64,000 nucleotides of DNA from Aestuariibacter sp. (GTDB taxonomy: Bacteria; Pseudomonadota; Gammaproteobacteria; Enterobacterales; Alteromonadaceae). The stretch spans positions 720,027-784,026 of the forward strand of contig CP170457.1 in NCBI GenBank assembly GCA_047947135.1, in the 5' to 3' direction. The notes beneath the pieces are model-generated. The model was not told where the DNA came from and ran no database searches. It saw only the letters and a list, made by a program, of their open reading frames with translations. The position numbers and the translations under genes were made by a program. This document shows positions 1 to 64,000 of the stretch, one piece after another. Numbering within the stretch: position 1 is the first letter of the stretch; the number at the start of each line of letters is the position of its first letter.

Positions 1-607
1 GATGCTTAAAAACAAAATCAAATAGCGACTCCAGCTTCGCTTTGTCACCGGTATGATGAAAATACTCAAAATGACCAAAGCGGAGGTGACTGGCGCAGAC
101 TCGTATCAACATGGCGCCGGTTTCCAGAGACTCCCGTTGCACAGGGTGTTGGCTGGAGATTAAACATAGCGCTCGTGATGTTGGGATACCCAACGCATGT
201 AAGGACTCACTAATGACATACTCGCGAATCGTTGAACGCAGTACGGCTCTGCCATCTCCAAAACGGCTATAGGGGGTTTGCCCTGCGCCTTTCAGGTGCA
301 AATCCCACGGCGCACCCGCCTTATCTCGCACCTCACCAAGCAACAAGCCTCGACCATCACCGATATCAGGATTCCACTGACCAAACTGATGCCCTCCGTA
401 TTTTTGGGCAACGGCGCCCGCAGATAACGCACCATCAGCAGCAAATAATGCCTCAAGCAGGCCTTCCTGTTGTTGCCAACTTTGAGGTAATTGCAATTGC
501 TGATAAAGCGATTCGTTACTCAGCACCAATTGTGGTTGTTGCAATGCCTGAGGTTGCACTTTGCTGACCAGCTGTGACAATTCCTTGGCATAAAAATGAT
601 TTAACAT
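1..607 (-). CDS. selO: Protein adenylyltransferase SelO (YdiU/UPF0061 family). The N-terminal part of the gene sits in the window and the 3' end runs off the window start.
   Basis: The reverse-strand translation from an ATG at 607 reads [14 protein letters not shown]...[24 protein letters not shown]...[44 protein letters not shown]...[13 protein letters not shown]. This matches the conserved SelO/YdiU N-terminus. The frame stays open to position 1. Confidence 0.8.
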
Positions 608-804
608 AGAAAGGTACGCTTTATCTAAGACAGACACAGGATAATACCGATGCTGAAGTATCAATGCCAATTAAGATCCGGACACTAATTCAGTATTTAC
701 GAGGTACAAGTGCAACTTCTCACTGGTAATACTTTTCAATTTGCTGATTTTTCATCTAGGATTGCCCCTGTACGGAAAAATGCAGGCCACCACTAAACTT
801 CGGA

Positions 805-1125
805 ATGACCATGAAAAAAATCGTTATTGGACTACTCACCTCTATTCTTATCGCTGGCATGAGTCCGGCAATCGCTCAGGATGCGGCGAAGGGAAAAGCA
901 AAATCTTCTTCCTGTATTGCCTGCCATGGTGCAAATGGCATCTCAATGATTCCAATGTATCCAAACCTGGCAGGACAAAAGCAACAATATCTTGAGTTAC
1001 AATTAAAAGCCTTCCGCGATGGCACTCGCAAAAATCCGGTAATGTCGCCTATGGCCGCAGGATTGAGTGACCAAGATATTGCCGATATTTCCGCTTACTA
1101 CGCGAACCTGAATCCAGCAGGCTAA
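805..1125 (+). CDS. Periplasmic mono-haem class I c-type cytochrome (c5/c553-like).
   Basis: N-terminal signal peptide MKKIVIGLLTSILIAGMSPAIA. Single CIACH haem-binding motif. A downstream Met (MSPMAAG) could serve as the sixth ligand. About 10 kDa. Confidence 0.85.
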   Translation: MTMKKIVIGLLTSILIAGMSPAIAQDAAKGKAKSSSCIACHGANGISMIPMYPNLAGQKQQYLELQLKAFRDGTRKNPVMSPMAAGLSDQDIADISAYYANLNPAG

Positions 1126-1171
1126 AGGCGGCAACATAATCGCACTTATACTGGTTGAGCCGGATGCCACA

Positions 1172-1489
1172 TTGCGTGAAGCACTTCGGCTCAATTTGAT
1201 AACCACTGGTGGCTTTAAGGTGCGACCAGTTTCCGGGCTGAAACAGGCATTGCACTTGGAGCAACCGGATACTCGACTACTGATTAACAAATCGTTGTTG
1301 CAGGAAAAGGGATTATTGCCTGCAAAAAAACCACTGGTTTATCAATTCCACGTGGCAGCTGAACCCCAAATTACGCAACAATCACAACCTTATCCACACA
1401 TTGCGCTGGCTATTCCTGAAACGCACTTGTTGGGGTTTTCGCAATGCATAATAGATGCTTTATCTCTGATTGCAGCAAACGCTGAGTGA
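1172..1489 (+). CDS. Hypothetical small protein, possibly a degenerate CheY-like pseudo-receiver. The start is uncertain (TTG at 1172, and the frame is open back to 1112).
   Basis: The in-frame translation ...IIALILVEPDATLREALRLNLITTGGFKVRPVSGLKQALHLEQPDTRLLINKS... resembles a receiver fold, but the acidic pocket and phospho-acceptor are replaced (EPD, LLIN). There is no ATG start and no clear RBS. Confidence 0.3.
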   Translation: MREALRLNLITTGGFKVRPVSGLKQALHLEQPDTRLLINKSLLQEKGLLPAKKPLVYQFHVAAEPQITQQSQPYPHIALAIPETHLLGFSQCIIDALSLIAANAE

Positions 1490-1624
1490 CAACCATCATT
1501 CAGGTCAATTAGACTGGTCCATATTCAGTTCCTTGCGTATCTAAACTACACAGACTCATCAGAGTCTGTAGAATGCGTGCGAAGATTTAGCAAAAACAAA
1601 CTCTCTCAAACAAGGTAGCGGGTC

Positions 1625-2290
1625 ATGATTAAAGTTCACCATCTAAACAATTCACGTTCACAACGGGTATTATGGCTCTTGGAAGAGTTGCAGCTGGATT
1701 ACGACATCGTGTCTTACCAACGAGACAAACAGACCATGCTGGCCCCCGCAAGCCTGCGCGAAGTGCATCCCCTGGGTAAATCTCCAGTGATTGAAGACAA
1801 AGGTGAAATTATCGCAGAATCTGGCGCAATCATTGATTACTTAGGTCGAGTTTATGGTGCGGGAACATGGCGCCCAACTGAACAACAAGCGCACTTTCAA
1901 CAGTATCAATATTGGTTGCACTTTGCCGAGGGCAGTATGATGTCACCACTGCTGCTGAAACTGGTCATGCAAAAAATCGTTTCCAATGCACCGGCGTTGT
2001 TTATCAGGCCCATCGCCAAAGGTATTGCCGACCGAGTAAACGAGAACTTCATACAACCCAACCTGATCAGGCTACTAACCTATGTAGACACCCACTTAAA
2101 AATCCATGACTGGTTCGCCGGTGAAGAGATTAGTGGCGCGGATATCCAAATGAGCTTTCCGCTGGAAGCGTCGATGCATCGAGGATTGACACTTCCCTAC
2201 GAAGGAATTAACGAATATGTACAACGTGTTCAGGCCAGACCGGCTTACCAAAGGGCACTGAAACGCGGTGGGCAATACGATTACGCATAG
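1625..2290 (+). CDS. Glutathione S-transferase family protein.
   Basis: MIKVHHLNNSRSQRVLWLLEELQLDYDIVSYQRD...VHPLGKSPVIED...ESGAIIDYL shows the GST N-terminal thioredoxin-like fold motifs. A C-terminal helical domain follows. Confidence 0.85.
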   Translation: MIKVHHLNNSRSQRVLWLLEELQLDYDIVSYQRDKQTMLAPASLREVHPLGKSPVIEDKGEIIAESGAIIDYLGRVYGAGTWRPTEQQAHFQQYQYWLHFAEGSMMSPLLLKLVMQKIVSNAPALFIRPIAKGIADRVNENFIQPNLIRLLTYVDTHLKIHDWFAGEEISGADIQMSFPLEASMHRGLTLPYEGINEYVQRVQARPAYQRALKRGGQYDYA

Positions 2291-2307
2291 GCCACGCATA
2301 TTGTGCT

Positions 2308-2844
2308 TCAGGCCAGTGCATGACGCTGTATGGTACTCAGAAAAGCTGCCCCGTAGCGCTCTAATTTTGTTCGTCCTACACCATTAATGGTCAAAAAAGC
2401 GCTTTCGTCGACTGGTTGTAATGCCGCCATTTCCGCCAGTGTGGCATCATTGAAGACGACGTAGGGCGGTAATTCCTCTTGCTCAGCTAAACGCTTGCGT
2501 AGATGTTTAAGTTTGGCAAATAAGGCTTTGTCATACTGACGATGCGGTTTTTTACTCGATTTCTGCCAGGTTGACTGCAATCTGGGCACGGCGAGCGTTA
2601 ACGAAATCTCACCGCGCAAAATCGGCCGGGCCGCTTCACACAATTGCAATGCCGATTTTTGCGTAACTGCTTGTCTGATTAGGCCAAGGTGTATCAGCTG
2701 ATTAACTAAGTTCAACCAGTATCCTTCTGGTTTATCTTTACCAATACCAAACACGCTAAGCCGGGCCATATCAGGCGTAATGGCCGCAGTGCTTTTGCCT
2801 TTCAGCAGCGCCAACACGACGTCAATTGAATGACTTTGTTGCAC
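2308..2844 (-). CDS. recQ: RecQ C-terminal fragment (winged-helix plus HRDC domains). It is in the same frame as the upstream fragment and starts at a GTG immediately after the TGA.
   Basis: VQQSHSIDVVLALLKGKS...GIGKDKPEGYWLNLVNQLIHLGL...LPPYVVFNDATLAEMAALQP...INGVGRTKLERYGAAFL aligns with E. coli RecQ residues about 425-609. 4140 and 2844 are in the same frame. Confidence 0.8.
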   Translation of the reverse strand: MQQSHSIDVVLALLKGKSTAAITPDMARLSVFGIGKDKPEGYWLNLVNQLIHLGLIRQAVTQKSALQLCEAARPILRGEISLTLAVPRLQSTWQKSSKKPHRQYDKALFAKLKHLRKRLAEQEELPPYVVFNDATLAEMAALQPVDESAFLTINGVGRTKLERYGAAFLSTIQRHALA

Positions 2845-4140
2845 TCAATAAATTGTCGACAGGATTTTTTGCGCCGCAACTGTGCCATCAAAACGTTTCG
2901 GTGGGTCCAGGCAAATGTCGCAATTGCCGCAGGCTTGAGCGCGATATTCAGAGAAATAATTTAACAGGATTTGGCGGCGACAGGTCTGGGCTTCAGCAAA
3001 AGAAACTAACGCCTGAAACTTGTGCTGCTCAATCTCGCGACGCACCTCGTGCTGTCCTGACGCTATCCAGTCGCGGTTGCGCGCAACATCTTTTTCATCA
3101 AACAGTAGCAGTGCTTCTGCCGCTAATCCGTCTCGTCCGGCGCGACCTGTTTCCTGATAATATGACTCGATGCTGCGGGGCAGGTCATAATGTACCACAA
3201 AACGTACATTGGATTTATTGATACCCATGCCAAACGCCACAGTTGCGACAATCACCTGCACGTTGTCATTGATAAAATCCCGCTGTATCTGAGTCCGTTG
3301 AGCACTCTCCATACCGGCATGATAACCCGCGGCGCTGATCCCTTCTGCTTTAAGTTGCAGGGCCAGATCATCAACTTTTTTACGGCTGTTGCAATACACA
3401 ATACCGCTACCATCCTGACGTTTTAAGTAACTCAACAACTGCTGCAACGGGCGCAGCTTTTCGGTCAATAGATAGCGAATGTTAGGTCGGTCAAAACTGC
3501 TTTTAAATACATTCGCGTCAGGAATATGCAGCTGCATGAGAATATCCTGTTGCGTTGTATTATCGGCTGTAGCAGTCAACGCCATCAATGTTGCCTGTGG
3601 AAACCAGTTGCGCAGCATTCCCAGTTGACGATAGTCAGGGCGAAAATCATGCCCCCAATGGGAAACACAATGCGCTTCATCGACAGCAATAAGACTCACC
3701 GTCAGCTGTTGCAATGCATTCAAAAAATTCGGCTGCAGTAGTTTTTCCGGGGATATATAAAGCAGCTTGCTCTGTCCCGACAAAAGGGATTGAAAAGCCT
3801 GCCGCTGTTCTTCTGGCGATTGCCCAGAGTTAATCGTAACTGCCTGAACACCAGAGGCCTTTAAGGCATCCACCTGATCCTGAATCAAAGAAAGCAGCGG
3901 TGAAATTACCACTGAAATACCGGGCAATAACAACGCGGGTAGTTGGTAACAAATGGATTTACCACCACCGGTAGGCATCAACACCAGGGCGTCTTGCCCC
4001 TGCAAAACGGACTGCATAATATCCAGTTGGTTCGGTCGGAAACTACGATAACCAAAAATATCCGCTAACAGATCGGGTAATTGTGAACCATCCGGACGAC
4101 TTTGTTCTGATGGGTGACAGGCAGTACTGGCTTGTGACAA
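2845..4140 (-). CDS. recQ: ATP-dependent DNA helicase RecQ, N-terminal fragment (helicase core plus Zn-binding RQC part). It is terminated by an in-frame TGA.
   Basis: FGYRSFRPNQ, LMPTGGGKSICYQLPALL, DEAHCVSHWGHDFRPDY, Zn-finger CRRQILLNYFSE...CGNCDICLDPP. It ends ...AQKILSTIY and then TGA at 2845-2847. Confidence 0.85.
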   Translation of the reverse strand: MSQASTACHPSEQSRPDGSQLPDLLADIFGYRSFRPNQLDIMQSVLQGQDALVLMPTGGGKSICYQLPALLLPGISVVISPLLSLIQDQVDALKASGVQAVTINSGQSPEEQRQAFQSLLSGQSKLLYISPEKLLQPNFLNALQQLTVSLIAVDEAHCVSHWGHDFRPDYRQLGMLRNWFPQATLMALTATADNTTQQDILMQLHIPDANVFKSSFDRPNIRYLLTEKLRPLQQLLSYLKRQDGSGIVYCNSRKKVDDLALQLKAEGISAAGYHAGMESAQRTQIQRDFINDNVQVIVATVAFGMGINKSNVRFVVHYDLPRSIESYYQETGRAGRDGLAAEALLLFDEKDVARNRDWIASGQHEVRREIEQHKFQALVSFAEAQTCRRQILLNYFSEYRAQACGNCDICLDPPKRFDGTVAAQKILSTIY

Positions 4141-4205
4141 ACTTGCGCAACTTTGATTCTTATTTTGCCGTAGTTTAGCGAATTACCGTTAGGAGTGCAC
4201 TTGTA

Positions 4206-4679
4206 ATGTCCGGGGAAACCTTGCTCGACAATCAACAAATGGCCAGTATTGTCATGGATATTTTTGACCGACGTTTGCCATACAACCAGTTTTTAGGGTT
4301 TCAGGTAGACAAGTCAGATTTAGCGCAGGCAAAAATACAACTGCCCTGGCAAGATAGCTTGATGGGCAACCCTTTTCACAAGATCCTGCACGGTGGTGTT
4401 ACGTCTGCTATTCTGGACACTGTGGGTGGATTAAAAGCCATGTTGTATGCCGCTCAGGAAATGGAACCGATGTCACCACAAGCATTTAGCCAGCGTATGG
4501 CGAATATCGGCACCATCGATTTACGAGTCGACTATTTACGTCCGGGCAAGGGAGAAATGTTTGTTGCAACGGCAGACATCATCCGGAAAGGCAATAAAGT
4601 CGCGGTTTGTCGTATGGAGTTGCACAACGAGTCCGGCACCCATATCGCATTTGGCACCGGCACTTATATGATGTCTTAA
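4206..4679 (+). CDS. yigI: Hotdog-fold thioesterase (YigI/PaaI family).
   Basis: HGGVTSAILDTVGG...IDLRVDYLRPGKG...ATADIIRKGNKVAVCRMELHNESG is the PaaI/4HBT-type hotdog motif. It sits next to rarD and recQ, as yigI does in E. coli. Confidence 0.8.
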   Translation: MSGETLLDNQQMASIVMDIFDRRLPYNQFLGFQVDKSDLAQAKIQLPWQDSLMGNPFHKILHGGVTSAILDTVGGLKAMLYAAQEMEPMSPQAFSQRMANIGTIDLRVDYLRPGKGEMFVATADIIRKGNKVAVCRMELHNESGTHIAFGTGTYMMS

Positions 4680-4770
4680 GTTTTACTTAAGTGAGCATAA
4701 CAATCCGTTTATTGCCAGGCATGCATAATTAGCGGAAAATTGCCGTCTTAGAAATAACCGGGAATTATCT

Positions 4771-5697
4771 GTGTTTCGCGATCCTGCCAAATTGGGCGTA
4801 TTATCCGCTATCGCCGCGTACGGCATGTGGGGCTTCGCTCCTATGTATTTTAAACTATTGCTCACTATGCCAGCAGTGGAAATTCTGATGCATCGGGTGG
4901 TGTGGTCAGTGGCGGTTTTGGTACTGATGGTCGTGTTGCTGAAGCAACATCAGAAAGTGCGTAAAGCACTGCTCAACACCAAAATGCTGTTGATTTTGAT
5001 GGTCTCCGGTTTGTTGCTTGGGGGGAACTGGCTGTTATTCATATGGGCAGTGAACAATGACCATTTGCTGGATGCTAGTCTCGGTTATTACATCAATCCA
5101 CTACTGAATATATTGTTAGGCCGCCTGTTTTTAGGAGAACGGCAAAGGCCATTGCAGCAGTTCGCCATCGTTTTGGCCGTTATTGGTGTTGCTATTCTGA
5201 TCATTTCTCATGGCAAATTCCCCTGGATAGCATTGCTGCTGGCGGGTAGTTTTGGCATTTATGGTTTGATAAGAAAGCAAGTCGCAGTGGAATCTATGCC
5301 GGGCTTGTTGGTTGAAAGTCTGTTAATGCTGCCTTTCGCTCTGCTTTTCTGGGTATTTTTTGCATCGCCCGACAGTAATATGCTGGTTAACGACAGCAAC
5401 ACCAACTTGATCCTGATCGCGGCGGGCATTGTTACCTCGGCCCCGCTGCTGTGTTTTACCGCAGCGGCAAAACGCATCCAATATTCTACCTTGGGCTTTT
5501 TTCAGTATATTGGTCCCAGTATCATGTTTTTACTGGCGGTGTTTTTGTACGGAGAACCATTGGATGAGGCACGTTTAGTCACTTTCGCGTTTGTCTGGAC
5601 GGCATTGCTTATATTCAGTTTTGACTCAATGCGTAACTATCGTAAACGCCCACCAGCAAAAATGGACAAGGCTGGCGTCACTCAGGAAGCGGTCTAA
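4771..5697 (+). CDS. rarD: EamA/DMT-family transporter RarD.
   Basis: About 10 TM helices. N-terminal GVLSAIAAYGMWGFAPMYFKLL matches the RarD signature. E. coli-like yigI-rarD adjacency. Confidence 0.85.
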   Translation: MFRDPAKLGVLSAIAAYGMWGFAPMYFKLLLTMPAVEILMHRVVWSVAVLVLMVVLLKQHQKVRKALLNTKMLLILMVSGLLLGGNWLLFIWAVNNDHLLDASLGYYINPLLNILLGRLFLGERQRPLQQFAIVLAVIGVAILIISHGKFPWIALLLAGSFGIYGLIRKQVAVESMPGLLVESLLMLPFALLFWVFFASPDSNMLVNDSNTNLILIAAGIVTSAPLLCFTAAAKRIQYSTLGFFQYIGPSIMFLLAVFLYGEPLDEARLVTFAFVWTALLIFSFDSMRNYRKRPPAKMDKAGVTQEAV

Positions 5698-5715
5698 ATC
5701 AGGCTCAGGCAACTA

Positions 5716-6951
5716 TCAATGGCAAATCTGATTTTTGCCCGCTTGTTTAGCCTTGTAGAGATTGGCGTCTGCTATCTTGATAGTATCGTTAATCTCCCCG
5801 TTAAAGGCGTCACTGACGCCAATGCTGATAGTGCAACGCACGACAATGCCCTGTACTCTGGTTTCAAGAGAAGCCAGCGCGCGGCGAAATATTTCGAGAC
5901 GATTAACTATTTCTTCCGTCGCCACACCGGAAAAAAACACGCAAAACTCTTCACCACCAAAGCGGCAATAATTAAATTCTTTAAAATGCTGTTTCAGCAG
6001 CTTGGCAATCAGTTTGAGCACCGTGTCGCCCGTCTGGTGACCATAAGTATCGTTGATTTCCTTAAAACCATCGACATCCATCACAGCAATGGCAACCTGT
6101 TTCGGGGAAAGTCGTAAACTCGCATCGATTCGGGAGAAAAAATGCCGGCGATTCGGTATACCTGTCAGATGGTCAATATTCGAAGCCTGGCGGATCAGGG
6201 CAATATTTTCGATATGTTCAATATTCTGGATTACCCGGCAGAAAAATTCTTCATGGCAATAAGGCTTGGAAATATAATCGTTTGCCCCACTTTTGATAAA
6301 ACGGGCTGATAATGCTGAACTGCCTTTACCGGACACTCCAATTATGGCGACATCCTCTTTTGAAAACGTGTTGCGAATTTCCGCCACCATCTCTATGCCA
6401 TTCATATTGGGCATGTTTTCGTCAGTGATCACCAATTTGATATCATTGTTCTGGCGCAGAACATTAAGCCCTTCTTCACCATCAGCGGCTTCATAAATAT
6501 TGAAGTTATGGCGACGCAACAATGACATTTGCATCATCCGTGTGAGACGGGAGTCGTCAACCACCAGCACACCAATGGATTTGTTTTTTTCCAAACGTTG
6601 CAGCAGTCGTCCCAGATAATCGAACACCTGGGCATTTTCTTTGGGAATATAGTCAACGACCTCTTTGGCCAGCACAGACTCACGTGTTCGTTCATCCAAA
6701 CGCCCGGTGATCACCACTGTGGGGACAAACGCATTGATGGCAAAGTCAATTGCTTCACCATCCGGCGCGTCAGGCAGATTATAGTCGACAACGGCACACA
6801 GATATTCTTCCGGGGAGGAGTGGCTAAAGTGGTGTTGGGCTTCTGTTAGGGATTGGGCTGAAACCGGAATTAGACCGACCTTTTCAATAAGATGCTCAAG
6901 CACTTTCATGCTTGTTGGGCTATCTTCAATTACCAGCACCTTTTTCTGCAT
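5716..6951 (-). CDS. PleD-like response regulator diguanylate cyclase (REC-REC-GGDEF). The ORF track extends it to 6996.
   Basis: Two receiver domains (KVLVIEDSP...; IGVLVVDDSRLTRMM...ITDENMPNMNGIEMV). GGDEF domain with the RFGGEEF active-site motif. The MQKKVLVIED start at 6951 has a GGAAAAG RBS. Confidence 0.8.
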   Translation of the reverse strand: MQKKVLVIEDSPTSMKVLEHLIEKVGLIPVSAQSLTEAQHHFSHSSPEEYLCAVVDYNLPDAPDGEAIDFAINAFVPTVVITGRLDERTRESVLAKEVVDYIPKENAQVFDYLGRLLQRLEKNKSIGVLVVDDSRLTRMMQMSLLRRHNFNIYEAADGEEGLNVLRQNNDIKLVITDENMPNMNGIEMVAEIRNTFSKEDVAIIGVSGKGSSALSARFIKSGANDYISKPYCHEEFFCRVIQNIEHIENIALIRQASNIDHLTGIPNRRHFFSRIDASLRLSPKQVAIAVMDVDGFKEINDTYGHQTGDTVLKLIAKLLKQHFKEFNYCRFGGEEFCVFFSGVATEEIVNRLEIFRRALASLETRVQGIVVRCTISIGVSDAFNGEINDTIKIADANLYKAKQAGKNQICH

Positions 6952-7017
6952 TTCTTTTCCATTTAAAGCGAAGTTCAAAAACGCCGGCATTGTCATCAGA
7001 TTTGTCGGGGTAATGTC

Positions 7018-9186
7018 TTATACTTTGGTTAATCGAGCATAATTCAGCACCAACCATTTACTGCCAAACTCGTCAAAGTTAACTTGTATTCTAGCAGAGT
7101 CTCCCTGACCTTCTATATTAAGCACGGTACCTTCGTTAAATTTACGATGGCAAACGCGGGCTCCCAGCTGAAAACCGGTGTCATTAAAGGCTTCGTGGGA
7201 AGTGGTGGGTTGAAAGCGGTTGCTTACCGGACGAGCCACCGTGGTGCGTAAACGCACCTCTTCGAGATATTCGGAAGGCATTTCCCGAATAAAACGTGAT
7301 TTGGTGTGATACTTGTCCTGACCATAAACTCTGCGGGTTTCCGCATAGGTGAGATACAAGCGCTGCATTGCTCGTGTCATACCAACATAACAAAGACGCC
7401 TTTCTTCCTCCATGCGACCGGTCTCTTCGGCACTTTGTTGGCTGGGAAACATACCCTCTTCGACGCCAGCAATAAACACCAATGGAAACTCCAGACCTTT
7501 GGCACTGTGGATGGTCATCATTTGCACTGCATCCTGATGGCTGTCTGCCTGCGTTTCGCCTGCCTCTAGCGATGCATGTGCCAAAAATGCCGCCAGAGGT
7601 GTCATTTCATCCACCTCTTCAGGCACCTCAAATTGTTTACAGGCCGTCACCAGTTCTTCCAGGTTTTCCACTCTGGCCTGGGCTTTTTCACCTTTTTCAG
7701 CCTGGTACAAGGCAAATAATCCTGAGCGTTTGATCACCGCATCGGCCAGCTCTTCCAACGGCAAATCAAACGTTTCCACCTGCAGCTGACTAATCAAATC
7801 AATAAATCCCTGCAAGGCATTCCCTGCCCGCGCAGCTAGTTGTTTTTGTTGCAACATTTTTTCACCCGCTTGCCACATCGACAGATTCTCATTGCGGGCG
7901 AACTCACGGATCTTTGCCACGGTTTTGTCTCCGAGGCTACGTGCCGGCACATTAACAATACGCTCAAACGCTGCATCGTCGGCAGGAAAGTTAACCAGCC
8001 GCATATAGCTCAGTGCATCTTTAATTTCCTGACGTTCAAAAAAGCGCATGCCACCATAAATGCGGTAGGGCAGACTCTCCGCCAATAACGCTTCTTCCAG
8101 AATCCGGGATTGTGAGTTATTCCGGTATAAGATGGCACAGTCATTCAACGCATTTCCCTGCTCAAACCATTCTTTAATGCGGGCAATGATAAACCTGGCT
8201 TCATCGGTTTCGTTAAAACCAGCAAACACCTTAATGGATTCACCTTCGCCTTGTTCAGTCCACAACTCTTTCCCAAGTCGTCCCTGATTGTTGCCAATAA
8301 CGGCATTGGCCGCCTTCAGGATGGTGCCGGTGGAGCGATAATTTTGCTCCAGACGAATAGTTTGCGCACCATTGTAATCGCGCAAAAAATACGAGATATT
8401 TTCGACATTAGCCCCTCGCCAACCATAAATGGATTGATCATCATCACCGACGATCATAGTGCTATTGTTAGGACAGGCGAGTAAGCGTAACCAGGCATAC
8501 TGGATATTATTGGTATCCTGAAACTCATCAACTAATACCGCGCGAAAACGCTGCTGATAATGCTGCAAAACATCAGGGTTATCGCGCCAAAGCTCATGGG
8601 CACGTAACAATAACTCGGCAAAATCTACAAGCCCGGCGCGGTCACAGGTTTCCTGATACTGTTGATAGATTTCCTGCATTTTACGTTTACTGTAATCATC
8701 ACCAGCATCAATATGTTGGGCGCGCAGACCTTCGTCTTTGTTGCCGTTGATGAACCATTGCACCTGCCTTGGGTTCCAGTGTTTTTCATCCAGATTCATG
8801 GCTTTAATGACGCGCCTTATCAGGCGATATTGATCGTCGCTGTCCAGTATTTGAAAATGTTCTGGTAATCGCGCTTCTCGGTAGTGGACGCGCAGCAAAC
8901 GATGGGCAATGCTGTGAAAGGTTCCGAGCCACATACCCGGCAATGCATGCCCTAAAAGAGATTCAACCCGACCGCGCATTTCTTTGGCGGCCTTATTGGT
9001 AAAGGTCACTGCCAAAATACTATGAGGAGCAATGCCCTCAACCTGCATTAACCAGGCAATTCGGTGCACCAAAACACGAGTTTTACCACTACCGGCACCC
9101 GCCAGAATCAACATATCTTGCGGCGCCGCGGCAACGGCCTCTCGTTGACTATCGTTTAATTTATCCAGAAGTACAGAAACGTCCAT
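7018..9186 (-). CDS. uvrD: DNA helicase II UvrD.
   Basis: MDVSVLLDKLNDSQREAVAAAPQDMLILAGAGSGKTRVLVHRIAWLM...VTFTNKAAKEMR matches E. coli UvrD nearly residue for residue. Full 722-aa length. Confidence 0.95.
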   Translation of the reverse strand: MDVSVLLDKLNDSQREAVAAAPQDMLILAGAGSGKTRVLVHRIAWLMQVEGIAPHSILAVTFTNKAAKEMRGRVESLLGHALPGMWLGTFHSIAHRLLRVHYREARLPEHFQILDSDDQYRLIRRVIKAMNLDEKHWNPRQVQWFINGNKDEGLRAQHIDAGDDYSKRKMQEIYQQYQETCDRAGLVDFAELLLRAHELWRDNPDVLQHYQQRFRAVLVDEFQDTNNIQYAWLRLLACPNNSTMIVGDDDQSIYGWRGANVENISYFLRDYNGAQTIRLEQNYRSTGTILKAANAVIGNNQGRLGKELWTEQGEGESIKVFAGFNETDEARFIIARIKEWFEQGNALNDCAILYRNNSQSRILEEALLAESLPYRIYGGMRFFERQEIKDALSYMRLVNFPADDAAFERIVNVPARSLGDKTVAKIREFARNENLSMWQAGEKMLQQKQLAARAGNALQGFIDLISQLQVETFDLPLEELADAVIKRSGLFALYQAEKGEKAQARVENLEELVTACKQFEVPEEVDEMTPLAAFLAHASLEAGETQADSHQDAVQMMTIHSAKGLEFPLVFIAGVEEGMFPSQQSAEETGRMEEERRLCYVGMTRAMQRLYLTYAETRRVYGQDKYHTKSRFIREMPSEYLEEVRLRTTVARPVSNRFQPTTSHEAFNDTGFQLGARVCHRKFNEGTVLNIEGQGDSARIQVNFDEFGSKWLVLNYARLTKV

Positions 9187-9245
9187 TCACTTTTTCATCA
9201 CAGATTGGTTATCGTTAGGGCGTATTGACCTAGTATAACGATAAA

Positions 9246-9265
9246 CACTGGATATTTATACACTT
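9246..9265. promoter_or_regulatory. Weak candidate LexA (SOS) box upstream of uvrD.
   Basis: cACTGGatatttatACACtt (CTGG-N8-ACAC) against the consensus CTGT-N8-ACAG. Two mismatches, including one in a conserved CAG. uvrD is SOS-regulated in E. coli. Confidence 0.25.
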
Positions 9266-9310
9266 AGTAAGGCGAGGATTGGCCGATTTCAGGCGCAATA
9301 TTGATAGACT

Positions 9311-9775
9311 TCAGGGTTGCAGACAGTCCTCTAAAATCATACTGACATGTTCAATATCATCTTCCAGATAGATATCAGAGACCTGTTTGAAACCCAGTTT
9401 GTTGTAGAAATTTAGCAGATAAGCCTGGGCACTGATCTTGATCGAATTATTAGGCCAGTGTGCCAAGGCAATGCGAATGCTTTGTTTAACAATATCGTAA
9501 CCCAGCCCATCACCTCGGGACGACGGAGCAATCACAATACGCCCAAGACAGGCATAATCGTCATATACCACTCCCGGAGCCAAAATGCGGACATAGGCCA
9601 CCAAATTTTGCTCCCGATAGAAGAGGTTATGCAGGGTTTCCGGGTGGCGGTCCAAATCATCGATGTCCTGATAGACGCAGTTTTGTTCGACAACAAAAAC
9701 TTCACTGCGCAAACGCAACAGGCTATACAGTTCATCGGTGCAAAGCTGTGCAAAGGTCAATGTCTTTTGTTCCAT
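9311..9775 (-). CDS. elaA: GNAT-family N-acetyltransferase, ElaA-like.
   Basis: LRSEVFVVEQNCVYQDIDDLD...LGRIVIAPSSRGDGLGYDIVKQSI...FYNKLGF aligns with E. coli ElaA (LRCAVFVVEQNCPYQDIDG...). Confidence 0.8.
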   Translation of the reverse strand: MEQKTLTFAQLCTDELYSLLRLRSEVFVVEQNCVYQDIDDLDRHPETLHNLFYREQNLVAYVRILAPGVVYDDYACLGRIVIAPSSRGDGLGYDIVKQSIRIALAHWPNNSIKISAQAYLLNFYNKLGFKQVSDIYLEDDIEHVSMILEDCLQP

Positions 9776-9842
9776 AGAGACTTCCGCTGATGGTCAGTTT
9801 TCGCATCATAACACCACATTTAATGGGGGTGTAGCGCGGACG

Positions 9843-10916
9843 TTAACCTGCCAATTGTTGCAGTTTGCGTTTGACTCGTTCCGGGAACATCACCTGTTGC
9901 CATAATTGAGACAGAACCGATTCTGTATCATGCCAGTTTTTAGCCACCAACCAATCTATCAAGAGCGTGGGGTTACTGGGAAACGTGACAGCTTCTGGTT
10001 GTGGAACATCGATAAAAGATTCAATGGCATCAACATTTAAGGTCATCATCACCTGACATAAGTCCAGCGCCTGCAGCGTTTTAGCATTTGAGAGCTGCTC
10101 AAATTGCCCATGTAACGGCTTGATAAGCAGCTTCTTTCCAAGCTGCAGACATTCGCTGGACAATTCAAATCCGCCGTTAGCAATTACTCCTGCGCATCTC
10201 TGTAAAGACTGCTGGAAGCGTATTTTACTGGTTTTGCGCCACTTCAAATGCCCCTCATCCATGTCGTTTACAACATCGGGGTGGTAGCACTCGAAATTGA
10301 CTTCGCTGAAGCTGTCCAGCAATGCCCGGATATCGCTAATACTCTCAAACGGCAGATAGACAAGATAATGTTTTCCTAAGGGAGCAGACCCATTCTGAAC
10401 CTCAATAAATGGCGGCATAATGGATTTGCCAAAATGATACCAGTGCACGCCCAGTTGAATGTCTGTCGGGGCAAATTTACGCAAAATTATCTTATCTAAC
10501 AACGATTGTCCCGCTTTGGGTACCGGATGACTGTACGCCGCCTGATGGCTAATGGATATGGATGGCACCCCCTGACGTGCGGCAGCCCATGCAGTGACAG
10601 GCTCAAAATCATTCAACACCAGATCGTAACGACTAAGGTCAAGTGCCGAGACATCTCTTAGAAATTTCAGTGGCCGCGCTCTCGACAGTGTTTTAATCGG
10701 TGAAACTGCACCATCACAATGAACAAATGTCAGTCCATCCCGAGTCTGATAGTCGGCAAAGACATCCATATCAAAGTATTTGTCGGCGTCACGACCGCTG
10801 AATAAATAATCGACCTCAATATCCTGGCGCTGGGCAAAGGCTTTAGCCATGACTCTGGCTCGGGTAATGTGGCCGTTACCGGTTCCTTGTACGCCATACA
10901 TAATTCGTAGTGTCAT
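9843..10916 (-). CDS. Glycosyltransferase (GT28/MGT-like UDP-glycosyltransferase family). The start is taken at MTLRIMYG.
   Basis: N-terminal glycine-rich GVQGTGNGHITRA typical of GT-B enzymes of the MurG/UGT superfamily. C-terminal VIANGGFELSSECLQLGKKLLIKP nucleotide-sugar binding region. It lies 7 nt downstream of the PAP2 gene. Confidence 0.65.
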   Translation of the reverse strand: MTLRIMYGVQGTGNGHITRARVMAKAFAQRQDIEVDYLFSGRDADKYFDMDVFADYQTRDGLTFVHCDGAVSPIKTLSRARPLKFLRDVSALDLSRYDLVLNDFEPVTAWAAARQGVPSISISHQAAYSHPVPKAGQSLLDKIILRKFAPTDIQLGVHWYHFGKSIMPPFIEVQNGSAPLGKHYLVYLPFESISDIRALLDSFSEVNFECYHPDVVNDMDEGHLKWRKTSKIRFQQSLQRCAGVIANGGFELSSECLQLGKKLLIKPLHGQFEQLSNAKTLQALDLCQVMMTLNVDAIESFIDVPQPEAVTFPSNPTLLIDWLVAKNWHDTESVLSQLWQQVMFPERVKRKLQQLAG

Positions 10917-10923
10917 ATTGTGA

Positions 10924-11445
10924 TTACGCCAGAATATTGATGCTGAGGACTGATATGCCAAAACCCAGTGTTGCTCCAGCCAGAATGTCGCTGGGGTAAT
11001 GCACACCCAACAAAATCCTCGACAGAGAAATTAAGCCTGCCCACAAGTAGGCGAAAAAACCTATCGTCGGGTAATAGTGAGACAGCAACGTTGCCATTAA
11101 AAAAGCCGCTGCGGTATGGCCGGAGGGCAAACTGAATTTGTCTGAGGGCTCGACATGAGCATGCAACTGCTTAAACACGTTGCAGGGCCGTTCCCGGCGA
11201 AACATATTTTTAAGTACCATATATAGCGGTAATTCCAGTGCGTAAGCCAGTAAACCGGTGTACAGAAACAGCCCACCATGGGAAGGTTCAAAGGCCCATA
11301 ACACAACACCTAACAGCAGATAAACGTGCCCATCACCCGATTTCGATATCAGTCGTATCGACAGGCAATCACGACCAGTGGTTTTGCTGAATAACCACTG
11401 AAATAGTTGGGTATCGACCCGGGTTATTAAGTTCATGTTAGACAC
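10924..11445 (-). CDS. PAP2-family lipid phosphatase.
   Basis: Three PAP2 motifs: KNMFRRERP, PSGH, SRILLGVHYPSD. About 5 TM helices. Confidence 0.8.
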   Translation of the reverse strand: MSNMNLITRVDTQLFQWLFSKTTGRDCLSIRLISKSGDGHVYLLLGVVLWAFEPSHGGLFLYTGLLAYALELPLYMVLKNMFRRERPCNVFKQLHAHVEPSDKFSLPSGHTAAAFLMATLLSHYYPTIGFFAYLWAGLISLSRILLGVHYPSDILAGATLGFGISVLSINILA

Positions 11446-11690
11446 TTGCCTTTTTCATGGGTTTTACAAAATGAAGCGTAAATATTTTCTATGAATAAGA
11501 CGTGACATAAATGCTAAGGGTTTATGACAATTCAGTGGCTACTTAAAGGCACTAAAAGTAAAATTGAGGCACACACTATTGGCGCATTTACAATTGTCCT
11601 GCGGCGAATTGCTGCTTTTAATTTAGGTTGCATTGAGGTCGGTACAACGGGCATTATAGGGGCACAATAAGCAAAACACATGAGAGCGCC

Positions 11691-12176
11691 GTGGAATACA
11701 ACACTTCTGAACTTTGCGACTTATTTGCTGACAGCATCGATGTCCTTGATCCCATATTCGTCAATTATGGTGGTCGGGAATCCTATGGTGGTGAAGTCAC
11801 CACAATAAAATGTTTCGAAGATCGGGGGCTGATTGATCAGGTACTGGCCGGCAATGGCGCGGGAAAAGTCTTGTTGATAGACGGTGGCGGTTCTACCCGT
11901 CGCGCTCTGCTTGACGCGGCCAATGTTCAGTTGGCGGTGGACAACGGCTGGGAAGGCATTATTTGCTATGGCAGTATTCGTGACGTGGATCTGCTCGAAG
12001 AGCTGGATGTCGGTGTTCATGCCATTTCCGCGATTCCGGTAGGGGCAGATGCCGATGATATAGGCGATACTGATATCGCTGTCAATTTTGCTGGTGTGAC
12101 CTTTTTGCCTGAAGATCACGTTTATGCCGATAATACCGGCATTGTCTTGTCTCCAGAACCATTAGATATCGAATAA
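11691..12176 (+). CDS. rraA: RNase E inhibitor RraA.
   Basis: [12 protein letters not shown]...[15 protein letters not shown]...[17 protein letters not shown]...[17 protein letters not shown] is about 60% identical to E. coli RraA. Confidence 0.9.
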
Positions 12177-12189
12177 CATCAACCGTCAC

Positions 12190-13200
12190 ATGACCATCGA
12201 ACACTTTCGTTTCCTGTCAGAGCAGGAAACCAGACAACTGACTCGAAAACGTGATGGCGAAGTTAAATTGGGCCAGACGTTTCATATCGCACAGTCCTTT
12301 GCTGATCTGGCAGGGTTTAAACAGCAAGGATGTCAGTTTGCCATTATCGCAATTAGTGAAGATATAGGACCAAGAGCTAATCTTGGCAAAGGTGGTGCGT
12401 CAGAGGGCTGGCAAGCATTTCTATCACAGTTTGCCAATCTTCAGGACAATCAATACTTAAGCGGTCAGCGTATAGCCTTATTGGGTCAGGTCACTATGTC
12501 AGCCACAGCAACTGATGTGCAACAGTTGCGTGAACAGGTCGCTAAACTTGATGCCATTGTCTGTCAGCTTGTGCAGCAAGCGTTAGGAGCAGACTTGCTC
12601 CCGATTGTCATCGGCGGTGGACACAATAATGCCTACCCCATCATTCAAGCCTGCCACCAGTTTCATGGCTTACCTTTAGCAGTAGCCAATCTTGATCCGC
12701 ATTGCGACTTCAGAGCCCGGGAAGGCCGTCACAGCGGCAATGGCTTCCGTTATGCATTTGATGAAGGCGCATTGTCCCATTACACCATCGTGGGATTGCA
12801 TGAGCAGAAGAATAATCAGGAAAGCCTGGACGCGCTGGCTGAACATAGCCTGCCCTTTCATACCATTCAGGATACGCATTGGCGGCGCAACAAAAATTTT
12901 GATCAGGTTCTGGAAGAAACTGGCAAATACTTAATGCACTCAGGATTACCTGTAGGCATAGAAATCGACCTGGATGCCATTAATCAGATGCCCTCTAGTG
13001 CTATCACTGCAGCGGGATTAAGTGGCGATGATGCGCTGTATTATCTGGCTCAAATGGCGAATTTGCCAAAAGTCACCTATCTGCATCTTGCAGAAGGCGC
13101 GCCCAAACGTACTGATAGCTATGAACAACGCACCGTGGGTCAAATGTTGGCAGAGATGCTGTGCTTATTTATCAAACAGCGACTGGCAGAGAAAGATTAG
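12190..13200 (+). CDS. Arginase/ureohydrolase-family protein (formimidoylglutamase/HutG-like).
   Basis: Metal-binding motifs of the arginase fold: IVIGGGHNNAYPI, ANLDPHCDF, GIEIDLDAINQMP. Confidence 0.7.
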   Translation: MTIEHFRFLSEQETRQLTRKRDGEVKLGQTFHIAQSFADLAGFKQQGCQFAIIAISEDIGPRANLGKGGASEGWQAFLSQFANLQDNQYLSGQRIALLGQVTMSATATDVQQLREQVAKLDAIVCQLVQQALGADLLPIVIGGGHNNAYPIIQACHQFHGLPLAVANLDPHCDFRAREGRHSGNGFRYAFDEGALSHYTIVGLHEQKNNQESLDALAEHSLPFHTIQDTHWRRNKNFDQVLEETGKYLMHSGLPVGIEIDLDAINQMPSSAITAAGLSGDDALYYLAQMANLPKVTYLHLAEGAPKRTDSYEQRTVGQMLAEMLCLFIKQRLAEKD

Positions 13201-13225
13201 GGTCAACGACTCAGAATCGTTGACC
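13201..13225. terminator. 9-bp stem hairpin between the convergent arginase-family gene and trxA. Possible weak bidirectional terminator.
   Basis: ggtcaacga-ctcagaa-tcgttgacc sits immediately after the TAG of the + gene. The T-tract is only on the trxA (minus) side (gattttg). Confidence 0.35.
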
Positions 13226-13248
13226 CAAAATCACCATGAAACGATTCC

Positions 13249-13578
13249 TTAACCGATATTTTCGTTAATAAAATCTGTTAATTGCGTTTTGGATAATGCA
13301 CCTACTTTGGTGCCAACAACATTTCCATCCTTAAATAACAACAGCGTAGGAATACCACGAATACCGTATTTTGGTGGAGTCTCATTGTTATCATCGACAT
13401 TCATCTTGGCAACTGTTATCTTGCCGTCATACTCTTCGACAATCGCATCCAACAGTGGCGCAATCATTTTACAAGGACCGCACCAAGGTGCCCAAAAATC
13501 AACTAGAACAGGTTTCTCGGCCTTGATTACATCATCTTCAAAAGAACCGTCACTTATTTGGACTATTTTGTCATTCAT
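13249..13578 (-). CDS. trxA: Thioredoxin 1.
   Basis: WCGPCK active site. About 65% identical to E. coli TrxA along the full 109 aa. Confidence 0.95.
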
Positions 13579-13680
13579 TCATTTCTCCATAGATACTGTA
13601 CGTCCCTTCAAGGGGACGAATATTCACACGTATTTATATAGGAACTGTTTTTTAATTCAAGCACTGATATGCTATAAGCT

Positions 13681-14931
13681 ATGCAAACAACACATTTAAC
13701 TGATACACATTTTTCCGAATTAGGGATTCACGCAGATATTTTGGCCGCTTTAAAAGCTGCCAGTTTCGAGCATTGTACCCCTATTCAGGCTTTGAGCTTA
13801 CCCCAATTGCTGCATGGACAAGATATTGCAGGGCAAGCGCAAACAGGCACAGGCAAAACCATGGCCTTCCTGATCGCCACCTTTCATTACTTATTGACGC
13901 ATCCTCAGGAGAATGATGCGCAACCCCGGGCCATTATCATGGCGCCGACACGCGAATTAGCGGTGCAGATCCATAAAGATGCTGAACTTTTGTCCAAAAA
14001 CTGCAACATAAGTCTTGGTTTGATATACGGTGGAGAAGGTTACCAAAGCCAGATGGAAACGCTGCAAAAAGGCGTAGACATCATCATTGGCACCACAGGC
14101 CGCATCATTGATTATTACAAACAAGAGTTATTTAGCCTGCGCCACATTCAGGTCACTGTGCTGGATGAAGCTGATCGCATGTTTGATTTGGGTTTCATCA
14201 AAGACATCCGCTATCTGTTGCGTCGTATGCCTGCTGCCACCGAAAGACTCAGTATGCTGTTTTCAGCGACACTGTCATATCGCGTGCAAGAGCTGGCGTA
14301 TGAGCACATGGACAATCCAGTACATGTGCAGGTTGATGCTGAGCAGAAAACCGCAAAACGTATTGTAGAAGAACTCTTCTATCCTTCCGACCATGACAAA
14401 ATGTTATTATTACTCACCCTGATGGAAGAAGAATGGCCAGAAAAAGCCATTGTTTTTGCCAATACCAAACACAGCTGTGAGAATGTTTTTGATTGGTTAG
14501 TCGCAGATGGACACCGAGTGGGCTTATTAAGTGGCGACGTGCCACAGAAAAAGCGTTTGCGCATTCTCGATGATTTTGACAAAGGCGTTCTGGATGTACT
14601 GGTTGCCACCGACGTAGCAGCACGTGGACTGCACATCGATAAGGTCTCTCACGTATTTAATTACGATTTGCCTGATGATGCCGAAGATTATGTGCATCGT
14701 ATCGGACGTACTGGGCGAGCAGGGAAAAGCGGCCATGCCATCAGCTTTGCCTGTGAAAAGTATGCGCTTAATCTGCCAGCCATTGAAAGTTACATCAGTC
14801 ACTCTATTCCGGTAACGGATTATTTTCATGATGCGCTGTTAACCGATGTTACACCGCCGAGGAGAACCCATCGCAAGCGTGCGCACCGGGATAAACGTCA
14901 ACATCAAAAAAGGCAGAGTAACCGCAGTTGA
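13681..14931 (+). CDS. rhlB: ATP-dependent RNA helicase RhlB (DEAD-box).
   Basis: AQTGTGKT (Walker A), PTRELA, DEAD ([10 protein letters not shown]), [13 protein letters not shown], and an Arg-rich C-terminal tail. Divergent from trxA, as in E. coli. Confidence 0.9.
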
Positions 14932-15869
14932 GTCTGAATCAGCCTGTTAATTCAGGCACGTCCAGTGAAAAATATGCTGTTATCGATTTGGGTTCGAACA
15001 GCTTCCATATGTTTATCGCCCGCCTTGAAGGTGGGCGTCCTGTTATCTTGCAACGCGTCAAAGATAAAGTCCGTCTGGCCAGAGGTCTAAACCGTGACAA
15101 TCTGCTAAGTCAGGAGGCCATACAAAGAGGCCTGGACTGCCTAAAAGAATTTGCCCGACACTTACAACAGATTCCTTTGCAAAACCGTCAGGTGGTGGCC
15201 ACGGCGACCTTGCGTTTGGCCACCAATAGCCCGGATTTTGTTGCCCAGGGTGAAGCTATTCTGGGGACGCCTATCCAGGTCATAAGTGGTGAGCAGGAGG
15301 CCGACTATATTTATCGTGGTGCAACACAGCACCTCAACACACAGCGCCATTTGATTCTGGATATTGGTGGCGCCAGTACCGAAGTCATTGTCGGTAATGG
15401 TGCGCAAGCGCAGCACCGCGTCAGTTTCAATATGGGATGTGTGACATTCATGCAGCGTTATTTCAAGGATAATCACAACCTGCAGGACAATATTCACAAT
15501 GCCGTAAGCGCAGCAACCAGGCAACTAATCCCTGAGTTGCAGCGGTTTACAGAACATGGCTGGGATGATTGTTATGGTGCATCCGGGACACCTCAGGCGC
15601 TACATGAAATTAAGCGCCACCATCAGGACACCAGCAGTATAAATCTGGCGTTTCTACAGCAACAAGCATCGCTACTCAAAGTTGCAACCGACACGGGCAG
15701 CTATTTATTGCCTGGTTTAGGTGAAGCAAGGCAAGCGGTTTTTCCGGCTGGCTTAGCCATTCTTACCGCCCTTTTCCAAGTTTTTAATATTCAGCAGATG
15801 GGTCTTGCGGATGGCGCATTAAGAGAAGGTTTGTTATTTGAGCTTGCTGGCCACTGTAGCCATCAGTAA
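14928..15869 (+). CDS. gppA: Ppx/GppA-family phosphatase, short single-module form (313 aa).
   Basis: [15 protein letters not shown]...[10 protein letters not shown]...[12 protein letters not shown] actin-like ATPase fold motifs of Ppx/GppA. It follows rhlB as in E. coli, but the roughly 180-aa C-terminal HD-like domain is absent. Confidence 0.8.
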
Positions 15870-15881
15870 GCGCTGCTTCGG

Positions 15882-16133
15882 TTATTCTTCAGAACGACCG
15901 GAATAGCCAGGTACACGACCAGTAAATACAGTGTAATAAATAATGGCGCATAGAATACAAAAACTGATTTTAGCGATACTGATTTCCTGCCAGTTGCGTT
16001 CAACCAATAATAAAATAACCGCGTAAACGACAATCCATAATGGCGTCGCCACCACACCGATCATGACCCGGATCTGAATGGGTAGTCGGAATATATCAGG
16101 TTTTTGTACTTGTGATTCTTTCTCTTTTGTCAT
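15882..16133 (-). CDS. Small hypothetical inner-membrane protein (2 TM helices).
   Basis: MTKEKESQVQKPDIFRLPIQIRVMIGVVATPLWIVVYAVILLLVERNWQEISIAKISFCILCAIIYYTVF... Starts 4 nt after the hemB stop. No recognisable family. Confidence 0.35.
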   Translation of the reverse strand: MTKEKESQVQKPDIFRLPIQIRVMIGVVATPLWIVVYAVILLLVERNWQEISIAKISFCILCAIIYYTVFTGRVPGYSGRSEE

Positions 16134-16137
16134 CGTC

Positions 16138-19075
<2,938 letters not shown>

Positions 19076-19849
19076 TTAAATCGCAAACAGCTGCTGGGCA
19101 TTTTCATAACTGGCCTGCGCCACATCTTCAATAGTCACTCCTTTTATCTCTGCGACCGTCTGCGCCACTACAGGAAGAAACTTCGGCTCATTACGACGCA
19201 CTTTGTTAGGCAATGTTTTAGGTAGTAAATACGGTGCATCCGTTTCCAGCAACAGTCTATCCATAGGTAACTCCGCCACAGCATTTTGTAAGTCTATGCC
19301 TCGTTTTGGATCACATACCCAGCCAGTTATGCCAATGTATAAACCCAATGACAAATAGGTCTGCATTTGCCTAGCATTGCCGGTAAAGCAATGTGCAACG
19401 CCATGGTCTATCTGGTATCGCTGTAGCAGCGCAATTTGCTCTTCGAATGCATCACGCTCATGCAAAAAAACCGGTTTGCCATAGTCTTTTGCCAGTTGTA
19501 ATTGCGCCGCGAAAACAGCTCGTTGTCCGGATTGCGAGGAATAGTTGCGATTAAAATCCAAACCACATTCACCCACGGCCACCACTTGTGGTGAAGCCAA
19601 CAGGGTGCGTAGATGTTCCAACCAGTCATCACTGACAGCATCGGCATCATGGGGATGCACACCCGCGGTACTATAGAGAGTTAACGTTGTGTTTTCGGTT
19701 AACGCCAGTGCCGCTGCGCTTTCCTGCTCATTGGTGCCGGTGATAATAATCGTGTCGACACCCGCAAGTCGCGCCTCAGCCAGAACCCCATTCAGGTCCT
19801 GATGAAAGCGCTTATTGGTTAGGTTAACCCCAATATCACAGAACGTCAC
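19076..19849 (-). CDS. tatD: TatD-family Mg-dependent DNase. The start is taken at GTG (V)TFCDIGVNL.
   Basis: FCDIGVNLT...IITGTN...VAVGECGLDF...HCFTG...ETDAPYL are the TatD metal-binding motifs. The GTG at 19849 has a GGAAAG RBS and aligns with the E. coli MFDIGVNL start. The longer ORF to 19906 would overlap the upstream gene. Confidence 0.8.
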   Translation of the reverse strand: MTFCDIGVNLTNKRFHQDLNGVLAEARLAGVDTIIITGTNEQESAAALALTENTTLTLYSTAGVHPHDADAVSDDWLEHLRTLLASPQVVAVGECGLDFNRNYSSQSGQRAVFAAQLQLAKDYGKPVFLHERDAFEEQIALLQRYQIDHGVAHCFTGNARQMQTYLSLGLYIGITGWVCDPKRGIDLQNAVAELPMDRLLLETDAPYLLPKTLPNKVRRNEPKFLPVVAQTVAEIKGVTIEDVAQASYENAQQLFAI

Positions 19850-19868
19850 TGGCCGTATCTTTCCGGCA

Positions 19869-20402
19869 CTAGCTACTGCGCTTAACCAAAATGCGCTTTT
19901 TACCACCTTGTTCTTTCAGGTAAAAGGCGCCCATCATGCCTTTACTGATAACGACAGCCTCTCCAACTCGAAGATTCTGCAGCGTATCGCCTGTAGACTG
20001 GCGCCACACCTGACCATTATCCAGCGTAATCAACAAACGGTCTTTGCCATACTTTTCGATCTTTCGTACCGTCGCAACGATTTCTGAAAGCGCATCACGT
20101 GACTCTTTGCGGATTCCAAATTCACTTTCCGCATCTGATACGCGAGGTTGAGATGTGGCCGGGTAATCTGCATTTGGTGCACTATAACTCTTTGTGGCAC
20201 GCTGGCGTTCAACAAATTCCGGTAACTCCACATCCTGCATCCCATTGGCTCGTTGAGCCAGTCGGTCGAAGCATACCAGCCGCTTTAAAGAATTATCTAC
20301 ACGACTACAGGCCTGCATTGCCTCAGACAAGGTCTCGGCCTGCAGCGCTGTAGAAAAATTGATTACAAATAGGGTACCTAACACCTTGATAAGGGTTCTC
20401 AT
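19869..20402 (-). CDS. Hypothetical secreted protein inserted between tatC and tatD.
   Basis: Signal peptide MRTLIKVLGTLFVINFSTALQA, 2 Cys. Its start ATG overlaps the tatC TGA (ATGA), which suggests translational coupling. No family recognised. Confidence 0.6.
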   Translation of the reverse strand: MRTLIKVLGTLFVINFSTALQAETLSEAMQACSRVDNSLKRLVCFDRLAQRANGMQDVELPEFVERQRATKSYSAPNADYPATSQPRVSDAESEFGIRKESRDALSEIVATVRKIEKYGKDRLLITLDNGQVWRQSTGDTLQNLRVGEAVVISKGMMGAFYLKEQGGKKRILVKRSS

Positions 20403-21154
20403 ACTACTTCCTGATCCTTATTGTTTTGTTCTTCATCTTCATTAGTTTGAGCGTATAGACCACCAATAAGCACGCCAAGTTCAAACAGCAGCCACATTGG
20501 TAACGCCAGCAGGGTTTGTGATATGGGATCGGGAGGTGTCATTAGCATGCCAATAACAAATACCGATACAATGACGTAGGGGCGTTTCGCCCGCAAACTT
20601 TGCGCATTGGTAAACCCAGTCCAACACAACAATACAATCGCAATTGGGATTTGAAACGATACCCCAAAAGCAAAAAATAACTTAAGCACAAAATTAAGAT
20701 AACTATTTATGTCCGTACTGATAAGCACACCATCTGGCGCGACCCCCACAAAAAAAGGAAAGGCCAACGGGAATATAACGTAATACGCAAATGCAACCCC
20801 CGCATAAAACAGTAAACTGCTGGACAGCATCAGCGGTGCAATCAGCTTTTTTTCTTTTTGATAGAGTCCGGGGGCAACGAAAGCCCAAGCCTGATATAAC
20901 ACATAGGGAATAGCGACAAAAAAAGACAGTACCAAGGTCAACTTAAAGGGAGCAAAGAACGGTGAAGCGACGTCTGTCGCGATCATTTGGGCACCTTCCG
21001 GTAACGCGCTAATCAATGGTTCAGAAAGCCAGCGATACAGATCCTGAGCAAAATAAGCAAGCGCCAAAAAAATCAGTAATACGCTTAACACCGCTTTTAG
21101 TAAACGGCTACGTAATTCCAGCAAATGCTCAAAAAGGGTACTGGCTTCAGACAT
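20399..21154 (-). CDS. tatC: Sec-independent translocase TatC.
   Basis: Six TM helices. HLLELRSRLLK...MIATDVASPFFAPFKLTL...PYVLYQAWAFVAPGLY...TPPD close to E. coli TatC. Confidence 0.95.
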   Translation of the reverse strand: MSEASTLFEHLLELRSRLLKAVLSVLLIFLALAYFAQDLYRWLSEPLISALPEGAQMIATDVASPFFAPFKLTLVLSFFVAIPYVLYQAWAFVAPGLYQKEKKLIAPLMLSSSLLFYAGVAFAYYVIFPLAFPFFVGVAPDGVLISTDINSYLNFVLKLFFAFGVSFQIPIAIVLLCWTGFTNAQSLRAKRPYVIVSVFVIGMLMTPPDPISQTLLALPMWLLFELGVLIGGLYAQTNEDEEQNNKDQEVV

Positions 21155-21456
21155 TAGTTTTCTTTGGAATAAGGATTTTGCACATCTTTAGCGGCAGACT
21201 TTAGCTGTTCAACACTCTCTTTGAGTTCCGGTGAAAGGTCTTTCATACCTTGTTGTTCCGCCTTTTTCAGATTCTCGTGCAACTCCTGGATACGCAACTG
21301 CTGTTCAACTTCCTGACGAAATCCCTGTGCCATGCCTTTGATGTTGCGCATCGTTTTACTGACACTGCGAATCGCCCCAGGCAATCTTTCCGGACCCAGC
21401 ACGAGCAATGCAATCACGGCAATTATGAGAATTTCCCAAAAGCCAATATCAAACAT
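21154..21456 (-). CDS. tatB: TatB.
   Basis: MFDIGFWEILIIAVIALLVLGPERLPGAIRSV matches the TatB N-terminus. Overlaps the tatC start by 1 nt. Confidence 0.9.
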   Translation of the reverse strand: MFDIGFWEILIIAVIALLVLGPERLPGAIRSVSKTMRNIKGMAQGFRQEVEQQLRIQELHENLKKAEQQGMKDLSPELKESVEQLKSAAKDVQNPYSKEN

Positions 21457-21464
21457 GGCTTATA

Positions 21465-21701
21465 CTACACGTCTTGTTTCTGTTTTGGCTTTTGACTGTC
21501 TGCGGACTGCTCAGACTTATCCTGCATTTCCTGAGGAGCTTCGAAATCGGCGTCTTTTTTCTGATCGTCTGTCACTGCGCTTTTAAAGCCTTTCACAGCA
21601 GAACCAAGGTCGCTGCCTAGCGTGCGTAATTTTTTTGTGCCGAACAATAACACTACGATCACAAAAATAATTAACAATTGCCAAATACTAATGCCACCCA
21701 T
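21465..21701 (-). CDS. tatA: TatA. The start is taken at MGGISIWQ with an AAGGAG RBS.
   Basis: [43 protein letters not shown] is identical to E. coli TatA for the first roughly 25 residues. The ORF-track start at 21740 adds 13 residues with no RBS. Confidence 0.9.
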
Positions 21702-22072
21702 GAGATTCTCCTTGAATAAGTCGCCGTGCATTATACCCATGCTGGGCGAAAATGCACCGCTTTACATAGCGCTAAATGTAACATAGCTGTTGACGGCACA
21801 GCAGTGTTATTTTACATCGATACAGCCCCACCAGAGCAATTTGTCTGCATTACAACAACACTAAAAGCTCAGTGGCACTGCTTGTTATTAGACACTCAAT
21901 TTACGTAATTAGCTCACTTTTGTGTCAACATAGAATGTTAAAGGAGCAAATATAGATTGGGGTTGGTATTACGCCTGTTCCTGGACTAACGTTAAATTAT
22001 AAATTTTCGTCAACAATAAGTGCATGTCTAACAACAGATTGGTGCATTGAATTAATCAGTAAAGGGATCTCA

Positions 22073-22993
22073 TTGAGACTGCAGAATAGCATTTTTAGCC
22101 TCTTGATATTTGGCTTTTGTCCCGTTTGGGCGGAAGACAAACAGGTGCCATGGTTTGATGTATTACATGATGATATTTCTCATTCGGTCAACGTTTCAGC
22201 AGTTTGGCTGGACGATTTCTTTGGTCACGAAGAATACCAATCAAATGAGATGGCCAGAGGTGGCGCCAGGGTCCAACTGGGGATAGAGCCACGTAGTCGG
22301 GATCTGATGGAATTCGAATCACGAGTACGTATTCGAGTGAAATTACCCAAACTAAAAAACCGGGTTGATCTGGTCTTCAGTGATTATGACGAAGAATTAG
22401 AAAAGGCCCCGATAAAAGCCGCTCAAAATGAAGTCCTTCAAAGTCAAAATCGTTTCAATTTGGCACTCCGTTGGAGCAACAAAAAAGGCCAAGATAGTTT
22501 TTGGTCCAACCGCATCGGTATTGGCAGAAAGGCACAGCCCTTTGCCAGGACTCAATACACCAGCCGAGGCACTTTATCAGATACACAACGCTATCGATGG
22601 CTAGCCTCAGCATACTTTTATCAAAATGAAGGGTTTGGCTCTCATCTTGGCTTACAGCTGGAACAGGATCTTAATCAAAGTTCTGTGGTACGTCTGGATA
22701 ATGACTTTTTCTTTCGAGATGAGTCTGACGACTGGCTATGGCAGCACAATTTATACAACATGACGCAGTTATCTGATTCTTCGGCCTTGATCAGCGGCAT
22801 TTATGTCGACGGTTTAACTCAGCCCAATTATCAGGTAAATGAGTATTTGTTAAGTGTGCGATGGCGCAAAAACGCCTTACGTGAATGGCTTTTTTTCGAA
22901 GTCGAACCTTTTGTTCTGTGGCGTCGTGATGAAAGTTTTGATGCCTCTTATGGACTGGCCATGCGGATTGAAGGCTATTTTGGGCATTATTGA
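22073..22993 (+). CDS. Hypothetical outer-membrane or secreted protein.
   Basis: Signal peptide MRLQNSIFSLLIFGFCPVWA. Rich in alternating aromatic/polar stretches and ends in an aromatic residue, consistent with a beta-barrel OMP. It is on the strand opposite the ubi/tat block, between ubiB and tatA. Confidence 0.55.
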   Translation: MRLQNSIFSLLIFGFCPVWAEDKQVPWFDVLHDDISHSVNVSAVWLDDFFGHEEYQSNEMARGGARVQLGIEPRSRDLMEFESRVRIRVKLPKLKNRVDLVFSDYDEELEKAPIKAAQNEVLQSQNRFNLALRWSNKKGQDSFWSNRIGIGRKAQPFARTQYTSRGTLSDTQRYRWLASAYFYQNEGFGSHLGLQLEQDLNQSSVVRLDNDFFFRDESDDWLWQHNLYNMTQLSDSSALISGIYVDGLTQPNYQVNEYLLSVRWRKNALREWLFFEVEPFVLWRRDESFDASYGLAMRIEGYFGHY

Positions 22994-23007
22994 TAGCCGG
23001 ATTGGTG

Positions 23008-24642
23008 TTACTGGTACAGCTTCACCCAGCTTTTACCCCAGGCTCCCGCACCTAAAAGACACAACAGTGCAATTGTCCAGATGGGCAATTGATAAACCGG
23101 TAATAACGCTGCCACCATAAAGCACACGCCACCCGCTACCGCATAGACTATTGCTTTACTATTCTCCCGCTGGCGCTTCAACATATCTTCATGCAGTTTG
23201 CGCTGAAATTCCGGTAAGGTTTTCAGTTGCTTCATGGAGTCAAAAACCAGATCTGGCACGTCCGGCAGTTTTTCACTCCAGAAAGGTAAATTATTCTTCA
23301 CCTTGTGCAGCATGGCGCTCAATCCAATTTGTTCTTTCATCCATTGTTCCAAAAAGGGTTTCGCGGTTTCCCATAAGTCCAGCTGTGGGTAAAGTTGTCG
23401 TCCCAGACCCTCTATGTACAACAGCGTTTTTTGTAGCAACACCAGTTGCGGTTGCACTACCATGTCAAAACGACGCGCGGTATTAAATAGTTGCAGCAGT
23501 ACGTGACCGAATGATATCTCTGCGAGGGGTTTATGAAAAATAGGTTCGCAAACGGTGCGAATCGCCATTTCAAACTCATCGATATTGGTATCAGCTGGGA
23601 CCCAACCCGAGTCAACGTGCAATTCGGCCACCTTGCGATAGTCAGAATTAAAAAAGGCCACGAAATTCTCTGCCAGGTAGCGCTTATCATCACGATTCAA
23701 TGTGCCGACTATGCCAAAGTCAATGGCAATATATTGTGGTGACTGCAAGTTTTCCGTTGAGATAAAGATGTTGCCGGGATGCATATCCGCGTGGAAAAAG
23801 CTGTCCCGAAATACCTGCGTGAAAAAAACCGAGACGCCTCGTTCAGCGAGCAGCTTAAAGTTTGTGTCGTGCGCTTTTAAGGTTTCGATGTCAGCAATGG
23901 GGATGCCATAAATACGCTCCATCACCAACACATTTTGGCGGCACAAATCCGGATAAATATAGGGAATATATAACTCTGCGGATGCTTCGAAGTTTTTCCG
24001 CAACTGAATGCCATTGGCGGATTCTCTGAGTAAATCCAGCTCATCTTCGATGGTCTTGCGATACTCTTCAACAACTTCGACCGGGCGTAAGCGCCGACCA
24101 TCCGGTAACACTTTTTGCACCACCCAGGCAATCACCCGCATCAACTCAATATCAGCATTAATGGTCTCAGCGATATTAGGGCGAATCACCTTGATCACGA
24201 TATCTTTGCCATCTTCTTTCAGAGTCGCTGTATGCACTTGAGCAATCGACGCTGAAGCCAACGGCTCTGTAGCAAAATCATCAAAGTATTCAGATATATC
24301 TTTTATTTGCAGCGCGCTTTCAATAATAGACTGGGCTTGTTCGCCATCAAAAGGCTGCACTTTGTCTTGCAGGAGAGCTAACTCATCGGCGATATCTGGG
24401 GGTAATAAGTCGCGCCGCGTCGACAACATTTGTCCAAATTTAATAAATACCGGTCCCAGTCCCTGCAATGCCAGTCGCAATCTCTGGCCGTCCGTTTGCT
24501 CGGGATATTTGTTGTATAACCAGAAAAAGAAACACCGAAAAAACCTGAAATACCAGGGCAGAAATCGTTTCGGAATTAATTTGTCTAAACCATGATTGAG
24601 TAAGGTTTTGGTGATGGTGTACAGGCGAATTAAGCGCATCAA
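23008..24642 (-). CDS. ubiB: Ubiquinone biosynthesis protein kinase-like UbiB.
   Basis: [23 protein letters not shown], ...AAASIAQVH..., [10 protein letters not shown], two C-terminal TM helices. Overlaps ubiJ by 4 nt. Confidence 0.95.
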
Positions 24643-25259
24643 TCAGCCCTGCCGTTTTCAAGTTGGGTCAGTCGTTGTTCTAGCCTATCTACCTGTGCAT
24701 TGATGCGGTGTACATCCTCAATAAAGGCGTCCACTAACAGCGGGTGCGCTGCGACCTGTTTCTCTTCTAACGCAGCGTCTTTGAGTATTTGTTGCATGGT
24801 AAGGTGCAGTGCATGTGCTTTTTGCTTGAGCGCCTTGCCGGTACTGACCAGATTATAGGCCAGAACATCACCCACACGTTGTGCCAACAACTCTTCCCAG
24901 TCTATGGATAGTTCACTGAACAATGCCGAAAACTGCTGTGCCGTGTGCAAATCGCCTTCCAGTTGCAGCTGATCACTTTTAATCATGCGGGTTAATTGGC
25001 TACTGTCCTTAAGAGTTGAGATAGACCAGACACTGACCGCAATACTGACATCACTTCCAGAGGCAGAATCCTTTTCTTCCGCCATCACCAGGACTTTATC
25101 AGCAAAACAAAACCGCAAAGCAAAGGGTATTTCCTGCAGAGAAACTCGGATCTGTTTGTCAGCCAGCTTATTAAAGCGCTGTGCCGCACCAGGGTCCAAG
25201 GTCAACAGAGTATTGATACCATTTTCAATAACGCTGGTGACTAACTGCTGAAATGGCAT
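24639..25259 (-). CDS. ubiJ: Ubiquinone biosynthesis accessory factor UbiJ (SCP2 domain).
   Basis: [23 protein letters not shown] shows the YigP/UbiJ N-terminal SCP2-like lipid-binding domain. It sits between ubiE and ubiB. Confidence 0.8.
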
Positions 25260-26014
25260 TAAAACTTAAACCCCTTGTGCAGGGCAACAATTCCCCCTGT
25301 CAGGTTGTAATATTGCACCTGCTCAAACCCGGATGTTTGCATCATGCTTTTTAGGGTTTCCTGGTCCGGGTGCATCCGAATTGATTCAGCTAGATACTGA
25401 TAGCTGGCAGCGTCATTTGCCACTAACTGTCCCATTTTGGGCAGAATATTAAATGAGTACCAATCATACAATTTGGCAAAGTTGTCGTTTTCGGGCTTGG
25501 AAAATTCCAGCACCAATAATCGCCCACCGGGTTTTAAGACCCGAAACATAGACGATAAAGCCCGCTGTTTGTCTGTGACATTGCGCAATCCGAAGGCAAT
25601 AGTGACTAAATCGAAATGATTATCCGGAAAGGGCAAACATTCTGCATCTGCCTGAACGCATTCAAGATTACCGACAATACCGGCATCACGCAGTTTATCT
25701 CGACCGACCTGCAACATGGACTCGTTGATATCAGACAGCACGACATGCCCGGTTGGACCGACGATACGCGCGAACTTTGCCGCCAGGTCTCCCGTTCCAC
25801 CAGCCAGATCCAACACCTTGTGTCCTGGACGAATGCCACTACAATCCAGTGTAAAGCGTTTCCACAAACGATGGATACCGAGAGACATAACATCGTTCAT
25901 AATGTCGTATTTAGCGGCTACAGAATGAAAAACATCGGCAACTAAGCCGGCTTTCTGTTTTTTATCCACTTGTTTAAAGCCGAAATGGGTGGAATTCTCT
26001 TCCTGCACTGACAT
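25259..26014 (-). CDS. ubiE: Demethylmenaquinone/ubiquinone C-methyltransferase UbiE.
   Basis: HFGFKQV...[29 protein letters not shown]...[15 protein letters not shown] motif. Full-length, about 70% identical to E. coli UbiE. Confidence 0.95.
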
Positions 26015-26132
26015 GATCCTGGCTGGTTTATTTAATTGCTGCCATATACTATCAAATTGCGTTTCGGTTGCAGCAGCTAATTTGGTGACTATTTTAAAGC
26101 TACCCGCCAGCCAGAGAGCCAGCGGGTTGATT

Positions 26133-28169
26133 TCAGTCAGTTATACCTGAGTGCCGCAGCAACGCATCCACAGAAGGCTCGCGGCCACGGAAAGCCTTAA
26201 ACAATTCCATGGGTTCCTGAGAACCCCCCATTTCCAATATATTTTCCAGGAAAGAGCGCCCCGTCTGAGGATTAAATATGCCTTCTTCCTCAAATCGGGA
26301 AAAGGCATCAGACGACAATACTTCTGCCCATTTGTAGCTGTAATAACCTGCTGCATACCCACCCGCAAAAATATGCGAAAAGCTACATTGAAAACGGTTG
26401 TACTCTGGCGGTTGCATAACCGCAACTTTCTGCCGCACGTCATTAATATACGCCTGAACATCCATACCCGACTGATATTGCTGATGCAAACCAAAGTCAA
26501 ACAAAGAGAACTCTATTTGTCGTGCCATTTGCATTGCAGACTGGAAATTCCGCGCCGCCAACAACTTATCCAGTAGCTCTTTCGGCAACGGCTGCGCTGT
26601 TTGATAGTGACCCGAAATAAAACTCAGTGCTTCTTCTTCCCAGCACCAGTTCTCCAGAAACTGACTGGGTAATTCTACTGCATCCCAAGCAACACCATTG
26701 ATCCCAGACACGCCGGATACAGCGACTTTGGTCAACATATGGTGGATACCATGACCAAACTCATGGAATAACGTCAGTACCTCGTCATGGGTGAACAGTG
26801 CCGGTGTATCACCAACAGGCGCATTAAAATTACAGGTCAGATAGGCGACCGGCAGCTGTAAGCTACCATCAGCTCGGGTACGGCGCACTCGGCATTCGTC
26901 CATCCAGGCACCACCGCGCTTTTTCTCTCTGGCATACAAATCCAGATAAAACCCACCGCGCAGCTTATCGTCAGTGTCGAAAATCTCAAAATAACGCACA
27001 TTCTTATGCCACATATCGACATCTTTGCGTTCCTGGATTTTTATGCCATAAAGGCGTTTCACGACTTCAAACAAGCCAGAAACCACGCGCTCTTCGGGAA
27101 AATACGGGCGTAACATTTCATCAGAAATGGCATAGCGCTGCTGCTTTAACTTTTCAGAGTAATACGCGATATCCCAGGACTGTAATTCTTTTTGACCATA
27201 GACTTGCTGGGCAAACTCACGTATCTCTTCCAGCTCTTTTTTCGCTCGTGGCAAAGAACGATTAGCTAAATCGTTGAGAAATTGCAGTACCTGATGTTCC
27301 GACTCCGCCATTTTGGTAGCCAGAGAACGGGCTGAATAATTATCAAAGCCCAATAAGTGGGCGTGTTCTTTGCGTAGTTTTAAAATCTCATTGATAATCT
27401 GATTATTATCAAACTCACCCGCATTGGGTCCCTGGTCTGATGCTCTTGTCACAAAGGCCTGATACATTTCTTCTCTGAGCTGGCGATTGTCAGCGTACAT
27501 CATGACGGGTAAGTAGCTTGGGAAATCCAGAGTAAAAAGCCATCCATCCAGTTCTTTTTGCTCGGCGCATTGTTTGGCTGCGGCTTTTGCAGAATCCGGC
27601 AATCCGGCTAGGTCATCTTCGTTAGTGATATGCCGGGTAAAAGCCATCGTGGCATCCAGCACATTATTACTAAATCGTGAAGACAGCTCGCTCAGCTTGG
27701 CGCTAATTTGTGCAAAGCGCACTTTCTTAGCTTCTTCCAGGTCAACTCCCGACAGGCTAAAATCACGCAGTGTATTTTCAATTTCTTTACGCTGGGGCTG
27801 TGTCAGCGAAGCAAATTCCTCAGACTTATGCAATGCCTGGTAGGCTTTAAACAATCCCTGATGTTGTCCAACCCAGGTGCCATACTCTGATAACAGAGGC
27901 AAACAGGCATCATGGGCTTCCCTTAATGCATCACTGCTAACGACCGAATTGCTATGAGAAATCGGTGACCATAGTTGCGACAAAGCATCGTCAGCTTCAT
28001 CAATCGGCATCACTAACCCTTGCCAGGTAAATTCGCCTTTGGCTAATGCGCCTTCGATAACTGATTTACAGTGACTAATGGCATCCTTCACCTGAGTTTC
28101 AATCAACTCCGGTTTGATAGCTGAAAAATCGGGTAATTGGGTTGATTTATCTGAAGTAAGGTTCGACAT
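26133..28169 (-). CDS. prlC: Oligopeptidase A (M3 family zinc metallopeptidase).
   Basis: HEFGHGIHH zinc motif. About 680-aa length from the MSNLTSDKS start. It is next to gor, as prlC is in E. coli. The ORF-track 28262 start adds about 31 residues with no homology. Confidence 0.9.
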
Positions 28170-28332
28170 GTCTGATATTTGCGCTACATTTAAACTGATC
28201 ATTGATTGCAAGGTAAGGTTGTTCGATGAGTTTATCAAGAGTCGAACCACAATATGTAACATCTGTCGATGGACTGTGTGCTCATAATTCTGCTGTTGCA
28301 GCCTGCCTTAGCATGTTAAGGAAAAACAATTC

Positions 28333-28680
28333 ATGAAAGTACTGGTAATTGATGACAGCCCAGTCACACGAAAAATGGTGCAACGCATGATTTCTTCGGT
28401 GTATCCCAATGCCACTTTTGCCGAAGCCAAAGATGGTGATGAGGCGCTGGACGTCATCGATGAGCAGTGCTATGACCTTTACACCATTGATTACAATATG
28501 CCGGGCGCCAATGGCGAAATCGTCGCAATTGCAGCAAAAACCAAATCCCCCCGCGCCAAAATATGCATGCTGACCTCTGACAAGGGCGATTCCACTCGAC
28601 GTCTAGCGGAGCGCATAGGCGTTAAGTACCTGACTAAGCCCAATTTTGAACAGGACTTACTGGCGTTTATCAAATCCTGA
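28333..28680 (+). CDS. Stand-alone CheY-like receiver domain protein.
   Basis: MKVLVIDDSPVTRKMV...LYTIDYNMPGANG...MLTSDKG...YLTKP has all the receiver signature residues. No output domain. Confidence 0.8.
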   Translation: MKVLVIDDSPVTRKMVQRMISSVYPNATFAEAKDGDEALDVIDEQCYDLYTIDYNMPGANGEIVAIAAKTKSPRAKICMLTSDKGDSTRRLAERIGVKYLTKPNFEQDLLAFIKS

Positions 28681-28807
28681 GATGAAAGGTTCACAGCTTC
28701 TCACCGTTCTAATTGAAAATATCTAACAGGCTAATCGCTACAAGCTGTTTGCAATTAGCCTTATGATCCCGATATAACAGCATTAAAGAATTCAACCAGA
28801 GAGTAAT

Positions 28808-30157
28808 ATGGCAGATTTTGATTATATTTGTATTGGTGGGGGCAGCGGTGGTATCGCCTCTGCAAACCGTGCCGCAATGCACGGCAAGAAAGTCGCAATC
28901 GTGGAAGCAAAACACATAGGTGGCACCTGCGTGAATGTTGGCTGCGTGCCAAAAAAGGCCATGTGGTACGGCGCCCAAGTCGCAGAAGCCATTAACCTCT
29001 ATGCCGCAGATTATGGCTTTGATGTCACCGTCAATAAGTTTGACTGGCAAACTCTGGTAGACAGTCGAGAAGCCTATATCGAACGCATTCATGGCTCTTA
29101 TGGCCGCGTATTTGAAAAAAATAACGTCGAAGTCATTCATGGTTTCGCCACATTTGTTGATGCCCATACGATTGCTGTGGATGGCAAACAATACACCGCT
29201 GATCATATCCTTATTGCCACTGGCGGTCGTCCATGGTGGCCAAGTATTCCGGGGGCTGAACACGGCATAGATTCTGATGGATTTTTTGAACTGAGAGAAC
29301 AGCCCAAACGGGTCGCTGTTGTAGGTGCCGGTTATATCGCTGTCGAATTAGCGGGGGTTTTACATTCATTAGGTAGTGAGACTCATCTGGTGGTCAGAAA
29401 ACATTCACCACTGCGTAGCTTTGATACCAGTCTGAGCGAAACGTTGGTGGAAATTATGCAAAAAGAAGGACCGACTTTGCATACCCACTGTGTTCCAAAA
29501 GAAGTGGTAAAAGAGACCGATGATAGTCTGACACTGCATTTCGAGAATGGTCAGTCACTCAATGTCGACAAGGTTATCTGGGCAATTGGTCGAGTGCCAT
29601 CGACAGATAAACTGGCACTGGAAAACGTTGGTGTTGAGCTGAACGAAAAAGGTTACATCAAGGTTGACGAGTATCAGAACACCTCTGTCCGTGGCATCTA
29701 TGCATTGGGTGACAACATTGGCAAAATCGAATTGACGCCCGTTGCAGTGAAAGCGGGCAGACTGTTGTCTGAGCGCCTGTTCAATGGCCAGACGAATGCC
29801 AAAATGGATTATGAGTTAGTACCCACTGTCGTTTTTAGCCATCCTCCTATAGGTACTATTGGGCTCACTGAAGAGCAGGCAATTGAGCGACATGGCAAGG
29901 ACAATATAAAAGTCTACAACAGCAGTTTTGCGGCCATGTACACGGCGGTTACAAAGCATCGTCAAATGACTCGCATGAAGTTGATCTGTGCCGGCCCCGA
30001 AGAAAAAGTAGTGGGATTGCATGGCATTGGTTACGCTATGGACGAGATCCTGCAAGGGTTTGGTGTGGCAATGAAAATGGGAGCCACCAAGGCCGACTTT
30101 GACGCCTGTGTCGCTATCCACCCGACGTCTGCGGAAGAGTACGTTACATTGCGTTAG
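28808..30157 (+). CDS. gor: Glutathione-disulfide reductase.
   Basis: [14 protein letters not shown]...[13 protein letters not shown] (redox-active [10 protein letters not shown]), C-terminal HPTSAEE interface motif. Full-length 449 aa. Confidence 0.95.
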
Positions 30158-30302
30158 ATCATAAACGAATTGGCGCAGAGCTTTACAGCGGCTCTCGCGT
30201 CAATTCGATAAATCACGAGCTGATAGTTGCATTTTGTTTAAATAAAAGACAATATTACGCTGATCTCACCAAATTTAATGGTTAGTAAAAAGGATTTTAA
30301 CC

Positions 30303-30953
30303 ATGTCAGCGCTGCTCAACGATTTATTTAGTTTTCCAATTGTAATTTATGCTTTCCCAATGCTGCTTTGCATCATGTTCTGGGTCATTACTTTAATTGG
30401 GTTTGTCGATATTGAAGTCTTTGATTTTAGTACCGACAGCGAATTATCTGAAAGTGGTGCATCGGATGGAGGTGGTTGGTTACAGTCACTGGGATTGGAT
30501 GGCGTGCCACTTACCGTCGCAATTACGCTGGTTGACACTTATGCCCTGGCATTTACTTATCTTGCCAAAAAATACTTGATGCCACTGTTTGATGGTTTAG
30601 CAAGTGCTATAGCCATTGGCTCAATTACCGCACTTGTCGCTTTGCTCTTGGCTATACCTGTTTCGGCAATCTGCATTAAGCCACTCCGGCGGTTCTTCCA
30701 TACTCATGAAGGAGAGAGGAAGTCAGACTTAATTGGCACAATTTGCACCGTAACAACTGGAAGCGTTAACCAAGGATTTGGTCAAGCTACTGGTGATAAC
30801 GGCATGGTTTTTAGCATTAGAGCACAGGAGCCCAATGAGCTTGCTAAGGGCTCCAGAGTGGTACTAATTGAATACCTTCCCGCAGAAGACACCTATCAAG
30901 TGGTCAGCGAATCAGAGCTTATGGCCATGTCCTCTGAACACACAACGATTTAA
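30303..30953 (+). CDS. yqiJ: NfeD-like inner-membrane protein, YqiJ/DUF1449-like (partner of flotillin).
   Basis: About 4 TM helices, followed by a soluble C-terminal region of roughly 70 aa (DLIGTICTVTTGSVNQGFGQATGDNGMVFSIRAQEPNELAKGSRVVLIEYLPAEDTYQVV). This matches the beta-barrel C-domain of NfeD/YqiJ. It sits 35 nt upstream of a YqiK-type flotillin gene. Confidence 0.65.
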   Translation: MSALLNDLFSFPIVIYAFPMLLCIMFWVITLIGFVDIEVFDFSTDSELSESGASDGGGWLQSLGLDGVPLTVAITLVDTYALAFTYLAKKYLMPLFDGLASAIAIGSITALVALLLAIPVSAICIKPLRRFFHTHEGERKSDLIGTICTVTTGSVNQGFGQATGDNGMVFSIRAQEPNELAKGSRVVLIEYLPAEDTYQVVSESELMAMSSEHTTI

Positions 30954-30988
30954 CTTTCTATATAACTGCAATCCTCAGGAGCACAAAC

Positions 30989-33013
30989 ATGAATGCAGGT
31001 AACAACTGGATGTTTTGGCTGGCGCTGGCTGCCGGTTTATTTTTCTTCGCCATGATCCTCACGCTATTTATGGCTCGGCTTTATCGTAAAGTAGAGCAAG
31101 GAAAAGCGATGATTGTTAACACCATGCGAGCCGAACCTAAAGTTACTTTTACAGGCGCATTGGTCTTGCCGGTATTTCACAAAATGGAAATTATGGACAT
31201 TTCCTTACGCACTATTGAAGTTGACAGAAACGGCTCTGATGGTTTGATTTGTAAAGATAATATTCGAGCCGATATAAAGGTTGGTTTTTTTGTTCGCGTA
31301 AATAAGAACACCGACGATGTTCTCAAGGTAGCTCAAGCTATTGGATGTCAGCGAGCATCCAATATTGAAACACTTGAGGACTTGTTTAGCGCCAAGTTCT
31401 CAGAAGCACTCAAAACCGTTGGTAAGTCTCTCGAATTTGAAGAGTTGTATGCCAAAAGAGATAAGTTTCGCGACCTCATCATCGACAATATCGGTACTGA
31501 CTTAAATGGCTATATTCTTGAAGATGTTGCCATTGATTATCTGGAACAAACTCCTCTTGATAAACTAGATTCCAATAACATCCTGGACTCGCAAGGTATT
31601 CGTAAAATTACCGAGTTGACCGCCCAACAACATATTCAGACCAATGTCTTTCGCCGGGATGAAGAAATGAAGATTAAGGCTAAAGATGTTGAAACCCGAG
31701 AAGCCGTACTGGAACTCGAGCGGCAACAGGCCGAAGCTGAAGCCAAACAATTGAGAGAAATCGAAACAGTAAAAGCGCAAGAAGAAGCAGAAACCGAAAA
31801 AGTAAAATATGAAGAGCACATGAAAGCTGAACAAGCCCGGGTTCAGGCCGCTCAGGAAATCGAAGTACAGGAACAAAATAAACAACGAGAAGTTGAAGTT
31901 GCAGAAAATAACCGTTTACGAGCTGTAGCGATAGAAGAAGAAAACGTGAAAAATGCTAGAGAGCTAGCAAAAATTGAACGTGAAAAAGAAGCAGCCTTGC
32001 AAGCTATTGCCGCTGAAAAATTATTAGAGCATGAGAAACGAGAAATTGCGGAAGTGATTAGCGGCCGTATTGAAGTAGAAAAAAATGTGGCTGAGCGTGA
32101 AGAAGAAATTAATGAGCTCAGAAAAGTGGCAGAAGCAGAACGTTTAAAGAAAGCGCAAATCATCACCGCTGAAGCTCAAGCACAAGAAGCACTCGTCAAA
32201 GATATCAAAGCCGCCGAAGCTGGTGAGCAGGCTGCTACTCACAAAGCCAAAGAAAAAGCCGTATTAGCACAAGCTGATCTGGAAGTGGCTGAACTCAATG
32301 CGCAAGCAAAAGCGAAAGAAGCTTCTGGTTTAGAAGCTCTTGCTGCCGCTGATGGTCTGGCCGAAGCAAAAGTCATGCAGGCAAAAGCCTCTGCATCAGA
32401 GGAACAAGGCATGGCACAAGTTAGAGTGGAAGACGCTAAAGCTGATGTACTGGAGAAAAAAGGACTGGCGGAAGCTGAGGTCGTGGCTAAAAAGGCGGTT
32501 GCTGAAGCTGAGGGCATGACCAAAAAGTTTGAAGCCATGGCGACAATGTCAGATCAACAACGTGCACACGAAGAATTCCGTATGAGGATTGATAATCAGC
32601 ACAAAGAAGCTCTGGAAATGATTTCTGCTAATCGCGATATTGCTGGTGAACAGGCAACCGTATTGGCTGAGGCATTAAAGCAAGCCAAAATTGACATTGT
32701 TGGTGGTGATACCGGATATCTGGACCGCTTTATTAGATCGATCTCAGTTGGAAAAGGCATTGATGGGGCCATTCAACGAAGTGATACGCTCTCTACTGCT
32801 TTTGCAGACCACATGAATGGGGATGCCAGTTTTGTTGAAGACGCAAAATCACTAATCAGTAGCTTTGGTGGTGCAAGCGGCAATGCTAAGGATACAGCCA
32901 TGACTGCACTAATGGCGAAACTTCTTAAAGAAAGTAAAGACAATCCCCACATTCTGGAGATGCTATCTCAAGGGATAAATAGTATTAAAAGCACCCCCAC
33001 AGAAAAACAGTAA
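30989..33013 (+). CDS. yqiK: Flotillin-family SPFH/band-7 protein (YqiK-like).
   Basis: N-terminal membrane anchor (WMFWLALAAGLFFFAMILTLFMA). SPFH domain (residues about 40-230). Then about 350 aa of E/A/K/Q-rich heptad coiled coil (the flotillin domain) and a C-terminal tail. 674 aa. Confidence 0.85.
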   Translation: MNAGNNWMFWLALAAGLFFFAMILTLFMARLYRKVEQGKAMIVNTMRAEPKVTFTGALVLPVFHKMEIMDISLRTIEVDRNGSDGLICKDNIRADIKVGFFVRVNKNTDDVLKVAQAIGCQRASNIETLEDLFSAKFSEALKTVGKSLEFEELYAKRDKFRDLIIDNIGTDLNGYILEDVAIDYLEQTPLDKLDSNNILDSQGIRKITELTAQQHIQTNVFRRDEEMKIKAKDVETREAVLELERQQAEAEAKQLREIETVKAQEEAETEKVKYEEHMKAEQARVQAAQEIEVQEQNKQREVEVAENNRLRAVAIEEENVKNARELAKIEREKEAALQAIAAEKLLEHEKREIAEVISGRIEVEKNVAEREEEINELRKVAEAERLKKAQIITAEAQAQEALVKDIKAAEAGEQAATHKAKEKAVLAQADLEVAELNAQAKAKEASGLEALAAADGLAEAKVMQAKASASEEQGMAQVRVEDAKADVLEKKGLAEAEVVAKKAVAEAEGMTKKFEAMATMSDQQRAHEEFRMRIDNQHKEALEMISANRDIAGEQATVLAEALKQAKIDIVGGDTGYLDRFIRSISVGKGIDGAIQRSDTLSTAFADHMNGDASFVEDAKSLISSFGGASGNAKDTAMTALMAKLLKESKDNPHILEMLSQGINSIKSTPTEKQ

Positions 33014-33028
33014 CCTCTAAGAGAATAG

Positions 33029-33059
33029 GCTGGCATCACCCTGTTACCACGATGCCAGC
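33029..33059 (+). terminator. 9-bp stem hairpin just after the flotillin stop. Possible attenuator or partial terminator ahead of the giant gene.
   Basis: gctggcatc-accctgttaccac-gatgccagc, followed by ttgattc. A second 6-bp hairpin (tacaccCAGACCggtgta) lies about 20 nt further on. Confidence 0.35.
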
Positions 33060-33127
33060 TTGATTCAATACACCCAGACCGGTGTACTGATCATTAAACC
33101 CAGTTAGAGAATGTAGCAAGAGACGTT

Positions 33128-36100
33128 TTGGAGCAAAACATGAGTAACGAATCTGAGATTGATACCGCCGTCGCAGAGGGAGGCGCTTACGAAGTCATTC
33201 GCAGCAGACTAACTGAACAAGCGGATTCTCTAGACAAACAGGTAGAAGTACTAAATCAATCCAGGATCTCTGAATTCGGCCAACCACAAATGGAAATCAC
33301 CAGCCGGGTTAGAGTAAGGACAGAAAACAACTGTATCGCTCGTGACATTGTTCCAGTGGGGAATCTATTACTATTTGGCTACAACGTTTTCATCGGCTTA
33401 AAAAAAGAAACTCAGGTAAATGATGTATTTAGCTTATTTCAGCTCAAATCAGAAGAGGGTGCCATTGGGCTGGTAGAACAAGATCTTAGTAAATCCTTTC
33501 TTAGTGATGCCAAATTCCAAAAAGATTTTAAAGAACTCTACGTTTATTACAAAGAAGCCCGTCTTTTACAGCTGAAGATCCAGAATGATCTCTTATTTGC
33601 GGTTTTCCAGATTGGTAAAAAGCTCACAGATGTACGTGTATTTCAGTGGATGATAACCAAGGAAGAAGAACCCAAGTACATCGACAACCGGGGGGAAAGA
33701 AGCCTTCAAATAATTCCATCACATGATTTTGAATGGCAATCTGTAACCCGTGAGCAACACGTTAATGGAACACATGCCCACGTAAACATCGGTGACAAAG
33801 TTTTTGTAGAAACCATTAAAGGGTCGTTGACAGTAAAAATAGAAAACAATACTGAAGATGGTCTGGGCATTTATAGTGAACCCGTAGATGACAAGAATCA
33901 AAGTTTGTCTGATGCTGATATACAATTCGCCGAAGTAGGCAGTCTGGTATTATTAAAAATCTTGCCGTATAGAGAGCAAGAATACCGATTTTTGGTGTAC
34001 AACACTCGAACCCAAAAAGTAAACAGAATAGATGCCATTGGCTCTGCTTGTATTTCATTGCCAGAAGACCACGGCATAATCTTTCCGGGTGGATACTACT
34101 TACAAAGTGGTGAAACAAAATCTTTCCCCGACGACATTCCCGGATTGCAGTTTAAGAGACAAATTCGCTCTCCCAACGGCGAAGATGTTCTTTATGTTTT
34201 TTATGAACCAGAAACGGGGTTATGCGGTTTGTATTGCTACAACATGATACATAAAGCGCTAAAAAACCCTATTTACGCCCATGGTTACAGTATTTTTAAT
34301 GACGGTACCGCTATTTTCTTTAGCTCGGAAGAGGAACCTACCCGGATTCATCCGATGCAGGTTTGGCAAACACCTTTTTATAGTGACGAATTTGCTGCTA
34401 AACAGCCAACTACAGATTCTTTTTTTAGTCGAATTGGAAATCGAGAACTGGTAAGAGGCATATCAGATATCAGTAGTATCTGTAGACTCATCGAAAATCC
34501 CAGGCCCACCAGACTCCTGTATGAAGATTTAATCAAGTCATGTAAAGATCTGTTCGACTCCTACTATTGGCTTGAAGAAAATGAAGTAGAGGATATCCAT
34601 AAAACTATCTCTGAAATCACAGCAACTTCAGAGCTGGTAATAGATGAATTTGAAAAGGTCTCACAAATTCGTTTAAAGGCAGACGCTCTGTTGAAAACTG
34701 CCAAGGACAAGCAAAAACACATCGTCACTGCTATTAATCCAAAGTCCTGGAAAACCCCGGAACAGTATGTTCAGGCTCTGGTAGCGTTAAGACATCAACG
34801 GGGGCACTTAATATCATTACAGGAACAACGCTACATAGATAAAAAGGTTCTCAAGAGTTTAGAGAGCGAACTGCAAGAGCATTTTGATAAATTGAGTACC
34901 ACAACAGTCGCTTTCCTGGCTAATGACGACTCATTGGCACCCTATCGCACTAAAATTGAAGAGTTACAAAAGGCAATTAATAAGATCGAAGTTGTAGTGG
35001 AAATAGCGCCGCTGGTTGAAGAGTTAGATTCCCTTTCTCATGGTCTGGATGTCGTTACAGAAATATTGAATGGTTTAGAAGTTGAAGACGCCACGGTACG
35101 AACGAAAATCATAGATGATATATCCACTATTTACGGCCAATTAAATCAAATTAAGGCCCTTGCCAGAAACCGTAGAAAGCAATTAGGTAGTGGTGAAGCT
35201 AGTGCGGAATTCGCAGCTCAATTCAGACTTTTCTCGCAAAGTATCAATAATGCATTAGCCCAGGTAGATACGCCTGACAAGGCTGATCAGGAATTATCCC
35301 GACTTATGATTCAACTGGAAGAACTGGAATCTAAATTCAGTGAATATGACCAGTTTCTTGACGAGATTCTCGCGAAAAGAGAAGAGTTGCACAGCGCGTT
35401 TGAAGAGCGCCGACAAACTTTGTTGGAAGAAAGACAGCGACGCAGTCAAAATTTGTTTACGGCGGCAGAACGAACCCTGAAAGGTGTGAATCGCAGGGCA
35501 TCTACTTTTAAATCAGAAGACGACCTGAATAGCTATTTTGCTTCCGATCCCATGATCATGAAGTTAACAGAGCTCAGTGCTAATCTGCGAGAGTACGATG
35601 ACCAGGTGAAAGCAGATGATGTAGAAGCTCAACTAAAAGCCGCGAAGGAAACGGCCATTAGAGCACTCCGAGATAAACAGGATATTTACGAAGACGGGGG
35701 GAATGTAATCAAACTGGGAGCTCACAAATTTAGTGTTAACTCTCAGGTCTTGGATTTAACCCTCATTCCCAAAAATGACGGATTATACCGGCATCTCATT
35801 GGAACCGATTTTTATGAGAAGCTACAAAATAAAGCGTTGCTCGAATTACAGCCCTATTGGCAACAGGCTTTGGTGTCGGAGAACAACGAAGTTAGTCGCT
35901 GCGAGTATCTAGCATCTTTGATTATCAAAGATGCGGAACAACAAGCAAATGATCTGTCATTATCTAAACTGTATAAAGCAATAGACTCACAACAAGAATT
36001 ATCCGATTTAGTGGATTCTTATATCAGTGACAGGTATCAGGAAGGTTACGAAAAAGGAATTCACGACAACGACACCTGCCACTTACTGTCAGCGTTAATC

Positions 36101-38257
36101 CCTATCCATAAACGGGCAGGTTTGTTACGATTTAGTCCCAAATCCAGAGCATTAGCAATGCTGTTTTGGTCCTTTTCAAGCACTTCCGATAAGCAACGTA
36201 CCATTTGGCAAAGTCAGGCTCTGAGTGCAAAATCTTTGCTGGCTATTCTCGATAGCAACCAAGGCTTCAACAGTTTAACTGAAGAGCTTTCGACGCGTAT
36301 AAATCGCTTCAAAGAGACATTTGGACTGCCATTCTCGACTTCAGATATCACAAGCGCCGTTGCTTACTTAGGGCAGGAACTCGCTAGTGGCAAACTGAGT
36401 TTTGTGTTCAGTGACAGTGCCGCGAAAATCGAAAAAGCATTCGGTCAAAAGCTAAAACTGGATAATGAGTGGCAAAATTTTCAAAAAACGATCTCTGTTT
36501 GCACTAGCTTAGATTCTACAGAGCAGTCACAAGACATTAGGGCGACATCGTTAAGAGATGTCTGGCATCTCACTTTTGTCTGGCTGGATGCATTCGTTCA
36601 ATCGAATATTGAACAATTATCCAATCGCCGCCACTACATTCCAGAAGTTGCAGCCTTTCTCATCTGCCAACACACAATTGAGCGCCGCAATAGTGATGTC
36701 GACTTATTAGTTGAGGTGCCCAACCTATTAAGCGAACACAGAAATATTGAAGATGGCAAGCTCACTATTGCTCTGGATGAGTTTAATGAAAGAATGCAAT
36801 ATTTTCATGATATACATTTGCCCAATTTTAATCGCTATCACCAGTTACGTCGCGACATTATGGAAACAAGTCGCAGAGAGTTACAACTGTCTCAGTTTGT
36901 GGCGAAACCGCTGAGCTCTTTCGTCAGAAACAAGTTGATCAACGAAGTTTATTTCCCATTGATAGGGGCCAACCTGGCGAAACAAATGGGGACTGTCGGG
37001 GAAGACAAAAGAACAGACCTAATGGGTTTATTGCTACTTATATCGCCACCGGGTTACGGTAAAACAACTCTGATGGAATATATCGCTAATCGATTGGGGC
37101 TGATCTTTATGAAAATAAACTGTCCGTCTCTGGGTCATGAAGTGACCTCTATCGATCCATCAACGGCTCCAAATGCAACCGCCAGACAAGAATTAGAAAA
37201 ATTAAATCTTGGTTTGGAGATGGGTAATAACGTCATGTTGTATCTGGATGATATTCAACATACTCACCCGGAATTTTTACAAAAGTTTATTTCACTATGT
37301 GATGGCACCAGAAGAATAGACGGAGTGTGGGAAGGCCAGAGCAAAACCTATGATATGCGCGGTAAGAAGTTCTGCGTTGTTATGGCTGGAAACCCATACA
37401 CTGAATCTGGCGATGTCTTCAAAGTTCCAGACATGCTGGCTAACAGAGCCGATATTTATAATCTGGGTGATGTGCTAAATGGCAAAGAATCTCAATTTGC
37501 TATGAGCTATATAGAAAATGCCCTGACTTCCAATGCTGTGTTGGCACCTTTAGCACTTCGCGACATGCAGGATGTTTACAAGTTTATCGACATGGCCAAC
37601 GGCAAAGATGTCGCGAGTACGGATTTAAAGTACGAGTATAGCGGCGCAGAGATAAACGAAATCTGTACCGTGCTAAAACATTTGTTTGTTATTCAAGATG
37701 TTATTTTAAAGGTCAATCTTGAATACATTAAATCAGCAGCAACGGCTGAAGATTATAGACAAGAACCGGCGTTCAAGTTGCAAGGAAGCTATCGTAATAT
37801 GAATAAGATGGCGGAAAAGGTCTCCGCCGTGATGAACCACAATGAGCTCATGCAATTGATTGAAGATCACTACATTGGAGAAGCGCAAACACTAACCTCT
37901 GGTGCAGAGGAAAACCTCTTAAAACTCGCTATTATGAGAGGCACCATGAACGAACAACAACAATCCAGATGGGCCCATATATGTCAGGCGTTTGAGTCAA
38001 AACATTCTTTACAAATAGAAGGTGATCCAACACACCAAGCCGTCAAACAACTTAGTCAAATGGCACACACATTAACTGAAATCAGAGACGATATGTATCA
38101 ATCAGATACAGGCGATCTGATAAAGCCTATAAACCGAGTAGCCGCAGCAATGTATCTGTTGAGCAAGGTTTGGCGGGGTGATGAAAAATCGAATTACAAA
38201 GAACAACTCTCACAGTTGGACGACAAGATAAAAAGCGAAACTACGGATGACAGCTAA
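33128..38257 (+). CDS. Giant (1709 aa) soluble protein of unknown function. It has an N-terminal globular region, a long central coiled coil, and a C-terminal MoxR/dynein-type AAA+ (AAA_5-like) ATPase module.
   Basis: Single uninterrupted ORF with no TM segments. Walker A ISPPGYGKTT is at nt about 37041-37068. Walker B VMLYLDDIQH is at about 37235-37260. The sensor-1/Arg region CVVMAGNPYTESGDVFKVPDMLANRADIY is at about 37380-37460. Its order and spacing match MoxR, McrB and dynein AAA_5 domains. Residues about 480-900 are heptad-rich (LQEQRYIDKKVLKSLESELQEHFDKL...). No other domain recognised by eye. Confidence 0.8.
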   Translation: MEQNMSNESEIDTAVAEGGAYEVIRSRLTEQADSLDKQVEVLNQSRISEFGQPQMEITSRVRVRTENNCIARDIVPVGNLLLFGYNVFIGLKKETQVNDVFSLFQLKSEEGAIGLVEQDLSKSFLSDAKFQKDFKELYVYYKEARLLQLKIQNDLLFAVFQIGKKLTDVRVFQWMITKEEEPKYIDNRGERSLQIIPSHDFEWQSVTREQHVNGTHAHVNIGDKVFVETIKGSLTVKIENNTEDGLGIYSEPVDDKNQSLSDADIQFAEVGSLVLLKILPYREQEYRFLVYNTRTQKVNRIDAIGSACISLPEDHGIIFPGGYYLQSGETKSFPDDIPGLQFKRQIRSPNGEDVLYVFYEPETGLCGLYCYNMIHKALKNPIYAHGYSIFNDGTAIFFSSEEEPTRIHPMQVWQTPFYSDEFAAKQPTTDSFFSRIGNRELVRGISDISSICRLIENPRPTRLLYEDLIKSCKDLFDSYYWLEENEVEDIHKTISEITATSELVIDEFEKVSQIRLKADALLKTAKDKQKHIVTAINPKSWKTPEQYVQALVALRHQRGHLISLQEQRYIDKKVLKSLESELQEHFDKLSTTTVAFLANDDSLAPYRTKIEELQKAINKIEVVVEIAPLVEELDSLSHGLDVVTEILNGLEVEDATVRTKIIDDISTIYGQLNQIKALARNRRKQLGSGEASAEFAAQFRLFSQSINNALAQVDTPDKADQELSRLMIQLEELESKFSEYDQFLDEILAKREELHSAFEERRQTLLEERQRRSQNLFTAAERTLKGVNRRASTFKSEDDLNSYFASDPMIMKLTELSANLREYDDQVKADDVEAQLKAAKETAIRALRDKQDIYEDGGNVIKLGAHKFSVNSQVLDLTLIPKNDGLYRHLIGTDFYEKLQNKALLELQPYWQQALVSENNEVSRCEYLASLIIKDAEQQANDLSLSKLYKAIDSQQELSDLVDSYISDRYQEGYEKGIHDNDTCHLLSALIPIHKRAGLLRFSPKSRALAMLFWSFSSTSDKQRTIWQSQALSAKSLLAILDSNQGFNSLTEELSTRINRFKETFGLPFSTSDITSAVAYLGQELASGKLSFVFSDSAAKIEKAFGQKLKLDNEWQNFQKTISVCTSLDSTEQSQDIRATSLRDVWHLTFVWLDAFVQSNIEQLSNRRHYIPEVAAFLICQHTIERRNSDVDLLVEVPNLLSEHRNIEDGKLTIALDEFNERMQYFHDIHLPNFNRYHQLRRDIMETSRRELQLSQFVAKPLSSFVRNKLINEVYFPLIGANLAKQMGTVGEDKRTDLMGLLLLISPPGYGKTTLMEYIANRLGLIFMKINCPSLGHEVTSIDPSTAPNATARQELEKLNLGLEMGNNVMLYLDDIQHTHPEFLQKFISLCDGTRRIDGVWEGQSKTYDMRGKKFCVVMAGNPYTESGDVFKVPDMLANRADIYNLGDVLNGKESQFAMSYIENALTSNAVLAPLALRDMQDVYKFIDMANGKDVASTDLKYEYSGAEINEICTVLKHLFVIQDVILKVNLEYIKSAATAEDYRQEPAFKLQGSYRNMNKMAEKVSAVMNHNELMQLIEDHYIGEAQTLTSGAEENLLKLAIMRGTMNEQQQSRWAHICQAFESKHSLQIEGDPTHQAVKQLSQMAHTLTEIRDDMYQSDTGDLIKPINRVAAAMYLLSKVWRGDEKSNYKEQLSQLDDKIKSETTDDS

Positions 38258-38345
38258 GTCCATAAAATATCGTTCCAGATGTTAAGTTTAGCGGTTTGGT
38301 TCGGTGCCAGGCGGCTCCTAATATAGGCGACATATTGGCTAGACC

Positions 38346-41300
38346 CTATGGCTCTCTTTCTTCTTTTGTCGGTGCGATGAGTGGGAGTTCAATATTGCAC
38401 TGAAATCCTTTATTTGGTGCGCTTTCCAGACGAATTTTCCCACCCAGAATTTGTGTGACGTAATTGTAAACCAAATGAAGACCCAGACCTGATCCTCCGA
38501 CACCGAGCTTGGTTGTGAAAAACGGGTCAAACGCCTTCTTTTTCACCTCATCTGTCATGCCAACGCCATCGTCGGAGTAGCAAATCACTAGCAGATTATT
38601 ACTGATTTTTGCATCAATTGAGACGGTGCCCTGAGTTTTTTCAACAAATCCATGAATGATAGAATTCTTGATAAGATTTGTGAAAACCTGAAACAAGGAA
38701 CCTGGATAGCTATCCAGAACAATCCCTTGCGGGCAATTGATTTTAAGTTGGTGTCCCTCATTGGCATACAATGAATGTAACGCGTGTTTAATATCTTCCA
38801 ATAGCGTTTCCAGATCAAATTCTCGGCGCTGTTCACTGGTTTGATCTACTGCGACCTGCTTGAAACTTGCCATTAAGGTGAATGCTCTTTCCAGGCTATT
38901 TAGAATAATTTTGTTTGACGTTCGTGCTTTCTCCAGATGACTATGCAGCTCACTGCGTTTTAGGCGATTTTCATTTACTTTCTTTTCCAGTGAGCAGCAA
39001 TCATCATTTAATGCTGTTGCCGCAGTTAGTGCAATGCCCATTGGGGTATTGATCTCGTGAGATACCCCCGCAACAAGCCCCCCTAATGACGCCATTTTCT
39101 CCTGCTCAATAAAGTCTTCCTGCGCCTTTCTTAATGCCAGTGTGCGCTCTTCTACCTGGGTTTCCAGCTCCTGGGCTCTCGCTTCGATCCAATGAGTACG
39201 GATTCGGAACCCCAAATAGGTGAGTGAAATCGCCAGTATGCTACACAGCGCTATAAACCAGTGTGTCTGCCAATAAGCAGCCTCAACAACAACGTTAAAA
39301 GTTAAATCCTTGCCACTCCAATGACCGGCTCTATTTGTCCCCTGCACAGTAAAGGCATAAGTACCAGGCCACAAGTTGCTGTAACTGGCGACTCGTCTCG
39401 ATGCATCCACCTCGACCCAATCATTGTCAAAACCTTTCAGCTTGTAACGATATCTGTTTTTTTCAGGTGCCGATAAGTCCAATGCCGCAAACTCAATCGT
39501 AAAGCTTCGTTGTTCTGGCTGTATGGTTAACCCGGATTTTCTGAGCATCCCGGCATTAACTGAAACACCATCAACACGCAGCTCCGTCGCCACCAATGAC
39601 GGCTGGTAATCCCAAAAGGAATAACCATCAGGATCGATAATCAGCAACCCCTTACTGCCACCAAACAACAGTCGTCCATCAGGCGATTTTGTATAAGACC
39701 GGAACCAGTTCGTCCCAAATTCTATGCCATCGGCTTTTTGTAGTGGAGTCATTACCTTGCTGGCGGGATCGTAAATATAATCCGGCGTCCAAATTCTACC
39801 CATCGCGTCTTCAAGCAGGTTAGCTCCCATCGGTCTGCCACCAAATCCCGCATGTTGACTGTGATTTTGAAGTTGAACCTTGTCAGGTGAGGTGAAATTT
39901 ACTAGGTGAAGTCCTGCCGTTGTGTCTAACCAAAGTCGCCCAGCACTATCATAAAGCATGCCGACAATACTGGTTGTTTGTAATGATTCCCCATATTCGT
40001 TCGCCCCTTTAATTTGTAGCAAATTCTGACTGTCAGGCGGAACAACATACAAACCCGATGCGCCTGTGGCAACCAGCAGTCGACCATCACCATCTTCATA
40101 AAGCGCATTGATCCAATCCTGCATAAGATCACCATTTGCTAGCGTATAAGTGGCGAACTCCCCAGTTTTGTCATCCCAGTAGAATAGACCCGCGTTTGTA
40201 CCAATCCAAAGACCACCTTTGACCGAAGGGTAAAGAGCCCGAACATTCCCTTTGGGAAGACCATGTTGCTGTCCATACAGAAAGAATTGTTGTTTTTGTT
40301 TGTCAAACCGGTATAGCTGCCCTGGGTTCACACCCACCCAAATATCACCCGATGTCAGTTCGGTCATCGCAGTAATCCAACCAGCATGCAATTTACCGGG
40401 TACCCCAGTTTGAGGATAGTGGCCACCAATAACACCTACGTCTGGGTCGACTATATCGATGCCTCCACCACGTGTTCCGACCCAAATTAAGCCATTTGAC
40501 AAAGCCAATATACTGCTGACATTTGGCTCAGTCAGGCCGTTGTCATTTATCAAACTGAAACGAAACGATTGGAGCCACTCGACTTTGCTTAGCAAGCGTT
40601 GCAGTCCACCTCCATAGCCTCCTATCCAGACGACGCCTGAGCGATCTTTTAACAGTGTTCGAATATCGTTATTGGCCAGACTAAAACTATCTGATGGATC
40701 ATGAATAACACGCGACAGCCAGTTGCCACTTTTCTCATCAATCCTGTCGATTCCGCCAAATCGCGCGGCCCATATTTCGTTATCATTTAACTGAAAGATA
40801 TCGTAAACGGTACTGGACTTGAGAGCTTCGGGCTGATTAGGTAAAGCTGGCTGCATGTGATGGTTTAGGTGGTCATACAGCCACACCCCCGACTCGTTAG
40901 TACCTATCCATATGCGCCCATCATTGGCTTCGAACAGGCTTCTAATGTACAGAGTATTATGTGCTCCATTCGCCATCTGAATGGGTTGAAAATGGTCATC
41001 CTGTGCTGAATATTGTGCCAGCCCTGCCTTTGTACCTACCCAAAGGTTCCCTTGTGAGTCGCGCAAAAGTGCTCTTATGCCACTATGGGGAATGCCATCA
41101 GCCGTGGAATAGTGTTTAATAATATTGCCCTGCGTTGTTGCACGATAAATACCGGAATTGGTCGACAGCCAAACATCATCGTTGAAGCCAGGCAGGACTT
41201 GCGAAACACTGGATAGGTCAGGAAGGTCAAGTAAGGTTTTTTGGTCGAACAGGCGAGTAAATCTTTCGCTGTCCGGATGATAAATCGATACGCCCCCGGG

Positions 41301-41726
41301 CTCAGTAGACAGCCACAATGTGCCATCTTCAAAAACATTTATATCACGAACAAAGTTGCCTCCAAGGCTGGTATTATCCAATGGATCGTGTCTGAACAGT
41401 TTAAATCGATAGCCATCATGGCGAACAACGCCAGCCGCTGTCGCTATCCACAAGTATCCATCAGCGTCTTGCGCAAGGTCAGTTACAACATTGTCTGGAA
41501 TATCCGCAGTGTTACCAATGCTCTCGAACTGAATCTGCCCAATAAGGGGTGCTGAGTACACAAGCAGAAATAAGAAAATAAAGGCGATTACAGTAATCCA
41601 TCCCTTATTTTCAATAGATAACTCAACATCAGCACTGCCGTGCATTATAGATTCCGCATTTTCAATCGCCACTGCTAAATCATAGGTATCGTTGCACTGA
41701 GCGTCAATGAGAGACTGCGTAACCAA
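38346..41726 (-). CDS. Membrane sensor histidine kinase with a periplasmic double beta-propeller (two-component regulator propeller repeats) and Y_Y_Y domain. No receiver domain.
   Basis: Repeated WIAT/WVGT/WIGT propeller blades over about 700 aa. Y_Y_Y region YRYKLKGFDNDWVEV. TM helix WFIALCSILAISLTYLGF. HisKA H-box SHEINTP, then HATPase_c (N, G1 DDGVGM, G2 GLGL). It ends without REC. The start may be 41645 rather than 41726. Confidence 0.8.
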   Translation of the reverse strand: MVTQSLIDAQCNDTYDLAVAIENAESIMHGSADVELSIENKGWITVIAFIFLFLLVYSAPLIGQIQFESIGNTADIPDNVVTDLAQDADGYLWIATAAGVVRHDGYRFKLFRHDPLDNTSLGGNFVRDINVFEDGTLWLSTEPGGVSIYHPDSERFTRLFDQKTLLDLPDLSSVSQVLPGFNDDVWLSTNSGIYRATTQGNIIKHYSTADGIPHSGIRALLRDSQGNLWVGTKAGLAQYSAQDDHFQPIQMANGAHNTLYIRSLFEANDGRIWIGTNESGVWLYDHLNHHMQPALPNQPEALKSSTVYDIFQLNDNEIWAARFGGIDRIDEKSGNWLSRVIHDPSDSFSLANNDIRTLLKDRSGVVWIGGYGGGLQRLLSKVEWLQSFRFSLINDNGLTEPNVSSILALSNGLIWVGTRGGGIDIVDPDVGVIGGHYPQTGVPGKLHAGWITAMTELTSGDIWVGVNPGQLYRFDKQKQQFFLYGQQHGLPKGNVRALYPSVKGGLWIGTNAGLFYWDDKTGEFATYTLANGDLMQDWINALYEDGDGRLLVATGASGLYVVPPDSQNLLQIKGANEYGESLQTTSIVGMLYDSAGRLWLDTTAGLHLVNFTSPDKVQLQNHSQHAGFGGRPMGANLLEDAMGRIWTPDYIYDPASKVMTPLQKADGIEFGTNWFRSYTKSPDGRLLFGGSKGLLIIDPDGYSFWDYQPSLVATELRVDGVSVNAGMLRKSGLTIQPEQRSFTIEFAALDLSAPEKNRYRYKLKGFDNDWVEVDASRRVASYSNLWPGTYAFTVQGTNRAGHWSGKDLTFNVVVEAAYWQTHWFIALCSILAISLTYLGFRIRTHWIEARAQELETQVEERTLALRKAQEDFIEQEKMASLGGLVAGVSHEINTPMGIALTAATALNDDCCSLEKKVNENRLKRSELHSHLEKARTSNKIILNSLERAFTLMASFKQVAVDQTSEQRREFDLETLLEDIKHALHSLYANEGHQLKINCPQGIVLDSYPGSLFQVFTNLIKNSIIHGFVEKTQGTVSIDAKISNNLLVICYSDDGVGMTDEVKKKAFDPFFTTKLGVGGSGLGLHLVYNYVTQILGGKIRLESAPNKGFQCNIELPLIAPTKEEREP

Positions 41727-41917
41727 TACTCGCCATAGAGTGGTGTGTTAATTGATATACTCCTGTATAAATGCAAGCCCATTAGCTTTATTAGAACGCC
41801 ATAACTTTAAGTTTTTCTAGCAAGGTGTTTTGAATTATAGCAGCGTCTTGCAACATAGAGCTGTTGTTATACACCCATTATCAATATGATCTGACTTTGT
41901 TTATTGCGCACATACTT

Positions 41918-42640
41918 ATGGAATTTGACACTCACTGGTACATTACCGCACTTTTGCTGTTTCTCGGCTGCACCGTACAAACCGCGATTGGGTTTGGTAT
42001 GGCAGTCATCGCTGCGCCCATTCTGGTGATCATCAATCCCCAGTGGGTGCCTTATGTATTGACCTTTACGGCACTGTTTTTAAGTATGTCCAATGCTTGG
42101 CAGCAGCGCCAGTATATTCTTTGGGCCAGTCTTTGGTCGCCGATGCTGAGTCGTATTCCCGGTACCGTGGTTGGCACCTGGCTTTTGCTAATTATGCCAG
42201 TGTTGTGGCTGCAACTTGCCGTCGCTTCTATGGTCATTGTCACCGTCATTGTCTCTTTGTGGCTCAAACCTTTTCAGCCAAACACCACCAATCTAGGTAT
42301 CGCAGGATTTATCTCTGGTGTGACTGGCACCACTACCAGCATTGGCGGTCCGCCTATTGCGCTGGTTTTGCAGCATAGCGCGGGTGCGACAGCACGTGCT
42401 AATCTCTCAATGTATTTTGTTTATAGCTGTATCCTCAGCATCATTGGCTATTTGTTGACGGGATTGATGAGCTGGCAGTTATTTTACACCAGTCTATCGT
42501 TTTTACCTTTTGCGGCACTTGGATTTTTTTGCGGCATTAAAATTCAGCGCTTTGTGGACAACCGTTTCCGTCCCATACTATTGGGCATTTGTACTCTGTC
42601 AGCGCTGATGGCAATAATCAATGCGTTGGCGAATGCCTGA
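41918..42640 (+). CDS. TauE/SafE (DUF81) family membrane exporter.
   Basis: 8 predicted TM helices with GxGxG-like motifs (AIGFGMAVIAAPILV; GVTGTTTSIGGPPIALVL). The start is taken at MEFDTHW; the ORF-track start is 41864. Confidence 0.7.
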   Translation: MEFDTHWYITALLLFLGCTVQTAIGFGMAVIAAPILVIINPQWVPYVLTFTALFLSMSNAWQQRQYILWASLWSPMLSRIPGTVVGTWLLLIMPVLWLQLAVASMVIVTVIVSLWLKPFQPNTTNLGIAGFISGVTGTTTSIGGPPIALVLQHSAGATARANLSMYFVYSCILSIIGYLLTGLMSWQLFYTSLSFLPFAALGFFCGIKIQRFVDNRFRPILLGICTLSALMAIINALANA

Positions 42641-43202
42641 GAGGAAAGGTGTGACGGTTAAAGATAACTCTGCGATTGTTGTACTTGGACATAAGAACAG
42701 CTCGGCAGGACAGTTGAGCGATATCGCTCAAGCGCGATGTAAGGTAGCGTTTCAGCTGTATCAAAAAACCCAACTTAAACTCATCTGCACAGGGGCTTTT
42801 GGTGACAAGTTTAATAACACCTCCCGCTCCCATGCTCAGCATCTGCAAGCGTACCTGCACCAGCTTGGCGTGCCAACTGCTAAGTTTTTAGCAAGTACGA
42901 TGAGTCACAATACCTATGAAGACGGCAAGCTGACGGCCAAAATCATTGAGCAGCACCTCATTTCCCATATTCATCTGGTAACCTCTGATTTTCATCTGCA
43001 AAGGGCTTTTCTGTGGTTTAAACTATTTAATGGTGAATTAAAAATCACTCCCTGTAGTGCAACAACAATTGCCACAGAAACACAACTGCAACAGTTGCAT
43101 GGACATGAAAAACAGGCGCTAATTAATTTCTATCGCGATTTCCCTGACTTTCCCGACGTTGCCTCATTTCAGGACTGGCAGATATCACTACCAGCCAGTT
43201 GA
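42621..43202 (+). CDS. DUF218/YdcF-like (ElyC/SanA-family) protein.
   Basis: AIVVLGHKN...CKVAFQLYQ...ICTGAFGDK...THVTSDFHLQRA pattern of the YdcF/DUF218 fold. The true start is probably the GTG at 42651 (RBS GAGGAAAGG), just after the TauE stop. Confidence 0.6.
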   Translation: MRWRMPERKGVTVKDNSAIVVLGHKNSSAGQLSDIAQARCKVAFQLYQKTQLKLICTGAFGDKFNNTSRSHAQHLQAYLHQLGVPTAKFLASTMSHNTYEDGKLTAKIIEQHLISHIHLVTSDFHLQRAFLWFKLFNGELKITPCSATTIATETQLQQLHGHEKQALINFYRDFPDFPDVASFQDWQISLPAS

Positions 43203-43228
43203 ATGAACCAACCTCGCTAAACTGAGAG

Positions 43229-44953
43229 CTAGCTGTGTACTGCCAGCTTTTTTGTTTTTGGTTGCAAAAAATGGCTATCAAACTGCTCCGAAGAGATCGG
43301 TTTACTAAAGTAATAGCCTTGCAATCGACCCACCCCAAGCTCCCGACACAAGTTGGCGTTGCGATCAGATTCAATTCCTTCCGCAACAATCGACATGCTA
43401 AGGCTATCAATCATAGAAACCAGACCCCGTAACAGCGCCAGAGACTTCTCGGCTTGTTGATTTTGAGGCATCAATGAACGATCGATTTTGACAGTAGAAA
43501 TCGGAAAATGATGTAAATGCTGAATTGACGAGTAACCGGTGCCAAAGTCATCCAGTGCCAGTCCAACACCCAGCCCTACCAATCCGTGCAGATTCGCCAT
43601 TACATCCTGAGTATGTTTGAGCAAAACCGTTTCGGTGATTTCTATTTCAATTTGACGAGGTTCAATTTGGTAATGAGCCATACGATCTCGCAGATATTCC
43701 ACCAGCGATTTGTCATAAAGCTGTTGTGGTGAAATATTCAGCGCCATCACAAAATTACGAGGCACTTTGTCCTGCCATGCAGATAGCTGCTGACAGGCAC
43801 AATCAATAATCCAACGGCCAATTTCAACAATTAATCCCGATTCTTCTGCAATATCGATAAAATAATCCGGAAACACCAGTCCATGCTTTGGATGTTCCCA
43901 GCGCACCAGTGCCTCACAACTTATCAAACAGCGATTGTTGGCTGCCACCACAGGTTGAAAATGCAACACAAATTCGTTGTGTTGCAGGGCCTTGCGCAGT
44001 TCGTGCTCTACGGAAAATCGGCGCTGAAATTGACGTTGGAGCTTTTCATCAACAAAACATAATGAATTACCACCTATATCTTTAGCATGAAACATGGCGA
44101 TATCCGCACAGCGCAACAGCATATCCGGTATTTGGCAGTTCTGTGGATAAAAGGCGACCCCCATACTGGCAGACAACTTAATCTCCAGATCCGCGGCTTC
44201 AAAGGGCTCTGACAATGACTGCTCTAATTGCGACTGCAACTCACTTAAATGTGCTTTATGTTGCTGTTTAACCAATACCGCAAACTCATCCCCTCCCAGC
44301 CTAAATAAGGTTTCGTTAGCTCCGCACAGTGTTTCAAGTCGTCGGGCTAAAGAAGCCAGAATTGTGTCGCCTACATCATGGCCAAAGGTGTCGTTGATGT
44401 ATTGAAAACGATCGATATTGATTAAAATCAAGGCGACAACCGAACCGCAAACGGAGGCTTCTTCGACACTGTTTTTCAAATACATATCGAACATGTAGCG
44501 ATTATAGAGACCTGTTAACGGATCATGCTCAGCCAGGTATTTTGTGTGGTCATAACTCTGGCGCAACTTGAGCTCTAATTCACTGCGCGCAGTGGCTTGG
44601 GTCAGGGCTCTTCGCAACCGCCGTGGAGATACTTCATCTAACAGGATGACATCATGCGCCCCGGCACGCACACATCTAAGCGTATAAAGATCGTCATCTT
44701 TTTCGGTAACGATAAGTGTCGTCACTTCCTTTTCCATCGCTCTGATTCGCAATTCGATCAACATCTCGATGGCATCACAAAAGGGCAGGGTATCAGTCAG
44801 TAAAACAACATCGATATCCTGCCGCAACAATATATCCTCAGCCTTTTCGATACTATCCGCGAAATAAAAGGTAGGTGTTAAATGCCCATGCCGCAGTGCT
44901 CTACTGATAACCGCTCTATGGATAGCGCTGGCTTCGACCACTAGTAGTTGCAT
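43229..44953 (-). CDS. Response regulator with REC-GGDEF-EAL architecture (c-di-GMP turnover).
   Basis: REC (MQLLVVEASAIHR...VVLLTDTLPFCDAIEML). GGDEF with RLGGDEF. EAL domain with the EALVRWEHP motif and downstream DDFGTGYSS. Confidence 0.85.
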   Translation of the reverse strand: MQLLVVEASAIHRAVISRALRHGHLTPTFYFADSIEKAEDILLRQDIDVVLLTDTLPFCDAIEMLIELRIRAMEKEVTTLIVTEKDDDLYTLRCVRAGAHDVILLDEVSPRRLRRALTQATARSELELKLRQSYDHTKYLAEHDPLTGLYNRYMFDMYLKNSVEEASVCGSVVALILINIDRFQYINDTFGHDVGDTILASLARRLETLCGANETLFRLGGDEFAVLVKQQHKAHLSELQSQLEQSLSEPFEAADLEIKLSASMGVAFYPQNCQIPDMLLRCADIAMFHAKDIGGNSLCFVDEKLQRQFQRRFSVEHELRKALQHNEFVLHFQPVVAANNRCLISCEALVRWEHPKHGLVFPDYFIDIAEESGLIVEIGRWIIDCACQQLSAWQDKVPRNFVMALNISPQQLYDKSLVEYLRDRMAHYQIEPRQIEIEITETVLLKHTQDVMANLHGLVGLGVGLALDDFGTGYSSIQHLHHFPISTVKIDRSLMPQNQQAEKSLALLRGLVSMIDSLSMSIVAEGIESDRNANLCRELGVGRLQGYYFSKPISSEQFDSHFLQPKTKKLAVHS

Positions 44954-45369
44954 TGGAAACTCCCGGACTATGCCGTGCAGAGTGTACTAATTTCTCAGTT
45001 GCAACGAGTAACAAACCCAACGTTGTCTGGACAGCGAGAATTACCGACACACTCTGATTACAAATCACTTAAATCCTAGTAGACATGACCGGAATAAGCG
45101 CTGTTGCTTTCAGAAATATTGTCACAAAATCTTACCGCTCAACTTGGCAATCAGGTACTTAGGCACTCAAAGACGAGGTAAAGTATTGAACGATAGGCAA
45201 TTAATTCCCCACCCGAAAATATCATAAAATCAGGTCGCAAAAATATTACCCAGCAAAGATGACAGGGGGATCCGTGATCGCTTACAAGCCGTTACTGCTA
45301 TTCATTACAGTAAATTTTTGATAGAAGGGACGTTAGAATGACGCCCCTTCGATTTTAGCAAGTGGATGC

Positions 45370-47277
45370 CTATTGAATAAACTCTTCGTTTGCTTTGATG
45401 GTCAACGGGTGATAGCCGGATTTAGCTTCAGCAAAGGCTTTTTGCGCCAGTACCTTTCCTTCTGGTGTAGCAGATAACGCCTTATACAGAGGCTTAACAA
45501 GTTTGTTACGACCAATACTGGTTAAATAGTCGTACAACCTATCGTAAGCGGGCATGTATTCGTTCTTAATGCTCAACAACAGCCAGGAATGCGCAATTTC
45601 GTTGTTTTGGTGCTGAGTAAAACCAAAGGCAGCATCCAGTTCGGCAAGCTTGTCATGACTGAGCTGTTGTGGAAGATTATCAACAAAATACTTCCATTGG
45701 TGAAAATTCCAATTGGCGGTCTCAATATCAGCCGCCGGACGTGCTCCTTGCAACCATTCATTACGTGCTCTGTCGACAATATCAAAGGCATCAGATTCTG
45801 CTCCGGGAGCGCCATCCGGCACTCCGGGCTGGAAAATCCAGGTCATCATTCGCTGCCTATCCAGTTGCTCCGAATACTGACTTAACAGGGTTTCATCCAG
45901 GTAGTCGATAAACTGCTCAGTGGTGATGCTTTGAAAGGCAAAGTGCTCAAAGTAGCCCAGTAAAAATTGGTCAAAGTTTTCCCGGCCGATTTTCTGTTCC
46001 AATTCTCTTAAAAACAAGGCGCCTTTCTCGTACGGAATATTACTAAATACGTCATCGGCATCCCGCCCGCGCAGATCGATAGCCAGAACCTGGTCCTGTT
46101 TTGGCAGGCTGTTTAGATCCTGCTGCAGATCCTGCGCCCCTAACACCAACTCCATCTGGTAGCGTTCCGTTCCGTAAATAAATTCCATAATGCGGTAAGT
46201 CAGATAGGTGGTAAACCCTTCATTCAGCCATAGATCTCGCCAGGTCGCGTTGGTAATAGTATTGCCTGACCACGAGTGTGCAAGTTCATGGGCGATCAAA
46301 GCCACCAGACTCTTGTCACCAGCAATAACGGTGGGGGTAATAAATGACAATCTGGGGTTTTCCATACCGCCGAATGGAAATGAGGGTGGCAGAATTAACA
46401 AATCGTAGCGTCCCCAACTGTACTCACCATAACGCTTTTCCGTTTCGATAAGCATTGCTTCGGTATCTTCAAATTCTGCCGCAGCTCTGTTTAACCAGCT
46501 TGCCTCAGCATAAACGCCAGTGCGCTCACCCATGGGTTTGAATTGTAAATCACCGACGGCCAAAGCAATAAGATAAGAAGGAATAGGTTGAGGCATGGAA
46601 AATTCGTATACGCCATCTCGCTCGGTATCCGGGTCATTCTCTGCACTCATCACTGCCAGTAACGCTTCAGGAGTCCGAATCACTGCTTCATAAGTGATAC
46701 GTACAGCTGGAGAGTCTTGCAGAGGAATAAAGCTGCGCGCGTGAATGGCTTGTGCCTGAGTAAATAAAAATGGATGTTGTTTGCCAGCGGTCTGTTCCGG
46801 CGTCAACCACTGCACACCGCTGGCATCCGGAGATGTTTGATAATGAACCGTTACCTGTTGTTGTCCATCCGCCAGTGTAATTTCCAGCGGCGTACCGAGA
46901 TAAGGGTCAGTCTCAGCCAGATTAAAGGGTACCATTTGTCCTTGGTGAGTCACTTTTTCAATGGTTAAATCCCGGGTATCCAGAATCAAAGTATGCACTT
47001 CTGAATCCTCTCTCTCGACATCAAGTGTTGCGGTTCCGGAGAGGATCTTATTGTCAAAATCAACATTGAGATCTAAGGCAATATGAGTCACTCGCACATC
47101 TTCGTAATTGGACAATGAGTGATAATCTTTACCCACTTCGATGTCGACTTTCGCTTGCTCTGAAGCGGGTGATTCCTGACCAGCAGTTGGGTCAACAGTA
47201 TTTGGCTGGCAGGCGCTCACCAGCAAGGCTACTGAGAAGGTTGCAAAGAATTTTCTTATTATCATTTTCTTCTCCAC
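45370..47277 (-). CDS. M1-family zinc aminopeptidase (LTA4-hydrolase/cold-active aminopeptidase-like) lipoprotein.
   Basis: Lipobox LLVSAC. GGMEN exopeptidase motif (FPFGGMENPRL). HELAHSWSGN...LWLNEGFTTY zinc HEXXH-18-E motif. Confidence 0.85.
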   Translation of the reverse strand: MEKKMIIRKFFATFSVALLVSACQPNTVDPTAGQESPASEQAKVDIEVGKDYHSLSNYEDVRVTHIALDLNVDFDNKILSGTATLDVEREDSEVHTLILDTRDLTIEKVTHQGQMVPFNLAETDPYLGTPLEITLADGQQQVTVHYQTSPDASGVQWLTPEQTAGKQHPFLFTQAQAIHARSFIPLQDSPAVRITYEAVIRTPEALLAVMSAENDPDTERDGVYEFSMPQPIPSYLIALAVGDLQFKPMGERTGVYAEASWLNRAAAEFEDTEAMLIETEKRYGEYSWGRYDLLILPPSFPFGGMENPRLSFITPTVIAGDKSLVALIAHELAHSWSGNTITNATWRDLWLNEGFTTYLTYRIMEFIYGTERYQMELVLGAQDLQQDLNSLPKQDQVLAIDLRGRDADDVFSNIPYEKGALFLRELEQKIGRENFDQFLLGYFEHFAFQSITTEQFIDYLDETLLSQYSEQLDRQRMMTWIFQPGVPDGAPGAESDAFDIVDRARNEWLQGARPAADIETANWNFHQWKYFVDNLPQQLSHDKLAELDAAFGFTQHQNNEIAHSWLLLSIKNEYMPAYDRLYDYLTSIGRNKLVKPLYKALSATPEGKVLAQKAFAEAKSGYHPLTIKANEEFIQ

Positions 47278-47312
47278 ATAAATTGTGATGTTTTCGCGTC
47301 AGTGGGCAACGG

Positions 47313-48029
47313 TTAAGCAAACCTGCGCTGACGTGATTTTGGTTTAAAACTTTTGATGAGCAACACTACGCCAGTAAGTACAAAGAGCAGCGCGGCAATT
47401 GCAAAACTGATTAGTAACGGGTTATTAAAATTTTCTCGCTCATCATAATCCATAATGTGTAGCATCCAGACAAAATCGAACAGGCGCCACAGGTCACTTC
47501 GCACATGCTCTAATTTACCAGTCCTTGGATGCAAATATAACGTGGTGTCCAACCAGTCATCAAATATCACTTGCCAGGAGGTGCCGGTTACCCGAGAAGC
47601 CTCTTGCGGCGGTTCGGTCAACATACGAATGGATTTAACCGGGTGCGCCTGCAAATAATAATTTTTTGCCAGCATTTCAATCTGTTCTTGCTGCAGTGGC
47701 GTTACGGCTTTACCCGTGTGCGCATCCAGATACATTGCATTGCTTTTACCTTTGATGACATAGACTGGCCGTTGTGCAATGCTGATAAACTCAATATTTG
47801 TTGCCGGAAATGAGATATTATTCAGCACTTCATCTAATGAGTAATAGCTGCCCCGGTTTTGCCAGACAGTGGTATCGGGTTGCTTGGCCAGGTGTTTGCC
47901 ATGCACCATTTCCAGAGGAATGGCACTCATTACAACACCGCCAGCGATCCAGAAAAACAGTTGTAGTACCAGCACCAGACCTGCCCATTTATGGGCTATT
48001 CGGAAAAACTTATAGAAGCGAACTTTCAT
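47313..48029 (-). CDS. PepSY-associated TM-helix family membrane protein.
   Basis: N-terminal FRIAHKWAGLVLVLQLFFWIAGG TM helix, a periplasmic domain, and a C-terminal TM helix. Typical PepSY_TM layout. Confidence 0.55.
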   Translation of the reverse strand: MKVRFYKFFRIAHKWAGLVLVLQLFFWIAGGVVMSAIPLEMVHGKHLAKQPDTTVWQNRGSYYSLDEVLNNISFPATNIEFISIAQRPVYVIKGKSNAMYLDAHTGKAVTPLQQEQIEMLAKNYYLQAHPVKSIRMLTEPPQEASRVTGTSWQVIFDDWLDTTLYLHPRTGKLEHVRSDLWRLFDFVWMLHIMDYDERENFNNPLLISFAIAALLFVLTGVVLLIKSFKPKSRQRRFA

Positions 48030-48238
48030 TCTTATTATTGTCGGAACATCCTGATTTTCAGATTACCTCGAAATCTCTGGCTATCCAAGCATTGTCAGCG
48101 TTTTAGGCAATCTCGATAGCATTAAAAAACCGGCTATATATTGATAAATGCCTGAGACGCCCTAACTCATAAATGACTTATGGATGTCGCATGAATGACA
48201 TATCATAGACTTAACCACTTAACTTTTTTGGGCATGTC

Positions 48239-49270
48239 GTGAAATTAGGTATTGTATTTGGAAGTGGCTCTGCCAGAGGCTGGGCGCATATTGGTGTAAT
48301 GAACGAACTTAGCAAAATGGGCATTACTCCCCATGTTGTTACGGGAACATCAATAGGTGCGTTAGTTGGTGCGGCCGTTGCCAGCAACCGTTTAACTGAA
48401 CTGGAAACCTGGGTACGTACCCTCAACAACTGGCAGGTATTGGGTTTGCTAGATTGGGGAGTAGGGCGTGGTGGCTTGATAAACGGTGAAAAAGTGTTTG
48501 AGAAAGTCGCCGAGACGATTGGAGACATGCAGTTTGAAGATCTGGCTTTGCCTTTTGGCGCGGTCGCAACCGATCTTTATACAGGTCGTGAAGCCTGGTT
48601 AACGCAAGGCACAGTAAAAACCGCGCTGCGCAGCTCATGCGCTATTCCTGGGATTCTGGCACCTGCGATGTTTGATGGTAGATGGATGGTCGATGGCGCG
48701 ACGGTTAATCCGATACCTGTATCCCTTTGCCGTGCCTTAGGTGCCGATTTTGTTATCGCGATAGATTTAAACTCTGAAAAATCCAATATGATTGCAAAAA
48801 CCCAAAAGCCCTACTTTCCGGATGACAAGCGCAGACAACCCACGCCACCGGAAGTGCGTGTGGTGACCGATCAAGAGGAGTTGGCAGCACAATCCCCCGA
48901 TCCTAAAGAAGTCGACAAAACCCGGTTCGGTAACATTCTGGTCAAAGGTCGACAATATTTGCAACAGGTTGCAGAAAAGCGCCAATACATTAAAGACAAC
49001 AAAGTAAAAACCCCGGATTTGTTTGCTGTTATGTCTGGCTGTATTGATATTATGCAGGATCGTATCACCCGCTCCAGACTTGCCGGCGAACCGCCCGACG
49101 TCGTGATCCAGCCGAAACTGGGCCGCTACGGCATCATGGAGTTTGATAAAGCCAGCGAACTGATTGAGGAAGGAGAACGCTGTGTCGCTGCTTATCGCAA
49201 TATTCTGGAATACAAGTTGGAACATTTTATCGATCCTGAAGCTACGGATCTCTACGCCAATGGCAATTAG
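48239..49270 (+). CDS. Patatin-like phospholipase (RssA-like).
   Basis: GSGSARGWAHIGV oxyanion hole. GTSIG serine nucleophile (GxSxG). The catalytic Asp lies in the downstream DGA motif. GTG start. Confidence 0.85.
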   Translation: MKLGIVFGSGSARGWAHIGVMNELSKMGITPHVVTGTSIGALVGAAVASNRLTELETWVRTLNNWQVLGLLDWGVGRGGLINGEKVFEKVAETIGDMQFEDLALPFGAVATDLYTGREAWLTQGTVKTALRSSCAIPGILAPAMFDGRWMVDGATVNPIPVSLCRALGADFVIAIDLNSEKSNMIAKTQKPYFPDDKRRQPTPPEVRVVTDQEELAAQSPDPKEVDKTRFGNILVKGRQYLQQVAEKRQYIKDNKVKTPDLFAVMSGCIDIMQDRITRSRLAGEPPDVVIQPKLGRYGIMEFDKASELIEEGERCVAAYRNILEYKLEHFIDPEATDLYANGN

Positions 49271-49290
49271 GATGTACGCCTACGGCGCAG

Positions 49291-49302
49291 ATTGTCGACA
49301 AT
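49291..49302. promoter_or_regulatory. Perfect 12-bp palindrome ATTGTCGACAAT, a candidate GntR/FadR-type operator. A second imperfect copy lies at 49343-49354.
   Basis: Matches the GntR-family consensus t.GT-N-AC.a. It lies 73 nt (second copy 21 nt) upstream of the GntR-family regulator gene that heads the prp operon. Confidence 0.4.
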
Positions 49303-49374
49303 GAGGCCATCAATACTGGATAAAACTCGATAAATAACCTATATTGTCGACATAAGTTCATCTATGTCTACTTT

Positions 49375-50034
49375 ATGGCTCCTAACATTGAAGCGCCGGT
49401 AACCTCGGCTGACAAAGTGTTTTTACAAATGCGCAGTGATATCGTTGAAGGCGAGATCCCTGCCGGCAGCAAATTAAGCGAAGCAGAATTGGCTAATCGT
49501 TATGAAGTAAGCCGAGCGGTCATACGTGAGGCTATCAACCGTTTGCAGGCCAACCACTTAGTCGAACGCCGTGCCAACGTCGGGGCCAAAGTAATACAAC
49601 TCACCCAAAACGGACTCATTCAGCTTTATCAGGTTCGCGAGTCCTTAGAAGGAATGGCAGCCAGACTGGCTGCTGACAACATGGCTGATGAGGAAATTGT
49701 GAACCTTCGAGCTTTGCTAGACACCCATTCTGAACGAGTTGAGCAAGACGAAACCTATTATCAGGAAGCCGGCGATGTCGATTTTCATTATCGCATTATC
49801 AAAGGCAGTAAAAATCAGCAGTTGATTCATTTATTGGTGAATGGTCTTTATCACTTGGTGCGAATGTACCGAGTGCAATTTGGCATGTCCGGTCCGCGGG
49901 TCACTACCGCATTGTCAGAACATCGCCATATCGTCGCCGCCATCGCTAATCGCGATGGTGAATTGGCAGAAATCCTTATGCGACGGCATATCCATTATTC
50001 CAAAAATCACATTGCCGCAAAATTAACCCCTTAA
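49375..50034 (+). CDS. GntR/FadR-family transcriptional regulator of the methylcitrate operon (PrpR-like, FCD domain).
   Basis: N-terminal wHTH ([33 protein letters not shown]). C-terminal FCD helical domain. It lies 17 nt upstream of prpB. Confidence 0.8.
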
Positions 50035-50051
50035 CCCAGGAGGTCTTCATT

Positions 50052-50933
50052 ATGATCAGTGCAGGAAAAAGATTTCGTACCGCTTTAGAGGCAAACAAGC
50101 CTTTACAAATTGTTGGAACGATCAACGCCTATAGCGCCATTATGGCTAAAAAAATAGGACATCAGGCGATTTATCTGTCTGGTGGTGGTGTGGCTAACGC
50201 ATCTTATGGTTTGCCAGATTTGGGCATGACCTCTCTTAATGATGTAATAGCTGACGTGCAACGGATTACCTCTGCTTGCGATCTTCCCCTGTTAGTAGAC
50301 ATCGATACGGGTTGGGGCGGTGCGTTCAATATTTCCAAAACAGTCCGCGATATGGAAAAAGCCGGCGCGGCTGCGGTACACATGGAAGATCAGGTCGCAC
50401 AGAAGCGCTGCGGTCATCGACCCAATAAAGAAATTGTCTCCACTGAAGAAATGGTGGATCGCATTAAAGCCGCCGTTGACGGCCGCACCGATCCGGACTT
50501 TTTTATCATGGCCCGTACCGACGCGTTTGCACAGGAAGGACTGGATGCGGCTATCGCGCGCGCCAAGGCCTATATTGCCGCGGGAGCCGATGGCATCTTT
50601 GCAGAAGCCATACAGACCGAAGAACATTACCGAGCCTTCTCTGAAGCGCTGGATGTTCCCATCCTGGCCAACATTACCGAATTCGGCAAAACCGAATTAT
50701 GGAATAAAGAACAATTAGGAGCATGGGGTGCAGCCATGGTGCTTTATCCATTAAGCGCGTTCCGTGCCATGAACAAAGCAGCAGAAATGGTATATCAGTC
50801 TATCCTTGAGCAAGGTGACCAGAAAGCCGTCGTTGAAATGATGCAAACCCGAGCTGAGCTATACGATTATCTTGGCTATCACAATTATGAAGCGAAACTG
50901 GATGCCCTATTCGCTAAAGGCAAAAATAAATAA
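50052..50933 (+). CDS. prpB: 2-methylisocitrate lyase.
   Basis: ICL/PEP-mutase fold motifs: [41 protein letters not shown] (the catalytic KRCGH loop). Confidence 0.95.
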
Positions 50934-50948
50934 ATTCAGGAGGTTAAC

Positions 50949-52073
50949 ATGGCAAAAGTACTAAGTGGCGCGGGTCTGCGCGGACAAGTAGCAGGCAAAA
51001 CTGCATTATCAACTGTCGGTAAATCCGGCTCTGGCCTGACTTATCGTGGCTACGATGTAAAAGATTTAGCTGACACTTGTCAGTTTGAAGAAGTCGCCTA
51101 TTTGATCCTGAAAGGTAAACTACCAACCCAAGTAGAATTAGATGCCTATAAAGCAAAACTGCGTGCACAGCGTGGCTTACCGCAAGCGCTGAAAGACGTC
51201 TTAGAGCGCATTCCTGCCGACGCCCATCCAATGGATGTATTGCGCACGGGCTGCTCTATGTTGGGTAATCTGGAGGGAGAACTGAGCTTCGAGCAACAGC
51301 AGGAGGTCACCGACCGTATGTTGGCCTGCTTCCCAAGCATCATTTGTTACTGGTACCGCTTCTCTCATGATGGTGTACGCATCGACGTGGAAACCGATGA
51401 TAATTCTATTGGTGCCCATTTTCTGCACATGTTACACGGTGAAAAACCCCGTGAGTTGCATGAACAAGTTATGCACGTGTCGCTTATTCTGTATGCCGAG
51501 CATGAATTTAATGCCTCTACCTTCACGGCTCGCGTGTGCGCCTCTACATTGTCTGATATGCACTCCTGTGTGACAGGTGCTATTGGTTCACTGCGCGGAC
51601 CATTGCACGGTGGTGCAAATGAAGCCGCCATGGAAATGATTGAAAAGTTCAATGACGCTGAACATGCAGAGCAAGAAATGATGGGCATGTTGGCACGCAA
51701 AGAAAAAATCATGGGCTTTGGTCATGCCGTTTATTCCGAGTGTGATCCGCGTAACGAAATCATCAAACAATGGTCAGAAAAACTGGCAAAAGATGTGGGT
51801 GATGAGGTTCTATATCCGGTTTCTGTGCGCTGTGAAGAAGTCATGTGGCGTGAGAAGAAGTTATTTTGTAATGCTGACTTTTTCCATGCATCTGCTTACA
51901 ACTTCATGGGTATTCCAACCAAACTATTCACGCCTATCTTTGTTATGTCGCGTTTAACAGGTTGGGCAGCTCACGTAATGGAGCAACGGGCTGACAACCG
52001 CATCATCCGTCCGTCAGCAGAATATACTGGTGAAGAACTGCGCCCGGTTCCCACCATGTCTGACCGCTCTTAA
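50949..52073 (+). CDS. prpC: 2-methylcitrate synthase.
   Basis: ALSTVGKSGSGLTYRGYDVKDLA. Citrate-synthase catalytic His/Asp contexts (GPLHGGANE; HAVY). Confidence 0.95.
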   Translation: MAKVLSGAGLRGQVAGKTALSTVGKSGSGLTYRGYDVKDLADTCQFEEVAYLILKGKLPTQVELDAYKAKLRAQRGLPQALKDVLERIPADAHPMDVLRTGCSMLGNLEGELSFEQQQEVTDRMLACFPSIICYWYRFSHDGVRIDVETDDNSIGAHFLHMLHGEKPRELHEQVMHVSLILYAEHEFNASTFTARVCASTLSDMHSCVTGAIGSLRGPLHGGANEAAMEMIEKFNDAEHAEQEMMGMLARKEKIMGFGHAVYSECDPRNEIIKQWSEKLAKDVGDEVLYPVSVRCEEVMWREKKLFCNADFFHASAYNFMGIPTKLFTPIFVMSRLTGWAAHVMEQRADNRIIRPSAEYTGEELRPVPTMSDRS

Positions 52074-52132
52074 ATATTAGTGGAGCACAGAGGTGCTCCT
52101 TTCCTGATTGACACTAGCGCCATGGAGTCATT

Positions 52133-54724
52133 ATGAATTCACAATTTCGCAAGCCGTTGCCCGGCAGTCATCTGGACTTTTTTGACACCCGGGAAGCAAT
52201 TGAAAGCATTAAACCCGGTGCTTACGACACCTTACCCTATACATCTCGCGTGTTGGCAGAGAATCTGGTGCGTCGCTGTCCTCCAGAAAATCTGACCGAC
52301 AGCCTGAGCCAAATTATCGAGCGCAAAAAAGACCTGGACTTCCCGTGGTTTCCAGCCCGTGTGGTTTGTCACGATATTCTTGGTCAGACTGCACTGGTAG
52401 ATCTGGCGGGTCTGCGGGATGCCATTGCTGAAAAAGGTGGTGATCCTGCCAAAGTAAACCCCGTGGTGCCAACGCAACTTATCGTCGACCATTCGTTAGC
52501 GGTAGAGCATGCCGGATTTGAACAGGATGCTTTCGAGAAGAATCGCGCCATTGAAGAACGTCGCAACGAAGACCGTTTCCATTTTATTAATTGGACCAAA
52601 ACAGCATTTAAAAACGTCGATGTTATCCCTCCAGGGAACGGCATTATGCACCAAATTAACCTGGAAAGAATGTCTCCGGTCATTCACGCCAGAGACGGTG
52701 TCGCGTTTCCTGATACGCTAGTGGGGACTGACAGCCATACACCACATGTTGACGCATTAGGGGTCATCGCAATCGGTGTCGGTGGACTAGAAGCGGAAAG
52801 TGTCATGTTAGGTCGTGCCTCTTATATGCGTTTGCCAGATATCGTTGGTGTCGAGCTTACCGGCAAACCACAACCTGGGATTACCGCCACCGATATCGTA
52901 TTGGCATTGACGGAATTTTTGCGTAAACAAAAAGTGGTCTCTACTTATCTGGAATTCTTTGGTGAAGGTGCCTCTCATTTAACACTGGGTGATCGTGCCA
53001 CCATCTCCAACATGACGCCGGAATACGGTGCCACCGCAGCCATGTTTTACATTGACCAGCAAACCATTGATTATTTGCGTTTGACCGGACGGGAAGAACA
53101 ACAAATTAAGCTGGTCGAAACTTATGCCAAACACACAGGTTTATGGGCAGACTCGTTAGAGAGCGCCCACTACGAGCGGGTATTACAGTTTGATTTATCC
53201 AGTGTCGTACGCAATATCGCTGGACCATCAACACCCCATAGCCGCGTGTCGGTCAGTGATTTAGCTGAGAAAGGCATCAGTAGAACGGTTGAGCAAGCAG
53301 ATGGACAGATGCCTGATGGCGCCGTCATCATCGCAGCGATTACCAGTTGTACCAATACCAGTAATCCACGCAACGTCATCGCCGCCGGTCTGCTAGCACG
53401 CAACGCCAACGAGAAAGGCTTGATGCGCAAACCCTGGGTGAAAAGCTCCCTGGCCCCCGGTTCTAAAGCGGTAAAACTGTATCTTGAAGAAGCTGGACTA
53501 TTGTCAGAACTGGAAAACCTGGGTTTTGGTGTCGTGGCGTTTGCCTGTACCACCTGCAATGGCATGAGTGGTGCCCTGGATCCCAAAATTCAGCAAGAAA
53601 TTATCGACCGCGACTTATATGCCACTGCCGTTTTATCTGGCAACCGTAACTTTGACGGCCGTATTCACCCCTACGCCAAACAGGCATTTTTAGCCTCGCC
53701 GGCACTGGTCATTGCCTACGCCATCGCAGGGACCATTCGTTTTGATATCGAAAGAGATGTGTTGGGCCATGACGAACAAGGCAATGCCGTAACACTCAAA
53801 GATATCTGGCCAAGCGATGAAGAAATCGATGCGGTAATTGCCGAAAGCGTCAAGCCTGAGCATTTCACCAAAACCTATGAGCCGATGTTTGATATCCGCA
53901 TGGAAGAGGGGGAACAGCTCAACCCACTATACAACTGGCGTCCACAAAGTACCTATATTCGTCGCCCACCCTATTGGGAAGGCGCATTAGCCGGAGAACG
54001 TTCACTGGCGGATATGCGACCGTTAGCGATTCTGGGGGATAACATCACCACCGACCATTTATCACCATCTAACGCGATTTTACTGGACAGTGCAGCGGGT
54101 GAATATCTGGCGAAAATGGGCTTACCCGAAGAAGATTTTAATTCCTATGCAACCCACCGTGGTGACCACTTAACGGCGCAACGAGCCACCTTTGCCAACC
54201 CCAAACTATTTAATGAAATGGTGCTGGAAGATGGTCAGGTAAAACAGGGATCATTTGCCCGTATCGAGCCTGAAGGCAAAGTGACACGCATGTGGGAAGC
54301 TATTGAAACCTACATGCAGCGCAAACAACCACTGATTATCATCGCAGGAGCGGACTACGGACAAGGTTCCTCTCGTGACTGGGCAGCCAAAGGAGTACGT
54401 CTCGCGGGCGTACAAGCCATCGTGGCCGAAGGCTTTGAACGTATTCACCGAACCAATCTGATTGGAATGGGTGTTCTGCCACTGGAATTTAAACCCGGAG
54501 TAACCCGTAAGACACTGGCACTTGATGGTACTGAAACCTATGACGTAAAAGGCAGCCGCAAACCGGGAGCAAAGTTAACGCTAGTGATCAAACGCACTAG
54601 TGGTGAAGTCGATGAAATACCTGTGACCTGCCGACTAGATACGGAAGAAGAGGTGTCCATCTATGAAGCTGGCGGTGTTTTGCAACGCTTTGCCAAAGAC
54701 TTTCTGGAAGCCGAAACAGCCTAA
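52133..54724 (+). CDS. acnD: Fe-S-dependent 2-methylcitrate dehydratase AcnD (aconitase family).
   Basis: 863-aa aconitase-A-like protein. Cluster-ligand Cys contexts (ITSCTNTSN; CTTCNG). It is followed by prpF, the diagnostic AcnD/PrpF pair. Confidence 0.95.
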   Translation: MNSQFRKPLPGSHLDFFDTREAIESIKPGAYDTLPYTSRVLAENLVRRCPPENLTDSLSQIIERKKDLDFPWFPARVVCHDILGQTALVDLAGLRDAIAEKGGDPAKVNPVVPTQLIVDHSLAVEHAGFEQDAFEKNRAIEERRNEDRFHFINWTKTAFKNVDVIPPGNGIMHQINLERMSPVIHARDGVAFPDTLVGTDSHTPHVDALGVIAIGVGGLEAESVMLGRASYMRLPDIVGVELTGKPQPGITATDIVLALTEFLRKQKVVSTYLEFFGEGASHLTLGDRATISNMTPEYGATAAMFYIDQQTIDYLRLTGREEQQIKLVETYAKHTGLWADSLESAHYERVLQFDLSSVVRNIAGPSTPHSRVSVSDLAEKGISRTVEQADGQMPDGAVIIAAITSCTNTSNPRNVIAAGLLARNANEKGLMRKPWVKSSLAPGSKAVKLYLEEAGLLSELENLGFGVVAFACTTCNGMSGALDPKIQQEIIDRDLYATAVLSGNRNFDGRIHPYAKQAFLASPALVIAYAIAGTIRFDIERDVLGHDEQGNAVTLKDIWPSDEEIDAVIAESVKPEHFTKTYEPMFDIRMEEGEQLNPLYNWRPQSTYIRRPPYWEGALAGERSLADMRPLAILGDNITTDHLSPSNAILLDSAAGEYLAKMGLPEEDFNSYATHRGDHLTAQRATFANPKLFNEMVLEDGQVKQGSFARIEPEGKVTRMWEAIETYMQRKQPLIIIAGADYGQGSSRDWAAKGVRLAGVQAIVAEGFERIHRTNLIGMGVLPLEFKPGVTRKTLALDGTETYDVKGSRKPGAKLTLVIKRTSGEVDEIPVTCRLDTEEEVSIYEAGGVLQRFAKDFLEAETA

Positions 54725-54730
54725 GGAAAT

Positions 54731-55915
54731 ATGATGACCCACTTACCTCAACTTCGCATTCCCGCCACCTATATGCGTGGCGGCACCAGTAAAGGTGTGT
54801 TTTTTAATCGTAAGGATTTGCCGGAATTTGCACAGCAAGCCGGTCCAGAACGGGACAAGTTGCTGCTTCGCGTGATTGGTAGCCCCGATCCATATCAAAA
54901 GCACACCGATGGCATGGGAGGTGCAACATCCAGCACCAGTAAAGTAGTGATTCTGGACAACAGCAGTCAGGCTGAACACGATGTTGACTATCTGTTTGGA
55001 CAGGTCGCCATCGATCAGCCTCGTGTTGACTGGTCAGGAAACTGCGGCAATCTGACCGCGGCAGTGGGCGCGTTTGCCATCAATAATGGGTTGGTTGCCA
55101 AAGATCGTATCCCACAAGACGGTATTGCTGTGATACGCATCTGGCAGGTTAATATCCAGAAAACCATTATTGCACATATTCCCATTACTAATGGTGAGGT
55201 GCAGGAAACCGGTGCTTTCGAGCTCGATGGTGTGACCTTTCCAGCCGCAGAAGTCAAAGTCGAATTTATTGATCCGGCAGACGGAGAAGGGGATATGTTC
55301 CCAACCGGCAATGTGGTGGATATGCTAGCCGTCCCCGAGGATCTGGTATCGGGTGGCAGCATTAAGGCAACACTGATCAATGCCGGTATTCCCACCATGT
55401 TCGTCAACGCAGAAGATATTGGCTATACGGGCACGGAACTGCAAGATGACATCAATGGTGATGCGCAAGCGTTACAGCGTTTTGAGCAACTGCGGACGAT
55501 TGGTGCGCTTAAAATGGGGCTAATCAGCTCCCCAGAAGAGGCCAAAGAGCGCCAGCATACGCCCAAGATTGCCTTTGTCGCACCACCAGCAAACTATGTG
55601 GCATCCAGCGGAAAACAGATTAGCAGCAAGGACATTGATGTTTTAGTCCGAGCCTTGTCTATGGGTAAATTACACCATGCCATGATGGGCACAGCAGCTG
55701 TCGCTATTGCAACTGCGGCCGCAATTCCCGGTACCTTGGTTAATCTCGCTGCCGGTGGTGGAGAACGCTCGCAAGTGACGTTTGGTCATCCGTCTGGCAC
55801 ATTGAAGGTCGGGGCAGAAGCCTCTTGTGAAGGTGGTAAATGGCTGGCTAAAAAAGCCATTATGAGCCGAAGTGCACGTATCTTAATGGAGGGGCAAGTG
55901 CGCGTTCCCCAATAG
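54731..55915 (+). CDS. prpF: 2-methylaconitate cis-trans isomerase PrpF.
   Basis: MRGGTSKGVFF N-terminal motif and the PrpF/diaminopimelate-epimerase-like fold. 394 aa. Confidence 0.9.
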   Translation: MMTHLPQLRIPATYMRGGTSKGVFFNRKDLPEFAQQAGPERDKLLLRVIGSPDPYQKHTDGMGGATSSTSKVVILDNSSQAEHDVDYLFGQVAIDQPRVDWSGNCGNLTAAVGAFAINNGLVAKDRIPQDGIAVIRIWQVNIQKTIIAHIPITNGEVQETGAFELDGVTFPAAEVKVEFIDPADGEGDMFPTGNVVDMLAVPEDLVSGGSIKATLINAGIPTMFVNAEDIGYTGTELQDDINGDAQALQRFEQLRTIGALKMGLISSPEEAKERQHTPKIAFVAPPANYVASSGKQISSKDIDVLVRALSMGKLHHAMMGTAAVAIATAAAIPGTLVNLAAGGGERSQVTFGHPSGTLKVGAEASCEGGKWLAKKAIMSRSARILMEGQVRVPQ

Positions 55916-55935
55916 TGCTCATAGCGCCGGATACT

Positions 55936-55969
55936 AAAAAACCGCCAAATTGGCGGTTTTTTGTTTTCC
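55936..55969. terminator. Bidirectional rho-independent terminator after prpF, also serving the convergent VOC gene.
   Basis: aaaaaACCGCCAAattTTGGCGGTtttttgtttt is a GC stem flanked by an A-run and a T-run. Confidence 0.7.
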
Positions 55970-55981
55970 GAAATGCACTTT

Positions 55982-56401
55982 TTAAGATTTTTTAAACAGC
56001 ACTTCCGGATGCTTCATGGTTTTCATTTCCAGAACATTGCCGTTTGGATCTTCAATAAAAAACGTTTCCTGTTCAAACTCAGTACCGATAAATCGACGAT
56101 ATGGCTTATCCAGATAATCCAATCCAGCACCTTCGATACGGGCTTTTAACGCCTGAAACTCATCATCCGGCATATGTGCACCAAAATGTGGTACCGAGAC
56201 ATTACCCATGTCCACATCGTGACGAACCGTTGGCAAACGCTCTTCGCTTTGGTGCAGCGTCAGTTCATTGCCCCAAAAGTCGATATCAACCCAGCGACCT
56301 TCTTCACTGTTGCCGGTATTACAGCCCATGACATCACAGTAAAACTGCTTAGCCACTTCCAGATCGCCAGCAGGGATGGCAAGGTGTAAACAATTAGACA
56401 T
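55982..56401 (-). CDS. VOC-family (glyoxalase/bleomycin-resistance/dioxygenase fold) protein.
   Basis: HLAIPAGDLEVAKQFYCDVMGC...HFGAHMPDDEFQALKARIEGAGLDY...FIEDPNGNVLEM is the paired beta-alpha-beta-beta-beta module. The start is taken at MSNCLHL (AGGAA RBS at correct spacing). Confidence 0.7.
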   Translation of the reverse strand: MSNCLHLAIPAGDLEVAKQFYCDVMGCNTGNSEEGRWVDIDFWGNELTLHQSEERLPTVRHDVDMGNVSVPHFGAHMPDDEFQALKARIEGAGLDYLDKPYRRFIGTEFEQETFFIEDPNGNVLEMKTMKHPEVLFKKS

Positions 56402-56538
56402 TCTTTGCATTTCCTATTATTACTTTTATCCAGCTGCAAACTACCTTGTTAACAAAAAAACACAAGCTCAGCAAAGCCTGTCAGCGACTTGTAAATGCAA
56501 AGAATTTATTACAAGCCGCTGAATTCAGGCCTAAGTCA

Positions 56539-56883
56539 TTAACCTTCAGTGACTCTCTCACTGGCATGTCGTTGCATACTATTTGTGAGTCGACGCGCCT
56601 TTTTACCATGCAGCGCCAGATACAGCAGAGGCCCAAAGGAGCCAAGGAACAGCGTAATGACCACCCACGGCCAGGGATTGATACCGGCTCGTTTTGCTTC
56701 CGGGATAAGCCAGTTAAACACCAGCAGCAGCGCAATCACCAAATCTGCAAACACCTGCCAACCTGCGGGACTGGCGAAGGCATAATCCACAATGCCAATA
56801 TACCCCACCTGCATGACGGCATAGGCTGAAAGCACAGTAAAAGGAACCAGTAACACAATGGCAAATAAACGTTGAAAGGACAT
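56539..56883 (-). CDS. Small hypothetical membrane protein (3-4 TM helices).
   Basis: MSFQRLFAIVLLVPFTVLSAYAVMQVGYIGIV...WQVFADLVIALLLVFNWLI...PWVVITLFLGSFGPLLYLAL. A competing + strand ORF (56446-56829) looks non-protein-like. Confidence 0.45.
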   Translation of the reverse strand: MSFQRLFAIVLLVPFTVLSAYAVMQVGYIGIVDYAFASPAGWQVFADLVIALLLVFNWLIPEAKRAGINPWPWVVITLFLGSFGPLLYLALHGKKARRLTNSMQRHASERVTEG

Positions 56884-57021
56884 AATAGTTTCTCCTCATT
56901 AATGATGAGGTAATTGTCGCTGTTAAGGTGAAATTGGCAATTACCTCCCAGGTAATAGCTTTTAGGTCATATTCGATAAATACTAGAAGTCATCAGAAGC
57001 GTCCACCATCAGGTAGCCATC

Positions 57022-57822
57022 ATGCTTGCAAGTTTTGAGTCTGAATGTCGTAAATGGCGACAGCGTTGTAAACTGTCACAGTTGGATCTTGCTTTAGCAG
57101 CCGACATATCACAAAAGCATTTGAGCTATCTTGAAACTGGGCGCAGCAAGCCCAGTCGTACAATGGTGATAAGACTCTGTGAAGCTATGCAACTGCCGTT
57201 GCGTGACAGAAACAAGTTTTTGCAGCTCGCTGGGTTTAGTGCCGAATACCATGAGAGGCAACTTAGCGATACAGATATGGGCCCCATCAATAACGCAATT
57301 GACGCCATATTGCAGCAGCACAATCCATATATTGCCGTTGCGGTAGATAAGCGCTGGAATTTGATTAAACAAAACGGAGCATCTGAGGTATTTAATCGAT
57401 TTCTGGCTGAGCAATACCCTGCCATTGTCCCGTTATTGCAACGCCGGCCGTTAAATCTCATAGAACTGACGTTACATCCAGATGGTTTACAACCTTTGAT
57501 CACTAACTGGCCGGAATTTGCCACCATGATGCGCCAGCGATTGGAACAAGAGCTGCTTGCCTGCTCTGAAGAAAAGGAACACTTAAGGCTGTCCACGTTG
57601 ATTCAGCAGCTCGCCAGGCAGAACATCAGCCGCGCAGCAGAACACAGTTCCCTGCTACCTGTCGTACCTTTGAACCTGAATATTACCGGCCAACCGCTCA
57701 GTCTATTTTCGGTCATCTCCACCATTGGCACACCACAGGATATTACCGCTGATGAAATACGTATCGAAAGTTTTTATCCAATGGATGAGGATACCAAAGC
57801 GTTTTTTAGTGCTATAGGATAG
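57022..57822 (+). CDS. XRE-family HTH transcriptional regulator with a MmyB-like C-terminal ligand-binding domain.
   Basis: The HTH LSQLDLALAADISQKHLSYLETGRSKPSRTMVIRLCEAMQL is followed by about 170 aa typical of MmyB-like regulators. Confidence 0.65.
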   Translation: MLASFESECRKWRQRCKLSQLDLALAADISQKHLSYLETGRSKPSRTMVIRLCEAMQLPLRDRNKFLQLAGFSAEYHERQLSDTDMGPINNAIDAILQQHNPYIAVAVDKRWNLIKQNGASEVFNRFLAEQYPAIVPLLQRRPLNLIELTLHPDGLQPLITNWPEFATMMRQRLEQELLACSEEKEHLRLSTLIQQLARQNISRAAEHSSLLPVVPLNLNITGQPLSLFSVISTIGTPQDITADEIRIESFYPMDEDTKAFFSAIG

Positions 57823-57894
57823 ACTCAGGGTATGCGAATATGGGCTTCGCGGCGCTAAGGTCCGTGAAAATAGCCTGTTTATCTTGTGTGATGA

Positions 57895-59481
57895 ATGTCT
57901 GATTCAAACAACAATCATAAAATACAAACACATGACCTAATCATCGACCTGCAATCACGTAAAGTTTGTAGAGGTGAGCAGACACTGCCTGTCTCTGGAC
58001 TGACATTCACGCTGTTGCAGGCTTTGATTGCTGAGGCAAATCAGGTGGTCTCCAAGGATACCCTGGCGCAATCAGTCTGGCATGGCAAAGTGGTCAGTGA
58101 TGAAACTATTGCACAGCGTATTTCATTATTGCGTAAAGCGTTGGGGAAAGAAAAACCGGATTATATTGAATCCGTCAGGGGTGAGGGTTATCGGTGGCTA
58201 CCTACAGCCAGACCCATCACTGAGGAACTATTCACATCTGATTCAACAGCAAGACGAGACGCCCTCTGGATATTTTCCCTTGCCTCTTTGCTGCTGTTCA
58301 GCGGCTTAGGCTGGTTTTTCTACCAACAGTTGTCCCCGCAGTCAACCCAGCCGTCCGAACAGAAAACTATAGACGCGCTGGACTTTCAGACGCTAACGTT
58401 AAATAAAGCTAAGCGGTATGCTCAGCAACTGACCCCCAGAAACATGGAATTGGCAAGCACACTTTATCGGGAAGTATTACTGCAAAACCCCAACTCATAC
58501 CAAGCACAATATGGTCTGGCGCAAACTCTGCTGCACAAAGTATCCAAGTTCGATGGTGGCAGTACGTTGCTAAATGAAGCCGATAAAATAAGCCAACGAC
58601 TTTATAGCGCTCAGCCAAATAATGACCGGAATATCTGGTTGCGGGGATTTTATTACGATGTCGCTGGAGACATAGATAACGCCATTGTTTTTTACGAAAG
58701 TGGTTTGAACAAAAAGCCGGATTCAATTGGGTTTAAAGGTGCTCTGGCATACCTCTATGTGCAAAAAGGCAGACTACATGAAGCCGTTCACTTGAACATT
58801 GACACCCTAGGCAGCGAGCAACACTATCAATTGTTGCAAATGGGGGAGGCGTTTATGCTCGCCGGTCTGGATGACAAAGCCAAACTATGGTTATCCAGAG
58901 CAGTGGCTTTAGATCCTGATAACACATTCGCAGCAATTGCCCTCGCCATGTTTTATTTTATCGATGATGACCCCGGAGCAGCGAAACATGTTATTCAGCA
59001 ACTTCATCAACGTGGTGTCGTCACCGCATTTACAAAGCATATGGAAATGATGCTGGCAGCCAGTAGCGGTGACGAACTACAGGCGATTCAGCATCTTGAA
59101 CAAGCACAAACCTTTCTAAATGACTCAATCTACCTACTTTCCTGGCAAGACTGGTTATGGCGAAACCAGGCCGATTATACATTTCATCATTTCGAGCCCC
59201 CCGCCACCACATCACAGTGGCCTAAAGTCTGGGTCACGATGGCAATCAGTGCGCAAGCACACCAGCAAACAGATACAGCCATCCGCTATTTACAAACGGC
59301 TGTGAACTCAGGATATTTGAATCACCGACTGCTTACCAGACTGCCACCGTTTAAATCCTTGCAACAATTACCCACCTGGCAGGCGCTTATCAATAAGATG
59401 AAACACAATGCCACCACTGAGCGTGTCAAAATAGAAAGTTACGCCATTCCTACCCTTACTTTAAAAGTGCAGGCAAAATAG
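57895..59481 (+). CDS. CadC/ToxR-like winged-helix (OmpR/PhoB-type DNA-binding) regulator with TM segment and C-terminal TPR-like domain.
   Basis: N-terminal trans_reg_C domain (LTFTLLQALIAEANQVVSKDTLAQSVWHGKVVSDETIAQRISLLRKAL...VRGEGYRW). TM helix ALWIFSLASLLLFSGLGWFFY. Helical repeat region. Confidence 0.7.
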   Translation: MSDSNNNHKIQTHDLIIDLQSRKVCRGEQTLPVSGLTFTLLQALIAEANQVVSKDTLAQSVWHGKVVSDETIAQRISLLRKALGKEKPDYIESVRGEGYRWLPTARPITEELFTSDSTARRDALWIFSLASLLLFSGLGWFFYQQLSPQSTQPSEQKTIDALDFQTLTLNKAKRYAQQLTPRNMELASTLYREVLLQNPNSYQAQYGLAQTLLHKVSKFDGGSTLLNEADKISQRLYSAQPNNDRNIWLRGFYYDVAGDIDNAIVFYESGLNKKPDSIGFKGALAYLYVQKGRLHEAVHLNIDTLGSEQHYQLLQMGEAFMLAGLDDKAKLWLSRAVALDPDNTFAAIALAMFYFIDDDPGAAKHVIQQLHQRGVVTAFTKHMEMMLAASSGDELQAIQHLEQAQTFLNDSIYLLSWQDWLWRNQADYTFHHFEPPATTSQWPKVWVTMAISAQAHQQTDTAIRYLQTAVNSGYLNHRLLTRLPPFKSLQQLPTWQALINKMKHNATTERVKIESYAIPTLTLKVQAK

Positions 59482-60502
59482 CGTCGGTCATTAGTTGCCG
59501 TGCCTGTTTATGCATATATGGAGTCCCGTAGGCCGTCGCGGTTATTACCACTGCAGCATTTAACTCGGGAATGGCAAACAGATAGTTACCACCATTGCCC
59601 GAAGCAGCAATCGTGCGAATAGTTCTGCCATTAACCTCAAAGTTAACCAGCCACCACAACATCCCATAGTCGGTTTTGGGTTTTTCACTGACCTGCGAGT
59701 AAGCCTTCACACTGGCAGCCAACCACGCTCTTGAAAGCAGTTGTTTGCCCTGCCATTTGCCATCATTTAATAACAGCTGTCCAAATTTGATAAAGTCCGT
59801 GGGCTTAATACGCAGTCCACCACCCGCCTGGATGATACCCATCGGCGATTTATACCAAGTAACTTCTGAGATTTGCATGGCAGAAAAGAGATACTTACGG
59901 GCGAACTCATCAAGTCGCATACCTGAACGGCGTTCAATAGCAGCCCCGGTGATGGATACACCCGCAGTGCAATAGGAGAATCCACGTCCATAAGGCTGTT
60001 GTTCAAATGGCTTTTCCCAAGGAGGAGCACCGCGAACTGGTAAATCTAAGAAAAATTCGACCCAATCTTTTCTTAAATACATGCGCTCTTCATTGCCAGC
60101 AGAGTATTGATTCCAATCGTTGCATTCCAACGGATTGGTCATACTCATCAGGTCAAAGTAGGTCATTTTGCGCTTTTCTGAGGTGAAATATTGCGGCCGG
60201 TACTCCCCAAAATCAGCCAGTACTTTATCGTTTTGAGAGGTAAACAGTTGTTGCTCAACGGCGATACCATAAAGGAGGTTGGTCAGCGATTTGCTCGCAG
60301 AGCGCACATCATGCAAATCATCTGGGTGGGTATCGTTGTAGTATTGCTCAAACAGCGCAACATCATGCTGGCGAATAACAATGGAAGACAATTGCTTCGC
60401 CTTAACCTGTGCAATGGCTTCCTCTAAGGTATCGGCCCATGCGACGGCAGGTGACAACATCACACACAGTAAATACAAGCCCGATAACAATATATTTTTC
60501 AA
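59456..60502 (-). CDS. Serine hydrolase of the beta-lactamase/PBP transpeptidase-like family. TTG start.
   Basis: Signal peptide, then the SASKS (SxxK) nucleophile motif. RBS AGGAGAG sits 6 nt before the TTG. Confidence 0.75.
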   Translation of the reverse strand: MKNILLSGLYLLCVMLSPAVAWADTLEEAIAQVKAKQLSSIVIRQHDVALFEQYYNDTHPDDLHDVRSASKSLTNLLYGIAVEQQLFTSQNDKVLADFGEYRPQYFTSEKRKMTYFDLMSMTNPLECNDWNQYSAGNEERMYLRKDWVEFFLDLPVRGAPPWEKPFEQQPYGRGFSYCTAGVSITGAAIERRSGMRLDEFARKYLFSAMQISEVTWYKSPMGIIQAGGGLRIKPTDFIKFGQLLLNDGKWQGKQLLSRAWLAASVKAYSQVSEKPKTDYGMLWWLVNFEVNGRTIRTIAASGNGGNYLFAIPELNAAVVITATAYGTPYMHKQARQLMTDAILPALLK

Positions 60503-60622
60503 TTTTATCTCTCCTGAAATATGTCGAATTTCAGGATGACGATAAATACAGCTGCGTGCTTGAAGTTTGCCTTAAAGATCTTGAAGAATCTTGAAGAGCA
60601 ATCCGATCAGAACGAGATTACC

Positions 60623-61216
60623 TCATTCTGAGGGGCCATATCCCCACGGAGCATCCGGCACAGGGACAGGTTGAGTCAGATCAAAATCCACTTGAATCTC
60701 GCGTGCTGGTCGCACTAATCGATAAATGAAACGGTTCGGATAAATCATCATTTGCCAGACATTATCGGTCGACGCTGTAATACCAGAGTCGATAAAAAGC
60801 TGCTTTGAATAGGCATCCACCGGAAAAGATTGCACCTGCGCATAGCCGGCATCCGTCGTATGACCACCATACATGGTGGAGTCGTGATAACTGCCGTCTT
60901 TATTGCGGTGATCGTGTTTTAACATCAGACCGGCCCCGGTTTTGGTCAGCAGCCAGGTGCGCGACGCATCATCACCGACATGAAATGGGATTTGAATTTC
61001 TCTTTCTGAACACTCCCGTACATGCATCACCAGACGTTGCCCGGCAAAAGTACCACCGACATTGTCGGTCACAACTTTGCCTTCATACGCCTTACCGCAA
61101 TGGGCTTTGATGCTGTTAAAAAATGCATCCTGGCTGGCGATAGATACAAGCGGCGCAGGGGTTGCAAGCACCTGCAGTGAAAACACCGCCAGTAGTAGAA
61201 TTACGATCTGTTTCAT
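60623..61216 (-). CDS. Hypothetical secreted protein.
   Basis: Signal peptide MKQIVILLLAVFSLQVLA. 2 Cys. No recognisable family. Confidence 0.55.
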   Translation of the reverse strand: MKQIVILLLAVFSLQVLATPAPLVSIASQDAFFNSIKAHCGKAYEGKVVTDNVGGTFAGQRLVMHVRECSEREIQIPFHVGDDASRTWLLTKTGAGLMLKHDHRNKDGSYHDSTMYGGHTTDAGYAQVQSFPVDAYSKQLFIDSGITASTDNVWQMMIYPNRFIYRLVRPAREIQVDFDLTQPVPVPDAPWGYGPSE

Positions 61217-61262
61217 TATTTTCCTTAGGTTTCGATATCCAAACCGCCTTTAAAATAAGCGA

Positions 61263-62132
61263 TCAAGTTTGACCCGTTGTTTGCTTAAACCAATCATTTA
61301 TAAACTCAATACACTTTATCAGGATTGGTGGTAAATGTTTGCGATTTGGGTACAACGCATACAAATTCAGTTTCGGGCGCTCAAAGTCTGGTAGTATCTC
61401 CTGCAGTTTTCCCATGCTAATCCACTCATCGGCTATAAAACCCGGAAGGAATCCTATCCCCCGTCCAGCCACAATTATATCCCTCATAAATAAAGTATTA
61501 TTCACTTTTAGCGACCCTTTAATCCTCACACCGCCAGCCACTGGCCATTCGTTTCCCCCCTTAAAATAGCTATATACAAAACAATTGTGGTTTTGTAGAT
61601 CCTGAGGTGTCTCAATATTCGGATACTGATTAAGATAATCAGGGGATGCACAGATCCGATACTGAAAAGACTTGAGCGGTTTTCCGACATAGCCAGAATC
61701 AAATATTCGACTACTTGCCCGAAACCCTAAGTCGAAACCGTGCTCAATTAAGTCTAAATTTTCATCTCCAAGATGAATGTCCAGTTCGATATCGGGGTAT
61801 GCGGCCATAAAATCAGCAAAAACCGGTCCCAATTCTGCTAATCCCAAGGCCATGGGCAAATTTATACGTAGTTTTCCCTGCAAAATATTTTGAGCTTGCT
61901 GCACAAATGCTTCAGCATCATCAAGTTGCAATAATACTTCACGACATCGCAGTAAGTAGCCTTTACCAATGGGAGTCAATTGAACTCGCCTTGTAGAGCG
62001 ATGCAACAAGCGAGTACCAATATCTTCTTCCAGTTTTTGGATTTCTTTACTGACCATGGATGAAGTAGCGTTCACTTCATCAGCGACAGCGGTAAAGCTG
62101 CCTAATTCAGACAAACGAACAAATAGCTTCAT
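61263..62132 (-). CDS. LysR-family transcriptional regulator.
   Basis: MKLFVRLSELGSFTAVADEVNATSSMVSKEIQKLEEDIGTRLLHRSTRRVQLTPIG is the LysR HTH. C-terminal substrate-binding domain. Divergent from a GST gene. Confidence 0.9.
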   Translation of the reverse strand: MKLFVRLSELGSFTAVADEVNATSSMVSKEIQKLEEDIGTRLLHRSTRRVQLTPIGKGYLLRCREVLLQLDDAEAFVQQAQNILQGKLRINLPMALGLAELGPVFADFMAAYPDIELDIHLGDENLDLIEHGFDLGFRASSRIFDSGYVGKPLKSFQYRICASPDYLNQYPNIETPQDLQNHNCFVYSYFKGGNEWPVAGGVRIKGSLKVNNTLFMRDIIVAGRGIGFLPGFIADEWISMGKLQEILPDFERPKLNLYALYPNRKHLPPILIKCIEFINDWFKQTTGQT

Positions 62133-62173
62133 GGCGCGCAATTTATTCACATACCCTCCCAACTACTTCCATT

Positions 62174-62188
62174 TTAGAAATAGTCTAA
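62174..62188. promoter_or_regulatory. Candidate LysR box (T-N11-A dyad TTAGA-N5-TCTAA) in the LysR/GST divergent intergenic region.
   Basis: ttagaaatagtctaa lies 42 nt upstream of the lysR start and about 90 nt upstream of the divergent GST gene. Confidence 0.35.
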
Positions 62189-62278
62189 TTCCATTAATTC
62201 TATTTTTCTAACCAATTCTTCTTGGCAGGATAGCCTTGTCCCTCGGACATTTGACCTTAACGAATCAGGAGACAAATC

Positions 62279-62899
62279 ATGTATACCCTTTATTTTTATC
62301 CGGACGCTTGTTCTTTGGCGACTCACACAGTGCTCAATATCATAAATCAGGAAGTTGACGTCATCCCCAAAACCGCCGTTGAAAACTATAAAACCATCCA
62401 TCCAAGTGGTTTAGTTCCTGCTCTAACATCAGGTGATCAGACTTACACCGAAGGTGTGTCGATATTGCTGTATCTCTTGGATAAGCATGAAAACGACTTG
62501 TTACCCAAAAAAGGACCAGCAAGGCAGAAGGTCATCGAACTCATGATGTTTGCCAATGCCACCATGCATCCGGCGTACGGTCGACTATTTTTCGTGACGG
62601 AACATGTCGCGGACAAGCATTTGAAGCAGGAATTGCTCAATATATCAGCTAGTAAAATCAATCAACTCTGGGATTGTGTAGAAAATCAAATCGACGACGG
62701 CCCATTTCTCACAGGTAACACAATGACACCTGCAGATATATTACTTGCCGTTTACTCTCGCTGGGGCCCCTATTTTCCGGTAGATATAAAGATTGGGCCC
62801 AAATCCAGGAAAATGATCCAGCAGGTTACGGATTCTGCCGCATTTACCTGTGCTCTGCAGAAGGAAAATGAAATGGTGGTTCAGTATGAACAAAAGTGA
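62279..62899 (+). CDS. Glutathione S-transferase.
   Basis: MYTLYFYPDACSLATHTVL...IHPSGLVPAL...EGVSILLYL shows the GST thioredoxin-fold motifs and a C-terminal helical domain. Confidence 0.85.
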   Translation: MYTLYFYPDACSLATHTVLNIINQEVDVIPKTAVENYKTIHPSGLVPALTSGDQTYTEGVSILLYLLDKHENDLLPKKGPARQKVIELMMFANATMHPAYGRLFFVTEHVADKHLKQELLNISASKINQLWDCVENQIDDGPFLTGNTMTPADILLAVYSRWGPYFPVDIKIGPKSRKMIQQVTDSAAFTCALQKENEMVVQYEQK

Positions 62900-63269
62900 T
62901 CAGCAAATGATTCAAGAAATTGTACAACACTATTTTGAGGGTCTGTATTTTGCTGATGTAAAGAAACTTAAGGCTATCTTTGCACCCGACTGTATCCTGA
63001 AAGCACCAGGTTTAAGAAGAGATTTGGAGAGCTGGTTTGAATTGATAGCCAGTCGCGCCGTGCCCGCACAAACAGACCAGCCGTTTGACTATCAGATCCT
63101 CTCTACAGATATTGCGCAGGAGCAGGCCATGGTCAAAGTACTCTGCCCAGTCCTAAGTGATATATATGTCGACTTTCTGGGCTTACTGAAAGAGCACAAC
63201 ACCTGGAAGATCGTCAACAAAATGTACGCACACGCAAATGAACCGGAGAATACACTATGCCATATGTAA
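62886..63269 (+). CDS. SnoaL-like/NTF2-fold small protein.
   Basis: MNKSDQQMIQEIVQHYFEGLYFADVKKLKAIF...WKIVNKMY. Its start overlaps the GST stop (ATGAACAAAAGTGA). Confidence 0.55.
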   Translation: MNKSDQQMIQEIVQHYFEGLYFADVKKLKAIFAPDCILKAPGLRRDLESWFELIASRAVPAQTDQPFDYQILSTDIAQEQAMVKVLCPVLSDIYVDFLGLLKEHNTWKIVNKMYAHANEPENTLCHM

Positions 63270-63475
63270 ATATTCAAATTACTAAAGAAGGCGGTCCCGG
63301 GGGATCGGGGGCCAGTGCTGAACAGAAAAAGCGTCTCATATCTGGCGTTACAATGTTGCTTAAAGAGGTGCTCGGCAAATCCCCGAATACCACTCATGTC
63401 GTGATTCAGGATATAGAGTTGGACAATTGGGGAGTAGGGGGATTACCTGTCCCGGAATTCCGTAATCAGAATTAA
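63257..63475 (+). CDS. 4-oxalocrotonate tautomerase-family enzyme.
   Basis: MPYVNIQITKEG carries the catalytic Pro1. 72-aa beta-alpha-beta fold. Confidence 0.8.
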   Translation: MPYVNIQITKEGGPGGSGASAEQKKRLISGVTMLLKEVLGKSPNTTHVVIQDIELDNWGVGGLPVPEFRNQN

Positions 63476-63505
63476 AAAAGGCGAGCCGGGAGGCTCGCCA
63501 AATTG
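63473..63505 (-). terminator. Rho-independent terminator for the minus-strand EamA gene.
   Basis: GGCGAGCC-ggga-GGCTCGCC followed by T6 on the minus strand. Confidence 0.55.
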
Positions 63506-63534
63506 TGTAGTTGCATGGTTGGCAACAAACACCC

Positions 63535-64000
63535 TTAAGCTCTTAGGGGAAGTTCGTCTGGTTCGGATTTCAGTATCGGACTTTCTTGTTCAGGTTCACG
63601 CAAATTCTTTTGCACTTTGGCAGGATACAGGATAGTGATATTGCCCAATACAATCAGCAGCATGCCGGTATAGACGTAGCCATTCCACTCAAATCCTTCC
63701 ACAAAAGTCGAGATAACGACAGCCACCGCAGGAAACAGAATCGTTGCATACGATGTTTTCTGGGCACCAATTCGGGTCAGCAAAGACAGATAGCAGCCAA
63801 ACGCGATAACAGAACCAAATACAGCAAGATACAACAATGAAATCAGATATTGTGGACGCCAGTCCATCACAAAAGGCTCGCCGCGCAGCAAAGTCACGAT
63901 AGCCATAATCAAAGCACCATAGCCCATTGCCCAGGCGTTACTTTGCACTATAGGTAACTTTTCCTGCTGATTGGCAATGGAGGTCATATTGCCGAATGAG
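63535..64000 (-). CDS. EamA/DMT-family transporter, C-terminal half. The 5' end continues beyond the window.
   Basis: 4-5 TM helices of an EamA repeat (ISLLYLAVFGSVIAFGCYLSLLTRIGAQKTSYATILFPAVAVVIS...). The frame is open to the window edge. Confidence 0.65.
   Translation of the reverse strand, partial: SFGNMTSIANQQEKLPIVQSNAWAMGYGALIMAIVTLLRGEPFVMDWRPQYLISLLYLAVFGSVIAFGCYLSLLTRIGAQKTSYATILFPAVAVVISTFVEGFEWNGYVYTGMLLIVLGNITILYPAKVQKNLREPEQESPILKSEPDELPLRA

Follow-up and report, generated by a model that had tools for sequence, protein, structure and literature searches.

The window analyzed here, a 64,000-nucleotide stretch of the genome of Aestuariibacter sp. (GenBank assembly GCA_047947135.1, contig CP170457.1, positions 720,027 to 784,026), carries on its minus strand two adjacent open reading frames (ORFs) that resemble the two parts of the DNA helicase RecQ and are separated by a TGA codon followed directly by GTG. 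The question is whether these are two genes or one, and what the TGA represents. The initial annotation offered three options: (a) a genuine nonsense mutation producing a pseudogene or a split gene, (b) a sequencing error, or (c) a site of UGA read-through or of termination-reinitiation at the adjacent GTG. The evidence supports the first two of these, and a real, recent single-base nonsense mutation is, on comparison with the available RecQ sequences, the probable explanation.

A single interrupted gene

The minus strand from 4140 to 2308 translates in one frame with a single asterisk (…AQKILSTIY*VQQSHS…), and the list of minus-strand ORFs, together with their translation, bears out the initial annotation in that the 431- and 178-codon ORFs share this frame and that the TGA at 2847-2845 is their sole separator. 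Searches against Pfam and the NCBIfam recQ profile TIGR01389 likewise confirmed that the two ORFs jointly carry the full RecQ domain set (Table 1). The SF2 helicase core is represented by full-length profile matches to both DEAD (2.7e-27) and Helicase_C (5.2e-26); the RecQ_Zn_bind profile is matched at positions 2 to 66 of 66, with C387, C404, C407, and C410 invariant; and the HRDC profile is matched at positions 2 to 68 of 68 (9e-22) within the 3′ ORF. The RQC domain is divided by the stop codon, with profile positions 22 to 112 of 114 falling in the 3′ ORF. TIGR01389 is covered from position 3 to 413 by the 5′ ORF and from 415 to 590 by the 3′ ORF, and this contiguous coverage means that the interruption affects a single codon and that nothing has been inserted, deleted, or shifted in frame. 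The pair represents one interrupted gene, not a chance juxtaposition. Their scores against this profile are 611 bits (5′ fragment) and 139 bits (3′ fragment) at a cut-off of 640.2 bits, and no uninterrupted ORF at this locus reaches that equivalog cut-off. The locus belongs by descent to the bacterial RecQ helicases (TIGR01389/PRK11057), yet it is not an intact recQ ORF.

Table 1. Coordinates of the recQ locus and its parts in the 64,000-nucleotide window
Feature	Nucleotides	Strand	Residues (aa)	Remarks
Whole recQ locus	2308..4140	-		610 codons, one internal TGA, natural stop TGA
recQ 5′ fragment	2845..4140	-		431 codons, TTG start at 4140-4138
DEAD	4038-3550	-	35-197	5′ fragment, Pfam
Helicase_C	3459-3127	-	228-338	5′ fragment, Pfam
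RecQ_Zn_bind	3093-2908	-	350-411	5′ fragment, Pfam
RQC/winged helix, first ~20 residues	2907-2848	-		5′ fragment
Premature stop TGA (plus strand TCA)	2845..2847	-		In place of an invariant Arg; tetranucleotide context UGA-G
GTG (Val433) directly 3′ of the internal stop	2842..2844	-		Nominal start codon, no Shine-Dalgarno (SD) sequence upstream
recQ 3′ fragment	2308..2844	-		178 codons, natural stop TGA at 2310-2308, no further disabling changes
RQC/winged helix, remainder	2841-2572	-	2-91	3′ fragment, Pfam
HRDC	2529-2329	-	106-172	3′ fragment, Pfam

The break does not coincide with a domain boundary but lies ~21 residues into the RQC/winged-helix fold (RQC profile position ~21 of 114). The suggestion that the 431-aa product would keep the helicase core and lose the winged-helix (WH) and HRDC domains therefore needs a partial correction: the helicase core is indeed kept, but the loss of the WH domain is incomplete, as the first ~20 RQC/WH residues are retained.

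The gene is a stand-alone unit, divergent from a 4HBT thioesterase gene (4206-4679, plus strand) and convergent with a GST gene (1625-2290, plus strand), and with its neighbors so oriented, polar effects on other genes are not to be expected. A promoter and terminator scan of this unit gave matches at the level of shuffled sequences, none of them in the upstream gap (4141-4205).

The replaced codon, the relatives of this recQ, and the rest of the window

Alignment with the E. coli RecQ catalytic core (PDB 1OYW) places R425 (…LSTIGRV…) at the stop codon, in agreement with the Arg named in the initial annotation. Among the 120 best RecQ homologues, whose alignment gave the residue counts reported here, this position is Arg in all 120. 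The preceding Tyr, which had been described as common at this site, is found in 70 of them, and the next residue is Leu in 84, Thr in 17, Val in 9, and Met in 8. At the nucleotide level, all 65 recQ loci that could be mapped have a CGN codon at the site (CGC in 25, CGT in 19, CGA in 12, and CGG in 9), and CGA accounts for 15% of the Arg codons in the window genes and for 4 of 37 in recQ itself. The proposed origin of the TGA from CGA by one transition is thus plausible: with CGA in use both at this site and in the window, a CGA intermediate followed by a single C-to-T change would be an easy path. The immediate ancestor would then have been the Arg codon CGA, and the change would read G-to-A on the plus strand.

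The closest relatives of this RecQ are encoded on Logan contigs from uncultured organisms and show 85% (protein P0002, contig L081), 80% (P0001, contigs L082 and L083), and 76% (P0003, contigs L084 to L089) identity to it, the last being carried identically on 22 contigs; among named genomes (Lacimicrobium, Aliiglaciecola, and Bowmanella) RecQ is only 60 to 65% identical. The best matches were at 65% identity in a contig scan, 61% in a metagenome scan, and 85% in a search of 5.8 billion proteins. No conspecific copy turned up in these contig, metagenome, and protein searches or in exact look-ups of the 431-aa and 178-aa ORFs and the products of both flanking genes, and none of the top protein matches is a RecQ fragment of ~431 aa. 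The three closest relatives have an uninterrupted recQ, with CGG, CGC, and CGC at the site of the stop, embedded in a common neighborhood of UvrD, RR-GGDEF, EamA, 4HBT, RecQ, and GST, which has the same order in L084. A TGA shared by close relatives would, according to the initial annotation, have pointed to programmed recoding. Compared at the level of sister species, the TGA is shared by no relative (0 of the 65 loci and 0 of the 120 proteins); the orthologues are intact, each with a sense codon in place of the stop, and all of them are fused, with no split form among them. A literature search brought up no relevant work on natural recQ pseudogenes in bacteria.

Two further peculiarities of this gene are found in its relatives as well. 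A non-ATG start codon is shared, being TTG here (4138-4140) and in L084 (at 5313) and GTG in L082 (at 1474), and L081 has a TTG in frame upstream of the called recQ start (~378-500); P0002 was truncated by the gene caller to an internal Met, leaving 569 aa. The non-ATG start is ancestral to the clade and not a second lesion. The winged-helix region (2572-2841, minus strand) of the window RecQ and of P0001 to P0003 is unusually diverged from that of other Alteromonadaceae, and at positions 439 to 458 many residues are rare among the 120 homologues, yet common to the intact close relatives. This divergence is clade specific and not a sign of decay in the window recQ.

Elsewhere in the window, TGA behaves as an ordinary stop codon. 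It ends 14 of the 49 other ORFs, 4 of them in the TGA-G context, and is also the natural stop of recQ. In a six-frame scan for stop codons with 100 or more open codons both before and after them, the recQ TGA was the sole TGA flanked in frame by two long open stretches; the six other flanked stops are all TAA and either mark ordinary boundaries between separate neighboring genes or belong to a shadow frame. The ~50 other ORFs give essentially full-length matches to Pfam profiles, with no stop or frameshift. Normal termination at TGA and the intactness of ~50 genes leave no sign of code reassignment, genome-wide pseudogenization, or an error-prone assembly, and we have rejected genome-wide decay and an alternative genetic code on these grounds. 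The in-frame UGA itself is all that speaks for a selenocysteine codon or a reassigned UGA in this organism. Against this reading stand the use of TGA at those 14 gene ends and at the natural end of recQ, its absence in frame from every other gene of the window, and the lack of precedent for Sec or Trp at the site among the 120 homologues; in addition, folding and Rfam searches found no SECIS-like hairpin 3′ of the stop. This reading is effectively refuted. Within the 64 kb of the window there is no tRNA or sel gene.

Several other loci of the window deserve a brief description. A conserved housekeeping block on the minus strand (16138-26014) comprises ubiE, an SCP2 (UbiJ-like) gene, ubiB (ABC1), a 177-aa ORF, tatC, and tatD; the 177-aa ORF between ubiB and tatC belongs to no family and is possibly tatB. 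Next come a 7TMR-DISM GGDEF sensor, which starts with an ATG directly adjoining the stop codon of tatD, and then hemB. The plus strand carries at 49375-55915 an intact and ordinary 2-methylcitrate (propionate) operon that encodes a GntR/FCD regulator, a PrpB-like PEP mutase/methylisocitrate lyase, the citrate synthase PrpC, an AcnD-type aconitase, and PrpF. At 30303-38257 (plus strand) there are three ORFs in the same orientation, with lengths of 216, 674, and 1,709 aa, of which the 1,709-aa one alone has family matches, namely to DUF3686 (“ATPase involved in DNA repair,” 5.5e-199), to DUF7902, and, near residue 1300, to AAA_5. This block matches no NCBIfam family and no PADLOC system beyond a weak P-loop match to IetA, and a literature search found no paper that mentions DUF3686. 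It has the lowest GC content (0.42) and the strongest AT skew (+0.16) of the window, which suggests that it is an acquired, uncharacterized giant-ATPase module. Finally, five putative genes encoding 127 to 306 aa (13289-13699, 22073-22993, 56446-56829, 60623-61216, and 62279-62899) match no Pfam family at 1e-5, and the first two of these match no NCBIfam family either.

Read-through, reinitiation, and the age of the stop codon

If the UGA-GUG junction allowed reinitiation, the gene could be functionally split, with a separate WH-HRDC fragment that would associate noncovalently with the helicase-Zn core; alternatively, the gene could be leaky, with read-through yielding some full-length RecQ. 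Termination-reinitiation needs stop and start codons that overlap or nearly abut (PMC10666635), and the TGA and GTG, with 0 nt between them, satisfy this spacing requirement. There is, however, no match of at least 4 nt to AGGAGG at positions -20 to -4 relative to the GTG, nor does one precede any of the four in-frame start codons that follow. Of five E. coli gene pairs from which the SD sequence was removed, four showed reinitiation that was lower by 60 to 90% or absent altogether (PMC6728339).

The GTG itself, which the initial annotation highlighted, is not special. The codon after the site is Leu in the three closest relatives (TTG in two, CTG in the third), so that the window gene has acquired a stronger start codon, a point in favor of the split. 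However, ATG, GTG, or TTG occupies this position in 15 of the 65 intact recQ genes (23%), in 8 of them as GTG, and Val at codon 433 is tolerated, being found in the 9 homologues counted above and also in E. coli. The only two departures of the window RecQ from the consensus of 11 relatives, R432stop and L433V, are adjacent, and we considered whether a single event might have changed several nucleotides at once or whether a restart codon might have been selected for. When compared with the 120-sequence alignment, the window RecQ has 50 to 61 unusual residues, and one of them would adjoin the stop by chance with a probability of 15 to 19%, on which basis this idea was rejected.

UGA is the leakiest stop codon in E. 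coli, where tRNA-Trp reads through it, and on the leaky reading a few percent of such decoding would supply enough full-length RecQ; a literature search on UGA read-through yielded chiefly eukaryotic studies, on which nothing here is based. Here, such decoding would place Trp at the position of a fully invariant Arg. The 96 nt around and 3′ of the UGA fold with a minimum free energy z-score of -1.54, and 14 of 200 shuffled sequences fold as well, which is not indicative of a stimulatory RNA structure. Rfam at the gathering threshold matched nothing in the window, and a permissive local search at the stop gave only a spurious microRNA match (E = 3.6).

As in known coupled gene pairs with TGATG or ATGA junctions, the recQ stop is directly followed by a potential start. 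Natural translationally coupled pairs, however, are conserved and usually encode separate subunits; at the recQ locus, the SD sequence is lacking, the arrangement is not conserved, and the two ORFs are halves of one domain-continuous protein cut within a fold. With leaky or programmed UGA recoding it has in common an in-frame UGA inside a coding sequence, but the stop is not conserved, there is no SECIS or stimulatory structure, and the UGA-G context is the same as at four ordinary gene ends. The full preservation of the 3′ fragment is in keeping with a split or leaky recQ; nevertheless, given the TGA found in no relative, the lack of a structure, an SD sequence, or a SECIS element, and the break within a fold, we consider option (c) very unlikely. 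Conservation of the stop, a stimulatory element, an SD sequence, and a conserved split at a domain boundary are all absent, and programmed recoding or a selected split of recQ is accordingly disfavored.

The age of the TGA, if it is a mutation, was approached through the state of the sequence 3′ of it. A dN/dS analysis across the stop was dropped, since saturation at synonymous sites, seen with every relative (pS of 0.76 to 0.90), leaves the ratio undefined; counts of invariant sites, a singleton-branch test, and a simulation of neutral decay were used in its place. In the 3′ part, pN between the window and its relatives is 0.18 to 0.25, with no excess over the 0.24 to 0.25 seen among the intact relatives. 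Where the 11 aligned relatives agree, the 3′ part keeps 44 of 45 residues and the 5′ part 170 of 170. On its terminal branch, the 3′ part has 2 singleton amino acid changes (0.011 per site), compared with 0.045 to 0.079 per site for the intact relatives, and of the four closest sequences, the window RecQ has changed the least. In the simulation, which was limited to substitutions, the outcome “no new stop and at most one invariant residue changed” had P < 0.05 beyond ~0.04 substitutions per site. With no excess of changes, there is no mark of relaxed selection 3′ of the stop, an absence of decay that agrees as well with an error or continued selection on the fragment as with a very young mutation. 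The comparison implies that the stop would be either very young (less than ~0.04 neutral substitutions per site, against a saturated divergence from the nearest relatives), a base-call error, or followed by a fragment under selection.

The same data bear on a sequencing, assembly, or consensus error, in which case the true genome would have CGA (Arg) and encode an intact 610-aa RecQ. Only a single base is changed, the perfectly preserved 3′ fragment and the conservative character of this RecQ are what an intact gene would show, and the collections searched held no second copy of the genome against which the base could be checked. Substitution errors are, however, rare in a finished consensus, no other of the ~50 genes in the 64 kb has a stop or frameshift, and the site lies outside any long homopolymer and contains no GATC or CCWGG methylation motif of the kind that biases base calls. 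We consider such an error rather unlikely and infer that the base call is correct, which leaves a recent nonsense mutation as the preferred reading.

Expected consequences for RecQ

If the TGA is a nonsense mutation, RF2 would terminate translation at it, just as it does at TGA elsewhere in the genome, and the 431-aa product would consist of the two RecA lobes, the Zn-binding domain, and a stub of the first WH helix, with most of the WH domain and all of HRDC absent. A close counterpart is RecQ-ΔΔC, an E. coli construct made up of the helicase and Zn-binding domains only (Bagchi et al. 2018, PMC6144805). Without WH and HRDC, E. coli RecQ shows severely compromised binding of single-stranded DNA (ssDNA) and irregular unwinding; its processivity is ~12.5 bp, strand switching is lost, and SSB can stimulate it (PMC6144805). 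The window product would likewise end just past the Zn domain, with no functional WH and HRDC, so that weak, low-processivity unwinding and poor binding of ssDNA can be expected. Unlike the designed construct, this allele is natural, and ~20 residues belonging to the first WH helix remain in its product, where they may be destabilizing and not helpful; the RecQ proteins of E. coli and of the organism studied here are ~55 to 60% identical. Given the severe impairment of the E. coli protein lacking WH and HRDC, the window allele is expected to be null or a strong hypomorph encoding a severely weakened helicase.

The allele would represent a nascent pseudogene of a nonessential repair gene. It resembles the strain-specific unitary nonsense pseudogenes of free-living bacteria in having one lesion in an otherwise intact, conserved, and nonessential gene, with intact orthologues and with the surrounding genes and their order unaffected. 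Compared with these, the window recQ shows no secondary decay, and its strain specificity is putative.

A lesion of this type is ordinary, and its significance lies mainly in how the locus ought to be annotated: as a recQ pseudogene or an interrupted coding sequence, or with a corrected sequence if the reads disagree, but not as two genes. With the marks of programmed read-through and of a selected split tested and absent, this stop codon teaches nothing new about recoding; should the gene nevertheless be split or leaky, a divided or attenuated RecQ would have arisen naturally and been observed right at its emergence. Provided that the mutation is real, this strain of Aestuariibacter is probably RecQ deficient. 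In E. coli, recQ mutants differ from the wild type in RecF-pathway recombination and in how they deal with stalled forks, and they show increased illegitimate recombination; similar effects could follow here and would be relevant to genetics and evolution experiments with the strain.

Follow-up and report, generated by a model that had tools for sequence, protein, structure and literature searches.

The locus lies within a 64-kb window, by which we mean the whole stretch of Aestuariibacter (Alteromonadaceae) DNA that was analysed, and comprises three genes on the + strand. The first (positions 30303-30953) encodes a putative YqiJ/YuaF-type (NfeD-like) inner-membrane protein of 216 residues and the second (30989-33013) a YqiK-type flotillin of 674 residues, both recognised by their open reading frames and by profile comparison. 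The third (33140-38257), recognised by open reading frame, NCBI match and Pfam, encodes a giant AAA+ protein of 1705 residues predicted to be cytoplasmic. A gene for a glutathione-reductase-type oxidoreductase lies upstream of the trio and a convergent gene for a histidine kinase of the Reg_prop/Y_Y_Y type lies downstream. No tRNA was found within 20-50 kb, and the earlier note on this DNA was right that defence, integrase, restriction-modification and toxin genes are absent nearby. The same note had listed the three open reading frames at 30303-30953, 30989-33013 and 33128-38257 on the + strand, and all three exist as claimed.

The first two genes are separated by 35 nt, as previously read. 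The giant frame is indeed open from TTG 33128, which would give a protein of 1709 residues and a gap of 114 nt, but the start is most likely ATG 33140, because an NCBI entry of 1705 residues, taken from the MAG of an Aestuariibacter sp., is 100% identical to the giant and a GGAG ribosome-binding site stands 6 nt before this ATG. With that start, the spacer between the flotillin and giant genes measures 126 nt (33014-33139, + strand). It holds a G+C-rich hairpin of 10 bp (33028-33060) with a fold of -38.6 kcal/mol (z -4.2; none of 200 shuffles was equally stable), and a terminator scan of this gap returned no + strand terminator. The spacer has little resemblance to an intrinsic terminator, in agreement with the earlier description of a structured gap without a strong terminator. 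Among relatives, the corresponding spacer ranges from 45 to 908 nt (median 138) and the two genes were never seen to overlap, with a fold of z < -2 in 39% of the spacers.

The giant gene has a GC content of 0.416 (GC3 0.407) and the flotillin gene one of 0.435 (GC3 0.359), as against 0.42-0.51 for other long open reading frames and a mean of 0.461 for the window. The AT-richness ascribed to the giant is a real shift, if a modest one, although the flanks lie at 0.45-0.48 GC and not at the 0.47-0.52 first estimated.

Domain make-up of the three proteins

Pfam assigns DUF3686, DUF7902 and AAA/AAA_5 to the giant, which runs from an N-terminal beta-propeller (DUF3686, 33230-34567, + strand) through a coiled coil that includes DUF7902 (34928-35182, + strand; PF25472, E 2.5e-28) and a helical middle to an AAA+ module, whose ATPase core occupies 37031-37402 (+ strand), and ends in a helical tail. 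In the structure model, the DUF3686 region appears as a helical hairpin, a beta-propeller-like domain spanning roughly model residues 52-410, and a helical bundle. The long helical/coiled-coil region containing DUF7902 extends over roughly residues 480-900, and the fraction of E, K, Q, R, A and L is 0.48-0.57 across residues 501-900. A hydropathy scan revealed no transmembrane segment in the giant, and the first reading of this protein, cytoplasmic, free of transmembrane helices and with a C-terminal AAA+ module, proved broadly right.

The core matches AAA_5 at 32.1 bits (cut-off 22), with residues 1302-1425 corresponding to profile positions 2-125 of 139, and AAA_5 is the sole Pfam AAA model to clear its cut-off with an alignment across the entire core. 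Walker A (GYGKT), Walker B (LYLDD), the sensor-1 Asn (AGNP) and the Arg in LANRAD are invariant throughout the family, which argues for the giant as an active enzyme. The Walker B motif reads LDD and not the usual DE, which could make turnover slow or give it a switch-like character. The family comprises 1357 clusters (50% identity, E <= 1e-3) and retains its architecture down to 28% identity.

The flotillin consists of a single N-terminal membrane anchor (residues 6-32 in the hydropathy scan) followed by basic residues, an SPFH/band-7 domain, an E/A/K-rich coiled coil of about 340 residues (E, A and K account for 51% of residues 221-560) and a conserved C-terminal region. Its family aligns with E. 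coli YqiK at an hhalign probability of 99.9% (E 3.5e-33), which bears out the YqiK-type assignment, and phmmer matches the flotillin to the human flotillin-1 chains 9bq2/9l3g (E 0.002, residues 39-391). Of 21 family members, four are recognised by Band_7 (best E 1e-7) and two by Flot; the window protein alone reaches no Pfam model, Band_7 and Flot included.

For the product of the first gene, the hydropathy scan shows two broad hydrophobic blocks and a weaker one, which we read as three to four transmembrane segments ahead of a C-terminal soluble beta-rich domain; the four helices counted previously are the upper end of that range, and the literature gives three for the YqiJ/YuaF-like family. 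The family aligns with E. coli YqiJ (hhalign 88.6%, E 2.7e-6) over TM2-TM3 and the C-terminal domain, Pfam YqiJ_N matches four of 19 members (best E 5e-4), and a Hymenobacter orthologue is annotated DUF1449. The window protein alone has no Pfam match. On these comparisons the protein is a divergent YqiJ/NfeD-like membrane protein, the weakest identification of the three. Since neither of the two smaller proteins reaches any Pfam model singly, profile methods were needed to identify them; outside the small protein, identification of the parts also drew on structure models and fold searches. Given a giant without transmembrane segments and a flotillin with one N-terminal anchor and basic residues after it, we infer that both face the cytoplasm.

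Conservation of the trio and its published relatives

In 74 of 75 evaluable loci the giant gene is immediately preceded by a flotillin gene in the same orientation, and a YqiJ-like gene precedes the flotillin gene in 71 loci (80 surveyed, 75 evaluable). Four of five relatives with 28-31% identity keep the trio, which is also found in Streptomyces, Hymenobacter, Deinococcus, Myxococcota and the Pseudomonas megaplasmid pQBR103. The earlier note had set this survey beforehand as a refuting test, reasoning that homologues of the giant found mostly away from flotillin genes would make the adjacency incidental, and they are instead found beside them. Judged by gene order, the trio is one strongly conserved unit and the adjacency is not incidental. 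Two loci (L013 and L083) carry solitary giants with no adjoining flotillin pair. The genes on either side differ even within the Alteromonadaceae, which means that the trio travels as a unit.

PspA adjoins in only 49 of the 80 loci, which ties the giant to the flotillin pair and not to PspA. An upstream pair of CesT/Tir-like (DUF2170) and PspA genes accompanies the trio in 49/80 loci and in none of the nine Alteromonadaceae-type loci. Downstream on the same strand, rhomboid genes are found in 28 loci, PLDc_2 genes in 22 and Zn-ribbon genes in 16. A search of the 64-kb window returned no homologue of BacA (DUF2170, CesT/Tir-like), BacB (PspA) or BacF (PLD-like), the additional components of the Pseudomonas operon described below. 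The window carries the published abbreviated (PspA-less) form and not the full bac/PspA operon.

Such a system had been put forward as undescribed. The operon, its PspA-less short form included, has however been published (Ravi et al., mSystems 2024, preprint 2020; PMC11237479), with a proposed role in membrane dynamics alongside the operon architecture, and these authors state that PspA-less abbreviated operons are widespread. As outlined there, the band-7/flotillin + YqiJ/YuaF + novel AAA+ operons show no architectural difference from our locus, and to that outline our survey adds the 74/75 linkage, the never-overlapping spacer and the rhomboid and Zn-ribbon partners. The family is thus already characterised, as the earlier note had allowed it might prove to be, at the level of description, though not of mechanism. 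Correcting "undescribed" to a PspA-less copy of a published system is the main value of this analysis.

In P. aeruginosa, the operon is bacABCDEF (PA3732-PA3727, PA14_16140-16200), and BacC-BacD-BacE match the trio in order and strand, with domain architecture identical throughout. The P. paraeruginosa locus of our survey (L074) has the order DUF2170, PspA_IM30, small protein, flotillin, giant, PLDc_2; its giant is 51% identical to ours, its flotillin and small protein match ours at E 2e-181 and 3e-35, and the protein sizes agree with those published for PA3732-PA3729. The small protein is orthologous to PA3730 (BacC), the flotillin to PA3729 (BacD/PaFlo3) and the giant to PA3728 (BacE). The window's short form differs in having neither the CesT/Tir-chaperone and PspA pair nor the PLD gene. 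Inspection by eye of the window sequence upstream of the first gene showed nothing that fits the sigma-54 consensus well, so regulation may differ from that of the bac operon. We conclude that the locus is very probably the Aestuariibacter copy of a widespread YqiJ-like/flotillin/DUF3686-AAA+ core, orthologous to PA3730-PA3729-PA3728.

In P. aeruginosa, others have shown that the bac genes are transcribed together, regulated together and induced when phage infects the cells. By RT-PCR, bacC-bacD-bacE are co-transcribed in PA14 (Wallart et al., 2024; PMC10948618), and BacB-F are co-induced 6- to 13-fold in a bacA mutant (PMC10948618). Deletion of PaFlo3 in P. aeruginosa lowers biofilm by about 20% with no other phenotype (PMC13086221). 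The giant belongs, in Pseudomonas, to an operon that responds to phage and affects biofilm and virulence.

What the trio may do

We know of no ATP-driven factor shown to act on bacterial flotillin assemblies, and a giant ATPase linked to a flotillin/NfeD pair in five or more phyla is a good experimental entry point. The best explanation overall, and in our judgement a probable one, is a module for envelope stress whose ATPase remodels assemblies of flotillin, and of PspA where it is present. The remodelling mechanism that we propose for the trio is put forward more tentatively. The flotillin, held by its one N-terminal membrane segment, would form oligomers on the cytoplasmic side of the inner membrane in the manner of solved SPFH cages, and the YqiJ-like protein would use its C-terminal OB-type domain to bind this assembly, as NfeD partners do elsewhere. 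Onto this flotillin scaffold the soluble giant would dock via its beta-propeller and long coiled coil, oligomerise through its AAA+ module, and spend ATP on assembling, remodelling or dismantling the flotillin lattice (and PspA/ESCRT-III polymers where encoded) under envelope stress. In this scheme we infer the physical interaction of giant, flotillin and YqiJ-like protein, as well as oligomeric state, substrate and direction of remodelling.

Counted against the envelope-stress explanation were the stable hairpin between the flotillin and giant genes, the LDD Walker B, the mild PaFlo3 phenotype and the solitary giants.

A bolder and rather doubtful extension would make the trio an autonomous, PspA-independent membrane-remodelling machine, a beta-propeller/coiled-coil AAA+ motor on a cytoplasmic flotillin cage that drives assembly, disassembly or cargo exchange with ATP. 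If true, flotillins would have their own bacterial equivalent of Vps4-ESCRT-III or FtsH-HflKC, the machine would be the first enzyme known to work on a flotillin scaffold, and the ever-present, often structured spacer before the giant gene would set a low motor-to-scaffold ratio.

The analogy could also lie with MoxR-type maturation chaperones and not with Vps4-type disassembly. The giant would then leave the scaffold as it is and serve, with the flotillin as its platform, in the insertion or maturation of a specific membrane complex or cofactor-bearing client, as MoxR/CbbQ/NorQ do, which would suit AAA_5 as the one Pfam model spanning the core and the name 'MoxR-like ATPase' given by JGI to some homologues. 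MoxR systems normally have a VWA-domain partner, however, and none stands beside the trio in the window or in the conserved neighbour sets of relatives; the model confidence, moreover, is only pLDDT 68. We consider this reading unlikely.

Less probable still is the anti-phage or conflict system that the earlier note had raised as a possibility, in which flotillin/YqiJ would sense membrane damage on infection, the giant transduce the signal and an effector, the long-form PLD protein, kill or arrest the cell. Induction of PA3728-PA3732 was seen in every phage-infected sample, but induction by phage is the very definition of a phage-shock stress response. The PLDc_2 gene located downstream of the giant in the same orientation in 22 loci would supply an effector, yet the copy in the window lacks any effector-like gene, and the recurrent partners (PspA, CesT/Tir chaperone, rhomboid, polyamine genes) point to envelope homeostasis. 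In favour of a defence role count GC and GC3 below those of the neighbours, flanks that vary among relatives and the megaplasmid copies; against it stand the surroundings, which hold neither tRNA nor any of the gene classes listed above, and the count of zero copies of the family in 2.9 million viral contigs. PADLOC gave no significant match, the best for the giant being IetA (E 1e-4, P-loop only, no stretch passing singly), and the flotillin and small protein match nothing in PADLOC-DB 2.0.

That the giant is a DNA repair ATPase, standing beside flotillin genes for unrelated reasons, is hardly credible, since it draws on names alone (Pfam DUF3686, 'ATPase involved in DNA repair'; NCBI, 'DNA repair ATPase'), whereas Pfam and NCBIfam find no DNA-binding, nuclease or SMC/RecN-type domain in the protein, its ATPase is AAA+ and not an ABC/SMC head, no paper in the library searched mentions DUF3686, the genes conserved around it all encode membrane or envelope proteins and flotillin linkage at this frequency across five phyla cannot be incidental; the propagated label is unsupported and misleading.

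Comparison with known flotillin pairs and AAA+ machines

The closest known systems also include E. coli yqiJ-yqiK and B. subtilis yuaF-floT, two-gene operons of SPFH2 and NfeD-like proteins (Hinderhofer et al., 2009; PMC2636767), which are a homologous pair in the same order. The window proteins are, compared with these, too divergent for the Pfam Band_7, Flot and YqiJ models. E. coli has no third gene, sibD/ibsD coming after yqiK, so that yqiJ-yqiK is, as the earlier note stated, a two-gene unit without a giant, and the giant can be regarded as an add-on to the flotillin pair. For the envelope-stress reading, HflK/HflC-FtsH, an SPFH cage with an AAA+ machine, and Vps4-ESCRT-III, in which an AAA+ ATPase disassembles ESCRT-III/PspA-family polymers at the membrane, are functional analogies only. 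Homology of the giant to FtsH and Vps4 is limited to the AAA+ core, and the giant of this locus has neither a protease domain nor an MIT domain and is a soluble protein with a beta-propeller and a coiled coil.

Gene layout and architecture of the giant

The three co-directional ORFs reported in the earlier note are all present on the + strand: a small YqiJ-like membrane protein of 216 aa (30303-30953), a YqiK-type flotillin of 674 aa (30989-33013), and a giant AAA+ protein whose longest ORF, of 1709 aa, runs from a TTG at 33128 to 38257. The giant has a 100% identical NCBI counterpart of 1705 aa in an Aestuariibacter sp. MAG, and in the window sequence GGAG lies 6 nt 5' of an ATG at 33140. Because of this spacing and the length of the identical protein, we place the giant start at ATG 33140, 12 nt downstream of the TTG. 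The gap between the small gene and the flotillin gene is 35 nt, as described before, and the flotillin-giant gap, given earlier as 114 nt, becomes 126 nt (33014-33139). This second gap holds a stable hairpin (33028-33060, z = -4.2 for its fold against shuffles) and, by a scan and in the sequence itself, no terminator-like T-run, in keeping with the previous account of a hairpin that is not a strong terminator. The small protein has three to four hydrophobic segments and the flotillin one (residues 6-32); none was detected in the giant, which had likewise been said to carry no transmembrane helices.

Pfam assigns to the giant DUF3686 (E 5.5e-199, residues 35-480), DUF7902 (residues 601-685) and, at about residues 1300-1425, AAA/AAA_5/AAA_22; our literature search found no paper mentioning DUF3686. 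AlphaFold2 models residues 1-530 (pLDDT 86) as a beta-rich domain between a helical hairpin and a helical bundle, and its model of the AAA+/C-terminal part is of medium quality (pLDDT 68). The family comprises 1357 clusters at 50% identity, and its representatives were searched for with residues 1-1200 of the giant as query. Invariant across the family are Walker A (GYGKT), Walker B (LYLDD, not DE; 37235-37249, residues 1366-1370 counted from ATG 33140), the sensor-1 Asn and the Arg in LANRAD. Walker B carries an invariant Asp at the usual position of the AAA+ catalytic Glu, a replacement that, judged from the motif, could make ATP turnover slow or switch-like.

Neither of the smaller proteins reaches a Pfam model alone, and single-sequence searches with Pfam, NCBIfam and PADLOC gave no usable match, so their identity was drawn from hhalign comparisons with E. 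coli YqiJ and YqiK. The flotillin-family profile matched YqiK at 99.9% (E 3.5e-33) and the small-protein-family profile matched YqiJ at 88.6% (E 2.7e-6), some members of the two families match Band_7, Flot or YqiJ_N, and the window flotillin matches human flotillin-1 chains at E 0.002. Nothing was found when the two family profiles were compared with PDB sequences.

Linkage of the giant to the flotillin pair

The proposal that the three genes form one system is strongly supported by a gene-neighbourhood survey of giant homologues, covering 80 genome loci with giant relatives 50-67% identical (mostly Gammaproteobacteria and one Myxococcota). In 74 of the 80 loci the gene immediately 5' of the giant gene, on the same strand, encodes the flotillin; five others are too short for linkage to be judged, and the small-protein gene precedes the flotillin in 71. 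Since the pair adjoins the giant in nearly all loci, the adjacency is meaningful rather than incidental. A Methyloprofundus MAG (L013) encodes a full-length giant with neither partner gene adjoining, despite 8 kb of upstream DNA. For four of five giant relatives at 28-31% identity the pair is again found 5' of the giant gene (hmmsearch E 1e-13 to 1e-182); the fifth, a full-length giant at locus L083 (GCA_031454105.1), has no flotillin or YqiJ gene adjoining, despite enough flanking DNA. The trio also occurs in annotated records of Streptomyces, Hymenobacter, Deinococcus and the Pseudomonas megaplasmid pQBR103. E. coli, unlike the window, carries yqiJ-yqiK without the giant, so it is apparently the giant that depends on the pair and not the reverse.

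In the window the trio is flanked by a glutathione-reductase-type oxidoreductase gene (gor) and, convergent on the giant gene, a large propeller-type (Reg_prop/Y_Y_Y) hybrid-type histidine kinase gene (38346-41726); a stand-alone response-regulator receiver gene (28333-28680) lies upstream of gor. Synteny of the trio with gor and the kinase is absent in relatives, no link of the receiver or kinase gene with the trio is conserved in them, and the flanks differ in every related genome, even among Alteromonadaceae, so the trio acts as a self-contained cassette. The window mean GC is 0.461 (other long ORFs, 0.42-0.51), against 0.416 for the giant and 0.435 for the flotillin. Among tabulated ORFs of at least 250 aa, GC3 is lowest in the flotillin (0.359), second lowest in 61263-62162 (0.383) and third in the giant (0.407). 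The AT-richness of the giant remarked on earlier is a real shift, if only a modest one. The low GC3 and the differing flanks are consistent with the cassette having moved laterally on occasion. No tRNA and no mobility genes were found near the trio. Phage carriage was rejected, as viral contigs hold no relatives of the giant, and so was plasmid carriage, with relatives in only 13 of 72,556 plasmid records, mostly chromids or megaplasmids.

Further genes accompany the trio in many relatives: a DUF2170 (CesT/Tir-like) and PspA_IM30 pair upstream (49/80 loci) and, downstream on the same strand, genes for PLDc_2 (22/80), a rhomboid protease (28/80) or a Zn-ribbon protein (16/80). None of these lies within the 64-kb window. 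The accessible text of Ravi et al., 2024, names only PLD as a downstream partner. The gene for the rhomboid intramembrane protease comes after the giant, for example, at 13247-13819 of locus L009 as well as in 27 other loci, and an M90 peptidase gene follows it on the same strand in two. On megaplasmid pQBR103 of P. fluorescens SBW25 (L091, 86419-103317), the trio lies head-to-tail with a rhomboid gene and a yjf-like polyamine set (DUF2491, DUF350, DUF1190 and glutathionylspermidine synthase), merging two PspA-associated operon classes on one megaplasmid.

The flotillin-giant spacer and control of expression

In relatives (genome loci L001-L079) the flotillin and giant genes never overlap but are always separated by a spacer, of 45-908 nt (median 138), and 39% of these spacers have more structure than their shuffled controls (z < -2). 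The hairpin may keep the ratio of ATPase to scaffold low, by acting as a partial attenuator or as a processing site; in the literature on the operon we found no mention of the conservation or structure of this spacer. Control of the giant by CsrA/RsmA was considered because a GGA-containing hairpin sits at its ribosome-binding site and because its orthologue PA14_16190 is RsmA-repressed, being up in an rsmA mutant (PMC8855297). As a general feature it was rejected, since only 8 of 75 starts of the giant gene have GGA in a hairpin loop, fewer than for the other two genes. In P. aeruginosa the bac genes are jointly up-regulated in a bacA mutant, and a sigma-54 promoter has been proposed (Wallart et al., 2024, PMC10948618). 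No such promoter was recognized by eye 5' of the window's first gene, where TTGCA is present and a properly spaced GG is absent.

Proposed role and relation to known systems

The best-supported inference is that the giant is an ATP-driven factor that, under envelope stress, would assemble or remodel the scaffold formed by flotillin (and PspA). Three points suggest this: the giant is obligately linked to the flotillin pair, it is often linked to PspA as well, and the cytoplasmic location is shared. We found no demonstration of its function in the literature on the operon. That it is instead a MoxR-type maturation chaperone using the flotillin as a platform seems rather unlikely. The defence role raised in the earlier note is improbable: PADLOC gave no match at the locus, giant relatives have no viral copy, and the window copy comes without an effector. 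That the giant is a DNA repair enzyme, for which a database name is the only argument, is scarcely credible.

The statement in the earlier note that NfeD-SPFH operons are two-gene units agrees with Hinderhofer et al., 2009, where only such units are described. The claim of an undescribed three-gene system is refuted. PA3729-PA3732 were named the 'bac' cluster by Macé et al., 2008 (PMC2587700), and Wallart et al., 2024 (PMC10948618) extended it to six co-transcribed genes, bacA-F, the new members being PA14_16190 (the giant) and PA14_16200; the same architecture is published from comparative genomics in the accessible text of Ravi et al., 2024 (preprint 2020). Phage infection induces PA3728-PA3732 (PMC12041424), and mutants lacking the flotillin PaFlo3 show next to no phenotype (PMC13086221). 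The gene order in P. paraeruginosa is DUF2170, PspA, genes for proteins of 213 aa and 688 aa, the giant and PLD, with protein sizes that agree with the published PA3732-PA3729. The window trio is a new short, PspA-less copy of this described, biochemically uncharacterised operon family.
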